Positions 1-64,000 of a stretch of 64,000 bases of DNA are shown here, piece after piece. The notes below the pieces were generated by a model. That model saw only the letters and a list, made by a program, of their open reading frames with translations, was not told the DNA's origin and searched no databases. The translations under genes and the position numbers were made by a program. Numbering within the stretch: position 1 is the stretch's first letter; the number at the start of each line of letters is the position of its first letter. The DNA comes from Octopus vulgaris (lineage: Eukaryota): assembly GCA_951406725.2 (NCBI GenBank), contig OX597819.1, forward strand, positions 40,548,001 through 40,612,000, read 5' to 3'.

Positions 1-319
1 AATCGATTCTCATTCTGAACCAGAGTTCCATGTTAGTAAAGTATGCCAAAAATTCTTCTACCTTTGGGGACAGATAGAGATGTTTGATTTTTTTTTTTTT
101 CATTCCCTACTGTAAAAAGCAAGTTTAATCCTAAATTTAAGAAAGTAGAAAATAAAAGAAATGTCTGTTTGTCTCTCTTGTCAGACCCTCACCTTTGTTT
201 ATGACTATATCCACCCCTATGTATCTCTAGCCTTTGTCTCTGCCACTGTGCATCCTGCTCTCAACTATCTCATACACGTTACATCATCTTATTTTTTCAT
301 CTGCCTATGATTTCATTAT

Positions 320-532
320 ACCTATTTCTTTATTACCCACAAGGGGCTAAACACAGAGAGGACAAACAAGGACAGACAAACGGATTAAGTCGATTACATT
401 CGACCCCAGTGCGTAACTGGTACTTAATTTATCGACCCCGAAAGGATGAAAGGCAAAGTCGACCTCGGTGGAATTTGAACTCAGAACGCATTTCGCCCGG
501 CGTGCTAACATTTCTGCCAGCTCGCCGCCTTA
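320..532 (-). mobile_element. tRNA-derived SINE with Deu/Nin-like central domain
   Basis: Reverse complement reads GGCGGCGAGCTGGCAGAA...GAGTTCAAATTCC (A/B boxes)...GCCTTTCATCCTTTCGGGGTCGATAAATTAAGTACC; near-identical to the + copy at 53649-53880. Confidence 0.85.
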
Positions 533-850
533 TGGTTTCATTATACTGTTGCTCTTACCACCACCCTTTATGTACTGCTACTCATTACTGCTTCTTCCCT
601 GACCCACCCTTATTTTCCTCCACTATCCCCGTATATTAAATAAATGCCTAGATGGTCACAACCAGAATGTTTTTCAAGTGGATCTTGGGCTAAGACTATT
701 GAAAAGGTTGCAAGACGCAACGAAAGATTTAGAAAAATAAAAATAAGAAATAAGTGGAAATTTTACTGGTGAGTGTGTTAAATTATAAGGCACAAAAAGA
801 AAATTACTCTCCCCTGACACAACAGAATATGCTTCAACACACGAACTCAC

Positions 851-1057
851 ATAAAGAACCTTGCAAACCAAATCCAAAAACGAAACGAATCTAAATTTAT
901 ATCACTATTAATTCAAACAAGAAACGGTTCAAGGCTCACTAGGAAATCGCGTCTATTCTGACGTCTTCGTTTTCTTTTCACCAGTTAGTCTTTTTCTTAG
1001 GGAAAGTCGTTAATAGGAAGTAGTGACATCCATTCGTTTCTCAAATAGATTAATGAT
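851..1057. promoter_or_regulatory. Candidate bidirectional promoter / first-exon region
   Basis: Local CpG enrichment with TGACGTC (CRE-like) at ~959; consensus donor GTAAGT on + at 1058-1063 and GTGAGT on - at 850-845, pointing away from each other. Confidence 0.4.
1053..1057 (+). CDS. SCLY: Candidate SCLY first coding exon end (ATG AT|gtaagt)
   Basis: Phase-2 donor; splicing to 14094 gives [12 protein letters not shown] and a 1269-nt (422 aa + stop) ORF; other 5' exons cannot be excluded. Confidence 0.45.
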
Positions 1058-1924
1058 GTAAGTTGAATCATTTTGCTTGAAAAACGAATTGAAATTGTGT
1101 GGCAGTTATTTTGTCAATTAGACTAACGCAAATTGTGGTTTTAAAATATATATAAATTAATGAATTTCCCCAAATACACTTGACAGCATCCCTAAATAGA
1201 AATTTCTCGGGTGGTTAATACAAATCAATCATACATGTAACCACTATATGGCTATTCGACGTACTAGAAATAGCAGCCAAATTTCTATCAAATCACACAT
1301 TTTCTTCACAAAAGGATACATTCGATAATGTAGTTTGAAAAAAAGATGTTCATAAGTGAAATGCATTTGATCATAGAATCTGCTCCATTGAGGTTGAATT
1401 TTTTTTTTACTTTTTGCTGCCATCTGAATAAGGCCATCCAGTGTCTTCGTTTCTTTCATTTTCCCAGCTGTTACTGAAGTGCTCGAAGTTGTTTGTCATA
1501 TTGAAGTCCAATGAACTTAACCATCTGATTCCTACGTTCTTAAGTTTTCTGGTGATTTCTACTCGTCCGAGGACTTTTATTTCACTATCTGTATATGATC
1601 TCTTTAGTATTCGAACCGTACTGAACACGCTATATGTTACTGGAAACATTAAACGACGCTTTTATTGACATGAGTTTCACGTGTAATTGATTATTAGAAT
1701 TCATATATTCTGTCTGGAATGCATTTGACGATAGTTATGCTTGATGAGGGGACAAACTACGAAAGCAATATTTGATAAATGTTTTTAACACAGTCACAAG
1801 GCTAGAAATTTGAGGGCAGAGGAATTGTCGATTACATTGACTGCAGTACTTGGTGTTTGAAAATCCAATTTGATACTGGGACTGCTGAAGTTGATGTTGT
1901 TGAAGGGCTGGGTCTAGGGCCTAG

Positions 1925-2063
1925 TGGTACTTAATTTATCGACCCCGAAAGGATGAAAGGCAAAGTCGACCTCGGCTGAATTTGAACTCAGAACGTAACG
2001 GCAGACGAAATACGGCTACGCATTTCACCCGGCGTGCTAACGATTCTGCCAGCTCGCCGCCTT
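1925..2063 (-). mobile_element. tRNA-derived Deu/Nin-like SINE, partial
   Basis: Same head and core as 320-532. Confidence 0.8.
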
Positions 2064-2561
2064 ACTTTTTCTTTATCTCTCGCGCGCGCATACACACATC
2101 ATCAACATCATCATGTTGTGCTTTTTTCCATGCTAGCATGGATTGGGTTAGGTTAGTTATTTCATTTTGGCAGTTATTGCCCTTATAGACTGGTACACGT
2201 GCTTGTCATTTTGGCTTACCTTCTATGGCTGGATACCCTGCTTATTACCAACCATTTTACAGTGTACTGGGTGCATTTTATCTTGACACCAACACAAGAG
2301 AAGTAAAACATAACTAAAATGATCTCACAATCATATACTTTCTCTGTTCATTTGCTATCTACTTTTACAGTGTGCACTGGGGGATTTTTCTATGACACCT
2401 AGCACTAGAGAGATCATCAAATTCTCAGTGAAACTGGACTAAAGCACATCTTATTTACATTTAGCATATACTCTTGAGGTTGTACTAGTGGGAGTATGTT
2501 TTATATAGGGAATCTTGCTGAATGCATTCAAAATCAGAATGTCTTTCCTAAAGTAACCATT

Positions 2562-2901
2562 CTGAGACCCACTTCAGTCACGACACAGACCATGGGTTTA
2601 CACCTAGAAAGTTACCCTCCGAGGCACAAGTCTGGCCAAGGTTGTTTTTACGGAAGACCAGCAGTCACCCATACATACCGGCCTCCCCTCTCCACGCCAC
2701 CAGTGTTGTCCAAGGGAAAGGCAACGGCCGATACAGCCTGGCACCTGTGATGTCACAACCCATTTCTACAGCTGAGTGAACTGGAGCAACGTGAACTAAA
2801 GTGTCTTGCTCAAGAACACAACATGCAGCCCGGTCCGGGATTCGAGCTCACAACCTCACTATCGTAAGCTCGACTCTAACCACTGAGCCATGCGCCTTCA
2901 C
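2562..2901 (-). mobile_element. tRNA-derived SINE (second family) with 12-bp target site duplication
   Basis: Minus strand TGGCTCAGTGG (A box) and GCTCGAATCC (B box); AAAGTAACCATT at both 2550-2561 and 2902-2913. Confidence 0.85.
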
Positions 2902-3401
2902 AAAGTAACCATTACCTTAAATAAAATCAAGCTATGGGAAATTATTACAAATGTAAAATCTCAAATAACTACAGATCTGTTCTTAAGGTACTAAAAAACA
3001 CTTTCCAAAGTAGGTGACTAAAGCAATAACGTAAAACATTGAAATATCTTGTATCGCCATTGTTTTATGTAGTGTTTCTGAATGTAAGTCTTACGATTAA
3101 CATTATTTTACTGTTTTTATTTACAGTCAACAATTACTTTAGAATTCTCATGGAAAACTGTGCAATTTATTATGAGATAAGCACAACAGCACAACATTAA
3201 TGTTGTGTCAACACTAACAGATGACTGAAGATTAGCTAATTATATTGAGATCTGTTTTCGTTTGAGTGTTTTTTCTGTTTTTATAACTTGCTAATTTATT
3301 TCCACTTGATTTTGTTAGACATTTTATCACTTTCATTTTGTAAAGGTCAAGTATATTCTTAATATGAATATATATTCAGGAATATTATTATTGTATGAGT
3401 T

Positions 3402-3935
3402 CATCATCATCATCATCATCGTCATCGTTTAACATCTACTTTCCATGCTAGCATGGGTTGGACAATTTGACTGAGGACTGGCGAACCAGATGGCTGCACC
3501 AGGTTCCAATCTGATCTGGCAAAGTTTCTACAGCTGGATGCCTTTCCTAATGCCAACCACTCTGAGAGTGTAGTGGGTGCTTTTATGTGCCACCAGCATG
3601 AGGGCCAGTCAGGCAGTACTGGCAACGGCCATGCTCAGGTGGTGTTTTTTATGTGCCACCTGCACAGGAGCCAGTCCAGCGGCACTGACAACAACCTCAC
3701 TCGAATGTTTTTCATGTGCCACCGGCACAAGTGCTAGTAAGGCGATGCTGGTAACGCTCACGTTTGAATGGTGCTTTTTACGTGCCATCGGGATGGAAGC
3801 CAGTCATCGAATTTGTGAATTTGATTTGATTGATTTGATTTCACTTGCCTCAACAGGTCTTCGTAAGCAGAGTTTAGTATCTAATGTAGGAAAGGTACAT
3901 ATAAGTGGGCTGGTTCCACCCCTGGCATAGGCCAT
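3402..3935 (-). mobile_element. RTE LINE 3'-UTR copy with (GAT)n tail and ~60-bp internal repeats
   Basis: Matches the 3' end of the LINE at 9150-9405 and the copy at 54501-55230. Confidence 0.8.
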
Positions 3936-4030
3936 GGGTTATGTACGCATTATATATATATATACATACATTCATGCATACATACATATATATATACACA
4001 CACATACATACACACACACACACACACACA

Positions 4031-5142
4031 GAGTACTGTGCAAAAGTCTTCGGCCACTTCAAACTACTGTAAATTTCTACCAATTGCCAACCTATAAGTG
4101 GCTGTTTCACATTGCATTTTTTACTGATGAAACATTGGCCCTGTTGGAGTCATTTCCATATTTAATCATAGTTTGTAGTAGGGATTCAGAATGAGAGGGG
4201 AAGATGTGAGACGACCTCCAAACATGGCCATGCAAAAGTTTTCAGCCACCTCACATAAGCCAATCAAGATAAAGTTACTGTCAATTTTAACCAACTTTCT
4301 TGAACCATCACTTTTTTATGTATCCCCGAAGCATCAGGCTCTTTCCCGCAAACTTCACTGTTTTTGTCATGTAACGTGGGTTGTTTCACTTTCTAATAAG
4401 CGAGAATTTGTCAGAAGGCCTCCAGGAAAGCGAAACGATGAAAACAGTGAAGTTTGGGGGAAAGAGTCTGATGCTTCGAGGATACATAAAATGTGATGAT
4501 TCAAGAAAGTTGGTTAAAATTGACGGTAACTTGAATAGTGCCAAATACATCCAGTTGCTGAAGGACAATATGATGCTGGACTTGGATGACGGTGAAATTT
4601 TTCAGCATGACAGAGCTCCATGCCACAGATTGCATGCAACACAACAGAGTCTGGCTGATGAAGGTGTTACCGTATTGAAAGATTGATCAGCTCAGAGCCC
4701 CGACTTAAATATCATCAAGCAAATGTGGACAGAACTAAAGAGAAGAACCCATGCAATCTTAAAGGGTTGTAGAAGCTCAGCCACAGAGAATGGCATCTCA
4801 TACCTGTGAAAAAGGTGAAGGATTTGTACATTGAAGCAATTGTTCAAGCTAGGGAAGCCACACGAATATTAACTATGAAATGTTAATGTAACTTCTTGAA
4901 ATGAACATTATGTAGTAAATTTTCATTATAGACATTTTTCTGTTTTAAAACACTGTATCTTGAGTGGTTTTTGTGAGGTGGCTGAAAACTTTTGCATGGT
5001 CATTTTTGGGGTCGTCTCGTATCTTCCCCTCTTATTCAGAACCCCTACTACGAAATATAATGATTAGGTAAGGAAATGACTCCAACAAGGCTAAGAAACT
5101 TATAATAGTTTAAAGTGGCCAAAGACTTTTTGCACAGCAGTG
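4031..5142 (+). mobile_element. Degenerate Tc1/mariner DNA transposon with ~200-240 bp terminal inverted repeats
   Basis: Ends AGTACTGTGCAAAAGTCTT / AAGACTTTTTGCACAGCAGTG; transposase remnant TVKFGGKSLM...FQHDRAPCH...*SAQSPDLNIIKQMW (DD34E region, stop and E>K). Confidence 0.88.
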
Positions 5143-5850
5143 TGTATGTATATGCACACACACATACTCCCCCCCTCTCTCTCTCCCTCACAAAGTTTCT
5201 ATGACTGAGTCCATTGTCACTTGTCTGAAATGCTTGTGTTTTTGACAGTAACTTTATCACGAATCATGAATCAAACAAAAGACTGTCTGGGTCAATCATG
5301 CATGTATTTTGGGTGTGTGAAACCCTGAGTAACAATAGAGACTATATCAACTGTTAACATTGTAATTTTTACCTTAATAATGTAGAGTGGTTTGTTAACA
5401 AAACAAAAACGTTTTGAGAAACTGAAAGCTTTTATACCAAATTCTGAGTCATATTTGCAAAGATTTGCATCTGTAAACTGAGCAGTTACCAATATATATA
5501 TATATATATTGTTTGTGTGTGTGTATTTGTGTATTTGTATTTTATTTATGTAATGATGGGAATGTGGAGGCACATGGCTTAGTGGTTAGGGTGTTGGACT
5601 CATGATGGTAAGATTCTTATTTTGATTCCTGGAATAGACATATATTCTTGAGCAAAACACTCCATTTGGTGTTGCTCTCGTCCACTCAGCTGGTAAAAAT
5701 GAGTAATCTGGCATCCCTCACAAAATATACACCAGGGAGACCAGGAAATCAGCCCTATGGCTCTTATAGAGTAATGTGGACTAACCCAATGGTGCAGGGC
5801 AGGTCTGTATTACTTAATTAGAAAGTATTGTAAATAGTTTTACATCCTTG

Positions 5851-8800
5851 CAAGGAACACAGGTACAGGATTTTCTGGGCAGGGAACACTGACGGGGTTG
5901 GTGGCGTGGGTATACTTATCGCTGAGAAATGGATAGATAGAGTAATTGAGGTAATCAGAGTAAGTGACAGAATACTTAAGATTAGAATAGTGCTTCATAA
6001 TAGATTAGCAACCATTATATCGGCCTATGCCCCTCAGCCAGGGCTACCCGATGGACAGAAAGACAGTTTCTATGACACCCTACTGCAGACCACCTCATCG
6101 ACGAACGACAGGGACCTTCTCTTTGTGGCTGGTGATTTCAATGGGCATGTTGGACGACATGCTGGGGGCTTCCATGGCGTACATGGAGGCTACGGTTATG
6201 GTTCCCGCAACGAGGAGGGAACCAGGCTGCTGGAGTTCTGCAATGCGAATAGTCTTATGGTCTGCAACACTAACTTCAGGAAACCAACAAGCCACCTGGT
6301 CACCTACCGATCGGGCCGGCATACTAGCCAAATCGACTACATCCTTGCCAGAAAAAGGGAAAGATGGCTGCTTATAAATGCCAAAACCTTCCCAGGCGAA
6401 GAATGCACCCCACAACATAGACTGGTAGTTAGTGACTTTAGGATCAGGACTAAGAGGGCGACTAGAAGACGACCAACATGGAGAAGAAGGGTCTGGAAGC
6501 TTAAAGCCCCTGCGAATGGACAGAGATTTAGAGATATGTTACTTGAAGCCTTTGACGAAGTGGAAGGGGGTATAGCTACACATGGGGTAGAAGACAACTG
6601 GACGTTTCTGAGGGACAACCTGCTGAAAGCCGCTGACCAGATCTGTGGCTGGTGCAAAGTCCCCTTAAGACCCAAAATAACGTGGTGGTGGAACAATATT
6701 GTTGACAGGGCTATTAGACAAAAGAAACAGGCTTGGAAGGCCTGGAAGAACGGTGGTAGCAGGGAAGGGTATCAGACTGCCAGAAGGGAAGCTAGGAGAC
6801 AGGTCTATCTAGCCAGAGGGGAAGCAGATAAGAGAAAATTTGCCAATGTCCTGCGCCGTGAGGATGAAAGACTTGAGGTATTTCGTGTTGCAAGACAGTG
6901 TGTGAGAGAGAATCGTGATGTGGTAGGAGAGAAATGTGTTCGCATGGAGGATGGTTCACTTGCGCTAAATGAGGATGCAAAGAGAGAAGCTTGGAGACGC
7001 CACTATGAAAGGTTACTGAATGAGGAAAATGAATGGGATAAAGAGAGTCTGCCGAATGTTGACCCTACAGAGGGACCAGCTATCCGAGTTGATAGTTCCG
7101 TGGTAGCTAAGGCAATTAGAAGCATGAAGACAGGGAAAGCCCCAGGCCCATCAGGAATTACTGCAGAGATGCTCAAAATATCTGGCAGTGTCGGCTATAA
7201 CCTAGTCACCCGTATAGTCAACCAGGTGATACACGAAGGAGTCATACCCAATGACTGGTGCAGCAGCATACTAGTCAACTGCTACAAAGGTAAAGGTGAT
7301 GCCCTAGATACAAATAATTACAGAGGTATCAAGCTGTTGGATCAAGTAATGAAGGTTACGGAGAGGGTCATAGCCCAACTAATTAGAGAGAGAGTTAGTT
7401 TAGATGAGATGCAGTTTGGGTTCGTGCCAGGGAAAAGTACCACTGATGCTATATTCCTGGTAAGGCAGCTGCAGGAGAAATACCTAGCCAAAGATAAGCC
7501 CCTGTACCTGGCTTTCGTTGACATGGAGAAAGCTTTTGATAGGGTCCCCCGATCCCTTATCTGGTGGTCAATGAGGAAACTAGGGATAGATGAATGGCTG
7601 GTGAGGACTGTGCAAGCCATGTACAGAGATGCCGTAAGTAAGGTTAGGGTTGGCAACATGTACACAGAAGAATTCAAAGTAGAGGTTGGGGTCCACCAGG
7701 GTTCAGTACTCAGCCCCCTCCTATTTATCATAGTACTCCAGGCAATTACGGAGGAATTCAAGACAGGCTGTCCCTGGGAGCTCCTCTACGCTGACGACCT
7801 TGCTCTTATTGCTGAGTCACTATCAGAACTGGAGGAGAAGTTCCAGGTGTGGAAGGAGGGTTTAGAATCAAGGGGCCTTAGAGTCAACCTAGCTAAAACC
7901 AAAGTACTAATAAGTAGAAAGGTAGACAATCCACAAATATCTTCAGGAAGATGGCCCTGCTCGATCTGTAGAAAAGGTGTAGGTAGAAACTCTATAAGAT
8001 GTACCCAGTGTAAGCTATGGACACATAAGAGGTGCAGCAATGTCAAAGGTAGGCTAACTGGGAAGATAGTTTTTGTATGTGGCAGATGCTCGGGAGCATT
8101 AACCTCCGAAAATCTGCAGAAAACAACTTCCGTCACTTTCCAGGGGGAAAAACTAGAAGTAGTTGATAGCTTCCGTTATCTAGGTGACCAAGTCAGTAGT
8201 GGGGGTGGGTGCGCTGAAAGTGTAACTGCTAGAATAAGAATAGCCTGGGCAAAGTTTAGGGAGCTCTTACCTCTGCTGGTGACTAAAGGCCTCTCGCTCA
8301 GAGTAAAAGGCAGACTGTATGATGCGTGTGTACGAACAGCCATGCTACATGGCAGCGAAACATGGGCCGTGACTGCTGAGGACATGCGTAAGCTCGTGAG
8401 GAATGAAGCCAGTATGCTCCGATGGATGTGTAATGTCAGTGTACATACTCGACAGAGCGTTAGCACCTTGAGAGAAATGTTGTACCTAAGAAGCATCAGT
8501 TGTGGTGTGCAAGAGAGACGATTGCGCTGGTATGGTCATGTGGCGAGAATGGATGAAGATAGGTGTGTGAGAAAGTGCCAATCCCTAGCAGTTGAGGGAA
8601 CCCGTGGAAGAGGTAGACCCAGGAAAACCTGGGACGAGGTGGTGAAGCACGACCTTCGAACTTTAGGCCTCACTGAGGAAATGACCAGAGACCGAGACCT
8701 TTGGAAATATTCAGTACGTGAGAAGACCAGGCAGGACAAGTGAGCCCAGCCCACTTATGAATGCCTTTCCTCCCTTGGACACAAAGACCGGTTGAGGCAA

Positions 8801-9405
8801 GCGAAGTCGATATAGAACCTCATCCGACGACAGACACCCATGCCAACCCCCCATGCTTGCGAAGACATGTTGGGGCAAGCGAAATCGAAATCGAAACCGA
8901 ATTGAACCAGCCAGGATCCCTGGCCTGGTGGTACGTAAAAAGCACTATCCGACTCGTGGCCGTGGCACGTAAAATACTCCAATGCGACCGTACGACAGGC
9001 ACCCATGCCAACCCCCTTTGCTTGTGAAGACATGTTGGGGCAAGCGAAATCGAAATCGAATTGAACCAGCCAGGATCCCTGGTCTGGTGGTACGTAAAAA
9101 GCACTATCCGATTCGTGGCCAATGCCAGCACCGCCTCGACTGGCTTCCGTGCCGGTGGCACATAAAATACACCAATCTGACCGTGGCCGTTGCCAGCCCC
9201 GCCTGGCACCTGTGCAGGTGGCACGTAAAAAGCACCCACTACACTCACGGAGTGGTTGGCGTTAGGAAGGGCATCCAGCTGTAGAAACATTGCCAGATTA
9301 GACTGGAGCCTGGTGCAGCCTTCTGGCTTCCCAGAACCCCGGTCGAACCGTCCAACCCATGCTAGCATGGAGAACGGACGTTAAACGACGATGATGATGA
9401 TGATG
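5851..9405 (+). mobile_element. Young 5'-truncated RTE-clade LINE
   Basis: Open APE+RT frame, ~660-bp 3' UTR, (GAT)n tail, candidate 7-bp TSD ATCCTTG at 5844-5850 and 9406-9412; lies in the putative SCLY first intron. Confidence 0.93.
5852..8743 (+). CDS. RTE ORF: AP endonuclease (N-truncated) + reverse transcriptase + embedded PHD-type zinc finger
   Basis: YAPQ, GDFNGHVG, SQIDYIL (APE); FVDMEKAFDRV, GVHQGSVLSPLLF, LYADDL (RT); RLRWYGHV, RGRPRKTW (RTE C-terminus); frame open upstream of the called GTG at 5906 to the insertion edge. Confidence 0.92.
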   Translation, partial: KEHRYRIFWAGNTDGVGGVGILIAEKWIDRVIEVIRVSDRILKIRIVLHNRLATIISAYAPQPGLPDGQKDSFYDTLLQTTSSTNDRDLLFVAGDFNGHVGRHAGGFHGVHGGYGYGSRNEEGTRLLEFCNANSLMVCNTNFRKPTSHLVTYRSGRHTSQIDYILARKRERWLLINAKTFPGEECTPQHRLVVSDFRIRTKRATRRRPTWRRRVWKLKAPANGQRFRDMLLEAFDEVEGGIATHGVEDNWTFLRDNLLKAADQICGWCKVPLRPKITWWWNNIVDRAIRQKKQAWKAWKNGGSREGYQTARREARRQVYLARGEADKRKFANVLRREDERLEVFRVARQCVRENRDVVGEKCVRMEDGSLALNEDAKREAWRRHYERLLNEENEWDKESLPNVDPTEGPAIRVDSSVVAKAIRSMKTGKAPGPSGITAEMLKISGSVGYNLVTRIVNQVIHEGVIPNDWCSSILVNCYKGKGDALDTNNYRGIKLLDQVMKVTERVIAQLIRERVSLDEMQFGFVPGKSTTDAIFLVRQLQEKYLAKDKPLYLAFVDMEKAFDRVPRSLIWWSMRKLGIDEWLVRTVQAMYRDAVSKVRVGNMYTEEFKVEVGVHQGSVLSPLLFIIVLQAITEEFKTGCPWELLYADDLALIAESLSELEEKFQVWKEGLESRGLRVNLAKTKVLISRKVDNPQISSGRWPCSICRKGVGRNSIRCTQCKLWTHKRCSNVKGRLTGKIVFVCGRCSGALTSENLQKTTSVTFQGEKLEVVDSFRYLGDQVSSGGGCAESVTARIRIAWAKFRELLPLLVTKGLSLRVKGRLYDACVRTAMLHGSETWAVTAEDMRKLVRNEASMLRWMCNVSVHTRQSVSTLREMLYLRSISCGVQERRLRWYGHVARMDEDRCVRKCQSLAVEGTRGRGRPRKTWDEVVKHDLRTLGLTEEMTRDRDLWKYSVREKTRQDK

Positions 9406-9667
9406 ATCCTTGATTAATCACCCAAATAATTTGAATTTTTCTTGATCTTTTAAAAAAGGTTTTTTGCTCCTTGACTGATTTTAAGCATGGTATGTCAATA
9501 CTAACTGTCTTGTAACACAGAAACACGGCTGTCATCTAATACTTAAGACATCTGATTTAGTATCTGTTAGTTAATCTAATAAAAGTAATTGTAACCTGCG
9601 CTCTAGTGACGTGTATTTAGTTCAGTTGTGAATATAAAAGAAAGAACAAAAATGTCTAACACATTGT

Positions 9668-9671
<4 letters not shown>

Positions 9672-9728
<57 letters not shown>
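9672..9728. repeat. (TA)n microsatellite
   Basis: Direct reading; similar tracts at 25895, 43520-43690, 51960, 62720-62780. Confidence 0.95.
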
Positions 9729-9732
<4 letters not shown>

Positions 9733-11117
9733 ATGTTGTAAGGTGGCTGTTAATTGGTCATGGTTTATTTTCAACTTGAGTGCTAAAAGGGAATGACCTT
9801 TAAGGGAGAACCTGTTTAGTATCATGGGTAAATTGTTAAGCGTATAAGAAAAACTGGTTAGGCGACTTCTGTGTGGGAAATGACAATGAATTTTTCGTTT
9901 TACAAATTTATAGGTAACTTATATTAAATTACTGTTTCAGTAGTAATGTAGTGTAGTGTAGTGTAGCGTCAAGAAGATTCTTTAGTCTTGCCAAGGAAAT
10001 GACAACTTCTCTTGTGCTGATACCATGATAAAATGTACCCAGGACACTGTGTACTGGGTCCATTTTATCACGGCACTTAAACACTAAATTGGTTTGTATT
10101 AGGGCATCCACCTGTAGAAACCAAGCCAAAAATGGTATATGAGCAAGGCCTTCTGATCTGTCTGGGGAGGCAATAATTTCAAATAAGAACTGGCTTGGAT
10201 GATAATCCAACCAATGCCAGCTTGGAAAGTGGGTGTAAAATGATGCTGGTGATAATGATTATGATGACAACAACAAGAGCAAAGATACAAAAACCTCATG
10301 TTTAAATGCTATTGTCTTTAATCCTCTATATAAGCTTTTCTCTTCACATGATTATTGTCTGAAACATTCAAACATGTTGGTTGGAGAAAAACTATTGACT
10401 TAAGACTACTCTAAAATAAATTGTAAGAATTAAACTTACATGGAAATTAGCCAGCTTCTTTCCTTTTTTTTTTTCCCTTTTCCCCCAAATATTAGGAAGT
10501 AGCTAATTAGTGCTTCAGACACTTAGAAAAGTTCTTGCTAATGTAAACATTTTGCTAATTATGTATGACATTTAATACAACACACAATTCAATTATGTGT
10601 CTTATATTCTATGACAATTCAATTACGTGTCATATATTCTATGACACACATTTCAATTTTTATAACTGGGCCCCTGCTTAGTGGTATGGTTGTAAAACTA
10701 TGCTCAACATTTTATTGGCTATTACTGCTAAAATATATATAGTAAGTCCCATCTCACCCTTTATCAATACTTTTGTCTATCCTAGTTAGATTTGGGTCAG
10801 TGATTTCTCAGAGTCCCTAATTGCATTCCTCCCCTTGTGATTTCTCACGTCCTCTCCCATTTTGATATGTCATTTAGTAATTCTTTCACCATTACACTTT
10901 TTACAGTAGCAATTATTGAAGTAGTCTATGACTTTGTTAATGGCAATCAAATAGCAATCTTATTTCAGTGGACCATAAAAGTTCCATTTGCTTTAATGCT
11001 AAATGTGTTGTTGGGAAGGCCAAAAGTATTGTAAGTGCCATCATAATAAGGATTAAAATAAAAGAATACAGTGAAATCTTTGCAGCACAAATCTTCCATT
11101 TAATTTAATATCTACTT

Positions 11118-11345
11118 TAAGGCAAGCAAACTAGCAGAAGTGTTTGCATGCCAGGCAAAATACTCAGCAGCATTTTGTCTGTCTTTACATTCCAAGTTCA
11201 AATTCTGCTGAGATCAACTTTACCTTTCATCCTTTCAGGGTTAATAAAATAATTGCTATTTGTACCCTGGGATCATTGTAACCAACTTACCCCCCCCCCT
11301 CGCCGCCTCTCCTGAAATTCCCCTTGTGTCGAAATTTGAAACTAA
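11118..11345 (+). mobile_element. Deu/Nin-like SINE, diverged
   Basis: GTTCAAATTCTGCTGAG...CCTTTCATCCTTTCAGGG core; further copies near 17870 (-), 21427, 28828, 36855, 37068, 40160, 40420, 46470, 47415, 56105, 59929. Confidence 0.7.
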
Positions 11346-13409
11346 TTCAATGTCTGCTTTGGCTTGCATGCAGAGAAACTAAACTAGAATACTAAGGAAA
11401 AAATCCAGATAATTTTACTTGAAGTTCACCATAGACACAAGTGTTGAGGTGTCCTTGATTTTTACTTAATATATCGCCACAACCATACTAAAGGTACATG
11501 CGACCTACTATGTTGTTACAAAGGATACAAGCACTTGCTGAGCTTAACTACCATATTACTATGAGCACATTTTTCAAACATAAATAATTGAAGAGTCTCA
11601 AATGGGATTAAGTTTGAAGAGGCATTTTTTTTTTTTGTGAACTGTTAATTTATGATCATTTGTATAGTTATGTATATTGATATTTCATTTGATATATAAA
11701 GTACACAAAATATATTTTTTCCCAGTTTGAAGTGCCTTCTTTGACAGAAATTCATTCCCCTTGAAACAAAGTGCTTCTTGTTTGACAAATACTGATCTAG
11801 TTAAAAAGTTTTTGCTCCAATTATGAGTTTAGAAATTTTCGTCTCAAGTTATTTTATTATACAATAATCATAATGAAAAATTAATTTTTTCAGATGCTAA
11901 AGTAACCTTCCTTTCTGCAATCATCTCTTTTTTATTTTTTTCTAACTGGATCTCTATGTTGAAAACCATGGTCTTTAATTAAGGTACAAGGCCTGCAATT
12001 TCAAAGTTCTCAAGTTGTATTGTGTGTGTGTGTAACTTTTTTTTTTTTTTTTACTTAAATTTCTTCCATAACAAAACCAGCCAATTTAGATGTTTTTATT
12101 GCCCTACTTACTGATTAAATTGAAGAACCACCATTAAGTGATGTTTTTTTTTTCTCTACTAAGAACTGTAGCTTTTCAAGGTTACTGTTTAAACTTATAT
12201 TCGACTACTTGTATTCTTACAGGTGAAGATGTTAACTTGTAAACAGGATATAGTAACTCGAGATTCAAAAACTAAATTGTGAATGTGTACATACATATTT
12301 ATGTACATTTGAATTAGAAATTCTTTTGATTAGACACAATCATTATTGATAAGTAGAGTAAAGCGTAGTAGATAGAACAGACTCATTATCATTCTGGTTC
12401 TTGTTCTGTGTACTTTGGAGGGATGACCTGATGACAGGACCTCCATGTGTTTGGTTGCTTGCTAGAAGTAGCTGCTAAATTATGCATTAGTATCTTTTTA
12501 ATTTTTTCTTACTGACTCTGGAGAAAGGAGCAGTGTTTATGGCCTTCTCAAGCCCTCTTAGACCAGCAAGATTGATGCCATTAATGTAAATCAGTACCCT
12601 GGGAAACACAAAAGCAGGAAAAGAATTTCAGCAGACTGATGTTCTGGAAAGGAAAGACTAGGGACATTGGTTAGTGTTGGGCCTTATTGGAGTGAGAAGT
12701 AGACACTAGTGATTATTAAGGGAGAGATGAGTAGAACAGGAATACTTGTATGTAGGTGGCATGGGCACAGTGAGCTGTGAGGAGCAGAGGCCATAACAGT
12801 AGAAAAAGAACACCATATTTGGTAATGTAGTTGTAGAAAAAATAGAAAAAGACAGTATGCTCATGGATGGAATATCTTTCATTATAGACCTGCTAGATTA
12901 TGGTTGTCGTGGAGCTAAACAATAACTCCTGTAGTGGGGAAAAGCATGACCAACTACAGTTAATTTGGAGCACAATATTATGAGGTGCCAAATTAGGTGT
13001 TCCGAAGATTTTAGTCAGACATTTGGCAAACCAGCCATTCTTTGTCAAAATCAGTGCATTGCAATTTTGCATTCTTCTGAACTGATTGCTTGGGTTTGGT
13101 GGTACATATTCTTTTTTTTTCCCCCTCTCCTTCTCTCCCTATGTGTGTGTGTGGGTGAGAGAGATTCATTAATCTATCTCTGTGTTTCTTACGTTTGCCT
13201 ATTTTATGCTTCGCAGGAATCTATTTTCCATTTCAATAAAAATGTTTTGCAAGTTTAGGCAGAATAGCTTAATAGCTTAGCAAATTAAAGATCTATATGA
13301 ATTTTAGGAGTAGATTATTTCCTGTCCTACCAGTCACAGTGCTGTGTACCATCAGTTATAAGCAACTGAAACAAATGGTATAAAACCTGAGGATACAGTA
13401 TTAGTAATT

Positions 13410-13820
13410 CATCATCATCATCGTTTAACGTCTGTTTTCCATGCTGGCATGGGTTGGATGGTTTGACAGGAGGTGGCCAGCCTAGAGTTGTCCAGACTCC
13501 AATTGTCTGTTTTGGCATGACTGGATGCCCTTCCTAACACCAGCCACTTTACAGAGTGTGCAGAGTGCTTTATATGTGCCACTGGCATGGGTGCATTTAC
13601 ATGGCACTGGCAAGACAAAGACCTCTCAGTTGAGAGAGGGAGTGGGATGCATGGCCATTAAGGACATACCTTGTATGTATGGATGGCCATGATTTTACTT
13701 ATCTTGACATGTCTCCTCAAGTGCAGCAAATTGCCACAAGTCCCTGTCCCTTGTCATTTCCTCAGTGAGGCCCAGCATCTGAAAATCCTTTCTCACCACT
13801 TTGTCCCACGTCTTCCTAAC
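13410..13820 (-). mobile_element. Truncated RTE 3' end, older subfamily
   Basis: (CAT)n CGTTTAACGTCTGTTTTCCATGCTGGCATGGGTTGG tail plus ORF C-terminal remnant near 13740-13815. Confidence 0.7.
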
Positions 13821-14093
13821 TAATTTAAATGGTTTATTAGTAATTATACTTCTGGTTTAATATCTTATTTCTTTCATTGTCTCCAGAGATAACACTTCCA
13901 CTTAACTTCATTTCATCGAACTGGAAAATAGGCACCTGGTTTCATCTGGATAAGAATTACCTGCAATAAACTAGCATCATAGCTAAAAGTAATTTGATTT
14001 GCAGTAGGAATATCTTACACTTGTATATTTGCTACTTTTTCTTACTTGTAATTATGTAAATGTTTACTTATTTCTACCTTTCTTCTTGTACAG

Positions 14094-14218
14094 AATTTAC
14101 TTGGATTACAATGCTTCAACACCACATGCTCCCCAGGTAATTGATGTTATATCACACACTCTAAAGAAGAAATGGTTTAATCCAAGTAGTATCTACTTCT
14201 CAGACAATAAAGAAACTG
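14094..14218 (+). CDS. SCLY: SCLY exon: [10 protein letters not shown]...WFNPSS...KET
   Basis: tacag| acceptor, |gtaagt donor. Confidence 0.9.
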
Positions 14219-17200
14219 GTAAGTTCCTTGAGTTTGTTTGTTGAGAAAATTAAATTTGTGTTTTTGAGTCATAAAGTCCATGCTTAGTATTGATGTAGTG
14301 TGAAAGCACATGGTCTAGTGGTTAGTGTGTTGCACATTTAAGATTGCAAGGTTGTGGTTTCAATTCTTGGATTGGGTGGTGGCATTATGTCCTTGAGCAG
14401 AAAAATTTTATTTCATGTTGCTCTGTGATCACTTCAACATAAGACATGAGGCACACCATGCCATGCACCTGTGCAGGCAATATTGATTTAATGGAGAAAG
14501 TGAGATAATGTGCAACACAAACATTTGATCACTGTAAACAAACCATCTCTGCAGGTTGTTTGGGAAGAAATTCTGGAACCCTCATCTGTTCTTTATGAGG
14601 GGAGAGTCCATCATCATTTTTTCAATTCATTTCAATTCAATTTTTATTGGCTCAAAAAGCAAAAGCAAGGCCAATTAGGGGGACAAGGAGTTATGTACAG
14701 GGAGGGTGGTCATACAGAGAGTTCAGGCCATTTCTGGTCAAGAGAGACTTTGAACCGAGCGGTCATTGGCATCTTCACTATCTCGTCCGGCAGCTTATTC
14801 CACGGATCTGCAACCCAGACGGAGAAAGCCCCTCTCCTTCGATTGAGACGAAATCGTCGTAGATAGAGCTTTTTGGAGTGACCCCTACAGCCCACGCTCT
14901 GGAGCAGGAGTGAAGAACAGCTCTTTCGAGAGGTTACACTTTCTGCTTATGATGTTGTGAGCGAGAATGAGATCACCACGGCGGCAGCGTTTTTCGAGCA
15001 GATCACCATAATATTGTGTGTTTATATGTTTTTTCATCAGAGACAGCTTAGCAAGTGACTAAAACCATCTCCTTAGACATGAACTTCCACATCTCATTCA
15101 CAACCAAAACTCATAGCCTCAATTCCTTTAAGCTGGTCACACATAACACCTTCAGAACTTAGAAATAGTCACTGACCTCTTTATAAACTAGATGTTTTTA
15201 CACACCATTGTAAATCTAGAAAGACCATCATCTGAAACTCAAATGATATCACTGTGTATAGCATAGCTTGCAAGCTCTACCATTTTACCCAAACTACAGC
15301 CAATTGTTTTGGTCCCTTGTTAAAAGAATCTCTACCAACTTTGTGGAATCTTCTTTCCATCCACTTAACAACTCTTGTGGCCCCCATAAGCAGCACTCTT
15401 GTAGAGAAAGACTCTGCATTTGTTGTCAGCTTTGCATCTAACTCCACATTTCACACACTAGTTCTATATTACCTCTGAAGCTATCCCCTTTCACTTTAGC
15501 AGCTCATCACCTTATACATACCATATTCTCTAATAACTTTACTCACTCTCTTATTAATGATCACCAGTACAGCCTCTGTAAAGCCAGATTACTGGTGATC
15601 CACTTTAGGAAAGAGAAAATTCTGTAAAACCACAAATGTTTGTAAATTTTGTTAAATCAATGATACTGTGTTTGTCATCAGCAAAGTATTCAACTGTGTT
15701 TGGCATGTGAATCATTTAGCTAAACTACTTTTTTATGGACTTCATCTATCTCTTGCTTCCTGGGTTAGAGGCTTCTTTTCATACCACATCTTTGTGGTAT
15801 GTGCTGACAGAATTCACTCTGACCCACATTATATCAACTTCATTTTGCCCACATTTTTCCTCCTGTACATCAATAGCCTATTTGCCCTCACATCCAATAA
15901 CAGCATTGTGTTTGTGTGCATTTATGTCTCTGTATTCATACAAAGTTATTCATGTACAAATGCTAGGCTTCCCTGTCTGAGGTTCTCTCTTGGTGTTCCT
16001 TTCAGCATAACAGTGACTACTACATCACAAAAACTGACCTTTTTCAGAGCCAAAGGTCAGGTGAGCCCCTCAATGTAATAGTGCTCCCACACTTGGGATA
16101 GTGCTGCTGCATCATACACAGACAGCCTAGATTAATCGCATACCTTCCAAAAAAAAAAAACACACAAAACAGTCTCCTGACCTATTAGCTTGAAGTTGTT
16201 CACCAACACACTCCTATCCCAGACTCTCAAACTTAGTTGATCTCAGGTAACTTAGGCCTGCCCAGTTCATTTATCTTTCCTTCTTTCAGCAGCCATATTG
16301 TGTCCATCTTCCAAGTTATGCTCTACTTTCCCAGTCTTTACTGCTCAGAATGTCAATCGTCAAGAATTTCTTCCTTGGCCATATTTTTATTATAGCTGTC
16401 ATGAACATCAACCACATCAATCTCTTCAGTTTGGAGAATGTGTGAACAACACTGGCACAGTTCCAAACCATTGAAAATATAAAGAAAAAAAAAATCATTC
16501 TTTGATGCTAATTCAAAATTTGATTTGTTACAGTTACTTAAATTTGAAGGAAAGTCCTATACATATGCAATATAATTTTAACAACATTTTTTCTATTTCC
16601 TATTTCTAGTTAACACTTCTCATGAGGTCATTGAAGATGCAAGAGAACAGGTTGCTGATATGATTGGTTCTTCTCCTAAAGGTAAGTATCTCTGACATTT
16701 CAACAGTCTTCTGCCTCTGAAATTTTACTTAATTATGCAAAGAGTTGCTAGGTCTCTGAGTAGCTTCCCCACTCACTGAGGATTTCAGGATCTGGTGGAT
16801 ATAGTAATTTTTTGAACAGTAATACTTGTGTAATTAATTGGACCATGTGAAAGAGCCCTCTGCCTTCAGGCAGACATTTCTGTAAACCTTCTTTTCTGAT
16901 GCCACCCACTCAATCTTCCCATCCAGTCCACAATCTTATATCAGTCACAGTCAATATAGATGAATGGTAAGGCTTGGGAGAATGGAGATATCGAGATATG
17001 TGCTGTGTGCAAGAAGTAAGATGGAGTGGAGCCTCAGTCAGACCTCTCACAGCCAAAGAACAATGATATAAATTCTTCTCAGTAGGCAGTAGTGATGGTT
17101 TGGGAGATGTCAGATTAATTTTGACAGAGAATGTGTAGATCAAATGATTGAAATGGAGTGTGCAAATACAATTATTAAGCTTAGATTAGTCTTGGTAAAC

Positions 17201-20200
17201 ATAACATTTATTTCTGTTCCTTAATCGGAACTAACAAAAAGACCACACCAACAACCTTGTTGGTTAACAAAACATGGGAGTTTAATAATAATGATATATA
17301 TCATGGTCATATAAAGTGATGTAGTATCTTGGGTTGGTCATTATGCCAATAAAATGATGTACTCTTGCAGGGATCAACATAGTTTTCCTTGCAGAAACAT
17401 AGTTTGCTTGTAAGATCAACCTGATCATTGTATAAAGGCTTAATACCATTCTCATGCCAATTTTAGTGAGAAAACTGTTGAGTTTCTTGATTCAGGTTCT
17501 GCTACAAAAGCTTACCCTATGAAAGAAACAGGTGACCTTTACCATTGCAAATGTGAGCTAAAAACTAATGTCTACTAGGGTCTCCTTCAAGCATAGCTGA
17601 CCATGGGTTTTCTGCATTTAGGGGAAAGTGTCTCTATGAAGTGCAGGCATAGGCGAGATGCAAGGCTGTTGTGGATGACAAGCAGTTGCCTGTCCATGCA
17701 TTGTCAGCCTTGTCCGTGTCACCGGTAATGTTTAAAGGAAAGGCATGGTTGATACAGCTTGATGTCAATGTCATCATAAGTTATTGCTGTCAGAGCACTA
17801 AGAGCCAGAAAAGATGCTACATGGCATCCTTTCTCTAACACCCTTAACTGTTCCACTGATCCACTGCCCTGCTTTCCTATATTTTTATCAACCCTGAAAG
17901 GATGAAAGGCAAAGTTGACCTCAGCAGGAATTGAACTTCAAGTGCAGAGATTTGGAACAAATACTGCTTGACATTTTATCCGATGCTCCAAGTGATTGCC
18001 AATTCACCACTTAAGGAGCTAATATTACTTGGGCAAATGTCTTCTACTATAGCCCCAGGCTGACCAATGCTTTGCAAATAAATTTGGAAAATGGAAACTG
18101 TGAAAGCCCATCATACATATGTATGTGTGTATGTTTGTGTTTATCCTCTGCACCACTTGACAACTGGTTTTGGTTTGTTTATGTCTGCATAACTTAGCAG
18201 TTCAGAATGAGTGCTAGATTTTAAAAGCAAAAAACAAAAAACAAAAAAAAAGGACTGAAGGTGAACCTGTTTAACTAAAATCCTTTAAGGTGCTGTCTCA
18301 ACAAGGCTGCAACCAAATGACTGAAACAAGTAAAACATAAAAGACAAAAAAAAAGATACACCTTTCTGGAGGGTAATTAAGTAACAGAAATGTCTGATTG
18401 CAATAGGAAATTACTTGTATTTAGTTACATCCCTTTACGGTTAAAATTCTATCTATTTGTCATCCTACAGAGCCCAATCAACAGTCTACCAGTCAAACAC
18501 AAAGTTTGCGAAATCATGCTGAATTTTTCTTTTTTAATCATTAATTACACTCCTTTCCTTCAATATTTTCAGTAATGATTATGATTTGTTAAATATTTCA
18601 CTTTTCTTTGTTATTTTGCAGATATTGTCTTCACTTCAGGAGGAACTGAGGTAATTCACCAATTCTTTGATTAATTCGTTTTTTCACATAAACTAATATT
18701 TATTATTTAATTACCATATTTGCTGGCATAAAAGATGCATCCCAGTTTGAAGAGCATGTATTTTAGAAAAAACAATGTTTTTAGGGCATTAAAGCTTATG
18801 AGAGACTCAGACTGGAGTGACATTTTGAGACATTTTTTTTTGTGTTTGTGTGTGGAGAGGAGTACCTCTTATATGCAGTCAAATACAGTAAGTTTTTAAT
18901 AGGTTCTTACTATAGAAACATTCTATTTATTGTTTTTTTTATCAAAGTTAATGAATGGTGATGCCATTGGTTACAGTTTGTAACAGACAAATGACTGATT
19001 TTATTGCGTTTCTGATAGTAACAGTGACAAGAGATTGTTTGTGTAACTCTGGCAAAACAAATGTCACACACAGTATTTTTATTTGAAATCGGTGCTTTAT
19101 TTACTAATAATATATGAATACATACAAAGATACACACTGTCAGAAAGAGTGGAGGGAGGACATGGCTGTGTGGTTTAGAAGTTAGCTTTCCAACCATGTA
19201 GTTTTAGATTCAGTTCCAGTGTGTGGCATCTTGGTCAAGTGTCTCCTATTACCCTGAAGCTGATCAAAGCCTCACATGTGGATTTGATAAATGAAAATTG
19301 AAAGAAGACCATCATTTGTTTGTGTGTGTGTTTGTGTTTGTATGCATATTTGTCGGTATCTGCAATCGCTTGTACTGTGTGGTGAGTGGTGTTATTGTCA
19401 GTTTCTCCAGTCAGCAAATCGTCTGGTCACTTTATACCTTCAGAGCTCTGTGGAATAAGGAATTCCTTACTTGAAACAACAGGTAAGGGTTATGAAGGGT
19501 ATCCAGGTATGAAACAATGCCTTGAATAACATTCATGCAACTCATGCAAACATGAAAAAAAAATTGCTGTTATTTTCATTATTTATTAGACCATTCTTAT
19601 TAAGCCTTTTAACTGTGAAATTAAATTTCATAGTTATCCCAGTTATGATGTTAAATATCTGCCAAAATATAGAATAGGTATTTTCTACAAGTCATGTTGC
19701 CTCAAAAAAATTAGTTTCAGACATGACCACTGTTAGTTAGTTAGTTAGTTAATTTGGCTCAAAAGCAAATAGCAAGGCCATGTAGGGGGACATGGAGTTA
19801 AGTACAGGGTGGTGTTCATGTAAAGAGTTCAGGCCACTTGAGGTCCAGGGAGGCTTTGAACAAAGCGGTCGTCGGCATCTTTACCATCTCGTCTGGCAGC
19901 TTGTTCCACAGATCCGCAACCCGGACAGAGAAAGCTCCTCTCCTTCGATTGAGATGAAATCGTCGCAGGTAGAGCTTTTCGGAATGACCCCGCAGCCGAC
20001 GCTCTGGAGCAGGAGTGAAGAACAGCTCTTTCGAGAGGTTACACTTTCCGCTTATGATGTTGTGGGCAAGAATGAGATCACTACGGCGGCGGCGTTCTGC
20101 AATAATGAAATTTTGAGTGGTTATATTTGATTTCTGTAATAAAAGGGTTAAAGCAATTATGAAAAAAATGTTCTCTGTTTTGTGGGTTGTCACATTCTAG

Positions 20201-21251
20201 TACACACACACACACACACACACACACTAGATGTGTGGGATCTGTGAATAATTGACTGACAATGATTTTTGCTAAATTTACAACAGGCAAACTAAATAGC
20301 ATTGTTGTTCATCTGTTGTTTCTTAATCATGTGATATGTTGCCTGCTCTTTACACCACCTGTCCTGTCCTTCCTCTGAGAGATAGGGAAGGGATAGATAT
20401 TGCCATGGAGAGAGATGGAAGAAAAAAGGGACAGATGCTGCTACCTATATCTATGTCAGAGGCAACACCAAGTCATCAGCATCACTCAGGCTCATCACAG
20501 AATTTCAAATTTCTAGCCCCAAATGGCTTATTTCTTATATCTAGCACTATGTCTTTCTCTATTTCTAAGTTAAGGATAAAAATAAAGCAACCCTGCAAAA
20601 CACAACTGATCTTTACACACAGACACACGGAATAACAGCAATTAAATAACAACAGCAGTGTGCACAACAAACATCATTGCTCTGACTGTTGCCCGTACTC
20701 TTTACAAGAGATGTCAGTTAGTCTTTTACACCTGCCAGGCTTGTTCGTATTAGTCCGAGTTGCTGGATGATTTTTTGTTCCTTTAAGAATATTGTAGAAC
20801 GGAAACTTTTCATAGATTGGAATTTAAATCCTAATCTCTAAAGAAATTTATTGTTTCAAGAAAACATTGAACTTGAATTACTTTTAACTTTTACGATTAT
20901 AGATAACAACTTAGGCTGTAATTTCTGAGCCCAAGTCAGGCGCGTGTGAACAATGTCGAGAGAACGTGTGCTATAAATGATATTTTTTGATACAGGGCAC
21001 TTCTAAGATGATTGCCTGACACTGAACGAAAATAAATGAACCGCAACGAGGCTCAATAAAAGGAGTCTGAGTTATTAGCTGCAATTATGTACTTGAAGTC
21101 AGCATTGGCAGAAATTACATCAGCTTGCAAATACACATTCACTTTACTAAATTTATACTCGGGCTAAGTCTGAACAGCCAGAGTTACCACTGATCTATGT
21201 GCATACATATATGAGTATTGTGTGCCGAAGCATCTACGCCCTCTATTGCCC

Positions 21252-21296
<45 letters not shown>

Positions 21297-24200
21297 TATT
21301 TCCATATATTCTTTACATTCTTTCTTTCTTTTCTTTTTTGAGTTTCTGGACAAACACACACATCCAATCTTATGATATATGATATGAAATGGATAATACT
21401 AACCTCTTTTATTATTTGTGTGTGTGAGGTGGCAAGCTGGCAGAATCATTAGCATGCCAGACAAAGTACTTAGTGAAACTTGTCTATCTTTACATTCTGA
21501 GTTCAAATTCTGCTGAGGTTGATTTTGCCTTTCATCCTTTCAGGATTGATGATATAAGTACCAGTGAAGCACTGGGATTAATATAATCTGTTGGCCCCTT
21601 CCCCTAAAATTTCAGGCTTTGTACCTGTAGTTGAAAGGGTTATTTTTGTGTGTGTGTGTGTATCTGTGTATTTATATACACATACATATACACATTTAAC
21701 TTTTTTCAGTTTCTGCCTTTGTTAAAATCAAAGTGTAGTATCTTTTCTGACCAGCTTAATATCTGATGCAGTCCTTTGTTGGGGGGGCCATCAATATTAA
21801 ACTGATTTTCAGAACTAGGCAAAGAGTTAGGGGCTTGCTCCATCTGCTCTGCAGGTTGGCCTGGTATTGCAGCACCTCCAGGTTACAACCCATGGTTCAG
21901 CCCTTGTCAGTGTAGAATGTGGGCATTAAGTAATGATGATGATGATAATGATGATAATAATGATGATGGTGATTAGGATGATAACAATGATGACGTATAC
22001 TTATATTTTTTGATTTTTTTCCCTCCAGGCAAACAACATGATTTTGCAGACTGCTGTCAGATACTTCAATGAGCATTGCCTTCCTGATATGTCTGAGATC
22101 TACAATGATAAACCGATCCTACCACACTTCATCACCTCCAACCTGGAACATGATTCAGTGAAAGAAGTCCTTGAGCATTTTGTGAAAACCAACACTGCAG
22201 GTAGCTGTCTTTCTCAATATCTTTGGTCTTTTTTATCTATATAAACTTCTTTTCTTTCACTAGTGCCCTCTCAGTCTTTCCTTCCCATTTTGTCCCTCTC
22301 TCTCCTCTTTCATTGTAGTTATTTAAGTCTACATTATTTGCACAAACACTATACATCCAAGCATGCATAAACACGCATGTAGATATACAAACAGATACTG
22401 AGCTAAAAGCAGTTACCAAATTTCCTTCAAACCAAATCCTACTGCATTAAGAAAGAAAAGGACATATTAGACAATGTAATCTACCTTATGGTTATGAGTC
22501 CAACACCCTGATCACTAGGCCACACACATCATGTGCATCATCATCATCATTTAATGTCCGTTTTCCATGCTAGCATGGGTTGGGCAGTTCAACTGGGGTC
22601 TGGGAAGCCCGAAGGCTGCACCGGGCCAGTCAGATCTGGCAGTGTTTCTTCAGCTGGATGCCCTTCCTAATGCCAATCACTCTGTGAGTGTAGTGGGTGT
22701 TTTTTATGTGCCACCAACACAGGTGCCAGACGAGGCTGGCGAACGGCCACGATCGGATGGTTCTCTTACGTGTCACCAGCACTGGTACCACAACTACAAA
22801 TTCCATTGATGTTAACACGTGTTCATACACATTTTCCTTTCCTTTCAAGAGATTTTTAGAGGCCTTGTTTAAAAATGTCTGTTCTAACTCGCTATTTTTC
22901 TTCTGAAGATTTTAATCATTTTTCTCCCCTTTCTGTCATTTATTTAATAGAATGTTTTTACAATCCTTCCATTTTATTTTATTGGCCACTGTTCAAATAA
23001 TAAAGTACTGTTCTGTATTTCTTGCAGAAGTTACCATCGTTGCTGCCTCGCGTCAAACTGGCTGCGTCGAACCTGAGGATATAGTCAAGAAAATACGCCC
23101 TAACACTATTATGGTTTCTGTTATGTCTGCCAATAACATTACAGGCATTATACAGGTTAGTGTGGACAATATCAAATTACTTCTTAAAAAACTTTACACC
23201 TTCTTCAAATACTATTTAATAGTATTAAATCACCTCTCAAAAACTTTGTTTATTATAGCCTATCGCAAAGATATGCGAATCTGTTCGAGCTGTTGAAAGG
23301 GAACATGGTGAAACTCAACGAATTCTGATTCATACAGATGCTGCTCAGATTTTGGGCAAAGTTGAAACCAATGTTAAGGAGATGGATGTTGACTACATGA
23401 CTATTGTTGGGCACAAGGTAAACATTTTTTTTCCTTCAGATATATTTATATATGTATATGATGGATGAGGAAAAATAAGAAAAAAATACAAGAGAGATAA
23501 TTTTTCACAAGAGTATTATTTGTATAATACTTGAAGGGAAAAGGTCATTAATGTTTCAGATGCAAATCCTTCATCAGAAAAAAGGGGGAAAGTGGTAGAA
23601 AGAAGGAAATAAAAAAACAAAGGAAGAAAGAAAAGTTCAGGAGTCAAATGAGAATGCAGCCCTATGGGGAGGTTCAGGCATGGCAGCGTGGTTCAGAAGT
23701 TCTCTTTACAACCATGTGAGCTTAGGTTCAAGGCATCTTGGGCAAGTGTCTTCTGCTGTTGTCTTATGTCAGCTAATGTCTTGTGAATGAAATTGGAAAG
23801 TGTATGGAAGTCCATAAAATGTGTGTGTGTGAGTGAAAGTTGTCATTTCTACTTCTCACATGAGGTTGTCTGAGAAAAAAATTTTTTTAAAACCATGTCA
23901 TCATGTTTACATGCCTGGTGAATATTAACATCCAGTAGCTCTGTACCATCAAAACAGTGGAATAAAATATCTCTAACTTGTAAAGCAGGAAAATACTGCC
24001 TCAAATAAGTACCCATCTAACCTATGCTGGCTTAGAAAAACAGATGTAATGAACAGATGAACATTTATTTAATTTTCTTTCTGTATAAACTATCTTTATA
24101 CAATGTGTGTACAAAGTAAACTCCCTGTTTATTTTCACAATAAGCATTCCAGTTCTCAGATCAACGGAACTGCTTTCTCAATGGATTATAATGTAAGTGG

Positions 24201-25889
24201 CTGAGTATTCCACAGACATTTGTATATCCTTAATATAATCCTCTGGCAGAATCTGCATGACGCTATGTGTGACACTTTTTGAAATACAGGTACAGTCTCT
24301 TTGACAGTTTCCGCCTACTTGCTCAGTTTCCCCTCTACCAGGCTGGGTATGGATCACCCTGATATGACAGCGAAAGACACTTAGCATATATTTGGATTAG
24401 ATTGGGACCCAGTGAACTTGAATATAGCCATTCAACCTGATCAGAATTAAATGGTTGTTGTCTGTTTTCCTCATTTAATATATATGCTTTTGTTATCACC
24501 TTTTCTTTTGTGTGTTTCTTTGCAAACCTTAGTTTTATGGACCCCGAATTGGTGCTGTATTCACTCGTGACTTAGGAACTCGAGCACACCTTTATCCACT
24601 TCTGAAAGGCGGATGCCAAGAGCATGGTTATAGACCTGGGTAAGTAGTTGTTTGTTATCAAGATTCTTGATATTTTATTTTACTAGGTTTTAATCTTTGG
24701 GATCCAAAGAGTACACTGCTGTATTTCAGCTTCTTAATAATTTATTTGATGATACAATGTTGCAATAATGGTGGCAGCAGTGATGATGATTAGTGGTTGT
24801 ATCATGGTTTTTGGTGATGGTGGTGGTGACGGCAATAGTGATTGGTGATAGTGTAATAATTGCGATTAGTTAGTTGTCTCTATTATGTTTAATATTTGAA
24901 ACCTTTGCAAGCAGATACAGCAGGGAATTGTTTGTGCCCTGAGCTACTTGCCTAATTAGTTTATGTTCATCACTTTAAGTTATTAACCTAATGTTTTCCC
25001 AAATTGGTCATCCTGTCTTTTTTTTATTTTAACCTCTGGGTCATATTGGTTTGGCTTAGAAGAGGAATATTTTGATGCCATAGCAACTCAAGATTTCCAT
25101 AACAATCTAGTGCTGTACTGTCAAGATGCATGTAATTCTCAGAGAAAAGGAATTTACATGAGGTAGACATAAATTTAGAAAAGCATATTAAAAAGTGACT
25201 AGAAAAATTACAGCATACAAATACCCAATTAGACACACACATAGCCAAATATACACACATACTCAAATATACATACACACTCACACACACAAATACCCAA
25301 ATATATATATATATATATACACATAGTCAAACCCGTACACATACTCAAATCCATACACATACTCAAATACACACACTCAAATATGCACACTCACACATTC
25401 ATTCACAAATATCCTTTGATTATTTCTCAATTTCATATTTCTTTGATTATAGAACTGAAAATACTGCAATGATTGTTGGTTTAGGAATGGTAAGTTATTT
25501 TTTCTTCTTCTTAAAAACGAACTTCTTTTTTACTTCAACTTAGGTTCATTGTAGATGTATTCGTGTGTTTACATGTTAAATATAGAAACACATTTTACTG
25601 TCTTCTTGTGCTGTTCCGATGTATAATGTAATCAATTCTTGAAAGGTAATAGCAGTTTTTCACTATTATTATTATTGCTCTGCTAAAGTCAGCAAACTGG
25701 CAGGATCATTAATTAGCACACCAGAAAGAATGTCTTCAAGACGCATTTTGTTGTTCGAAAAAATGTTCGTTTCTCATTGTGTTCAACATTTTTTTGATGT
25801 CCTGTACCCATTTATGCATGTATATATACATATATATGTAGGTATGTACATATATGTATGTATATATGCATATATTTGTATATTATTTG

Positions 25890-25924
<35 letters not shown>

Positions 25925-26305
25925 AATAAATAAATACAAAAATGGGACAAGAATGCAAAGCATCCAGACAGACGATACAAGGAAATCAAGGATGGATCAT
26001 TCGGAGTTTTCTATCCTCAGTCGAGTTCCAGATTATCTTTGCAATTTCGGCTGGTTATACTTGAGATTGCTCCCATCTGGCCAGCCCCAAGGGAAAATAA
26101 GCTAAGAGCATTAGATTCCTTGGAAGAAAGCAGCGAATGTATACAAAACAAAGACAGATGGCAGCGTGGGTTTCCATCCTGACATCCGAAAATCAAAGTT
26201 TTATCATGGCTACCGAATAATTGTCACATATTATATTTACAGATAAATTCCTCTATTTACATAATATTGAGGTCTTTCATTCTTTTGTTGTCTTACCATT
26301 TCTAT

Positions 26306-26356
<51 letters not shown>

Positions 26357-26871
26357 GATAGATAGATAGATAGATAGATATATTCATATATATATATATA
26401 TTTATATATATTCATATATATAGATATCATCATTGTTTAGCGTCCGCTTTCCATGCTACCATGGCTTGGACAGTTCAACTGGGGTCTGGGAAGCCAGAAG
26501 ACTGCACCAGACACAGTCTGATCTGGCGATGTTTCTACGGCTGGATGCCCTTCCTAACGCCAACCACTCCGTGAGTGTAGTGGGTGCTTTTTACATGCCA
26601 GATGAGGCTGGCAAACGGCCACGATCGGATGGTGCTTTTTACATGCTACTGGCACGGGGGCCAGGCGAGGCTGGCCATGATGATGATGATGATATATATT
26701 TATATATATATAGATAGATAGATATATAGAAAAAACACTATTATGCAATTCAAACAATGATAGATATAAACCAAATCATAAATAAAAAATAAAATATATT
26801 TTAAAACATATAACTAGATCACAAAAAATACAAATATGAATAAACAATATATAAGTAAAAAAACTCCCTAA

Positions 26872-26909
<38 letters not shown>

Positions 26910-29900
26910 GTATATTCTGTTGTGGTGTGGTTTGTTGATTTCCTTTGATATTTTTACTAATGAATCTAAATTTTCAGTATTACTCTTTCTATTTGTTACA
27001 GGCCTGCACCCTTGTGAAACACAATATTACTGAGTATGAACATTATATGGAAGAAATACGGAATTACCTGGAAGAAAAACTTGAGGTGCTGAAGCTCTCC
27101 CTAATTCCCTTTTTGCATGTCTATATTAGATGGTGTAGGTGGGGGTGGGGATGGATTTTAAAGAAAGTGTTCTGAAAGCATAATTGCCAGAATAAGAGAA
27201 GGGCAAGGTAAAGTCCTGGAAGTTGCTACCTCAGCTAGCAACAACAAGATTTTCAGTTGATCCTAATCTTTTAGCATTTATACCAGCTATATCAGGCTGA
27301 GGTATTTTATGTGTTTTATGTTTGAACTGGCCAAATCCAGTTTTTCACATTTAGCCAGCAGTGTAATTCTAAATAAACAGTCACATCATCAAAATTTTGA
27401 GACTTTGGGATAATGCATAATTAATTTGAAACAGTGAGAATGAAGAAGTATTACACTCGACTCTTATTCAATAATTAACAATTAATCAACACTTGTATTC
27501 GATACTTGTGTTTAGTATGTCATTGTTCCGCAACAGTGTCAGAATGAATTTAAGCATTGATTAAGTGTCAGAATGTTAAGTGTGGTAGTTTAGCTAGTGA
27601 ATGCAAGTTCAGTAATCTCAGGGTCAGCCAATCTGTATATACTCTGGTTGAAACATGAATAAACTTAGTGGTATCTAAGTAAATTAAGTAAGGAGAATCT
27701 CCCTGGGATAAACAATGAAATGAGAACAGTCATAAAAGAACAGAAATAAACATTTCATTTCCAAATGCCAAGAACATTACTAAGTAAGACAAAGTAGCTG
27801 AAGATGACCATCGAATACAATGACTGAAACATTGTGGATCCAGTAGCCTAGAGGAGGAATTTGTTCTCTTCTCAGAAATTTCATAAAATTTTGAAACTCA
27901 CACATTTCCACTTTATGTTTTCTTGTACTATAGTGAACTCTGTAAAGTTTAAATTAGTCTCTGGTAAACCATTTTTCTGTTCTTTCAGTTTGCTTGCATT
28001 GATAAGGCTCTTGGGATAGGCATAAACCTCACAGGTCCCCATCACTTTAGAAACCCCATACATTAGAAACCTGTGTCCCCATACATTAGAAACCTGTGTC
28101 ATTTTTATCCATCTTCTCCACCCACTATTCTTAAGAGGGCTGTTGGGGTAGAGCCCTTAGACACTACCTCCACAGAGACCTACCAGAAGCAACTGTCATT
28201 AGTCTTTCTGGTTGGACTCTCAAGCTCAACCAACTGAGATCATGGATATTATCCATCCATCTTGTTCTTGGTCTACCTGTAGATCTCCTGTTGGTTGGCT
28301 TAACTTGAAGAATTTTTTTTGCAGTTCTTTCCTGCAACATTCTAACCACATATCCTTAGTACCAGATCTATGATCTCCCAATGTTGTGTTGGATTTGGGT
28401 GACAGGAATGCATAGTCTCGTTTCTCCTTTTCATAATTTTTATGAGCTGGACTGACATGCACTGCTATTGTGGATGTGACATCACAATTAGTGAATATAG
28501 GATTGGTCAGCCAATTTTAAGAAATCTTAATTTAAAAAATTTTTTTTTTTATTATCCAGGAAACTTTTGGTGCAGATAATGTAAAGTTTAATGGTCGAAT
28601 ACCTGGTGTTCCCAGACTGCCAAACACATGTAATGTTTCCATATTAGATGGACATTTGGAAGGTAAGTTTTCTTATGTGATTTGTTATATTTTTATCCTG
28701 GATTTGTTTTGACGTGTTTTTAAATCCTGGTAGAAGACATAGTTAGATTGTTATATCAATTAGTCACAGATTTAAATAATATAGCATTCAAGATTGTAAG
28801 ATTGTCATCATCATTATTATTACTAGTAAGGTGGCAAGTTGGCAGAATCGTTAGCGTGCTGGACGAAATACAGTGGTTTTTTGTCCGTTGTTATGTTCTG
28901 AGTTCAAATTCCACTGTGGTTGGCTTTGCCTGTCATCTTATCAGGGTTGATAAAATAAGTACCAGTTGAACACTGGGGTCAATGTGATCAACTCATCCCC
29001 TCCCCCAAAATTGCTGCCCTTGTGGCAAAATTTGAAACTATTATTATCGTTCTATATTTAAGAGATGAGGAATTATGTACATTAATTACATTATTTACAT
29101 TATTTATATTTGACAGATATTTGTCCTCATCTTGTTTGTTGTTAACACAATGTTTTGGCTGATATACCCTCCAGCCTTCATCAGGTGTCTTGGGGAAATT
29201 TTGAACCTGGGTTCTCATTCCTACACCATGGGCATATGGCATAGTGGTTATGAGCACGGGCTACTAACCCCAAGATTCCGAGTTCGATTCCTGGCTGTGA
29301 CCTTAATAATAACAACAACATCAAAAAATACCTTAGGAATGAGAACCCAGGTTCAAAATTTCCCCCAAGACACCTGATGCGGGTTGGAGGGTATATCAGC
29401 TGAAACGTGTTAACAACAAACAAGATGAGGACAAATATCTGTCAAATATAAATAATGTAAATAATGTACTATTATTATTGTTAGTTAACAGCTATTTTCC
29501 ATGCTGCATGAGTTAGATGGTTTAATAAGATCCAGTAAGCCACAGGACTACTTTGTATTCCAGGCATGTGATTAAACATGCTGAATGCTCCAAGCTGGTG
29601 GAACCTGTAGAAAAGAGTGACCAAAGAAGATATTGGTCAATGTGGTATAGACTGATGTGAGGGGACTGAACCTCATGAGGGACATGACAAGTGACTATCG
29701 CTTGTAGTGAAGCAATGTTAGACTGAGACAAAGTGACAAGAGTGGCATCACTTTGTCTCCAACAATTCAGTGTGACACCAGTGCAGAATCACCTCCCTCT
29801 GACAAGTCATCCTAACGAGACGTCTGTGTTGGCTGGGTCATGCCCTCCGTTGTCAACCAGAATTCATCTACGAAGCAATTGCCCCAGTTCCCCTTCAGGG

Positions 29901-32900
29901 TTGGCGAAAGCGATGTGGTGGACAACGAGAAACCTGGCTGATGACAGTCAAGGCTGATCTGGAACCCAACTTAGGCCCCCATATCTATGGCGTTCGCCGC
30001 TGGAATAAGGAGTGGTTGGAGATCACGCGGTCGTTAGCCTCAAATCACCAGGCCTGGTCGGCGTTTGTGAGAGCTGCAGTATTGAGGATAAATGAAGCCA
30101 GCTCAACCCACCCCGGATGAATGCTGTCTCAAGTCAAGTCAAGTCAATGTTAGACTGGACATTCTTAACCCATTCAGTCATAGAAAAACAAGTTTAACCC
30201 TTTCATTACCAAACCGGCTCTGGCTCTGAATACAAATGTTTTGTTTTCATAAGTTTTGAATTAAAAGCTTCCACCAAACCTTGGTCACAGTTTATGTTAC
30301 TAACACTAGCTGAATGATAACTAAGTTGTTTTACTAAATTCTTTGTTATATTCAAAGTAATTAAAAGAAACACAGAGCATCTCAAAATAAATACGGTAAT
30401 GAAAGGGTTAAAGATGTTGGTCATGGTGGTGATGGAGATTGGGTAGTGTATTATTTACATTTGGGTTCATGCCATTAATTCCTGCTAGTTTCCAGATGTT
30501 TAGATGTAGCAACCTTTACATAATTAACAGAAATAAAAACAAGATGGGAGTGTATCATCATATGATTTCTTATTGTAATAAGAGATACCAAAATTTATAT
30601 TTTACTGCACTGTTCATCCATTGATTAGTTACATAATAATGTCACATTATCAAAAATGTGTATAAATCACTATTCCTTGTTGCATTTTTATTTATATTTT
30701 TGTATATAAGAGCTGAAATTTATGTGAATAGGACCAGTGTCTTTTGTAAGGATTAATATATACGTTTGTACTTGTAAATTTATACTTATGTATTTATTTG
30801 TTTCCAGGTAGAAAAATATTGTCCCATGTAAAGTTAATTAAAGCCAGTGTTGGAGCTGCATGTCATTCAAGTGATAAAAACAGGTGAGACTAATTATCAA
30901 AGTTAGTGGTTCAATACATGAAAGAACATATTTAATGCGGTTTGTAAAATGTTCAGGCTTATATTGTTTCATTGAATTCCTTGTGGCCAAGTAAGTCGTG
31001 GAACTTGAGTTCAATCATTAAATGTTTACCTCTTTAGTATTTAAACTGATAATGTCTGGACCCGTGTATTTTTTTGTTTTTTGAATTTTTCCTTCTTTGT
31101 TCAGACTGGCCAGATCCAACCTCTCGCATTTACCCTACATTGTCATTCTAAACATTAACAATCACAACCTCGAAATCCTGAAGCTACAAGATAATACATG
31201 TTTAACTCAAAACAATGTGAATAAATAAGCATTACATTTCACAGGGTGATTAGAATGTTAATGGGTTAAGCAAGTTTCCTTATCATTTACTTTGGTTCTG
31301 TCCTCCTGGTAGAAATCATCCTTAGTGCCAAAGAAGCAGATTAGCTGTAAAACCTGTTCGTAGAACACAGGTTTATCTAACAATACTAACACACAGTATT
31401 AATAACTAGTTAGTGATTAAAGTTAACATGTTGTACTGTTGACATCATAGTAATAAGGTTCAAAGCTTTGCAAGCACTGTTTAATATTTCAGGATAAGCA
31501 ATATTTTTGCAGGTTTCAGTTCTGTTATTAAAATCAGGTACCCTTTCTGCTTCATAGTTGAGGGAATTAACAAAAGATATCCGACTCCAAAACCAGCTGT
31601 TCCAAGAGGCCAGAGCTGACATAAAATAGACAGAATATTTGGGCCAGATATGGTCGGTTTATGTGCTAAAGAGATAAGTCTTGCTTGCTCAGTTCTGTCT
31701 GTAAAGAAGAACCATGAAATTGATGCTGCTCATTGCTATAGACATGGGAGACCACTCTGTAATTGCTAAGCATTTTGTTATCTATCTGTACAGATTTTGA
31801 GTTACAGGAATCCATTCCAGTGTATTATTGCACGAAAATCCTGTAAATGTTTTATCAAGGTCACCGAGCACCATTTGATGCAGTTGCTTTATTTAATACA
31901 TGTACACTTACAAGGTTGTAAACTACTGATGATATGGGCATATAAGTCTAAATCTTACTGAAGCTGTTGTGACTCTGAGCAGAGCATACACATATAATTT
32001 TGCTTGCTGCAGATTTCCTGATGGCTAAGAAGCAGTCTTCACTCTTCCATCACAGTTAAGAAAATTCTTTTACCAGTAAGATAGAGCATTCAGCTGTAAA
32101 ACTGAAATGTTTGTACACACTTGTGTGTGCACCTGTGCATGTATATATGTGTGTGCGTGTTGTATAAATGAATATATATATATATATAAACAACTTATAA
32201 ACAAGGGCAAAAGAAAAAATTCTGATGCCAAATATGCTGAAAATAGACAAATCGTCAATAACCATATAATTTATCACTATAAGCATGCATCTTGAAGTAA
32301 GCCAACAGAAATTTCTAAAAATTTCCGTTATTGTATCGGTCCCAATTTCAGAGTTAATTCATAAGAATTTTCTCCTCGTCAGCGATAAATACGGTAAGAA
32401 ATAAATGAAATACTTACTTATATCTATGGAAGAAGCAAACACTAAGTCATGAGCACACCTAAGTACCCCAAATATATCCAAAATAGAAATTCTCCAGCAC
32501 ACCTCGAGACACGTGCGATCGGACTGAAAACTCTCGTAGAGTGAGAGAGTCCGGAAGTGAACACTATTAAATTTACATCTAATATTTTTCTTTTGCCCTT
32601 GTTTATAAGTTGTTTATAAATTTAACCTTTAAAGGTATTTTTTAATATGCTGGCCATTGATAGAATTTTTTTTCGAAAAATTTTATCCTATTTTAGATAT
32701 ATATATTATGTATTTCATATATATACATACATTCTCTTTTTCGTTTCTTTTTTCCAGTGTTAATAGTGTCTTGTTAGCCTCTGGTATTCCAGAAGATGTT
32801 GCTAAAAGTTCTATCCGCTTATCAGTCGGGCGTGAGACATCCTTAAATGACATTGCCATTGCTGTAGAAGATCTGAAACAAGCCGTGTCACTGGCGAAAT

Positions 32901-32929
32901 CCAAGGATGCTGCTGCTGATACTGATTGA
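14094..32929 (+). CDS. SCLY: Selenocysteine lyase (class V PLP enzyme), spliced CDS of 12 exons
   Basis: All exons join in frame with GT-AG introns; motifs [21 protein letters not shown] (Asp typical of SCLY rather than NFS1/IscS Lys), HTDAAQ, GHK (PLP Lys) [20 protein letters not shown] (catalytic Cys), IRLSVGR. Confidence 0.93.
14620..15000 (-). mobile_element. CR1-type LINE 3' fragment
   Basis: RGHSKKLY...[21 protein letters not shown] on -; (TTGAA)n-like tail. Confidence 0.8.
15300..16460 (+). mobile_element. Old CR1/L2/Jockey-group LINE reverse transcriptase relic
   Basis: [27 protein letters not shown] resembles decayed DISKAFDRVWH...PTLFLLYINDL; similar relic on - at ~12540-13030. 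Confidence 0.6.
16610..16681 (+). CDS. SCLY: SCLY exon: [24 protein letters not shown]
   Basis: ttctag| and |gtaagt, phase 1-1. Confidence 0.9.
18622..18650 (+). CDS. SCLY: SCLY exon: [10 protein letters not shown]
   Basis: ttgcag| and |gtaatt; conserved motif. Confidence 0.92.
19733..20097 (-). mobile_element. CR1-type LINE 3' fragment
   Basis: [16 protein letters not shown]...RGHSEKLY...WNKLPDEMV; (TAAC)n tail; same family as 14620-15000. Confidence 0.85.
21705..21892 (+). pseudogene. U2 snRNA retrocopy (degenerate)
   Basis: ATCAAAGTGTAGTATCT (branch-point pairing region), TTAATATCTGAT, ATATTAAA, GCTTGCTCC, CCTGGTATTGCAGCACCTCCAGG (stem-loop IV) in U2 order; 5' stem-loop and Sm site mutated. 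Confidence 0.88.
22029..22200 (+). CDS. SCLY: SCLY exon: ANNMILQ...[17 protein letters not shown]...TA
   Basis: tccag| and |gtagct. Confidence 0.9.
22537..22800 (-). mobile_element. RTE 3'-UTR copy
   Basis: Same tail as 9240-9405; further copies at 26425-26690, 42946-43405, 53225-53600, 56505-57100 (-). Confidence 0.8.
23028..23155 (+). CDS. SCLY: SCLY exon: [12 protein letters not shown]...[11 protein letters not shown]
   Basis: ttgcag| and |gttagt. Confidence 0.9.
23259..23417 (+). CDS. SCLY: SCLY exon: PIAKIC...[11 protein letters not shown]...MTIVGHK
   Basis: tatag| and |gtaaac; PLP-binding lysine. Confidence 0.93.
24533..24639 (+). CDS. SCLY: SCLY exon: FYGPRIGA...[11 protein letters not shown]
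   Basis: cttag| and |gtaagt. Confidence 0.92.
25453..25489 (+). CDS. SCLY: SCLY exon: [12 protein letters not shown]
   Basis: tatag| and |gtaagt. Confidence 0.9.
25922..26308. repeat. Unclassified interspersed repeat fragment embedded in (TA)n/(TC)n microsatellites
   Basis: Complex sequence bounded on both sides by microsatellites, context like the Penelope-related elements in this window. Confidence 0.4.
27002..27085 (+). CDS. SCLY: SCLY exon: ACTLVKHN...RNYLEEKLE
   Basis: tacag| and |gtgctg, phase 0-0. Confidence 0.85.
28100..28500 (-). mobile_element. RTE LINE C-terminal relic
   Basis: GHMVRM...[13 protein letters not shown] on -. Confidence 0.7.
28560..28662 (+). CDS. SCLY: SCLY exon: [12 protein letters not shown]...[10 protein letters not shown]...LE
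   Basis: tccag| and |gtaagt. Confidence 0.92.
29047..29469 (+). mobile_element. Non-autonomous element: tRNA-like head + hammerhead-containing body, preceded by an inverted copy of its 3' part
   Basis: ~135-bp inverted arms 29087-29223 / 29334-29468; tRNA-like segment 29230-29302; CTGATGA..GGCTG/CAGCC..GAAAC core reconstructed from the two arms. Confidence 0.8.
29230..29302 (+). pseudogene. tRNA-like (Arg-ACG-resembling) Pol III head, not a functional tRNA
   Basis: A box TGGCATAGTGG, B box GTTCGATTC, AAGATTCC and TCCTGGCTG segments as in tRNA-Arg; acceptor stem poorly paired. Confidence 0.65.
29560..30147 (+). mobile_element. RTE LINE 3' relic with (CAAGT)n tail
   Basis: Decayed C-terminal ORF ([25 protein letters not shown]) followed by TCAAGTCAAGTCAAGTC. 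Confidence 0.6.
30198..30407. mobile_element. piggyBac-type MITE
   Basis: 13-bp TIR CCCTTTCATTACC / GGTAATGAAAGGG flanked by TTAA on both sides. Confidence 0.85.
30808..30883 (+). CDS. SCLY: SCLY exon: GRKILSHV...[13 protein letters not shown]
   Basis: tccag| and |gtgaga; catalytic Cys. Confidence 0.92.
32185..32618 (-). mobile_element. Non-autonomous hammerhead-containing element with inverted termini
   Basis: ~35-bp perfect inverted ends TATAAACAACTTATAAACAAGGGCAAAAGAAAAA; internal hammerhead-like fold 32334-32387; inserted next to (TA)n. Confidence 0.7.
32758..32929 (+). CDS. SCLY: SCLY last coding exon: [11 protein letters not shown]...[10 protein letters not shown]...DTD*
   Basis: ttccag| acceptor, TGA at 32927-32929. 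Confidence 0.92.
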
Positions 32930-33031
32930 AGAGATGAAATCAAGCTAAAGTTAACAAAATCTTTTTTCATGCTTGGTCTGGTGCTTTTTTTCTCTGAATT
33001 ATGTGATCTTTCTTGGAAGAATCATAATTGT

Positions 33032-33140
33032 AATAAAAAAAAGAAAATGTACATGGTTGTACCTTTTTTTGGTCAAAGAAGAAGGGTTTTATAGACACAT
33101 GTTTACAAAATTTATGTAACTCTGTCTTGTGCAGAATAAA
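33032..33140 (+). terminator. Candidate proximal poly(A) signals of SCLY
   Basis: AATAAA at 33032-33037 and 33135-33140. Confidence 0.45.
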
Positions 33141-33599
33141 TCAGTTTTCTAACACACAGTAATGGAGAAACAGATGATAAAAGGAATGGTTTTTCAGCAA
33201 TAGCTTGTTAGTTTTATTACCACTTATTTTCCTCCTGTAGGTTTTTAATGTTTTTTTCATTTTTTCATTTCATTTTTTAAATAATATTTATTATTATTAT
33301 TATTATTATTTATAGTAATAGTAGTTGTAGTAGTAGTAGTAGTAGTTTAAAAACATTCATTTCTTGGGTGGTTACTAAAAATTTTTTATCTGTGATAACT
33401 TTGAATTAATTTATCATGAAATTTTTATTATGCCTCTTTTAAGGTGAAATGGATGAAGAATGACATTATATCTTAAGAGCTATAACATTTTTGCTTTAGA
33501 CATTGCTCTGATTTTCACAGATTACGGGACATAAATGATAGCATTTATTGAATGTTTTAGATATTTTCCTGTAAAAACTTAAGTTGCTGACAGTAATTG

Positions 33600-34580
33600 T
33601 ATTTTGCTGTAACCATAGGAACTAAGCAGAAGCTGAAATGAATGTGATGAAGCTGCAAGCTCCTGGAAGGGTAGTTGTAAGCTTACATCACTTGATCGGT
33701 GGTAGCTGAGATCCCAAGGTGTGTTCACAGGCCTTTTGCATAGTCTGAAGCGTTCTGCGTTGCTGGCATCCGCAACCCCTTCACACATTTGAAGTGTTCT
33801 GGTGTTGCTAGCATTTGTCTGATAGCTGGAGTGTTCTGGTGTATTCAGACATTCTGCTGTGGGAACTTTGCCTTGCTGACAGTGTATGCTGTTCTGACCA
33901 TAGAACGTTAAGTGGAAGCTGAAACAATTGTGATGAAGCTGCAATTCCTGGATGGGTTTTTGCATGGTTGCATCTTTTGATTGGCAGCTAATGTAGTATG
34001 GTATAGTCTCAGGACTTGTCATACATATATATGTCTGCCTCACAGCTGGAATTTTTTGGTGTAGTCAAATGCAATATTACTTGACTCAGCTGAAATATTC
34101 TGGTATCACCCGCCTAACAGCCTCGTGTATTCTGGTGTAGTCACGTTGTGTCGAAATGCTACGTGTTCTGATGTAATCAGAGTATGTGATGCACAGCCTG
34201 AAGCATTCTGGTGTAGTTAATGCATGTTGCACTGCCTGAGGTATTCCAGTGTAGTTAATGCATGTCAAACAGATGGTAATGGTCAGGTGTGCCCATAACA
34301 AGTGACGTGGTTTGAAGTTGTTTTGGTCTAGTCACAGTTACCTGGTATCTGCGTCAAGTCACTGTACTTGATTGCAGCTTGATGTGTTTCCAATGTAAAG
34401 TGCTAAAGTGTTTTTTTATGTCCTGACAGCATCTTGTATGCTGTCTCTATTTTTACAACATAGTTGCAGTTCATAATGCATAAAGCTTAAAGTGTTCCAA
34501 CACAGAGATTTGCTTAAACACTTAAGATGTTGTCACAAAGCATCTGACACAATAAATGAAGTATTCTGAAGTAATAATCA
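33600..34580. repeat. Degenerate direct-repeat array (~20-bp motif, ~36-45 bp period, plus ~290-bp duplication)
   Basis: Recurrent GCYTGAAGYRTTCTGGTGTAGT-like motif; 33610-33710 duplicated at 33897-33992. Confidence 0.7.
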
Positions 34581-37500
34581 TCACATTGGTTATTAAAATA
34601 GGTACCAGTGATATTCAGAGAATTGATTTACTTGACTTTGTCCCTTCTCCTGAAAGAGTCAATTCACTCAGTCAAATTATATCAATGCCTCTGTATTTCC
34701 TGCCTATATTCTAAGGTCAGTCTACTTCCATTTGTTGAGGTAACAAACTAATGACTTTATTACTATAGCAACTGTATCTTTCTAATGTTTTGTTTAACTG
34801 TTTTGGTAACTGTCTTCTATCACCTTAAGTAATAACATCATCATCATCTTAGAACCAACCAATGCTGCCTTGTAGAGTTTATTTCTTTACTTTGTACTTA
34901 TTTGATAATGTCTAATGACTCAACCATTTCTTTTATGATCATGTTTGTAATTTTTGCATCAGTTTTATATTTTTTTACCATCATTTTCTCTTCCCCCACC
35001 CACTAAATCAGTCAGCTACATCACTTTTCTGCTAGTCATAAATAATTTGGCTGTACGGTTCAGAAGATCACTTTGCAACTATGTGGTTTCATGTTCAATC
35101 TTACATTGAAACACATTGGGCAAGTGTCTCTTACTATAGCCATGAGTCAACCAAAGTGCTGTGAGTAGAATTTGGTAGACGGAAACTGAGTGGAAACCCA
35201 TTTGAGGGACTGTGCTGTTCTTGAGATGGGCCTTAATCTATCTGTTGGTTTAACACTACCACCTGGCCCATAGATGCTTTTAGCAAAGTCTACTGTGTCA
35301 TAAGCATTCCGGCCAGATGTTAGTCTGAGGATAACATCTTCCCCATCAGTCTTGAAGGCCCTGAAAAACGTCATGGGAGCTGCCCTTCCTCCGTTGACTA
35401 AATCATAAAAAATATATGTTTATTTGGATCTGAATCCTACCAATGAACTATGTGGTGGTTACACTTACAGAAACATATATGTGGGTTTCTTCATACGCTC
35501 ACACATATGCTACCATATTAAAGCATATGCTAACAGATAGACATATGGGTTTATTCCACACTCATTTCACACAATGTAAAGACATTTATTTCATGTAGAG
35601 GTAATACATACATTTACATATTACATATGTGAATATGTGTTACATACATACATACATACATAATACACAATGTTATTCAGCTACATATACATATTGTTCA
35701 TGCAAACACACACACAAACATGCAGGCGCAATATATAACAGTATACACACACATTATGCATGCATGCATTCACACATCAAATGTAACATATGCTGATTAT
35801 ATAAAAAAAAAAGGAAGAAAAAAAAATATTGCTCCAACTTGGCTATATCCATAATTTAAACAAACTAAAAAAAAATGCAAAGAACTAAAGAACCTCACCT
35901 TCTTCTTTGGTAACAATCAATGGTACTTTCTCTCTTCAACTATTACAAACTATTGTAACAGCAACAGCTGTTTCAGAAATACACTTAGTGGCATTTGTTG
36001 CTCTTGGTGTTTTCCTCATAGCTCTTCTAAGCTCCTGACTTGGACATTGAGTACTTTCAAGCTTCCTGGTTTATCTAGTTGAAGTTTTTTTTTTCTTTCA
36101 TTCAAATTGACCTCTATTATTATTATTATGATGATTATTACAGACAGCATTTGAATGGCACAAGCTGTAGAGCTCCAGACAAAATACCTGTGGTATTTAG
36201 CTCAATTCTGAGTTCAGATCCTGTTGAGGTAAAATTTTGTCTTTCGTCCCTCTTGACAAAGCTCCAGTTATATACAGAAAGTCACTTCAATTGACAGTAT
36301 ACCTAAACCCTATAAATGTTTGACTTCATGCCACTGTAAGAAATCATTGCTGAAGATCAAGTCTTTGAATTCTATTGAACCACATTTCCGGCAGTAATAT
36401 TTATTAATTCCCTGTCAAGCCTTCCTTTAACAACAGTTGGCTTCATTAAAGAAAGAACAGGGTTGTTGTTTTTTTCTTAATAATACACACATAAACACAC
36501 ACACACACACACACATGCATATTAATGCTGGAAAATGAAGACATAGCAAGTGTAAGGTGTCAGCCTACCTCAGCCTACTGCTCTTCAGATATTACTTTGT
36601 AAAACCAATAATGAATTTTTTTTTAATATGACAAAACAAGATATTCACCAAAGTTTATTAATAAAACGAAAGAATATATAATTGACAAATGAATGCAGGG
36701 GAAAACATTTTTTGAAAGTTATTTTTAAGATTATTTTTAAAGAATCACCTCTCCCCTTCTGTTCTTGTTTTGGAAATATTTGTCTTAAAATTTTTGAAAA
36801 TATACCATTTTTCAAAATGGTAATAACTAGCTGCTATTATTTTTATTATTATTAGAATGGCAGAATTGTTAGTATGTCAGACAATTTCATGTGGTATTTC
36901 GTTTGACACTACATTCTGAGCTCAAATCCCACCAGGGTCAACTTCACCTTTCCTCCCTCTGGGAAGTGATAAAATAAAGTACCAGTTGAGTACTGGGGTC
37001 AACGGCATCGATTCCCTCCTCCCCTCGAATTGCTGGCATTGTGCCAAATTTAAAAAGAATTATTATTATTGAGCTGACAGAATTGTTAGCACACCAGGCA
37101 AAATCCTTAGTGACATTTCATCCGTCTTTACGCTTTGAATTCAAATTCCACCAAGGTCCATTCTGCCTTTCATCCTTTCAGGGGTCAATAAGTACCAGCT
37201 AAACACTGGGATCGATGTAATTGACTTATCCCATCCCCCAAAACTGCTGGCCTTGTGCCAAAATTTGAAACCATTATTATTATTATTATTAATATTATTA
37301 TTATCATTATTATATGTTTTTAAATTGTAATTTTGTTTTTAAAACTCAAAATTTTCCAGAGAATCATCAAGTCCCGAAATAAGTTTGGTTGTCAGAAGAG
37401 AGACTATAAAAAAAAGTTGTCTCTAAAGTTTTGACAAACCTTATTCATACATTTTCTCTGGTTGCATTTTTTTTTTTGCCATATAATTTTTTTTTAAGAG

Positions 37501-38021
37501 AAAAAAAACATAAAAGAAAAGTTATTTCATTTTATTTTCTTTATAATAATTATGATTTTTTTTCTTTTTAACTGTTGTATATGAAAGCTTTGAGTTTATT
37601 TTAAAAAAAGAGGTTTTCTACAAAAGAAAAAGCAAAAATAATAATTCAAACAAAAATTTAATATATTTAAAAAAAACAAAAATTGATTTAGTAAGAAAAT
37701 AGAATATGAGAACATTTTTTCTCTTTTTTTTTTGTTATTTTCTTTCCTTTTTTTTTTTTAAATGATTATCCCGAAAAAGATCATTTTTAAAAATTTCCCG
37801 AATGACTAAAATGAAGAAAAACAATAAAAGAAAAATTGAAGAAATAATGAATACATTTATTTTTCAAAAAAAAAAAAAAAACCTTAAAATTAATTTTTGA
37901 AAGACATCTCTAAGCAAGCAAAATGGTAAATTTAGAAATCTATCTTCAAACTCTTTGACCCGAATATTCTCTCTAACCTTTTAAACTTAGGGAGACATGC
38001 TTAACTCTTTATTATTAATGC

Positions 38022-38050
38022 TACTATTATTATTATCATTATTATTATCA

Positions 38051-38115
<65 letters not shown>
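38022..38115. repeat. (TTA)n microsatellite
   Basis: Direct reading. Confidence 0.95.
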
Positions 38116-38116
<1 letters not shown>

Positions 38117-40635
38117 TTGTTTAATGTTTTCTGCTTGAATGAAAACATGGAAACAATAAAAATAATGAAACATGAAAAAAATATATAATTTTAAAAAGTT
38201 GAAAGGAAAAAAAAAAGAAAGAAAGCAAGCAGATGAGGATACAATTTCTATTTTTTAGTGCCACTTATCAACTATATCACTGAACACTGTTTGTAAATAT
38301 ATCAGCAGATAAAAAGCTTTCATTTCTTGTATGCATGTTAATATATGTGTGTGTATCATGTATGTATATAATGTATATAGAAAAAGCACAATAACTAAGT
38401 GCGTAAGATAGAGAGCTCTTGAGATGGGTGTATGAGTTCATATCATGATAAAAGGCATTGTGTTATTATTGAAAATAGAAGGTACATAACTTGTGTTCCT
38501 CTCTGCTGAACGACAGCAGTAAGGACATGCATGAGGAGAGTCTGGTATCTTAGATCCCAAGATAGACATGACATCTTGCCCAAGCTTGTTTTGTGACTGT
38601 GCATAACCATTATGTATTGAAGCAGAGAAAAACCTGTTTTTGTGCCTCTTCGTTTGTGTTACTCAAGTGTGTATGTATGATGCCTTTTTTAATTTTTTTT
38701 TTTTTTACCCCCTGTAAAATTTTGAAATAGGAATTATGAAACTTAAAATTTTAATTTAATATTTCAGTGTTTTTTTCTTTTTTTTTCTTTTTTTTTTTTG
38801 CAGTTTCTTCCCAATGCCCCTCTCCTCCCACCTCTCACCACTGTCAAATTTTTGTTTTCTTTGAAAGAGGAAAAGAAATACGAAGTTCTATCGAGGTTGT
38901 TTGCATGATATACTAATAAATAAATAAAAAATCAATTTTCATGCTTGCCAGTTCTATAAGTTCAGCTGTTTGGTTGGACAGTATCCTTAACAAAGACAGG
39001 ATGGTCACAGCTTAAAAATTAGTAAAATTATAGCATTTTATTTTTTAACAACAGTATCCCGAACTTCAATAGCAGATCTCAAGTTTTATTATAAGTCCTG
39101 TAGTTTTTACTTGGATTGCTTATATAACAACTCTGAGTTTGAAATCTGCTTCTGATTTGAAAAAAGTATATGTTTATAGGAGTTTGAGTTTGTAACTTTA
39201 GCACTAAGCTCTCAATTTCTGTGCCATGGTTTTCCTCACTCCTCCATTTAAAACCACTTTAGATTATACATGGTGAAAGTGCATGTTCTAGTGATTAGAA
39301 GTGTTTAACTCATTAGGTCATGGTTTCAATTCCTGGACCAGGCAGCACAATGATGTCTTTGAGCAAAGCACTTTATTTTACATTGCTCCAGCTTAATCAG
39401 CTGAAAAGAGTGCCAACTGTGTGCTGGTACAGTTCTCTCTTTCTCTCTCTCCTTCTTGCTGTCACATTTTGAATATGTCACTGGATCAAGAGTGAGAGGT
39501 TCAAGAGGGTGTCTGTATCTGCTCAAAACTAATATAGCACCTAAAACAATGAGCAAAATCATGGTGTGTGTCACCAAGCCATACTCACCTGCAAGTGACC
39601 ACTGGCTGTACAGATTATCTACATTGTCATTCAGTATATTTATTCTAATTTTGATCTTACTGTTTCATACCAACTTATCTATTGGATCATATTTATGTTC
39701 TTCTCTATCTTTTCATACCTTCTCAGGTATTTCTTTTTTATCATTCTCTATTTCTGTTCATATATATATATTTTTGTTTTGCCATCTCCCAAATTGCTTT
39801 ATATGAATTATTTTTGTGTTTTTTTTAACTTGTTATTCTCTCACTTATCAATACCCACCCCCTCCTTGCCACTACCTAAAACTAATTTATTCTGATTTTG
39901 TGACTTTTTCTTTGTATTTTATGTATTTTGTGGAAATATCATATAATCTGCCCTACAGTGGATGTGGATTAATATGATATTTAAAGAAATTATGAGAAAA
40001 TAATCTTTTATTTAAATTTTTTTTTTGTGCATAAATAATGTTAAAGAAAAACCAAATAGATTGGAAAATATTGAAGACAATGATATGATAGAGTGAGATT
40101 AATTTTGATTTTATTTTCCATCTTGATGACCACTGTCATTATCATCATCATCATTTGATTGATTAGCAGGATCAATTAGAGCATAAGACAATGTTTCTTT
40201 TTGGTTCCTTACATTCTGAGTTTGAACCCTACCAAGGTCAACTTTGTCTTTCATCCCCCTGGGATTGATAATATAAAGTACAAGTCAAGCACTGGGGTTG
40301 ATTTAACTAACTCCCTCATCTTAAAATTGCTGGCCTTGTGCCTAAATCAGAAACTATTATTTTATTATTCTTATTATTATTATCATCATCATTTTTATTA
40401 TTATTATTATTATCATCAAGACAGTGGGTTGGCAGAATTGTTAGCATGCTGGGCGAAATGCTTAGCGGTATATTTTGCCCATCCTTATGTTTTGAGTTCA
40501 AATTCCACCGTGGTTGACTTTACCTTTCATCCTTTCAGGGTCGATAAAATAAGTACCAGTTGAATACTGGAGTCGATGTAATCAACTTATCTCCACCCCC
40601 AAACTTACTGGCCTTGTGCCAAAATTTGAAACCAT

Positions 40636-40676
<41 letters not shown>

Positions 40677-42887
40677 TTTCTTCATCATCATCAGTTTTTG
40701 TGTTTACAACTATTACATAGAAATATTTAATTATATTACCAGACTCATCTTGGTGTGCCTCAGGTATATATGTGTTGCATGTATAAATTGTGACTTTTAG
40801 AAGCAGATTTCGTTCAAATTCATCTGTTTTATGGTTTTCACCTTTACTGTTATATCATAATTAATTTATATAAGAAATTGTTATTATTATTATCTGTAAC
40901 ATTGTCATTATTATGTAAAATTGATTTTAATTATTTTTTCAATTACTATGATAATGATGATTTTTTAATTTTCATTTTTATTTTTACTACCATGCTTATT
41001 TGTTTCTTTAAACAATTACAATCTCCTGAAAATAAGCACCTCAACCCGACTCCTAAATTTACAGATAAGCTTTTAAAATTCCAATTTTCAAACAGATTTT
41101 GTTATCAATATTTTTTTTTATATATATGAACATACAAAGGCTAACTTGCCCTCAAACACAGCCACCAGCTTGCACAGAAGAAACACAAAATAACTGTAAT
41201 TTCTAGGGAAGCAAGCAAACAAGCATGCGCACACACCCAAACATGCTTACATGCATGCAAATCACATAAAATATGAAATATATGGTTTTTTTGACTTCAA
41301 AATGTAGGATGCTTATATAAATATCATTGTACTTTCAAACATTTAGAGCAAAGTAAATTGTGTCTGCATGTATGTATATGTATGCATTTGTGTGTGTGTG
41401 TATATATATGTACATATAATACACACCGAAATATTAGCAATATTATTGATGTAGAAGTACATTTCAATAATAATAGCCTTTAAGAAAACATAAAGATCAC
41501 TTTTACTCTTGTTTCATGTTGTCTACTATGTTTCTGTATGTAAAATATTCCAACTCCATCCCAAACCAGAACTAATGCTGGTAAGATGTATAGGATTGCC
41601 TGTCCTTCGTACCTATCCTCTTTCTATGAAATGCCCGACTCTAGAGAAACTCTACATAGACTACATTTAAATCACACGAAACACCCGACTTTTGATTCTT
41701 AATTTAAAAACAAACATCCGTAATTTCAAATTCATATTTCCTAAAAAGAAAAAAATTTCATAACTAAACACTTGTACCCGACTTATACATAATGATAAAG
41801 TTTTGACCCACATGGAAATAACTTTTATAATTTTATGCTACCAGTGTCTCCATGCAAGAGATGGGTTTTGTTTGGAGTAGCATTTAAAGGAATCATCAAC
41901 TTCTAATGAATATGTAAAGTGTTTTACATGTACTAATGTTTTTCCCTCACACTTGTACATTTAAATGCATGTGTGTGTGTCATCCTCAACATCATTGCTA
42001 TTTTACATTCGTTTCCACCTTGGCATATACTTGATAGATTATTGTGATTTGTGTCAGCTCTTGTTCAAACGAACTGCCCTCCTAGATGGGTTGGGAAATG
42101 ACATCTCATTTGTACTTTTCATCTGGCATGGTTTTTAACTGCTGGATATCCCTTCCAACACAAACCATTTTACAGAGTGTGCTAATGTATTATATCATAG
42201 TGCCAGCACTGGAGCAGTTGTCTTGTCTGTTACTTTCTCTGTTTGTTAATGCAAACATGACCGAGAAGGTGAAAAGAAGGAAGAGCATAAATATGATGGG
42301 TGAGTGAATTGGAGCGAATGTGATGATAGGAGAAAAGGTTAATAGAATAGAGTGATCCATAGTTACATGTTGTGGGTGGGGAAGAATGATATAAATCCAC
42401 GATGCTGAGAGAGTTTTCTCAACTAGGAATGATAGGCAGGAATAATGTGAGGTTGAGAGATTAGTGGATAGCAATATAAAGTTGGTGTTAGTAAGAGAGA
42501 ATGATGGCTAGCCAGCCTTATTATACAGGCATCATGATGGTAGAGAGGTAGAATGAGGAAAGATGATGTGTGGGAGCACAGACAGATTCAGTGCCATCAT
42601 TTGTTGTATATTTGTGATATGGTACAATGGATAGTGGGGGAAAGCGAGAAAGTAACATAGAGGGCAGTAGGTGGAGAGTTAACAAGAAAATAATAGATGA
42701 GAGATCCAGCCTAGTCTCCATCTCCAACTCCACCATTTTCACAATTGATTTTTTTTTTACTCTGCTTGCATGGGGAGGCTTGTCACCTCCAGCATTGTGT
42801 CTGCCTCTCATTATAGTTCTTTGTCAGTTTCCAAAGATCAGTCTTCACTTTGCCCGCACGTACCATACAATCATCTCAACAACATGC

Positions 42888-42934
<47 letters not shown>

Positions 42935-42945
42935 GATGGTTACCT

Positions 42946-43405
42946 TCATCATCATCATCATCATCGTTTAACGTCCGCTTTCCATGCTAGCATGGGTTGA
43001 ACGGTTCAACTGGGGTCTGGCAAGCCCGAAGGCTGCACCAGGCCAGTCAGATCTGGCAGTGTTTCTACAGCTGGATGCCAACCACTCCGAGAGTGTAGTG
43101 GGTGATTTTATGTGCCACCGACACAGGTGCCAGACAGGGCTGGCAGACGGCCACACTCGGATGGTGTTTTTTATGTGCCACCGACACAGGTGCCAGACGA
43201 GGCTGGCAGACGGCCACGCTCGGATGGTGTTTTCGGTGTTTTCTTATGTGCCACCGACACAGGTGCCAGATGAGGCTGGCGAACGGCCACAATCGGATGG
43301 TGTTTGTTACGTGCCCACAGCACGGAGGCCAGTCGATGCGGTACTGGCTGCGGTCCCATTCGGATGGTTTTCTTATGTGCCACCGGCACTGGTACCACAA
43401 GGATA
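42946..43405 (-). mobile_element. RTE 3'-UTR copy with five ~60-bp tandem units
   Basis: (CAT)n tail, TTCCATGCTAGCATGGGTTG, repeated GGTG..TTATGTGCCACCGACAC. Confidence 0.85.
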
Positions 43406-43526
43406 TAATTAGTCTTCACCTATCAACATAGTTTGGATAAAAGAAAATTTAAAAAAATACTATGTCACTTGTATATCAATGATTTCTGTCTATCACTTCT
43501 CTCTCTCCCTCTCTCTTTTTGTATAC

Positions 43527-43559
<33 letters not shown>

Positions 43560-43643
43560 TATATATATATATGTATGTATGTATGTATATATATATGTGT
43601 GTGTGTGTATGTATGTATGTATATATATATATGTATATATGTA

Positions 43644-43690
<47 letters not shown>

Positions 43691-44521
43691 GCTGCAAAGA
43701 TGATGATAGGTATAACACAAAGAGAAATTAAAAAATAAAGAGTTGATATTAGTTTGACACTCAGGAAGTGGGGGGGAAATGAAACAAATCTCTTTAACAG
43801 TTTGAGTATCCACTATTCTTCCAAAAGGTAGAATATATGTAAAATGAATAAATGGAAAAGGAAATACTATCTGTATATATATATGTGTATGTATGTATGT
43901 ATGTCATGAGCCAAATCTTCAAATTACCTTTCATCTTAAAACAGACATGTTCAATAATATAGTTCTAGATACACTTGTCTAAAAGTAGATCGGATAGTTA
44001 TGGCTGCAATGCTTTCTTTGGTGATAGACCTGGGAGTGTACAACACTTTTTTTTTATTATCCTGAATGTTATGGGTGGGTAAAAATCATGTAGAAAGAAT
44101 ACCAACACAAATGATGAATAGTAACAATAATAATGAAAATAGGCCATTTTGCAAAGTCTTTGATAATTGTATGCAAAAACAAGGTATGAGAGACATTTTA
44201 TTTTATTTTAATAGTGCTGTAGCTTTTACCTCTTCATATTTTAATCAAATACTAAAAATATTTTTTTTTTATGAACTAAAATTCAGACAGGTATTTTTTC
44301 TTTCATTTTTTTTATACATATATATATATAAAAGTTGAATCAGTAAACCCGAATCATTTAAATGTTTTTGCGCATGTATAAATGCATATATGTGATGTGA
44401 ATATGGGTATATGTATGTATGTATGTATGTATGAATGAATGAATGAACGAACACTGCTCCTAAATAAACTGAGTCCTTTACTCAGTCTCAGTTTCCCATT
44501 GAAGCTATTTCGCTTCATTAA

Positions 44522-44740
44522 CTCTTTAGCATTCAGATTATTCTGTCAAATGTAATGCTTTTCCTTTCACATTGTTTTCAATTAATCATGCATTATTTTG
44601 TAGCTTTGAAATTTTGATGATGTGATTGTATATTTTTAGAATGGCATTCAAGAGTAGGTGTGTTAGGCTGGGTCTTCCTGTTTGAACATAAAACAGGTAG
44701 CATATTTGGGCTACATATGGCTGGTTTAAATGCTAAAGAG
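44522..44740. mobile_element. piggyBac-type MITE (second family)
   Basis: TIR CTCTTTAGCATT / AATGCTAAAGAG with TTAA both sides; related decayed copies at ~27265-27460 and ~31025-31268. Confidence 0.8.
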
Positions 44741-47700
44741 TTAATACCTTCGACATGGCATTTATGTCACTCATTCACATTTTACTGCCAAACTCTCCCA
44801 AAATAAAATCTTAAATTCTAGGCTAATGGAAGAAACAAAATTTGACTATTATTACATATTCTTCATGGGACTGTCACATTAAGTTGACAACATACCATCA
44901 CTTTATCATGCTGCTACTGTATAAATCTCTCTGAGAGATTTAGAAATGTATTATTTCTATCGCTTTTTGAATGGCGGTGCCCCAGCATGGCCACAGCTCG
45001 TGAGCTGAAACTAGATAAAATAAATAAAATAAAATAATGTTTGTATCTACTATTTACTATATTAATACCTTAATTTGCATTCATGCATATGCAGTGTTTT
45101 TTTCTCGTTATCTCCAATGTTGTTTAACTGTAGTTCATTTTATATCGTCCCTTTTGATAAGTTAGTGTTTTTCTTTCTCTTTTTTTTTTATTGATTCTTT
45201 TCTTTTCTGTATTTTTCTGTGTTATCTTTTCACGTTATCTCTACGAATTTCATGTCATCTGTAATTCTAAAATCATGCTCCCGAAACATTTAAAATGAAG
45301 CCTCTGATTATTCCTAATGAAAATCAAAACTTTCAAATGCAAATAATAATAATAACACAGGTTTGTTCCTATTAAAATATTTATTACTACATTCATAATA
45401 AAACTTAAATCATGAGATAGGTTTTTATGCAGTGGCTTCCAATTTTTCTAACTTACTATATAGTTCTCTTCCTTTAAAACAGGTTAAAATAAATTGCATA
45501 TCATTGTTAAATGTCATACTGTTCTATCTTTAAAGAATACTATCTCAGTTAGTGTAATATATATTTTTGTCAGCAGGCTATGTTACTATATTCGTTACAT
45601 TTGTAACAAAAATATTTTACGTATGGCTTTTAGATTTCAATAGAAAGGTGTTTGTTTAAAACTGGAAAGTATTTTGTTAGTTACAAAACTATGTATGTTC
45701 ATGAGTGCAGATATAATGGTCATATAATAGATTCTCAAAGTGAGTAACATCTAAAATATCCTTTGCATTTTTATTCACTCTTAGTTTAAAATGCATATAT
45801 ATATATATATATTATAATTCTCTCGTTGAATATAATATACACTGTAGTGTGTAGAGGTAAATGATTTTTTTTTTTTTCAATATCTAATTGGGGTTTTCAA
45901 ATAGTAGTAAGATCTACATTATTGAGAAAAACATTATTATGGTGTGCCTCTGTGAAGGTACATAACTCTGCTAGCTTGACTGACAAATTGACTTTCCCTC
46001 TACTTCCCATTTGGTTAGCAGTGAGAAAGATTTGGTATCCGACTGTGTACAAGAATACAGTTTCTTTGCACGCAATAAACCATTTCAATTATATATTGCA
46101 CTGACTTGAACTTTCTTATTTCTATGTTCTAGATGTCACCTAAGTACAAGTTAAACTTCATAAAATATGATGTGTAATAATACAGAATGGTTTTTTTTTT
46201 TTCTAATTTTCTTTTATTTTATTCTATTCCTAGAATTATCTATTAGCAGCTTATGATTGCATGCTGCTTCTTGATTTATGAACAGCATGCATATCTTAAC
46301 AATTTTCATTTTATAATAGTTAATATGAAGCATTGTGGAAATAGAGTAATAGCATTTAAGAAAGCTGCCTCAATGTAAATTTGGAAATAAAGCATAAACA
46401 GAAACGTTGTTTACCATTCGTTTCTCAACTTACATTGTTGTGGCTTTCTTAAACTCTGTTTCTTCTGACAGAACCATTAGCATGCTAGGCAAAATGCTTA
46501 GCAGTATTTCGTCCATCTTTATGTTTTGAGTTCAAATTCCACTAAGGTTGACTTTGCCTTTCATCCCTTCAGAGTCAATAAAATAAGTACCAGTCGAACA
46601 GTTAATGTAATAGACTTGTCCTCTCCTCTGGAAATGCTGGCCTTGTGCAAAAATTTGAAACCATTATTTTAACTTCATTTGATATTCAACTATTCATTTA
46701 AAATACTTCCTTCGTTTCATTTTTTTTTTCTCTGTATTATGACTCTCATCATCTTCATTTCACTATAAACTGCCAAAATTGGTGACACTTGGTCATCTAA
46801 CTTGGAAACTTTAGACCAGTAGTAGCTGGGTTTTTGTTTTGATTTTTGATTATTTTAAAATATAAGTAATATGTGCTGTTCTATGCCATCAGCTCTGATA
46901 CCTTCTTTTCTGTATCATGTATGACTCTAGACTTACTAATGGACTATCTTATCTGATAACTTCACAGTTACACTTTTGAAATGTGATATCCTGATGTGAA
47001 CAAAATTGTCACTTTTCATTGTTATTGTTTACTCATATTTTAAGTAATGATAATGGTTTTACAGTAGCTTTAGTCTTACTTCAATTTATATAACATTAAA
47101 AAAAAAATTAATTTACCTTTCAACATCAAAATTATCAAAATGCAAAACAAATTTTTTTCCCCAGTTACAGTGCATGTTTGATGTAAAAAAAAAGAATTTG
47201 TGTGTGTGTGTGTGTGTATGCATATAGATAATTCCAGTGTTAAAATTTCTGCAGAAGCTGCCAGATATGTAAATTGCTTGCATGCAATATTATTGGAGCT
47301 CATTTTCCAAGATTTTAACTTTTATCATTTTCTTCCCATAGGAGTATAGTATTTGAAGTATAAACAGTTATTAGCAGTAATCATTATAGGGCTTAATGTT
47401 ATTCATTATTATTGGGTGGCTGGATTAATAGAATCATTAGAGCATTGGAAAAAAAATACCTTGTGGTATTTGTTCTAGCTCTTTACTTTCTGAGTTCAAA
47501 TGCTGCCAACATCAAGTCCGTCATTTATCCTTTCAGGGACAATAAAATGAAGTACTTGTCAAGTGCTGGGGTTTGATAAGACAATCCCTTGAAACCTGTT
47601 GGCTTTTTGCCTAATTTAGAAACAAGAAATTATTATTATTATTATCAACATCATTGTCATCCATGATTATTGACAAACCATTTTATATTGTATAATATTT

Positions 47701-50700
47701 TGTTCTTATTATGAAATGAATTTCTTGTAATAATTAGTCAAATGGGATTATTTTCTCTGAATGTTACATCATATATGTTGACCTTGCTTAGAGGATTTTT
47801 AATGGGCAATTAAAAAATTATTTTTTTAATTTTTAAAGCAGGAATTTAACACTTTGCATATCAAAAACTAGTGCAAGGATTTGTTTTCTTCTCCAAATAT
47901 TTTTTCAAAATTATTATATTTTGGCTTTGAAGCTTAAAACTAGTGCTGGATGTTTTATTACTTAAAAAATAAATAAAAACCCATAAGGTTTCATTATCTA
48001 CTGACTGATTGGTATAGCCATAAATTTGTTTTCTGTTAGAGACTCTTACCTCTGTATTCTCTTTGCAGTGCAGTGCAGTTCAAAAACATATCATTCTCTT
48101 CGCATTTCACTTGCAAAACATGCAAAATCCAAACTTTTGCTCTTTATATTAAAAAAAAAATATGTAAGAAAAAAAAGAAATGAAAACTGCCCATTTTCTC
48201 ACAGATAAATTCATTTGGTGTTTGTTGTCAATTTATTAATATTGGCAGAATGTGAGTGTATCTCTGTCGACTCATATTGAATGATTATTTGTTGTTAGCT
48301 ATGGTATTGCAAACAAAATAGGTGTATGTTTTTGTTATTTTTAATTTTCAATCTGATTCATACAAGTACACACTCTTTCACTAGCCTACCAATTTCAGTT
48401 TTTTTTTTTTTTTTTTTACCATTAGTCTTGTCAGTATGTCTACTCGTCTGTTGCCTATTCATTGAAAGATATTACACAGCAGTGGTCAGCACATCAACAA
48501 GAGACGAATTGCCATTGTTAACTCAATGGCCGTCAGTCATTATTGACTTATAACAGATACAATAATTTGTTACCTAATAATTTGTTATAACTCACCCTTC
48601 TTCAAATGTGATTGCAGCATCATGCAATTAGACGACATTCAGTGTATTTACTAATAGGAACTTGACTTAGTTCTATAACTCAGTAACTATCAATTAACTG
48701 TTAGTAAGCAAACACATCTAAAAACCCTAATTTTCATCTGGTAACTCTACTCTTATACCCGAATTCAACTAATTTGAGCAACTCCCGAAAGAAATTAGTT
48801 TAGGGATACGAGTATATTCCTGAAATAATTATAGTTCTGTGTGTATATATATATATATTATACATATTTTTACAAAGGCAGTTTTTTTCATTGGGTGGTT
48901 TCACAAAGCTGACTGTCTGTGCAATTTTTTTTTTTTTTTAGCTTTGTCAGGAAGTATTTCCTCATTATCGAAGTTGATTGATTAAAATTACTAACATTTT
49001 TATCCCTTGTATGCTGCTGCTAACATCTTAAATAATGCTAAAACTGTCACAGTAAATCTTTGAATCGTTGATGTCTCTGAGCTAGGGGCTTAGAACTTCC
49101 TTTATGTAAGAAGTCTTTTCTTAAACTTTGTCTTTTGCTCTATAGGTCCTTAAGTCTGTGAAATTATATTAGGGAAGTTATTGTATCTTGATAAGTGTTC
49201 TTATTTTCCTTATTTTTTCACACTGGCATATTCTTTGATAACATGTCTGCTTTGTTTAAATGTGGGTCTTCATCTTGGTACACCATCTTTCCTATAAAAT
49301 TATATTGTTATTTAATTATTCTAAAATACTGATTATCAATTCCCATCAAATTCATGATTTTCTTCTGGTTTTGAATTAGTTTACCAGACCTTTCTCCCAT
49401 CTATTCTTTGATTTCCTTGAAATATGCCACAAAATTGACACCCTAACTCTTATTACAGTTATTATGGTTGACTGAATTGTGACGTTTTTTTTTTGTTTTT
49501 TTTTTTCTCTCTTTAGTTTGTACATGAAAGGGGTGGAGGAGGGGGTTCAAACAACTGGACTCCCGATATTCACTAATAAAACGAAACGTTTTAATTGCCC
49601 GAAAACTGACCTCCTTCATCTGCCTCATTTTATGTCAGTAGCATAACTCTTCAACTAAAACAATTCAACCAGATGTTGATGTTTCACTCCTGTCTAAACC
49701 CTCTCTACACATGATGAACTTAATACTAGGAAATAACAATTATAAACCAGTTAACTTTTAGAGGGGAAAAATTTTCAGATATATTAAATTTTTCTTCTAT
49801 GAATATTATGCATTAACTTGATACAAAAATTGCATTTGCTGGTGGATACTGAGACAGAGTTGGTGTTCACCTATCAGTTATCTCCCGAAATAGGGTGATC
49901 CCAGCAGTAAATCAGTATTAAATCCTCCTCAAATGTTTTATTCAGTTAGTTTCTGTCTTTGTTCTTTCTCTTGTGGGTCTAGATGTATCTATCTTCCTTA
50001 GTGGAAATGTAAAGAGACTCAACATACTTGTACAGCTACTAATGACTACTGTTGTACATAGCTGTTTTCACCTCCCGATTGCATGTTAGCTGTGCAACAT
50101 TTAATTTTACAAGTATATCTATATACACTCATACTGTATCTATGTTGGCCTCTTCCATCTCCAACTGTTTTTTTTTTTTCTTTCTTTTTGGTTGAGGGAT
50201 CTCTATTGACAAAGCTATCTACACACTATACGTGGAAGTGTATATGTCTAAGTAATTATTCAAATGTCTCCTGAAAGAAAAATCTACTTATTTCTATTCT
50301 CATTCTCCCGACATATATTTTGTAGATTTCTCTCTATTTAGCTTTGTCATGCGGAGTCCCTTGCCTCCTACTCAGTCTAGTTTCACACTACCCCCTCTAT
50401 TTCATTGACACAACAGTACTCTTGTATTTTTGATATATTTAGATCATTATTGGATTGGATTGCTTTTGGTTATTTAAGTTAGACAACATCACAGTCTCAG
50501 ATCAATTCCCTTAGATGGTTGACATTGACGTCATAAAATAAATACCAGTAATATACTAGGAACAACTCAATTGATGCAACTCCTTCCACTAAAAATGTAG
50601 TGGGCCTTGTGTTTTTTTATCAAAACAAATCATTATTGGCTTATATTAACAACTCTAGGGGCTACTCCTTTTTTATTCTTTTTCTTTTCATTCATTATGG

Positions 50701-51956
50701 ACCTCTTCATTTATCGAAGGATTGATTCTTGTTGTCAGTTCTCTAAAAATTATTATTATTGTTGTTTTAAATGGATAATACCAATGTATCCCATGTTTTT
50801 ACATCATGTCAGATGTTTCAGTCAATTGTTCTTTTACAACACAAGGCTCTCTCTTTTAGAACATCTCTTTTCTCAATCACAAAATCAAAACAAATCGCTG
50901 TTTATCTGTAGCAAGCTAATACAGTCTATTGCACGTCATCCTAAAAGTACAGCGTAATACCTACAGCATACACATCTAAAACTGGAGTCAATAAGAGATC
51001 TTCAGCTTGATAGAAATAGTAGTTGATTCTCTCTCAAGTCACACCTTTAAAAAGATGGGATGGTCATGGCTGAAATGCCTTTGATGATAAACCTTCTCAG
51101 TAAGGGTTGATTTTGGGTTAAATAACAGTAACAATAACATTTAAAACCAAAGCTATGTTGTTTCTTTCTAGCTGTTAACATCCAGTTTGATAATTTTCTT
51201 GCTTACCTATTTCTCAACATCCACTCTGGTTACAAGACAAATTACTCTTTCTTATATATTGTCATATAAAGATAGCTAACCTACTTTCTTCTCATTTTCC
51301 CATCTTCTCGGATGTCTTTTGTTGTAATGTAATTCTGTATTGTACAAGTTCGTCAAAATTTGATTGTTAATCTAGAAGTATAGCTTTGTTTTTTTCTGTT
51401 CCTAAATATTTTATCACATACAAAAAAACCAAAAAAACAACAATAATGCAGTCACCTGGAATTGGTATAGTAATCATTGATACTGAGTACTGAAACTAAT
51501 ACTTCAAATGATTGATTTTTACCATTTATTGTTTTTAATTATTTTAAATTTTGCCTCCATGTTTTTAGTGTAATACAGAAATATTTCAGAAAAGCACAAG
51601 TGCGTGCACACATACACACATGCACACATACACACTTCTTTAATTCTTTGTTTCTAATAGGCTTTGAATAAAAATACATATATGTATATATATTATATAC
51701 TGTAAATGTATATTATATAATGTAAGCTATATATATATATGATATTTCTGGTAATATCGTCTCTTATCTCTAGCTGCCATTTATATATGTACACTAGTTT
51801 TCTGAATATGGAATGTACTAAGAAATTTTATTTATTAATTTTGCAAAGTTGTACACATGTAACATGTTTTCCTTTCTTTGTTTCCATTTTTTTTTTTATA
51901 TACCAAAACTTTTGTGTTTCACTTTTTTTTCTAGAACTTAAAACATTAACTGTCTG

Positions 51957-51998
<42 letters not shown>

Positions 51999-53648
51999 TG
52001 TCATATATATCATTAACTGTCTGTTATATATATATATCATTAACTGTCTGTGTTTTTGTAATATTTTCTGTTTCACTGATCTAAATGTTTGAAGGAAAAA
52101 AACCAAAACCTCTTAAATAACTATTATGTATCTTTATGTATACTCTCTGCTTATCTGATTCTCTGTTTCTCTCTCTCTTCTCACTTCTTGTCTTAGTTTT
52201 TTTTTTTTTTAGACAATGTTTTTACCATGATGTAATAGCAATTTGTAATAAAACAGTTCTTTTAAAGTTGATCAGAGTTCTCTCTTTTCATTTATGTGTT
52301 TTTATTTTTTTAATCAAAAGCATGATCGTTAACCCTTTAACTGTAAAATTAAGCTTCACAATTATTCCAGTAATGATGTTAAATAACGCTGGCAGTCTGC
52401 CGGTTACGACAATGAGGGTCCCTGTTTATTCTATCAATGGAACTGCTTGCACATGAAAATGGCTAACCACTCCACAGACATGCATACCTTTAACATAGAT
52501 CTCAGAGAGATTCAGCATGACACAGAATATAACAAGGCTGGCCCTTTGAAAAACAGGTAAAATTCATTTTTACTGAGTAGACTGGAGCAACATGAAATAA
52601 AGCAACTTGCTTAAGGATACAATGTACCACTGTGATATTCCCTGGTCAACAAATCGTCTGGTAGCTCTGTGCTTTCAAAGGTGAATGGAATGAAAATTCC
52701 TTTACTTGTAAACCAGATAAGAGTTAGCAACAAGAAGTGTACCTGGCTGTAAAACAATACCTCAGTAATATGTAGTCGTCTAACCCATGCTAACATGGAG
52801 AAATGGACATCAACTGAAAAAAATACTGTTTAAATATTAGTCTATTATAAATAATATGGCACATTATAAGCACCAATTTGAGAATGAGTGGAACAGCATA
52901 CCCTCTAACAAGTCTTGAACCATATATTTATGTCTTGATGTTCTTCTATACTGTCTTAAATTGTTTCTTATATCACCTGATATCATTTACATTAATTTTG
53001 TCACAGTATACGACCTTTATAGGTAGATGTTGGCATGGTGATAGTAAGGGCATTTGGCTGTAGAATATCAGTCACAATAAGTTCCGTCCAACCCATGCAA
53101 GCATGGAAAAGTAGATGTTTAAACAAAGAAAATCGAAAAATAATAAACACATATGCACACATTCCCAACTCGCTTCTGTACAGTTTCTCTTTACCGAATT
53201 TCACTAATGACTTATTATATCAACATTGTCATTGTAGTCAACATTTAATGTTTGCTTTCCATGCTGTCATGGGTTGGACAGTTTGACAGGAGTTGACCAT
53301 GCAGAAGACTGCACCAGACTTCTGTTTCTGTTTTGGCATGATTTTTACAGCTGGATGTCCTTCCTTCCTAACACCAACCACCCAGCAGAGTGGACTGAGT
53401 GCTTTTTACATGGCACAAGCACAGGGGAGGTCAGTTTTGGCATTTTTTTTTTTTTTTTTATAGCTGGAATCCCATCCAAGCACCAACCACTTTACAGTGT
53501 GGACTGGATGCTCTTTACATGGCACTAACATTGGCAGGATCGCCAAGTAACTTGCAAGACAAAGATCCTTTGAGAAGGAGCTTTCGAGGAGGTGATCTTG
53601 TGCCAGAATGATGAAAGGTCAGAGTATGGCAGAGAGACAGAAACAGAA

Positions 53649-53880
53649 AAGGCGGCGAGCCAGCAGAAACGTTAGCATGCTGGATGAAGTGCTTAGCGGT
53701 ATTTCGTCTGCCGTTACATTCTGAATTCAAATTCTGCCGAGGTCAACTTTGCCTTTCATCCTTTCGGGGTCGATAAATTAAGTACCAATTACGCACTGGG
53801 GTCAATGTAATTGACTTAATCTCTTTGTCTGTCCTTGTTTGTCCCCTCTATGTTTAGCCCCTTGTGGGCAATAAAAGAAT
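53649..53880 (+). mobile_element. Full-length Deu/Nin-like tRNA SINE
   Basis: GGCGGCGAGCCAGCAGAA head through TTTAGCCCCTTGTGGGCAATAAAAG tail; nested in an older repeat. Confidence 0.85.
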
Positions 53881-54233
53881 TAAAAGAGACAGGAATAGGT
53901 GTCTTGCTATAGAGGAGGTACATGATTACCTGGCCATAGAGAGTGATCAAGAATGAGGACAGAAACATGTGTGCTGTTGTAGAGGAGATACATGGTTACC
54001 CAACCAGAGGGAAGAGCAAGAGAGAGAGAGAGGAAGACAGCAACAGAGAGCAGGAGAGAGATGGTGGCAAAGTGCCAGGGCATACTCACAAGGGCTATTA
54101 TGATATATGATAGAATACATTTGTCCAAGGTACATGTAATGGGATTGAACTTGAAATCATGGTTGTGATGTGAACTTCTAAACCACACAGCTATGCCTGC
54201 ACCTATGCAAAGAGTGTAGTATTGTGTCTAGAT

Positions 54234-54500
54234 CAGTGGTTCTCAACCAGGGTCTATATAAGAATTTTGGAGGTCCATGCAACAAAATAATAAATTGGTG
54301 GCCCACAATAGTATTTTATGGGTCCCTGAAAAAATTTTGTTTTAGATGTATGTATTGGTATGTATGGCAAGAAACAGCTAGTCCAACCTACAAAAGTTAA
54401 TGTGTGAAAACTAGTTTTTAAGCATCAAATGATTATGGGGGTCCACCAGAATAAAATAGTAATCAAATGGGTCCATAGATAAAAATGGTTGAGAACCCCT
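54234..54500. mobile_element. hAT-type MITE
   Basis: TIR CAGTGGTTCTCAACC / GGTTGAGAACCCCT; right end abuts an RTE tail. Confidence 0.75.
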
Positions 54501-55607
54501 CATCATCATCATCATCATCGTTTAATGTCTGCTTTCCATGCTAGCAAGGGTTGGACGATTTTGACTGAGGGCTGGCAAACCAGATGGCTGCACCAGGCTC
54601 CAATCTTGATCTGGCAGAGTTTCTACAGCTGGATGCCCCTCCTAACACCAACCACTCTGAGAGTGTAGTGGGTGCATTTTACGTGTCATTGGCACGGTGG
54701 CCAGTTAGGCAGTACTGGCAATGACCTCGCTTGAATCTTTTTACACATGCCACCAGCACAGGTGCCAGTAAGGCGACGTTGGTAACAATCACGCTCGAAT
54801 GGTGCCCTTTTATGTGTCACTGGCACGAAAGCCAGTTGGCTGCTCTGGCAACGATCACGCTCGAATGGTGCCCTTGTACATGCCATGGGTACGGAAGCCA
54901 GTTGGCTGCTCTGGCAACGATCATGCTTGGATGGTGCTCTTGGCACCCTACTAGCACAGGTACGTGTGCCAGTAAGGTGACGCTGGTAACTATCACACTC
55001 GAATGGTGCCCTTTTATGTGCCACTGGCACGGAAGCCGGTTAGCTGCTCTGTCAACGACCACACTCGTATGGTGCTCTTTGCACCCCGCTAGCACGGATG
55101 CCTGTCATCGAATTTGATTTTGATTTCACTTGCCTCAACAGGTCATTGCAAGCAGAGTTTAGTGACCAAAGAAGGAAAAGGTACACATAAGCGGGCTGGT
55201 TACGCTCCTGGCATAAGCGACAGGTTATGGTCTCATTTGGCTTGCCGGGTCTTCTCAAGCACAGCATATTTCCAAAAGTCTCGGTCGCTAGTCATTTCCT
55301 TGGTGAGGCCTAATGTTCGAAGGTTGTGCTTCATTACTTCATCCAAGGTCTTCCTGGGTCTACCTCTTCCACAGGTTCCCTCAACCACTAGGGTGTGGCA
55401 CTTTTTCACACAGCTATCCTCATCCATTCTCGCCACATGACCATACCAGCGCAGTCATCTCTCTTGCACATCACACCTAATGCTTCTTAGGTCCAACTTT
55501 TCTCTCAAGGTACTTACACTCTATTGAGTATGCACACTGACATTACACATCCATCGGACCATACTGGCTTCATTCCTTGCGAGCTTACGCATGTCCTCAG
55601 CAGTCAC
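54501..55607 (-). mobile_element. 5'-truncated RTE LINE (ORF C-terminus + 3' UTR)
   Basis: VTAEDMRKLARNEAS...MARMDEDSCVKKC...RGRPRKTL closely matches 8370-8743; different internal 3'-UTR array. Confidence 0.9.
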
Positions 55608-58109
55608 AAACAATTTACAACAATTTTACTATCTTAAGATATTGTTTATAGTGATAGAGATTTGTATCATTGTCATTTAAATCAAGATATTGGTTTGTTT
55701 GTGAAGATTTTAACAGCAAATTGCAAACAACAAAATGACAACCAGTTACTTGACATTCCCATCACTTGCACTTCAATGTTATCTCATTGCTAGCAACAAT
55801 GAAAGGTGAATTTTTCTCATGCTACATACAGTGTGAATGACTTTGTATTCCATTCTCTTTACAATGGAAGATATTTCAAGTCTTTCTAGAAATACTTAAA
55901 AACCATTTTCAGGTCTACATAATGGAGCCTCTATGTGAACACTTGCCCTACTAGAAATAGCAATACAACCTCTTTTCCAATCACACCTATCTTTAAAAAA
56001 AAAATTATTTAATGTAGTCTCTGTAGACTGTGGTACAATATTCCATAAAAAAAAAAGACAGGGTGGTCATAATTAGAATGGTTTTAATCACAGATCTGCT
56101 CGTTAAGGTGGCAAGCTGGTAGAATCATTAGCACACAGGCTAAAATGCTTAACAGCATTTCATCCATCTTTACAATTTGAGCTCAAATTCCGGGGTCAAC
56201 TTTCATCTTTCATCTTTATAAATACCATGTGAACACTGGGGTTGATGCAATCAACTTAGTCCCTCTCCACAAAATTGCCAGCCTTGTGCCAAAATTTTAA
56301 ATCAATCTTAAATCTGTTCAATAAGAGTCAAACTGGGGTGAAACAAAAACAATAATTTCATAAATATTCGAATTATGCAATAGAAGCATCTCTATAGTAA
56401 AAGCGTTATCAATACAACTTACTGAACATATGTGTGTTGTTTAAATGCCAGAAGCTGTGTTTTTTAAAAATCTTTTTGCCCCCCAAAAAATACCTTTAAA
56501 GATGTCATCATCATCATCATCGTTTAATGTCTGTTTTCCATGCTAGCATGGGTTGGACAGTTCGACCGGGGTCTGGGAAACCATGGAGGCTGCACCAGGC
56601 TCCAGTCTGATCTGGCAGAGTTTCTACAGCTGGATGCTCTTCCTAACGCCAACCACTCCGTGAGTGTAGTGGGTGCTCTTTACGTGCCACCAGCACAAGG
56701 ACCAGAGAAGGCCGACAAATGGCCACAATCGGTTGGTGCTTTTACAAGTCACTGACATGGATGCCAGTCAGGCGGCACTGGCATCTGCCACATTCGGATG
56801 GTGCTTTTTACGTGTCACTGGCACGGGTATCTTAACTACAATTTACATTTGATTTTTATTTTGATGTTGGTATTGATGTACTTGACTCAATAGGTCTCCT
56901 CAAGGACAGCGGGTCACTCTACGATCAAAGGTTAGCACAGCAGGCCGTCCTGCGAGCCATGAACTCCATTTGTCAGGTCTTCACAGTCACAGCATATCTC
57001 AGAGGTCTCGGTCTTTGTCATTTCCTCTGCAAGACCCTACGTGCCACCAGCACAGGTATCACAACTACAATATCCATTCGATTTTATTTTGATGTTGTAT
57101 AGTATTAAAAAACACAATTTCCTTCAGAGCTGGGCAAAATGAAATCACAAGAGCAATCACTTCTGAGGTGATTTCTTTCTGCCAAGCACTGAAGTATAGT
57201 GTGATTTTTAACACTAAATGTCTTTAAGGAGGCTTTTCCTGCATGGAAAACTGCAACTTCTGGTGTTAAATCAACACATACATTGTGCTGTGCAGATAAA
57301 GTTTCATAAATATTTTCATACACACCCAAACAACACAGAGAGAAAAAAGAGAAAGAAAGACAATAACTCAAATATGTATAAACACTACAGCTGTTTATTG
57401 AATAAGAAAAGTAGTTGGTTGTTATTTTGTTCAAAATATAAAATTGATTTCATTATATAAATAAAAAATTTTCAGTCACATTAGAAACTGTAGATAATTG
57501 ATTAAAAATTTTCATGATTTGGACGGATTTAACAAATGATGAAATGAAAATAGCATTCTTTTATAGGCAACCAGGAAGGCTTAAACTAATTAACTAAGGA
57601 GAAGAGAACAGATTCTGAAAGTTTAAATCCAGTTATAGCCTAGATATCAATATTATAGTTTAGTTTTTTTGTAATTCTAAATTCCAAAGCAACAGTACAA
57701 GCTCCATCTTGCGTCAAAATGCAAATATTTCTTCTCTTAGCCAGTAAAAATACCTTACTAATGCTATTAACTTTTGAAATTTATTATGTTATATCTGTCT
57801 ATTGTTATTTATAGTGATACTACAAATAATTATGTGTAATAAGGAGAATCTATAAACGTTTTCATTAATGGTTAGTTACTTTGATTAAAGCTAACTTTAA
57901 TTATTTACTTTAACAGAGTTTACTGAATATGAAAAATAGAATAGACTTTATACCAAACTGACATTCCTTTATTTAATTTAAGGTTTCAAGCTGCTAGCAT
58001 GTCTCGTTTTATCCAATGCTACACAGAAATTGTAGCATTACCTAGTAGCTCTTCTAGAAGCACTGTATGCTATGCAATCCTCAAGCTTTCAAAGCCACAT
58101 CAAGTCAAA

Positions 58110-59005
58110 CTGAATCATTCTGAAATGGGAAAGGGGTCTGCTAAGGCTGCATCGTTTTTCTCCACACTTTTTTTAAAATGTACACTAAAATGATCATGAA
58201 AATGGCAATCCCAGACAACATTGTCATGAAAATAGGAGGGGAAACTATCAGTAAGCTGAGGTATATAGATGAAACAGCCCTGCTATCCATCACAAAAAGA
58301 CTGGCAAGTTCTACTCAAAAATGTTGCAGAATTCTCAGTTGAATTTGGATTAATGACAAACGTTAAGGAGACTAAAGTCATGATAATAAATAAATCTGCA
58401 ATTTAAACTGACGTCTCCATAGGAAACATGGAAATTAAACAGGTGTTTTCTTTCACATACCTTGGCACAGAGCTAAATGACACAAATGAATGCAGTAAGG
58501 AAATAAAGCAAAAGCTAGCAATGCCATGCACAAGTGCTACCAATTTCTGAAACATTTGGAAAGATAGATCTATGAATATTAACGCCAAGATATGTCTCAA
58601 GAATGGCCAGCAGCTCTATATGGCAGTGAAGCATAGATCCTAAAAGCAGCTGATGAAAAGAGGTTGACAGCATTTGTGATGTAAACAAACAGATAGATCC
58701 TCAGAGAATCATATAGCGGAAGAAGATCGAACAATTTCACTCAAGAAAAGTCTGATGCAATGAATGAATCTGAAAACCCTTATCCAAAAGAAACTTTGTC
58801 ATTTTGGACACATCTCAAGAAATGATGAACCAGTGGCACACATGATGTTAGAAAGCAGGACAGAAAGAAGTTACTCGCAAAAGAGACAATGGACAACCTG
58901 GATGAACAGCATCAAGGGAGCAGAGGCTTGACTACTGACAGATCACACAGTGGAAGAAAGTAGTTGCTGAGGCTCTGGCAGAATATGGTACATGATGACA
59001 ATGAG
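58110..59005 (+). mobile_element. Old RTE LINE relic
   Basis: ISKLRYIDETAL, FTYLGTEL..N.CSKEIK.KLAM, IWKDRSM; many stops and frameshifts. Confidence 0.7.
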
Positions 59006-59421
59006 GTTAAATTTAAAAGTTATATTTTTAAATTGAGAGTATTGAGCAGTCAAATTGTCCCTCTTTATCTAATGCTACGTAAAAATTTTCAAGTTATATT
59101 TGTTTGAAAAGCTTCATGATATATTGTAATCTCAATTAGATGTGGTAAAAAACTGAGATAATTAACTTAAATATAATTATGACATGAGGCGGCATAGGTT
59201 ATAACAGAGCAAAATAATTAGATCTTAATGTGAATTCAATATAAAATTGCAATACCAGTAGCCTATATCTTACCATCTTAATATGCCACAAAAAAAAATC
59301 TTTTTGTAGCCTCTACACACAATTTTAGCATATCATGCAGAGTAAAATTAAGTTTTAAAATTAGTTATTTACATATGATAACTGATAATCTTCCCTATAC
59401 ACACACATATATATATATATC

Positions 59422-59735
59422 TCAGTACTCTACACCAAACTTTTCAAATCCTCGTAATATGACACCAAGTTGAAGTGTGACTGTTCCACGAGCAATGGTA
59501 TGTAGCCGGTAGCGATCTGTAGCACAATAAACTAGATCAGGACGTCGGAGCTGGGCACTGCCACCAATAAAATACTGTGATATTTGTTCCCACAATGTTC
59601 CTGTTGGACTCCATGTTGGGCACTCAATAACATGCATCCCAGGAGAAGAAGGTACATGACAGAATCCATAACCATAGTGCTGATTCCGACCAAAGTTATC
59701 CTGGCACCAAACTTGCAGATAAATTTTGGGCCAAC
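59422..59735 (-). CDS. B9D2: B9 domain-containing protein 2 (ciliary transition zone), last coding exon
   Basis: GWPKIYLQVWCQDNFGR..YGYGFCHVPSSPGMH..CPTWSP.G...FIGG...DRYRLHT..GTV.L.LG..LRGFEKFGVEY matches the B9D2 C-terminal half; tgcag| acceptor at 59737-59736; upstream exons not found in the window. Confidence 0.93.
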
Positions 59736-60169
59736 CTGCATATAAAAATAGAGAAAAATACACAAAGAGAATTAAGAGTTGTATTTAGTAAGAAATATTC
59801 TTATATTTAAACAGTTTCATATTAATATTCTTGCTAAACTGGCAGTGCTTCTACCGACGGTGCTCCAGCAAGGCCACAGCTTTAGGGCTGAAATGTATAA
59901 AAGAATAATAAAAAAAATAATAAAACATAAGGCAGAGAGCTGGCACAATCGTTACTACATTGGACAAAATGCTTAGTGATATTTCTTCAGATTTGACATT
60001 CAGAGTTCAAATGTTACCAAGGTTTACTTCACCTTTCACCCTTTTGGACTCGGTGAAATAAGTACCGAGTGCTGGGGTTGATGTAATTGACTTCCTCCTC
60101 CCCTAAAAAAAATTGCTGGCCTTGTTTCTAAATTTGAAATCATTATTCTTGCTAAACACACCACACAAA

Positions 60170-60382
60170 GCTATGATGGGCTGGTCATGTTGCAAGGTCC
60201 ATAGACAATTGGTGGACCCATGCAGTTGTTAAGTGGTGCACACACAAGTAGAAAAGAACACTCAGAAGGCCTCCAATCAGGTGGGAAGATGATTTTAAAA
60301 AATGTTTGGAACAACACGGAGGAGAATAGCCAGAGCATGAGGGGACTGGAGCAAATGCTGGCTAATCCAGGTGATCCAGGTG

Positions 60383-60385
<3 letters not shown>
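60170..60385 (+). mobile_element. RTE LINE C-terminal relic
   Basis: WAGHVARS.DNWWT..V..W...KR..RRPPIRWED. Confidence 0.65.
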
Positions 60386-60412
<27 letters not shown>

Positions 60413-60413
<1 letters not shown>

Positions 60414-60610
60414 TATTTCTCAAAGGAATTCCGACTTTGTCTGATTTTCACATTTTGTTTACAATCATATAATAATATAATATAAGATAATATACGATAA
60501 TGAAATTATATTATCATTTCATTATACTATATTATATTATATTACATTATGTTATTATAAGATTGTAAAAAGAATGTGAAAATCAAAGTTGAAATTCCTT
60601 TGAGTAATAT
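60413..60610. repeat. Imperfect palindrome / foldback element
   Basis: CTCAAAGGAATTCCGACTTTG..ATTTTCACATT..TTTACAATC versus GATTGTAAA..AATGTGAAAATCAAAGTTGAAATTCCTTTGAG. Confidence 0.75.
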
Positions 60611-60860
60611 ATTCTTCTATACACAATCTTACAGACCCGTGTGTGTGTGTGTATAAATGTATGTGTATTTTTTTAATATTTACAAATAACATGGAAAAAA
60701 TAAATAAATAGTTACCAGGGTAGCAAAAATTCACACAAGTACCAAGGATGTAACAGCGTACTTATAAAGGTAGAAACACCAGGTTTAGGTGAAATGTTTT
60801 TGTATAATATAGATAAATAGATAAATGGAGTTAAACACAGGTGTTATTCAAATCTTTTTA

Positions 60861-60948
60861 CTTCCGACATATGTTTCGAAGAAAATATTGGTATTATTCC
60901 AGAAGGAAAAAAATGGTGTAAAACAAAGCAATCTTCTCATCAGGGAAA
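60861..60948 (-). ncRNA. Minimal type I hammerhead ribozyme
   Basis: TTTCC-CTGATGA-GAAGA[~50-nt loop]TCTTC-GAAAC-ATAT-GTC-GGAAG: complete core, stems I-III pair, palindromic stem III. Confidence 0.88.
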
Positions 60949-61279
60949 GAAAGAAACCAAGCACATAAATAAGACATTTTAACAGAATGTGAAGACTGCG
61001 TATATGATGACAGAAACGCTATCAAATTCTTATTTAAAAAAAAAACGTTAGTAGATATATCGTCAAAGGTAGTTTATGGAAAGAGAATGAGGAGGAAGAA
61101 AGAAATTAGCAGAAAACTAATAGTGGAGAGATATAGAGCAATAGGTGAATAGGAATAAAGCTTAAAGGCTTGGGAGTAGACATGTTTAGTGGAAGTGAAA
61201 TCTAAGAAGACAGTCAAAGGTCAAATTTTATAGAATGGTAGAAATCACTTATAGGAACTAAGACATGTTTTTGTCAATG

Positions 61280-62030
61280 TTTGCAACGATAAACATGTTC
61301 TATAAATGTGTTTACAAGAGGATTCTTTGAGAACAGGATGAAATACATTTTACTGTTACAAAGTGGACAAAAATATTTACCTTTATCATACAGAAAAGAT
61401 ATAGATAGAATATTTCATTCCAAATCAAATTGTTTTTTATGATCTTTTAGATACCAGGTTAATTTACTAAGCCTAGTATTGTTACATTTATTGATATGTC
61501 TAAATGTAGAGTAATGATTAGATATTCTTTTGGACAACTGAGATGAAGAATTACTTATATAAAAAAAGACGTCAGATCCGGAAGTAATTTTACATTGATA
61601 AATAGAGTTTCTAGTCTTAGAATTACTGCTAAGGAAACGAATGTGACTGGAATCAACATCAGATACACTAACACCGCTGCTATTATTATTTAAAGAATGG
61701 TTAGTGTTAACAAAATCAACATTACTATTTTCATTAAGTAAATATGTATTTAACAACTTATTATGTGAAGAGATGATTTGTGAAACATTTTTTGTGTTAG
61801 AAAACCCTATCCTGGTTCGGTTTCTTGGGAAATTCTTTTCTATAGCTTCACGAAACTGAAGAGATAATCTAGAAAGTCTAAGTGAAATATTCCTAACTAA
61901 ATTCTTTGTAATAGCCTTAGAGTGATTACTGAAAGAGCTAATATATTTTAAATTAGTTGAGGATTTATAGTATGGGAAATATGAATCATTATATAAGTTA
62001 AGGGTAATATCCAAAAAGTTGGCTTTAGTC
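61280..62030 (-). pseudogene. PLE RT-thumb + C-terminal GIY-YIG endonuclease remnant
   Basis: NFLDITLNL...YI..SNH...RLSRLS; IYQCKI...FYI.N...KRISNH..F...T.LSK..WYLK...*NIL...CPLC; internal deletion and a TGA at a probable Trp. Confidence 0.8.
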
Positions 62031-62276
62031 ATATTATATTCCTTCTGGAATAATACCAATGTTTTCTTCAAAACATATGTTGGAAGTAAAAAGATTTGAA
62101 TAACACCTGCGTTGAACTCCATTTATTTGTTTATTTATTTATAGATAGATAGCTAGATAGATATACATACATACACACACACACATATACATACATACAT
62201 ACACACACATCTACACACATACACACATATATATGCATAAAATATAACATATATATATATATATACATATATATAC

Positions 62277-62650
62277 ACCAGCTTCGGCTGGCCCCCGTGC
62301 CGGTGACACGTAAAAGCACCGTCCGTTCGTGGGCGTTTGCCAGCTCTGTCTGGCCCCGTGTCGGTGGCACGTAAAAGCACCATCCGTTCGTGTCCGTTGC
62401 CAGCATCGCCTGGCCCTGTGCCGGTGACACGTAAAAGCACCAGCTCTGTCTGGCACCTGTGCAGGTGGCACGTAAAAAACACCCACTACACTCGCGGAGT
62501 GGTTGGCGTTAGGAAGGGCATCCAGCCGTAGAAACACTGCCAGATCTGACTGGGCCTGACGAAGCCTTCCAGCTTCACAGACCCCAGTTGACCCGTCCAA
62601 CCCATGCTAGCATGGAAGGCGGACGCTAAATGATGATGATGATGATGATG
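62277..62650 (+). mobile_element. RTE 3'-UTR copy with four tandem units and (GAT)n tail
   Basis: CpG-rich, close to 9150-9405. Confidence 0.88.
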
Positions 62651-62707
62651 ATATGCATACACACACACATATATATATGTATGTGTGCGTGTATATATGT
62701 ATATATA

Positions 62708-62784
<77 letters not shown>

Positions 62785-63441
62785 ATGATAAAAGACTAAA
62801 AGACAATTACCCTAGATATTGTGCAATGGGATTGAACCCTTAACCTACATGGTTGCTAAGAGAACTTCTTAACTAGATAGTCACACTTGTGCCTATATTA
62901 ACATCTGGCTTCTCCAAGATATTTTACATACCCACATAAAATTATGATGGAAGGTTTTAGCAAAAATATGAACAGACAGGCTTGTATCAAAAGGATTAAT
63001 GAATATAATTTATCTAGTATCTCTCAATGTCACTTATAAATCAAACGAGATTTATCACAAACAGGTGAGCTTGACAGGTAGCATACACATGTTAGTGTTT
63101 TCATTATCAAGTTGGCATCTGGCACATAACTTAAGGAAATGTTCTTACATAAAATTACAGCTGAAGGTTTTAACTTACGCATAAACACATAAACATTGGC
63201 AGTTTTATGTCACAAAATCAGAGGTGGTCTTGGAGTGTATCAAAAGAATTAAGCTTATAAATCAATATGTGATTAAAAAATATCATATTAATTAGCAGTA
63301 TACTAACTTTTAAATTAGACATTTGAATTACACACAAATAATTCTATACAGGTTGTCAACACCAACATATTTATTGCTAGTTAAATTTGGTTTAAAAACT
63401 AAATTCTGACTAAACTCAGATAATTCTGTAAATTATCAGAT

Positions 63442-63469
63442 ACTACTACTACTACTACTACTACTACTA

Positions 63470-63528
<59 letters not shown>

Positions 63529-63605
63529 CTGCTGCTTCTGCTGCCACTGCCACCACCACTACTGCGCCGCCACTACCACTACTTCCACCACCACCACCAC
63601 CAACA
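63442..63605. repeat. Compound (TAC)n(CAT)n(CAC)n microsatellite abutting an RTE-tail repeat
   Basis: Direct reading. Confidence 0.9.
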
Positions 63606-64000
63606 TCGTTGCTTTAATGTGCACTTTTCCATGCTTGCATGGGTTAGACAGAACTTGTTGAGATGGATTTTCTAGAGCTGGATGCTCTTCCTGTAGCCAA
63701 CCTCACCTGTTTCCTAGTCAGATAATATTTTCCCCATGGAAATATCTCAGAAGAGAGACATCTTCTTTGCTATCTTCCTGGGCAATGCCTTTTCCATTTT
63801 GTCTGCTGGTGCCATGAGAAATTAAGTTAAGGATTGCAACAGTTTGTAAATCTGAATATCCGTATACAATGCAATTACATTATTACTTCAATAAGTAGAT
63901 CTGTTAGTTGTCTTTATGATCAGTAGGAATAATTTTTTTCCACTTCAAATATTTTTTGTCTTTTACTTGTTTTGGTTATTGTGCTCGTCTGTCTCAGAAG

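Follow-up and report, generated by a model that had tools for sequence, protein, structure and literature searches.

The decoy RNAs CsrB and RsmZ are bacterial, dense and a few hundred nucleotides long. The long non-coding RNA (lncRNA) NORAD is described in PMC4947167 as carrying at least 17 one-strand sites for one RNA-binding protein, arranged in repeated units, and as being conserved and abundant. According to PMC2919729 and PMC12293987, RRM1-2 of nucleolin bind stem-loops displaying (U/G)CCCG(A/G), the nucleolin recognition element (NRE); the yeast nucleolin orthologue Nsr1 selects another motif, GGGNAANG (PMC3045596). In octopus, Zmast and Zfest are Z-linked lncRNAs, non-coding units of 14–18 kb (10.1101/2024.12.09.627507).

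Here we describe an array of the word CCCGA in a window of 64,000 nt (the whole stretch analyzed) from Octopus vulgaris, situated on the autosome C6 (135.6 Mb), in the interval between SCLY and B9D2. Eighteen copies lie on the + strand (37373..50311), plus one repeat copy at 43025. The base at –1 is T in 10 cases (TCCCGA), A in six (ACCCGA) and G in two (GCCCGA), the fuller form of the word is D-CCCGA-H-W, and the reverse complement TCGGG does not occur between 32826 and 53764. All these starts, the repeat copy, the –1 split and the absence of TCGGG from the array interval had been listed in the original prediction and were reproduced exactly. The array and its surroundings comprise:

32750..32929, + strand: matching portion of the final SCLY (selenocysteine lyase) coding exon, with the stop codon; best PDB match, selenocysteine lyase residues 385–426 of 432, E 6e-9
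33135..33140, + strand: AATAAA as read in the sequence, probably serving SCLY as its proximal poly(A) signal
37373..37963, + strand: cluster A, CCCGA at 37373, 37770, 37797 and 37959, none in repeats
39058..39062, + strand: single CCCGA (T at –1), without a stable stem
41045..41781, + strand: cluster B, CCCGA at 41045, 41634, 41684 and 41777, each followed by CT and with A or G at –1; predicted unpaired, outside stable hairpin loops
43025..43029, + strand: CCCGA in a dispersed repeat copy (57 background matches over it), excluded from the count
44348..44352, + strand: single CCCGA (A at –1)
45280..45284, + strand: single CCCGA (CT before, A after) in a weak predicted 19-nt loop
48758..50311, + strand: cluster C, CCCGA at 48758, 48784, 49562, 49598, 49884, 50074 and 50307, the densest and most structured part
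52247..52252, + strand: AATAAA with a T-rich tract downstream, at the fading of the T>A skew; candidate 3' end of a long RNA
59422..59784, – strand: final coding exon of a B9-C2 (B9D2-like) gene that points towards the interval in convergent orientation; Pfam PF07162, E 3e-34

The array is real, non-random and confined to one strand. With interval and word both chosen after the fact, region 37000–50500 contains 19 CCCGA, split 19:0 between the strands, against 1.1 expected from dinucleotides (P 2e-17) or 3.5 from trinucleotides (P 8e-9), which bears out the claimed enrichment over composition. In the repeat-masked region 36000–52300 this is the sole 5-mer core standing out, with 18 copies versus 0.7 expected. 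The array stretch is single-copy, the flanks of the sites are mutually unrelated and no tandem array was found over them, in agreement with the earlier statement that this is not a tandem repeat; moreover, none of the 18 sites falls in any repeat found in background loci, and neither 48600–50400 nor 37300–39300 has a paralogue in the genome beyond simple repeats. Some sites come as couples 26–50 nt apart, and four of the 17 gaps do not exceed 50 nt (P 0.035).

Many one-strand copies of a short motif above chance are also what characterizes NORAD-type RNAs, and the array shares with NORAD the logic of many sites on one strand, here putative ones, for one RNA-binding protein. In contrast to the recognisable repeated units and proven function of NORAD, the array has unrelated flanks and a different word, and both its RNA and its reader are putative. 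CsrB/RsmZ resemble it in repeating a short word many times, displayed in loops or single-stranded stretches that separate differing stems, but they are compact and bacterial, whereas the array has 18 sites over 13 kb. Identity with Zmast or Zfest was considered and rejected: Amnionless, the host gene of Zfest, is on C16, and the array on C6. The Zmast and Zfest regions are without a CCCGA array (0–3 per strand per 10 kb).

The array domain is depleted of CpG (observed/expected 0.2–0.3), and 18 of the 68 repeat-masked CpGs of the interval are in CCCGA, versus 1.1% in 80 ten-kb genome tiles (17 of them CpG-poor). A second set consisted of 98 tiles, including 24 CpG-poor ones. CpG-poor tiles contain at most three CCCGA per strand in the first set and four in the second, where the top share of CpGs is 5% versus 15% here. 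The CpG-decay forms CCTGA and CCCAA together number 12 versus 18 intact CCCGA, a ratio of 0.67 compared to 11.6 in the 24 CpG-poor tiles; as decay forms are not enriched despite the CpG-depleted domain, CCCGA appears to be maintained. A genome search with the paired-motif pattern yielded 454 matches, below the reversed control (859), and the first 30 of these loci (C1–C2 only) include no CpG-poor dispersed array, all being tandem repeats or CpG-rich.

Folding around the sites was predicted, on AU-rich sequence. The mean unpaired probability of the word is 0.75–0.77 versus 0.57–0.65 when planted at random (P<=0.003). It is also higher than with swapped flanks at 30–70 nt (P 0.0007–0.006), with no such signal at 20 nt (P 0.28–0.43). 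Unpairing exceeds that of 55 natural CCC anchors, 150 planted 11-mers and 73–80 natural CCCGA elsewhere (P<=0.002), and is above G/C-matched positions at 15 of the 18 sites (P 0.0014), the minus strand being weaker (P 0.04). With flanks of at least 30 nt, the + strand word is more often predicted unpaired than in all five control sets, and the modelling supports its being held in single-stranded form to a greater extent than the controls. Folding of the flanks is no more stable than that of planted controls (P 0.85), and the comparison of enclosing stems with natural CCC anchors is not significant (P 0.24 and 0.06; with the better site of each close pair dropped, enclosing stems give P 0.08–0.18).

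Display in hairpin loops is more restricted. Hairpin-loop probability exceeds 0.5 at three of 18 sites (P 0.20); the probability of a loop of <=20 nt is 0.42–0.85 at five of the ten UCCCGA sites and <=0.19 at the other eight sites. Compared to planted controls, the UCCCGA sites (n=10), and not the other eight, are enriched in such loops (P 0.0005–0.013), the split having been made after seeing the data. The predicted structures are:

37760..37786, + strand: 8-bp hairpin with UCCCGA (37770 site) in an 11-nt loop (z –1.7, loop probability 0.85), the lone site with NRE-like geometry
48767..48800, + strand: 9-bp stem, 48784 site in a 16-nt loop
49532..49574, + strand: strong hairpin pairing the 49562 site (z –3.8), a counter-example to loop display
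49859..49905, + strand: stem, 49884 site in a 20-nt loop (z –1.7)
50050..50099, + strand: strong hairpin whose tip holds the 50074 site, the word partly paired (z –2.8)
50280..50329, + strand: 8-bp stem around the 50307 site, 34-nt loop (z –2.4)

Hence the proposal of many sites in hairpin loops holds in part: the word is mostly predicted unpaired, with about five sites in loops, but only three exceed 0.5 and the 49562 site is buried in a stem. Among the individual loops proposed, those at 37770, 48784, 49884 and 50307 fold as stated, while that at 41777 is unstable (z +1.4).

The surroundings of the array were also analyzed. A further exon upstream of 32750 matches selenocysteine lyase. Eight scanned open frames of 33–51 kb have no Pfam match, the longest being repeat-derived, so that by this measure the interval is devoid of protein-coding capacity, like a NORAD-type RNA. 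Searches of the interval returned no tRNA and nothing at the Rfam gathering score (27 sub-threshold matches, nearly all on simple repeats), and no CpG-rich promoter is seen between 33 and 56 kb. A metagenome scan for an orthologous interval gave one unrelated 33% match and nothing usable. The T>A skew runs from SCLY to about 52–56 kb and reverses over B9D2, suggesting that the + strand is the likelier transcribed one. Of words sampled from 44500–51500, 46–66% are contained in 14 runs from four studies, whose kind was guessed as RNA (61–199 million letters of contigs), and a similar 48–63% in three sets of 1.5–3.8 billion letters; four smaller guessed-RNA runs contain 0–3%, and no run recorded as RNA is among the listed holders. 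Nearly the whole of this stretch is probably present in transcriptome-sized assemblies. Together with the skew, these shares hint that a single abundant transcript may cover the sites.

We favour the reading, with a probability of roughly 0.55, that selection has retained the array as putative binding sites in a long + strand RNA, which would offer one RNA-binding protein a multivalent platform. This RNA would extend to about 52.27 kb and, with about even odds, would originate from SCLY read-through past the proximal poly(A) signal or be a separate lncRNA. The word would be presented single-stranded, with about five UCCCGA sites in predicted hairpin loops, and the RNA, acting as decoy or scaffold, would have many molecules of a single sequence-specific RNA-binding protein bound to it.

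The original prediction had named nucleolin or a similar RRM protein as the reader of an NRE-like RNA. Of this proposal, the one-strand, non-random and predicted unpaired character of the array is supported; nucleolin itself is not established, as six of the 18 sites misfit and CCCGG is absent. Compared to the NRE as described, the core is the same; the SELEX hexamer UCCCGA makes up ten of 18 sites, the consensus covers 12 of 18, and predicted hairpin loops are favoured where the site is UCCCGA. In contrast, six sites have A at –1, and predicted loops are mostly 16–34 nt or none. NRE loops are 7–14 nt in size, a range in which the word is predicted at one of the 18 sites. Moreover, the host is AT-rich Pol II territory rather than pre-rRNA, and the NRE consensus, being vertebrate, may not hold for invertebrates. 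At –1, U is more frequent than in the background (10/18 vs 24/88, P 0.02), while U/G is not above it (P 0.10). No octopus nucleolin was recognised by eye among 70 of 115 RRM matches (150 of 256 candidates scored). Among readers that can be named, an RRM protein of nucleolin type is the best candidate, at low confidence.

Each 190-bp unit of the rDNA spacer repeats upstream of 18S has the 7-mer CCCGAAA twice, in one orientation (over 5.5 kb, 28 vs 4 in favour of the rRNA-sense strand; one unit repeated, P 0.29), and the word is found 3 vs 3 on the two strands of the unique stretch before 18S. It is conceivable, though rather improbable, that a 13–19 kb Pol II RNA behind SCLY titrates or scaffolds a nucleolin-type protein via dispersed UCCCGA loops, the same word being tiled along the rDNA spacer sense strand. 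This would be an invertebrate nucleolar decoy that arose through selection on a motif and not by expansion of repeats, with NRE specificity predating vertebrates.

Alternatively, although we regard this as unlikely, CCCGA/TCGGG might be bound in one direction by a DNA reader (zinc finger, CXXC or Myb-type terminator factor), which would protect these CpGs against methylation and influence chromatin or the traffic of polymerases between the converging genes. The survival of CpGs only in CCCGA within a CpG-depleted domain agrees with such a reader, as does the one-orientation doubling of the 7-mer in the rDNA spacer, but the latter counts as a single independent unit. Single-stranded exposure on the + strand is not predicted by a duplex-DNA reader; the sites show neither palindrome nor fixed spacing, and genome-wide in AT-rich context the word is not in excess (2257/2323 vs control 2843/2814).

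A functionless chance extreme, drawn from a 2.8-Gb genome and all possible words, is improbable. The genome-wide P corrected for all 5-mers is about 1e-6 at the local expectation (1.1) but 0.03 should the true expectation be 2, and CpG-rich tiles among the 80 have up to 13–14 CCCGA per strand. However, the best dispersed 5-mer in any of these tiles has log10 P of –7.2 versus –12.8 and –9.2 at the array, and the unpairing signal is independent of the CCCGA count.

That the array serves a small RNA, with seed UCGGGA(G), as sponge or target is very doubtful. Ten TCCCGA, six CTCCCGA and seven TCCCGAA, C at –2 in six of the ten T sites (P 0.005) and predicted accessibility are in favour of this, but the seed is broken at the same position in eight of 18 sites, which would need a second small RNA, and it is absent from two supplement files of PMC9699675, which hold no mature-sequence list. 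Finally, a worn relic of a satellite or mobile element containing CCCGA is largely refuted: CCCGAAA is present in a 23-bp satellite, a SINE and the rDNA spacer repeats of the octopus genome, and three of five CCTGA sit 20–37 nt from a CCCGA site (P 0.016), but the flanks agree with the unit of the satellite at 6.1 of 21 positions versus 5.2 ± 2.0 at random, tandem array and paralogue are lacking, and CpGs, which would go first in a relic, are intact in CCCGA.

No description of the locus or motif was found in the open literature, and the locus is not mentioned in the available parts of PMC8552494, PMC9115989, PMC11879677 or bioRxiv preprints. LncRNAs with a function are hard to detect because alignment across species fails. 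A CpG word surviving 18 times on one strand amid CpG loss is a signature of selection visible directly in the sequence, and it provides a five-base handle for mutagenesis. If the reading as a multivalent RNA is true, this would be a candidate functional long RNA in cephalopods with a motif whose reader can be fished for, and if that reader is nucleolin, NRE recognition would extend beyond vertebrates.

Eighteen copies of CCCGA are present on the + strand at window positions 37373–50311, all exactly where the original prediction had placed them, with a further copy inside a repeat at 43025, and the opposite-strand word TCGGG is absent between 32826 and 53764. The claimed excess holds as well: 19 copies are found in 37000–50500, where dinucleotide composition predicts 1.1 and trinucleotide composition 3.5. 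Masking of repeats by BLAST against the background loci (see below) removes none of the 18 sites, leaving CCCGA at 18 of 68 CpGs, and among 5-, 6- and 7-mer cores none besides this one is conspicuous in the masked region. The one-strand array is thus confirmed; it lies between two genes of the 2.8-Gb genome (window C6:40548001–40612000), with the following features:

32929, + strand: stop codon in the last exon of SCLY (selenocysteine lyase), one flank of the array
33135: AATAAA, likely the normal SCLY end
52247: AATAAA with a T-rich tail, candidate 3' end of a long RNA
59422–59784, – strand: last exon of the B9-C2 gene (B9D2-like), the other flank

The interval between these genes contains no Pfam match in the eight frames scanned, no Rfam match at the gathering score and no tRNA, and searches of openly accessible literature revealed neither this locus nor any CCCGA array. 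Eleven consecutive SINE-like short repeat matches at 21427–59930 share a single orientation, several of them arranged head to tail behind ATT tails; elsewhere within 164 kb both orientations are found among the copies. A decayed short TTCTGGTGT-like repeat, on the + strand only, occupies 33600–34400 directly past the SCLY poly(A) signal and precedes a fall in GC content at about 36 kb. An apparently intact RTE-type LINE frame (969 aa, endonuclease and reverse transcriptase, labeled from the translation) is located at 5834–8743.

In predicted RNA folds, CCCGA is unpaired with probability 0.75–0.77 (flanks of 30–70 nt), compared to 0.57–0.65 when the word is planted at random positions, 0.66–0.68 with flanks swapped among sites, and 0.54–0.60 in three further control sets (natural CCC anchors, planted 11-mers, CCCGA occurring naturally elsewhere). 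At 15 of the 18 sites the value is above that of positions matched for G/C; the minus-strand signal is weaker (P 0.04), and with 20-nt flanks none is seen. Enclosure of the sites by stems is less secure than the predicted single-strandedness of the word: P is 0.002–0.055 against planted controls, 0.08–0.18 once close pairs are left with only their poorer site, and 0.06–0.24 against CCC anchors. Hairpin-loop probability exceeds 0.5 at only three of 18 sites, and the site at 49562 is buried within a strong predicted stem. Out of five stems named originally, four fold as described, and the one at 41777 does not. In a post hoc split, predicted loops of at most 20 nt are enriched at the ten UCCCGA sites (P 0.0005–0.013) but not at the remaining eight (P 0.5–0.6), the direct difference being not significant (P 0.08–0.21).

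T exceeds A on the + strand from SCLY to approximately 52–56 kb, and the skew is reversed over B9D2. Twenty-four sequencing runs are listed for 44500–51500. Fourteen guessed-RNA runs (four studies, 61–199 million contig letters) contain 46–66% of sampled words, matching three genome-sized sets; three further small runs of unstated kind contain 40–48%, and four smaller guessed-RNA runs, 0–3%. As such shares occur in small guessed-RNA contig sets, we infer that most of 44500–51500 is present in transcriptome-sized assemblies.

Zfest, an octopus Z-linked lncRNA, is described as hosted by Amnionless (10.1101/2024.12.09.627507), which maps to contig C16, so the CCCGA locus, on C6, is autosomal, and its identity with Zfest or Zmast, the second such RNA, is ruled out. 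At the coordinates given for Zmast in the same source, C16:19559966–19561845, a degenerate, self-complementary unit whose core is CCAGG recurs in about 19 copies (23 versus 0 per strand in this tile).

The sites had been likened to the nucleolin recognition element (NRE), whose consensus (U/G)CCCG(A/G), held in a stem-loop, is recognized by RRM1-2 and whose SELEX form is UCCCGA (PMC2919729, PMC12293987). Twelve of 18 sites fit this consensus; the other six have A at –1, and CCCGG is absent. NRE loops span 7–14 nt; a loop of this size is predicted at one of 18 sites. The motif of yeast Nsr1 is reported to differ from the NRE (PMC3045596), and Drosophila Modulo to have four RRMs (PMC11879677). 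No octopus nucleolin was recognized among the 70 of 115 RRM matches inspected. Four genes resembling poly(A)-binding protein (labeled by eye), each intronless and with four RRMs, are located on C10, C11 and C23; two are without a long C-terminal part. We do not class the sites as NREs and regard nucleolin as a doubtful reader.

As a planned side test, an rDNA unit (C20:23975001–23995000, about 18.4 kb) was examined for CCCGAAA. Its spacer has 141-bp repeats, followed by 190-bp repeats nested in 1.2–1.4 kb higher-order units, each headed by a TATA-containing spacer-promoter-like segment. The 190-bp repeats, which may be untranscribed enhancers, each hold CCCGAAA twice in the rRNA-sense orientation (28 versus 4); this excess stems from one repeated unit (P 0.29), and the unique stretch ahead of 18S has 3 versus 3. 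ITS1 includes a 362-bp tandem repeat, and the match to 18S extends over 2.6 kb. The spacer words are a lead for a nucleolar RNA reader and an oriented DNA reader alike; that CCCGA in the array represents oriented DNA sites seems unlikely.

In the background set of 80 ten-kb tiles, 66 of them placed arbitrarily and 14 picked near the locus or on C16, CCCGA makes up 1.1% of CpGs. The best dispersed 5-mer of any background tile has log10 P of –7.2, compared to –12.8 and –9.2 in two tiles of the CCCGA region. Among 24 CpG-poor tiles (after adding 18 local ones) CCCGA does not exceed four per strand versus 14 at the array; CpG-rich tiles attain 13–14. The genome-wide corrected P is as high as 0.03 under one expectation, but 1e-6 under another. 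Given these counts and P-values, chance is unlikely. That the array is a small-RNA sponge is rated as improbable.

Around the start of the window, the CpG observed/expected ratio is roughly 0.85; it falls to 0.1–0.3 over 8–76 kb and is high once more near 88 kb, so that the array lies within a single CpG-depleted domain, presumably methylated and containing no CpG-rich promoter. The deamination products CCTGA and CCCAA relate to CCCGA as 12 to 18 here, and normally, in such CpG-poor DNA, as 11.6 to 1. As a decaying repeat relic would give the reverse ratio, and the site flanks are unlike the genome's CCCGAAA satellite, such an origin is very improbable; as originally claimed, the sites are not part of a tandem array and lie in single-copy sequence. 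That 23-bp satellite occurs at C4:176380839–176381820 and other places, including a long array near the C4 end. Flank preferences are mild: –1 is never C, +5 and +6 are never G, and ten of the 18 sites have U at –1 (P 0.02–0.06, uncorrected). The sites form three clusters, with four gaps of 26–50 nt (P 0.035). TCCTGAAA words at 41025, 48819 and 50270, each 20–37 nt from a site (P 0.016, post hoc), are possible deaminated second members of site pairs.

The proposed multivalent RNA is partly supported: the word is non-random, one-stranded and predicted to be unpaired, with nucleolin a doubtful part. We favor, at a rough probability of 0.55, a long + strand RNA that would span the sites, hold CCCGA single-stranded and recruit one RNA-binding protein in many copies. 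This would resemble NORAD, reported to display sites to Pumilio (PMC4947167), in having many sites for one protein on one long RNA, although, unlike NORAD, the octopus array lacks repeated units. The one-strand motif array is probably under selection.
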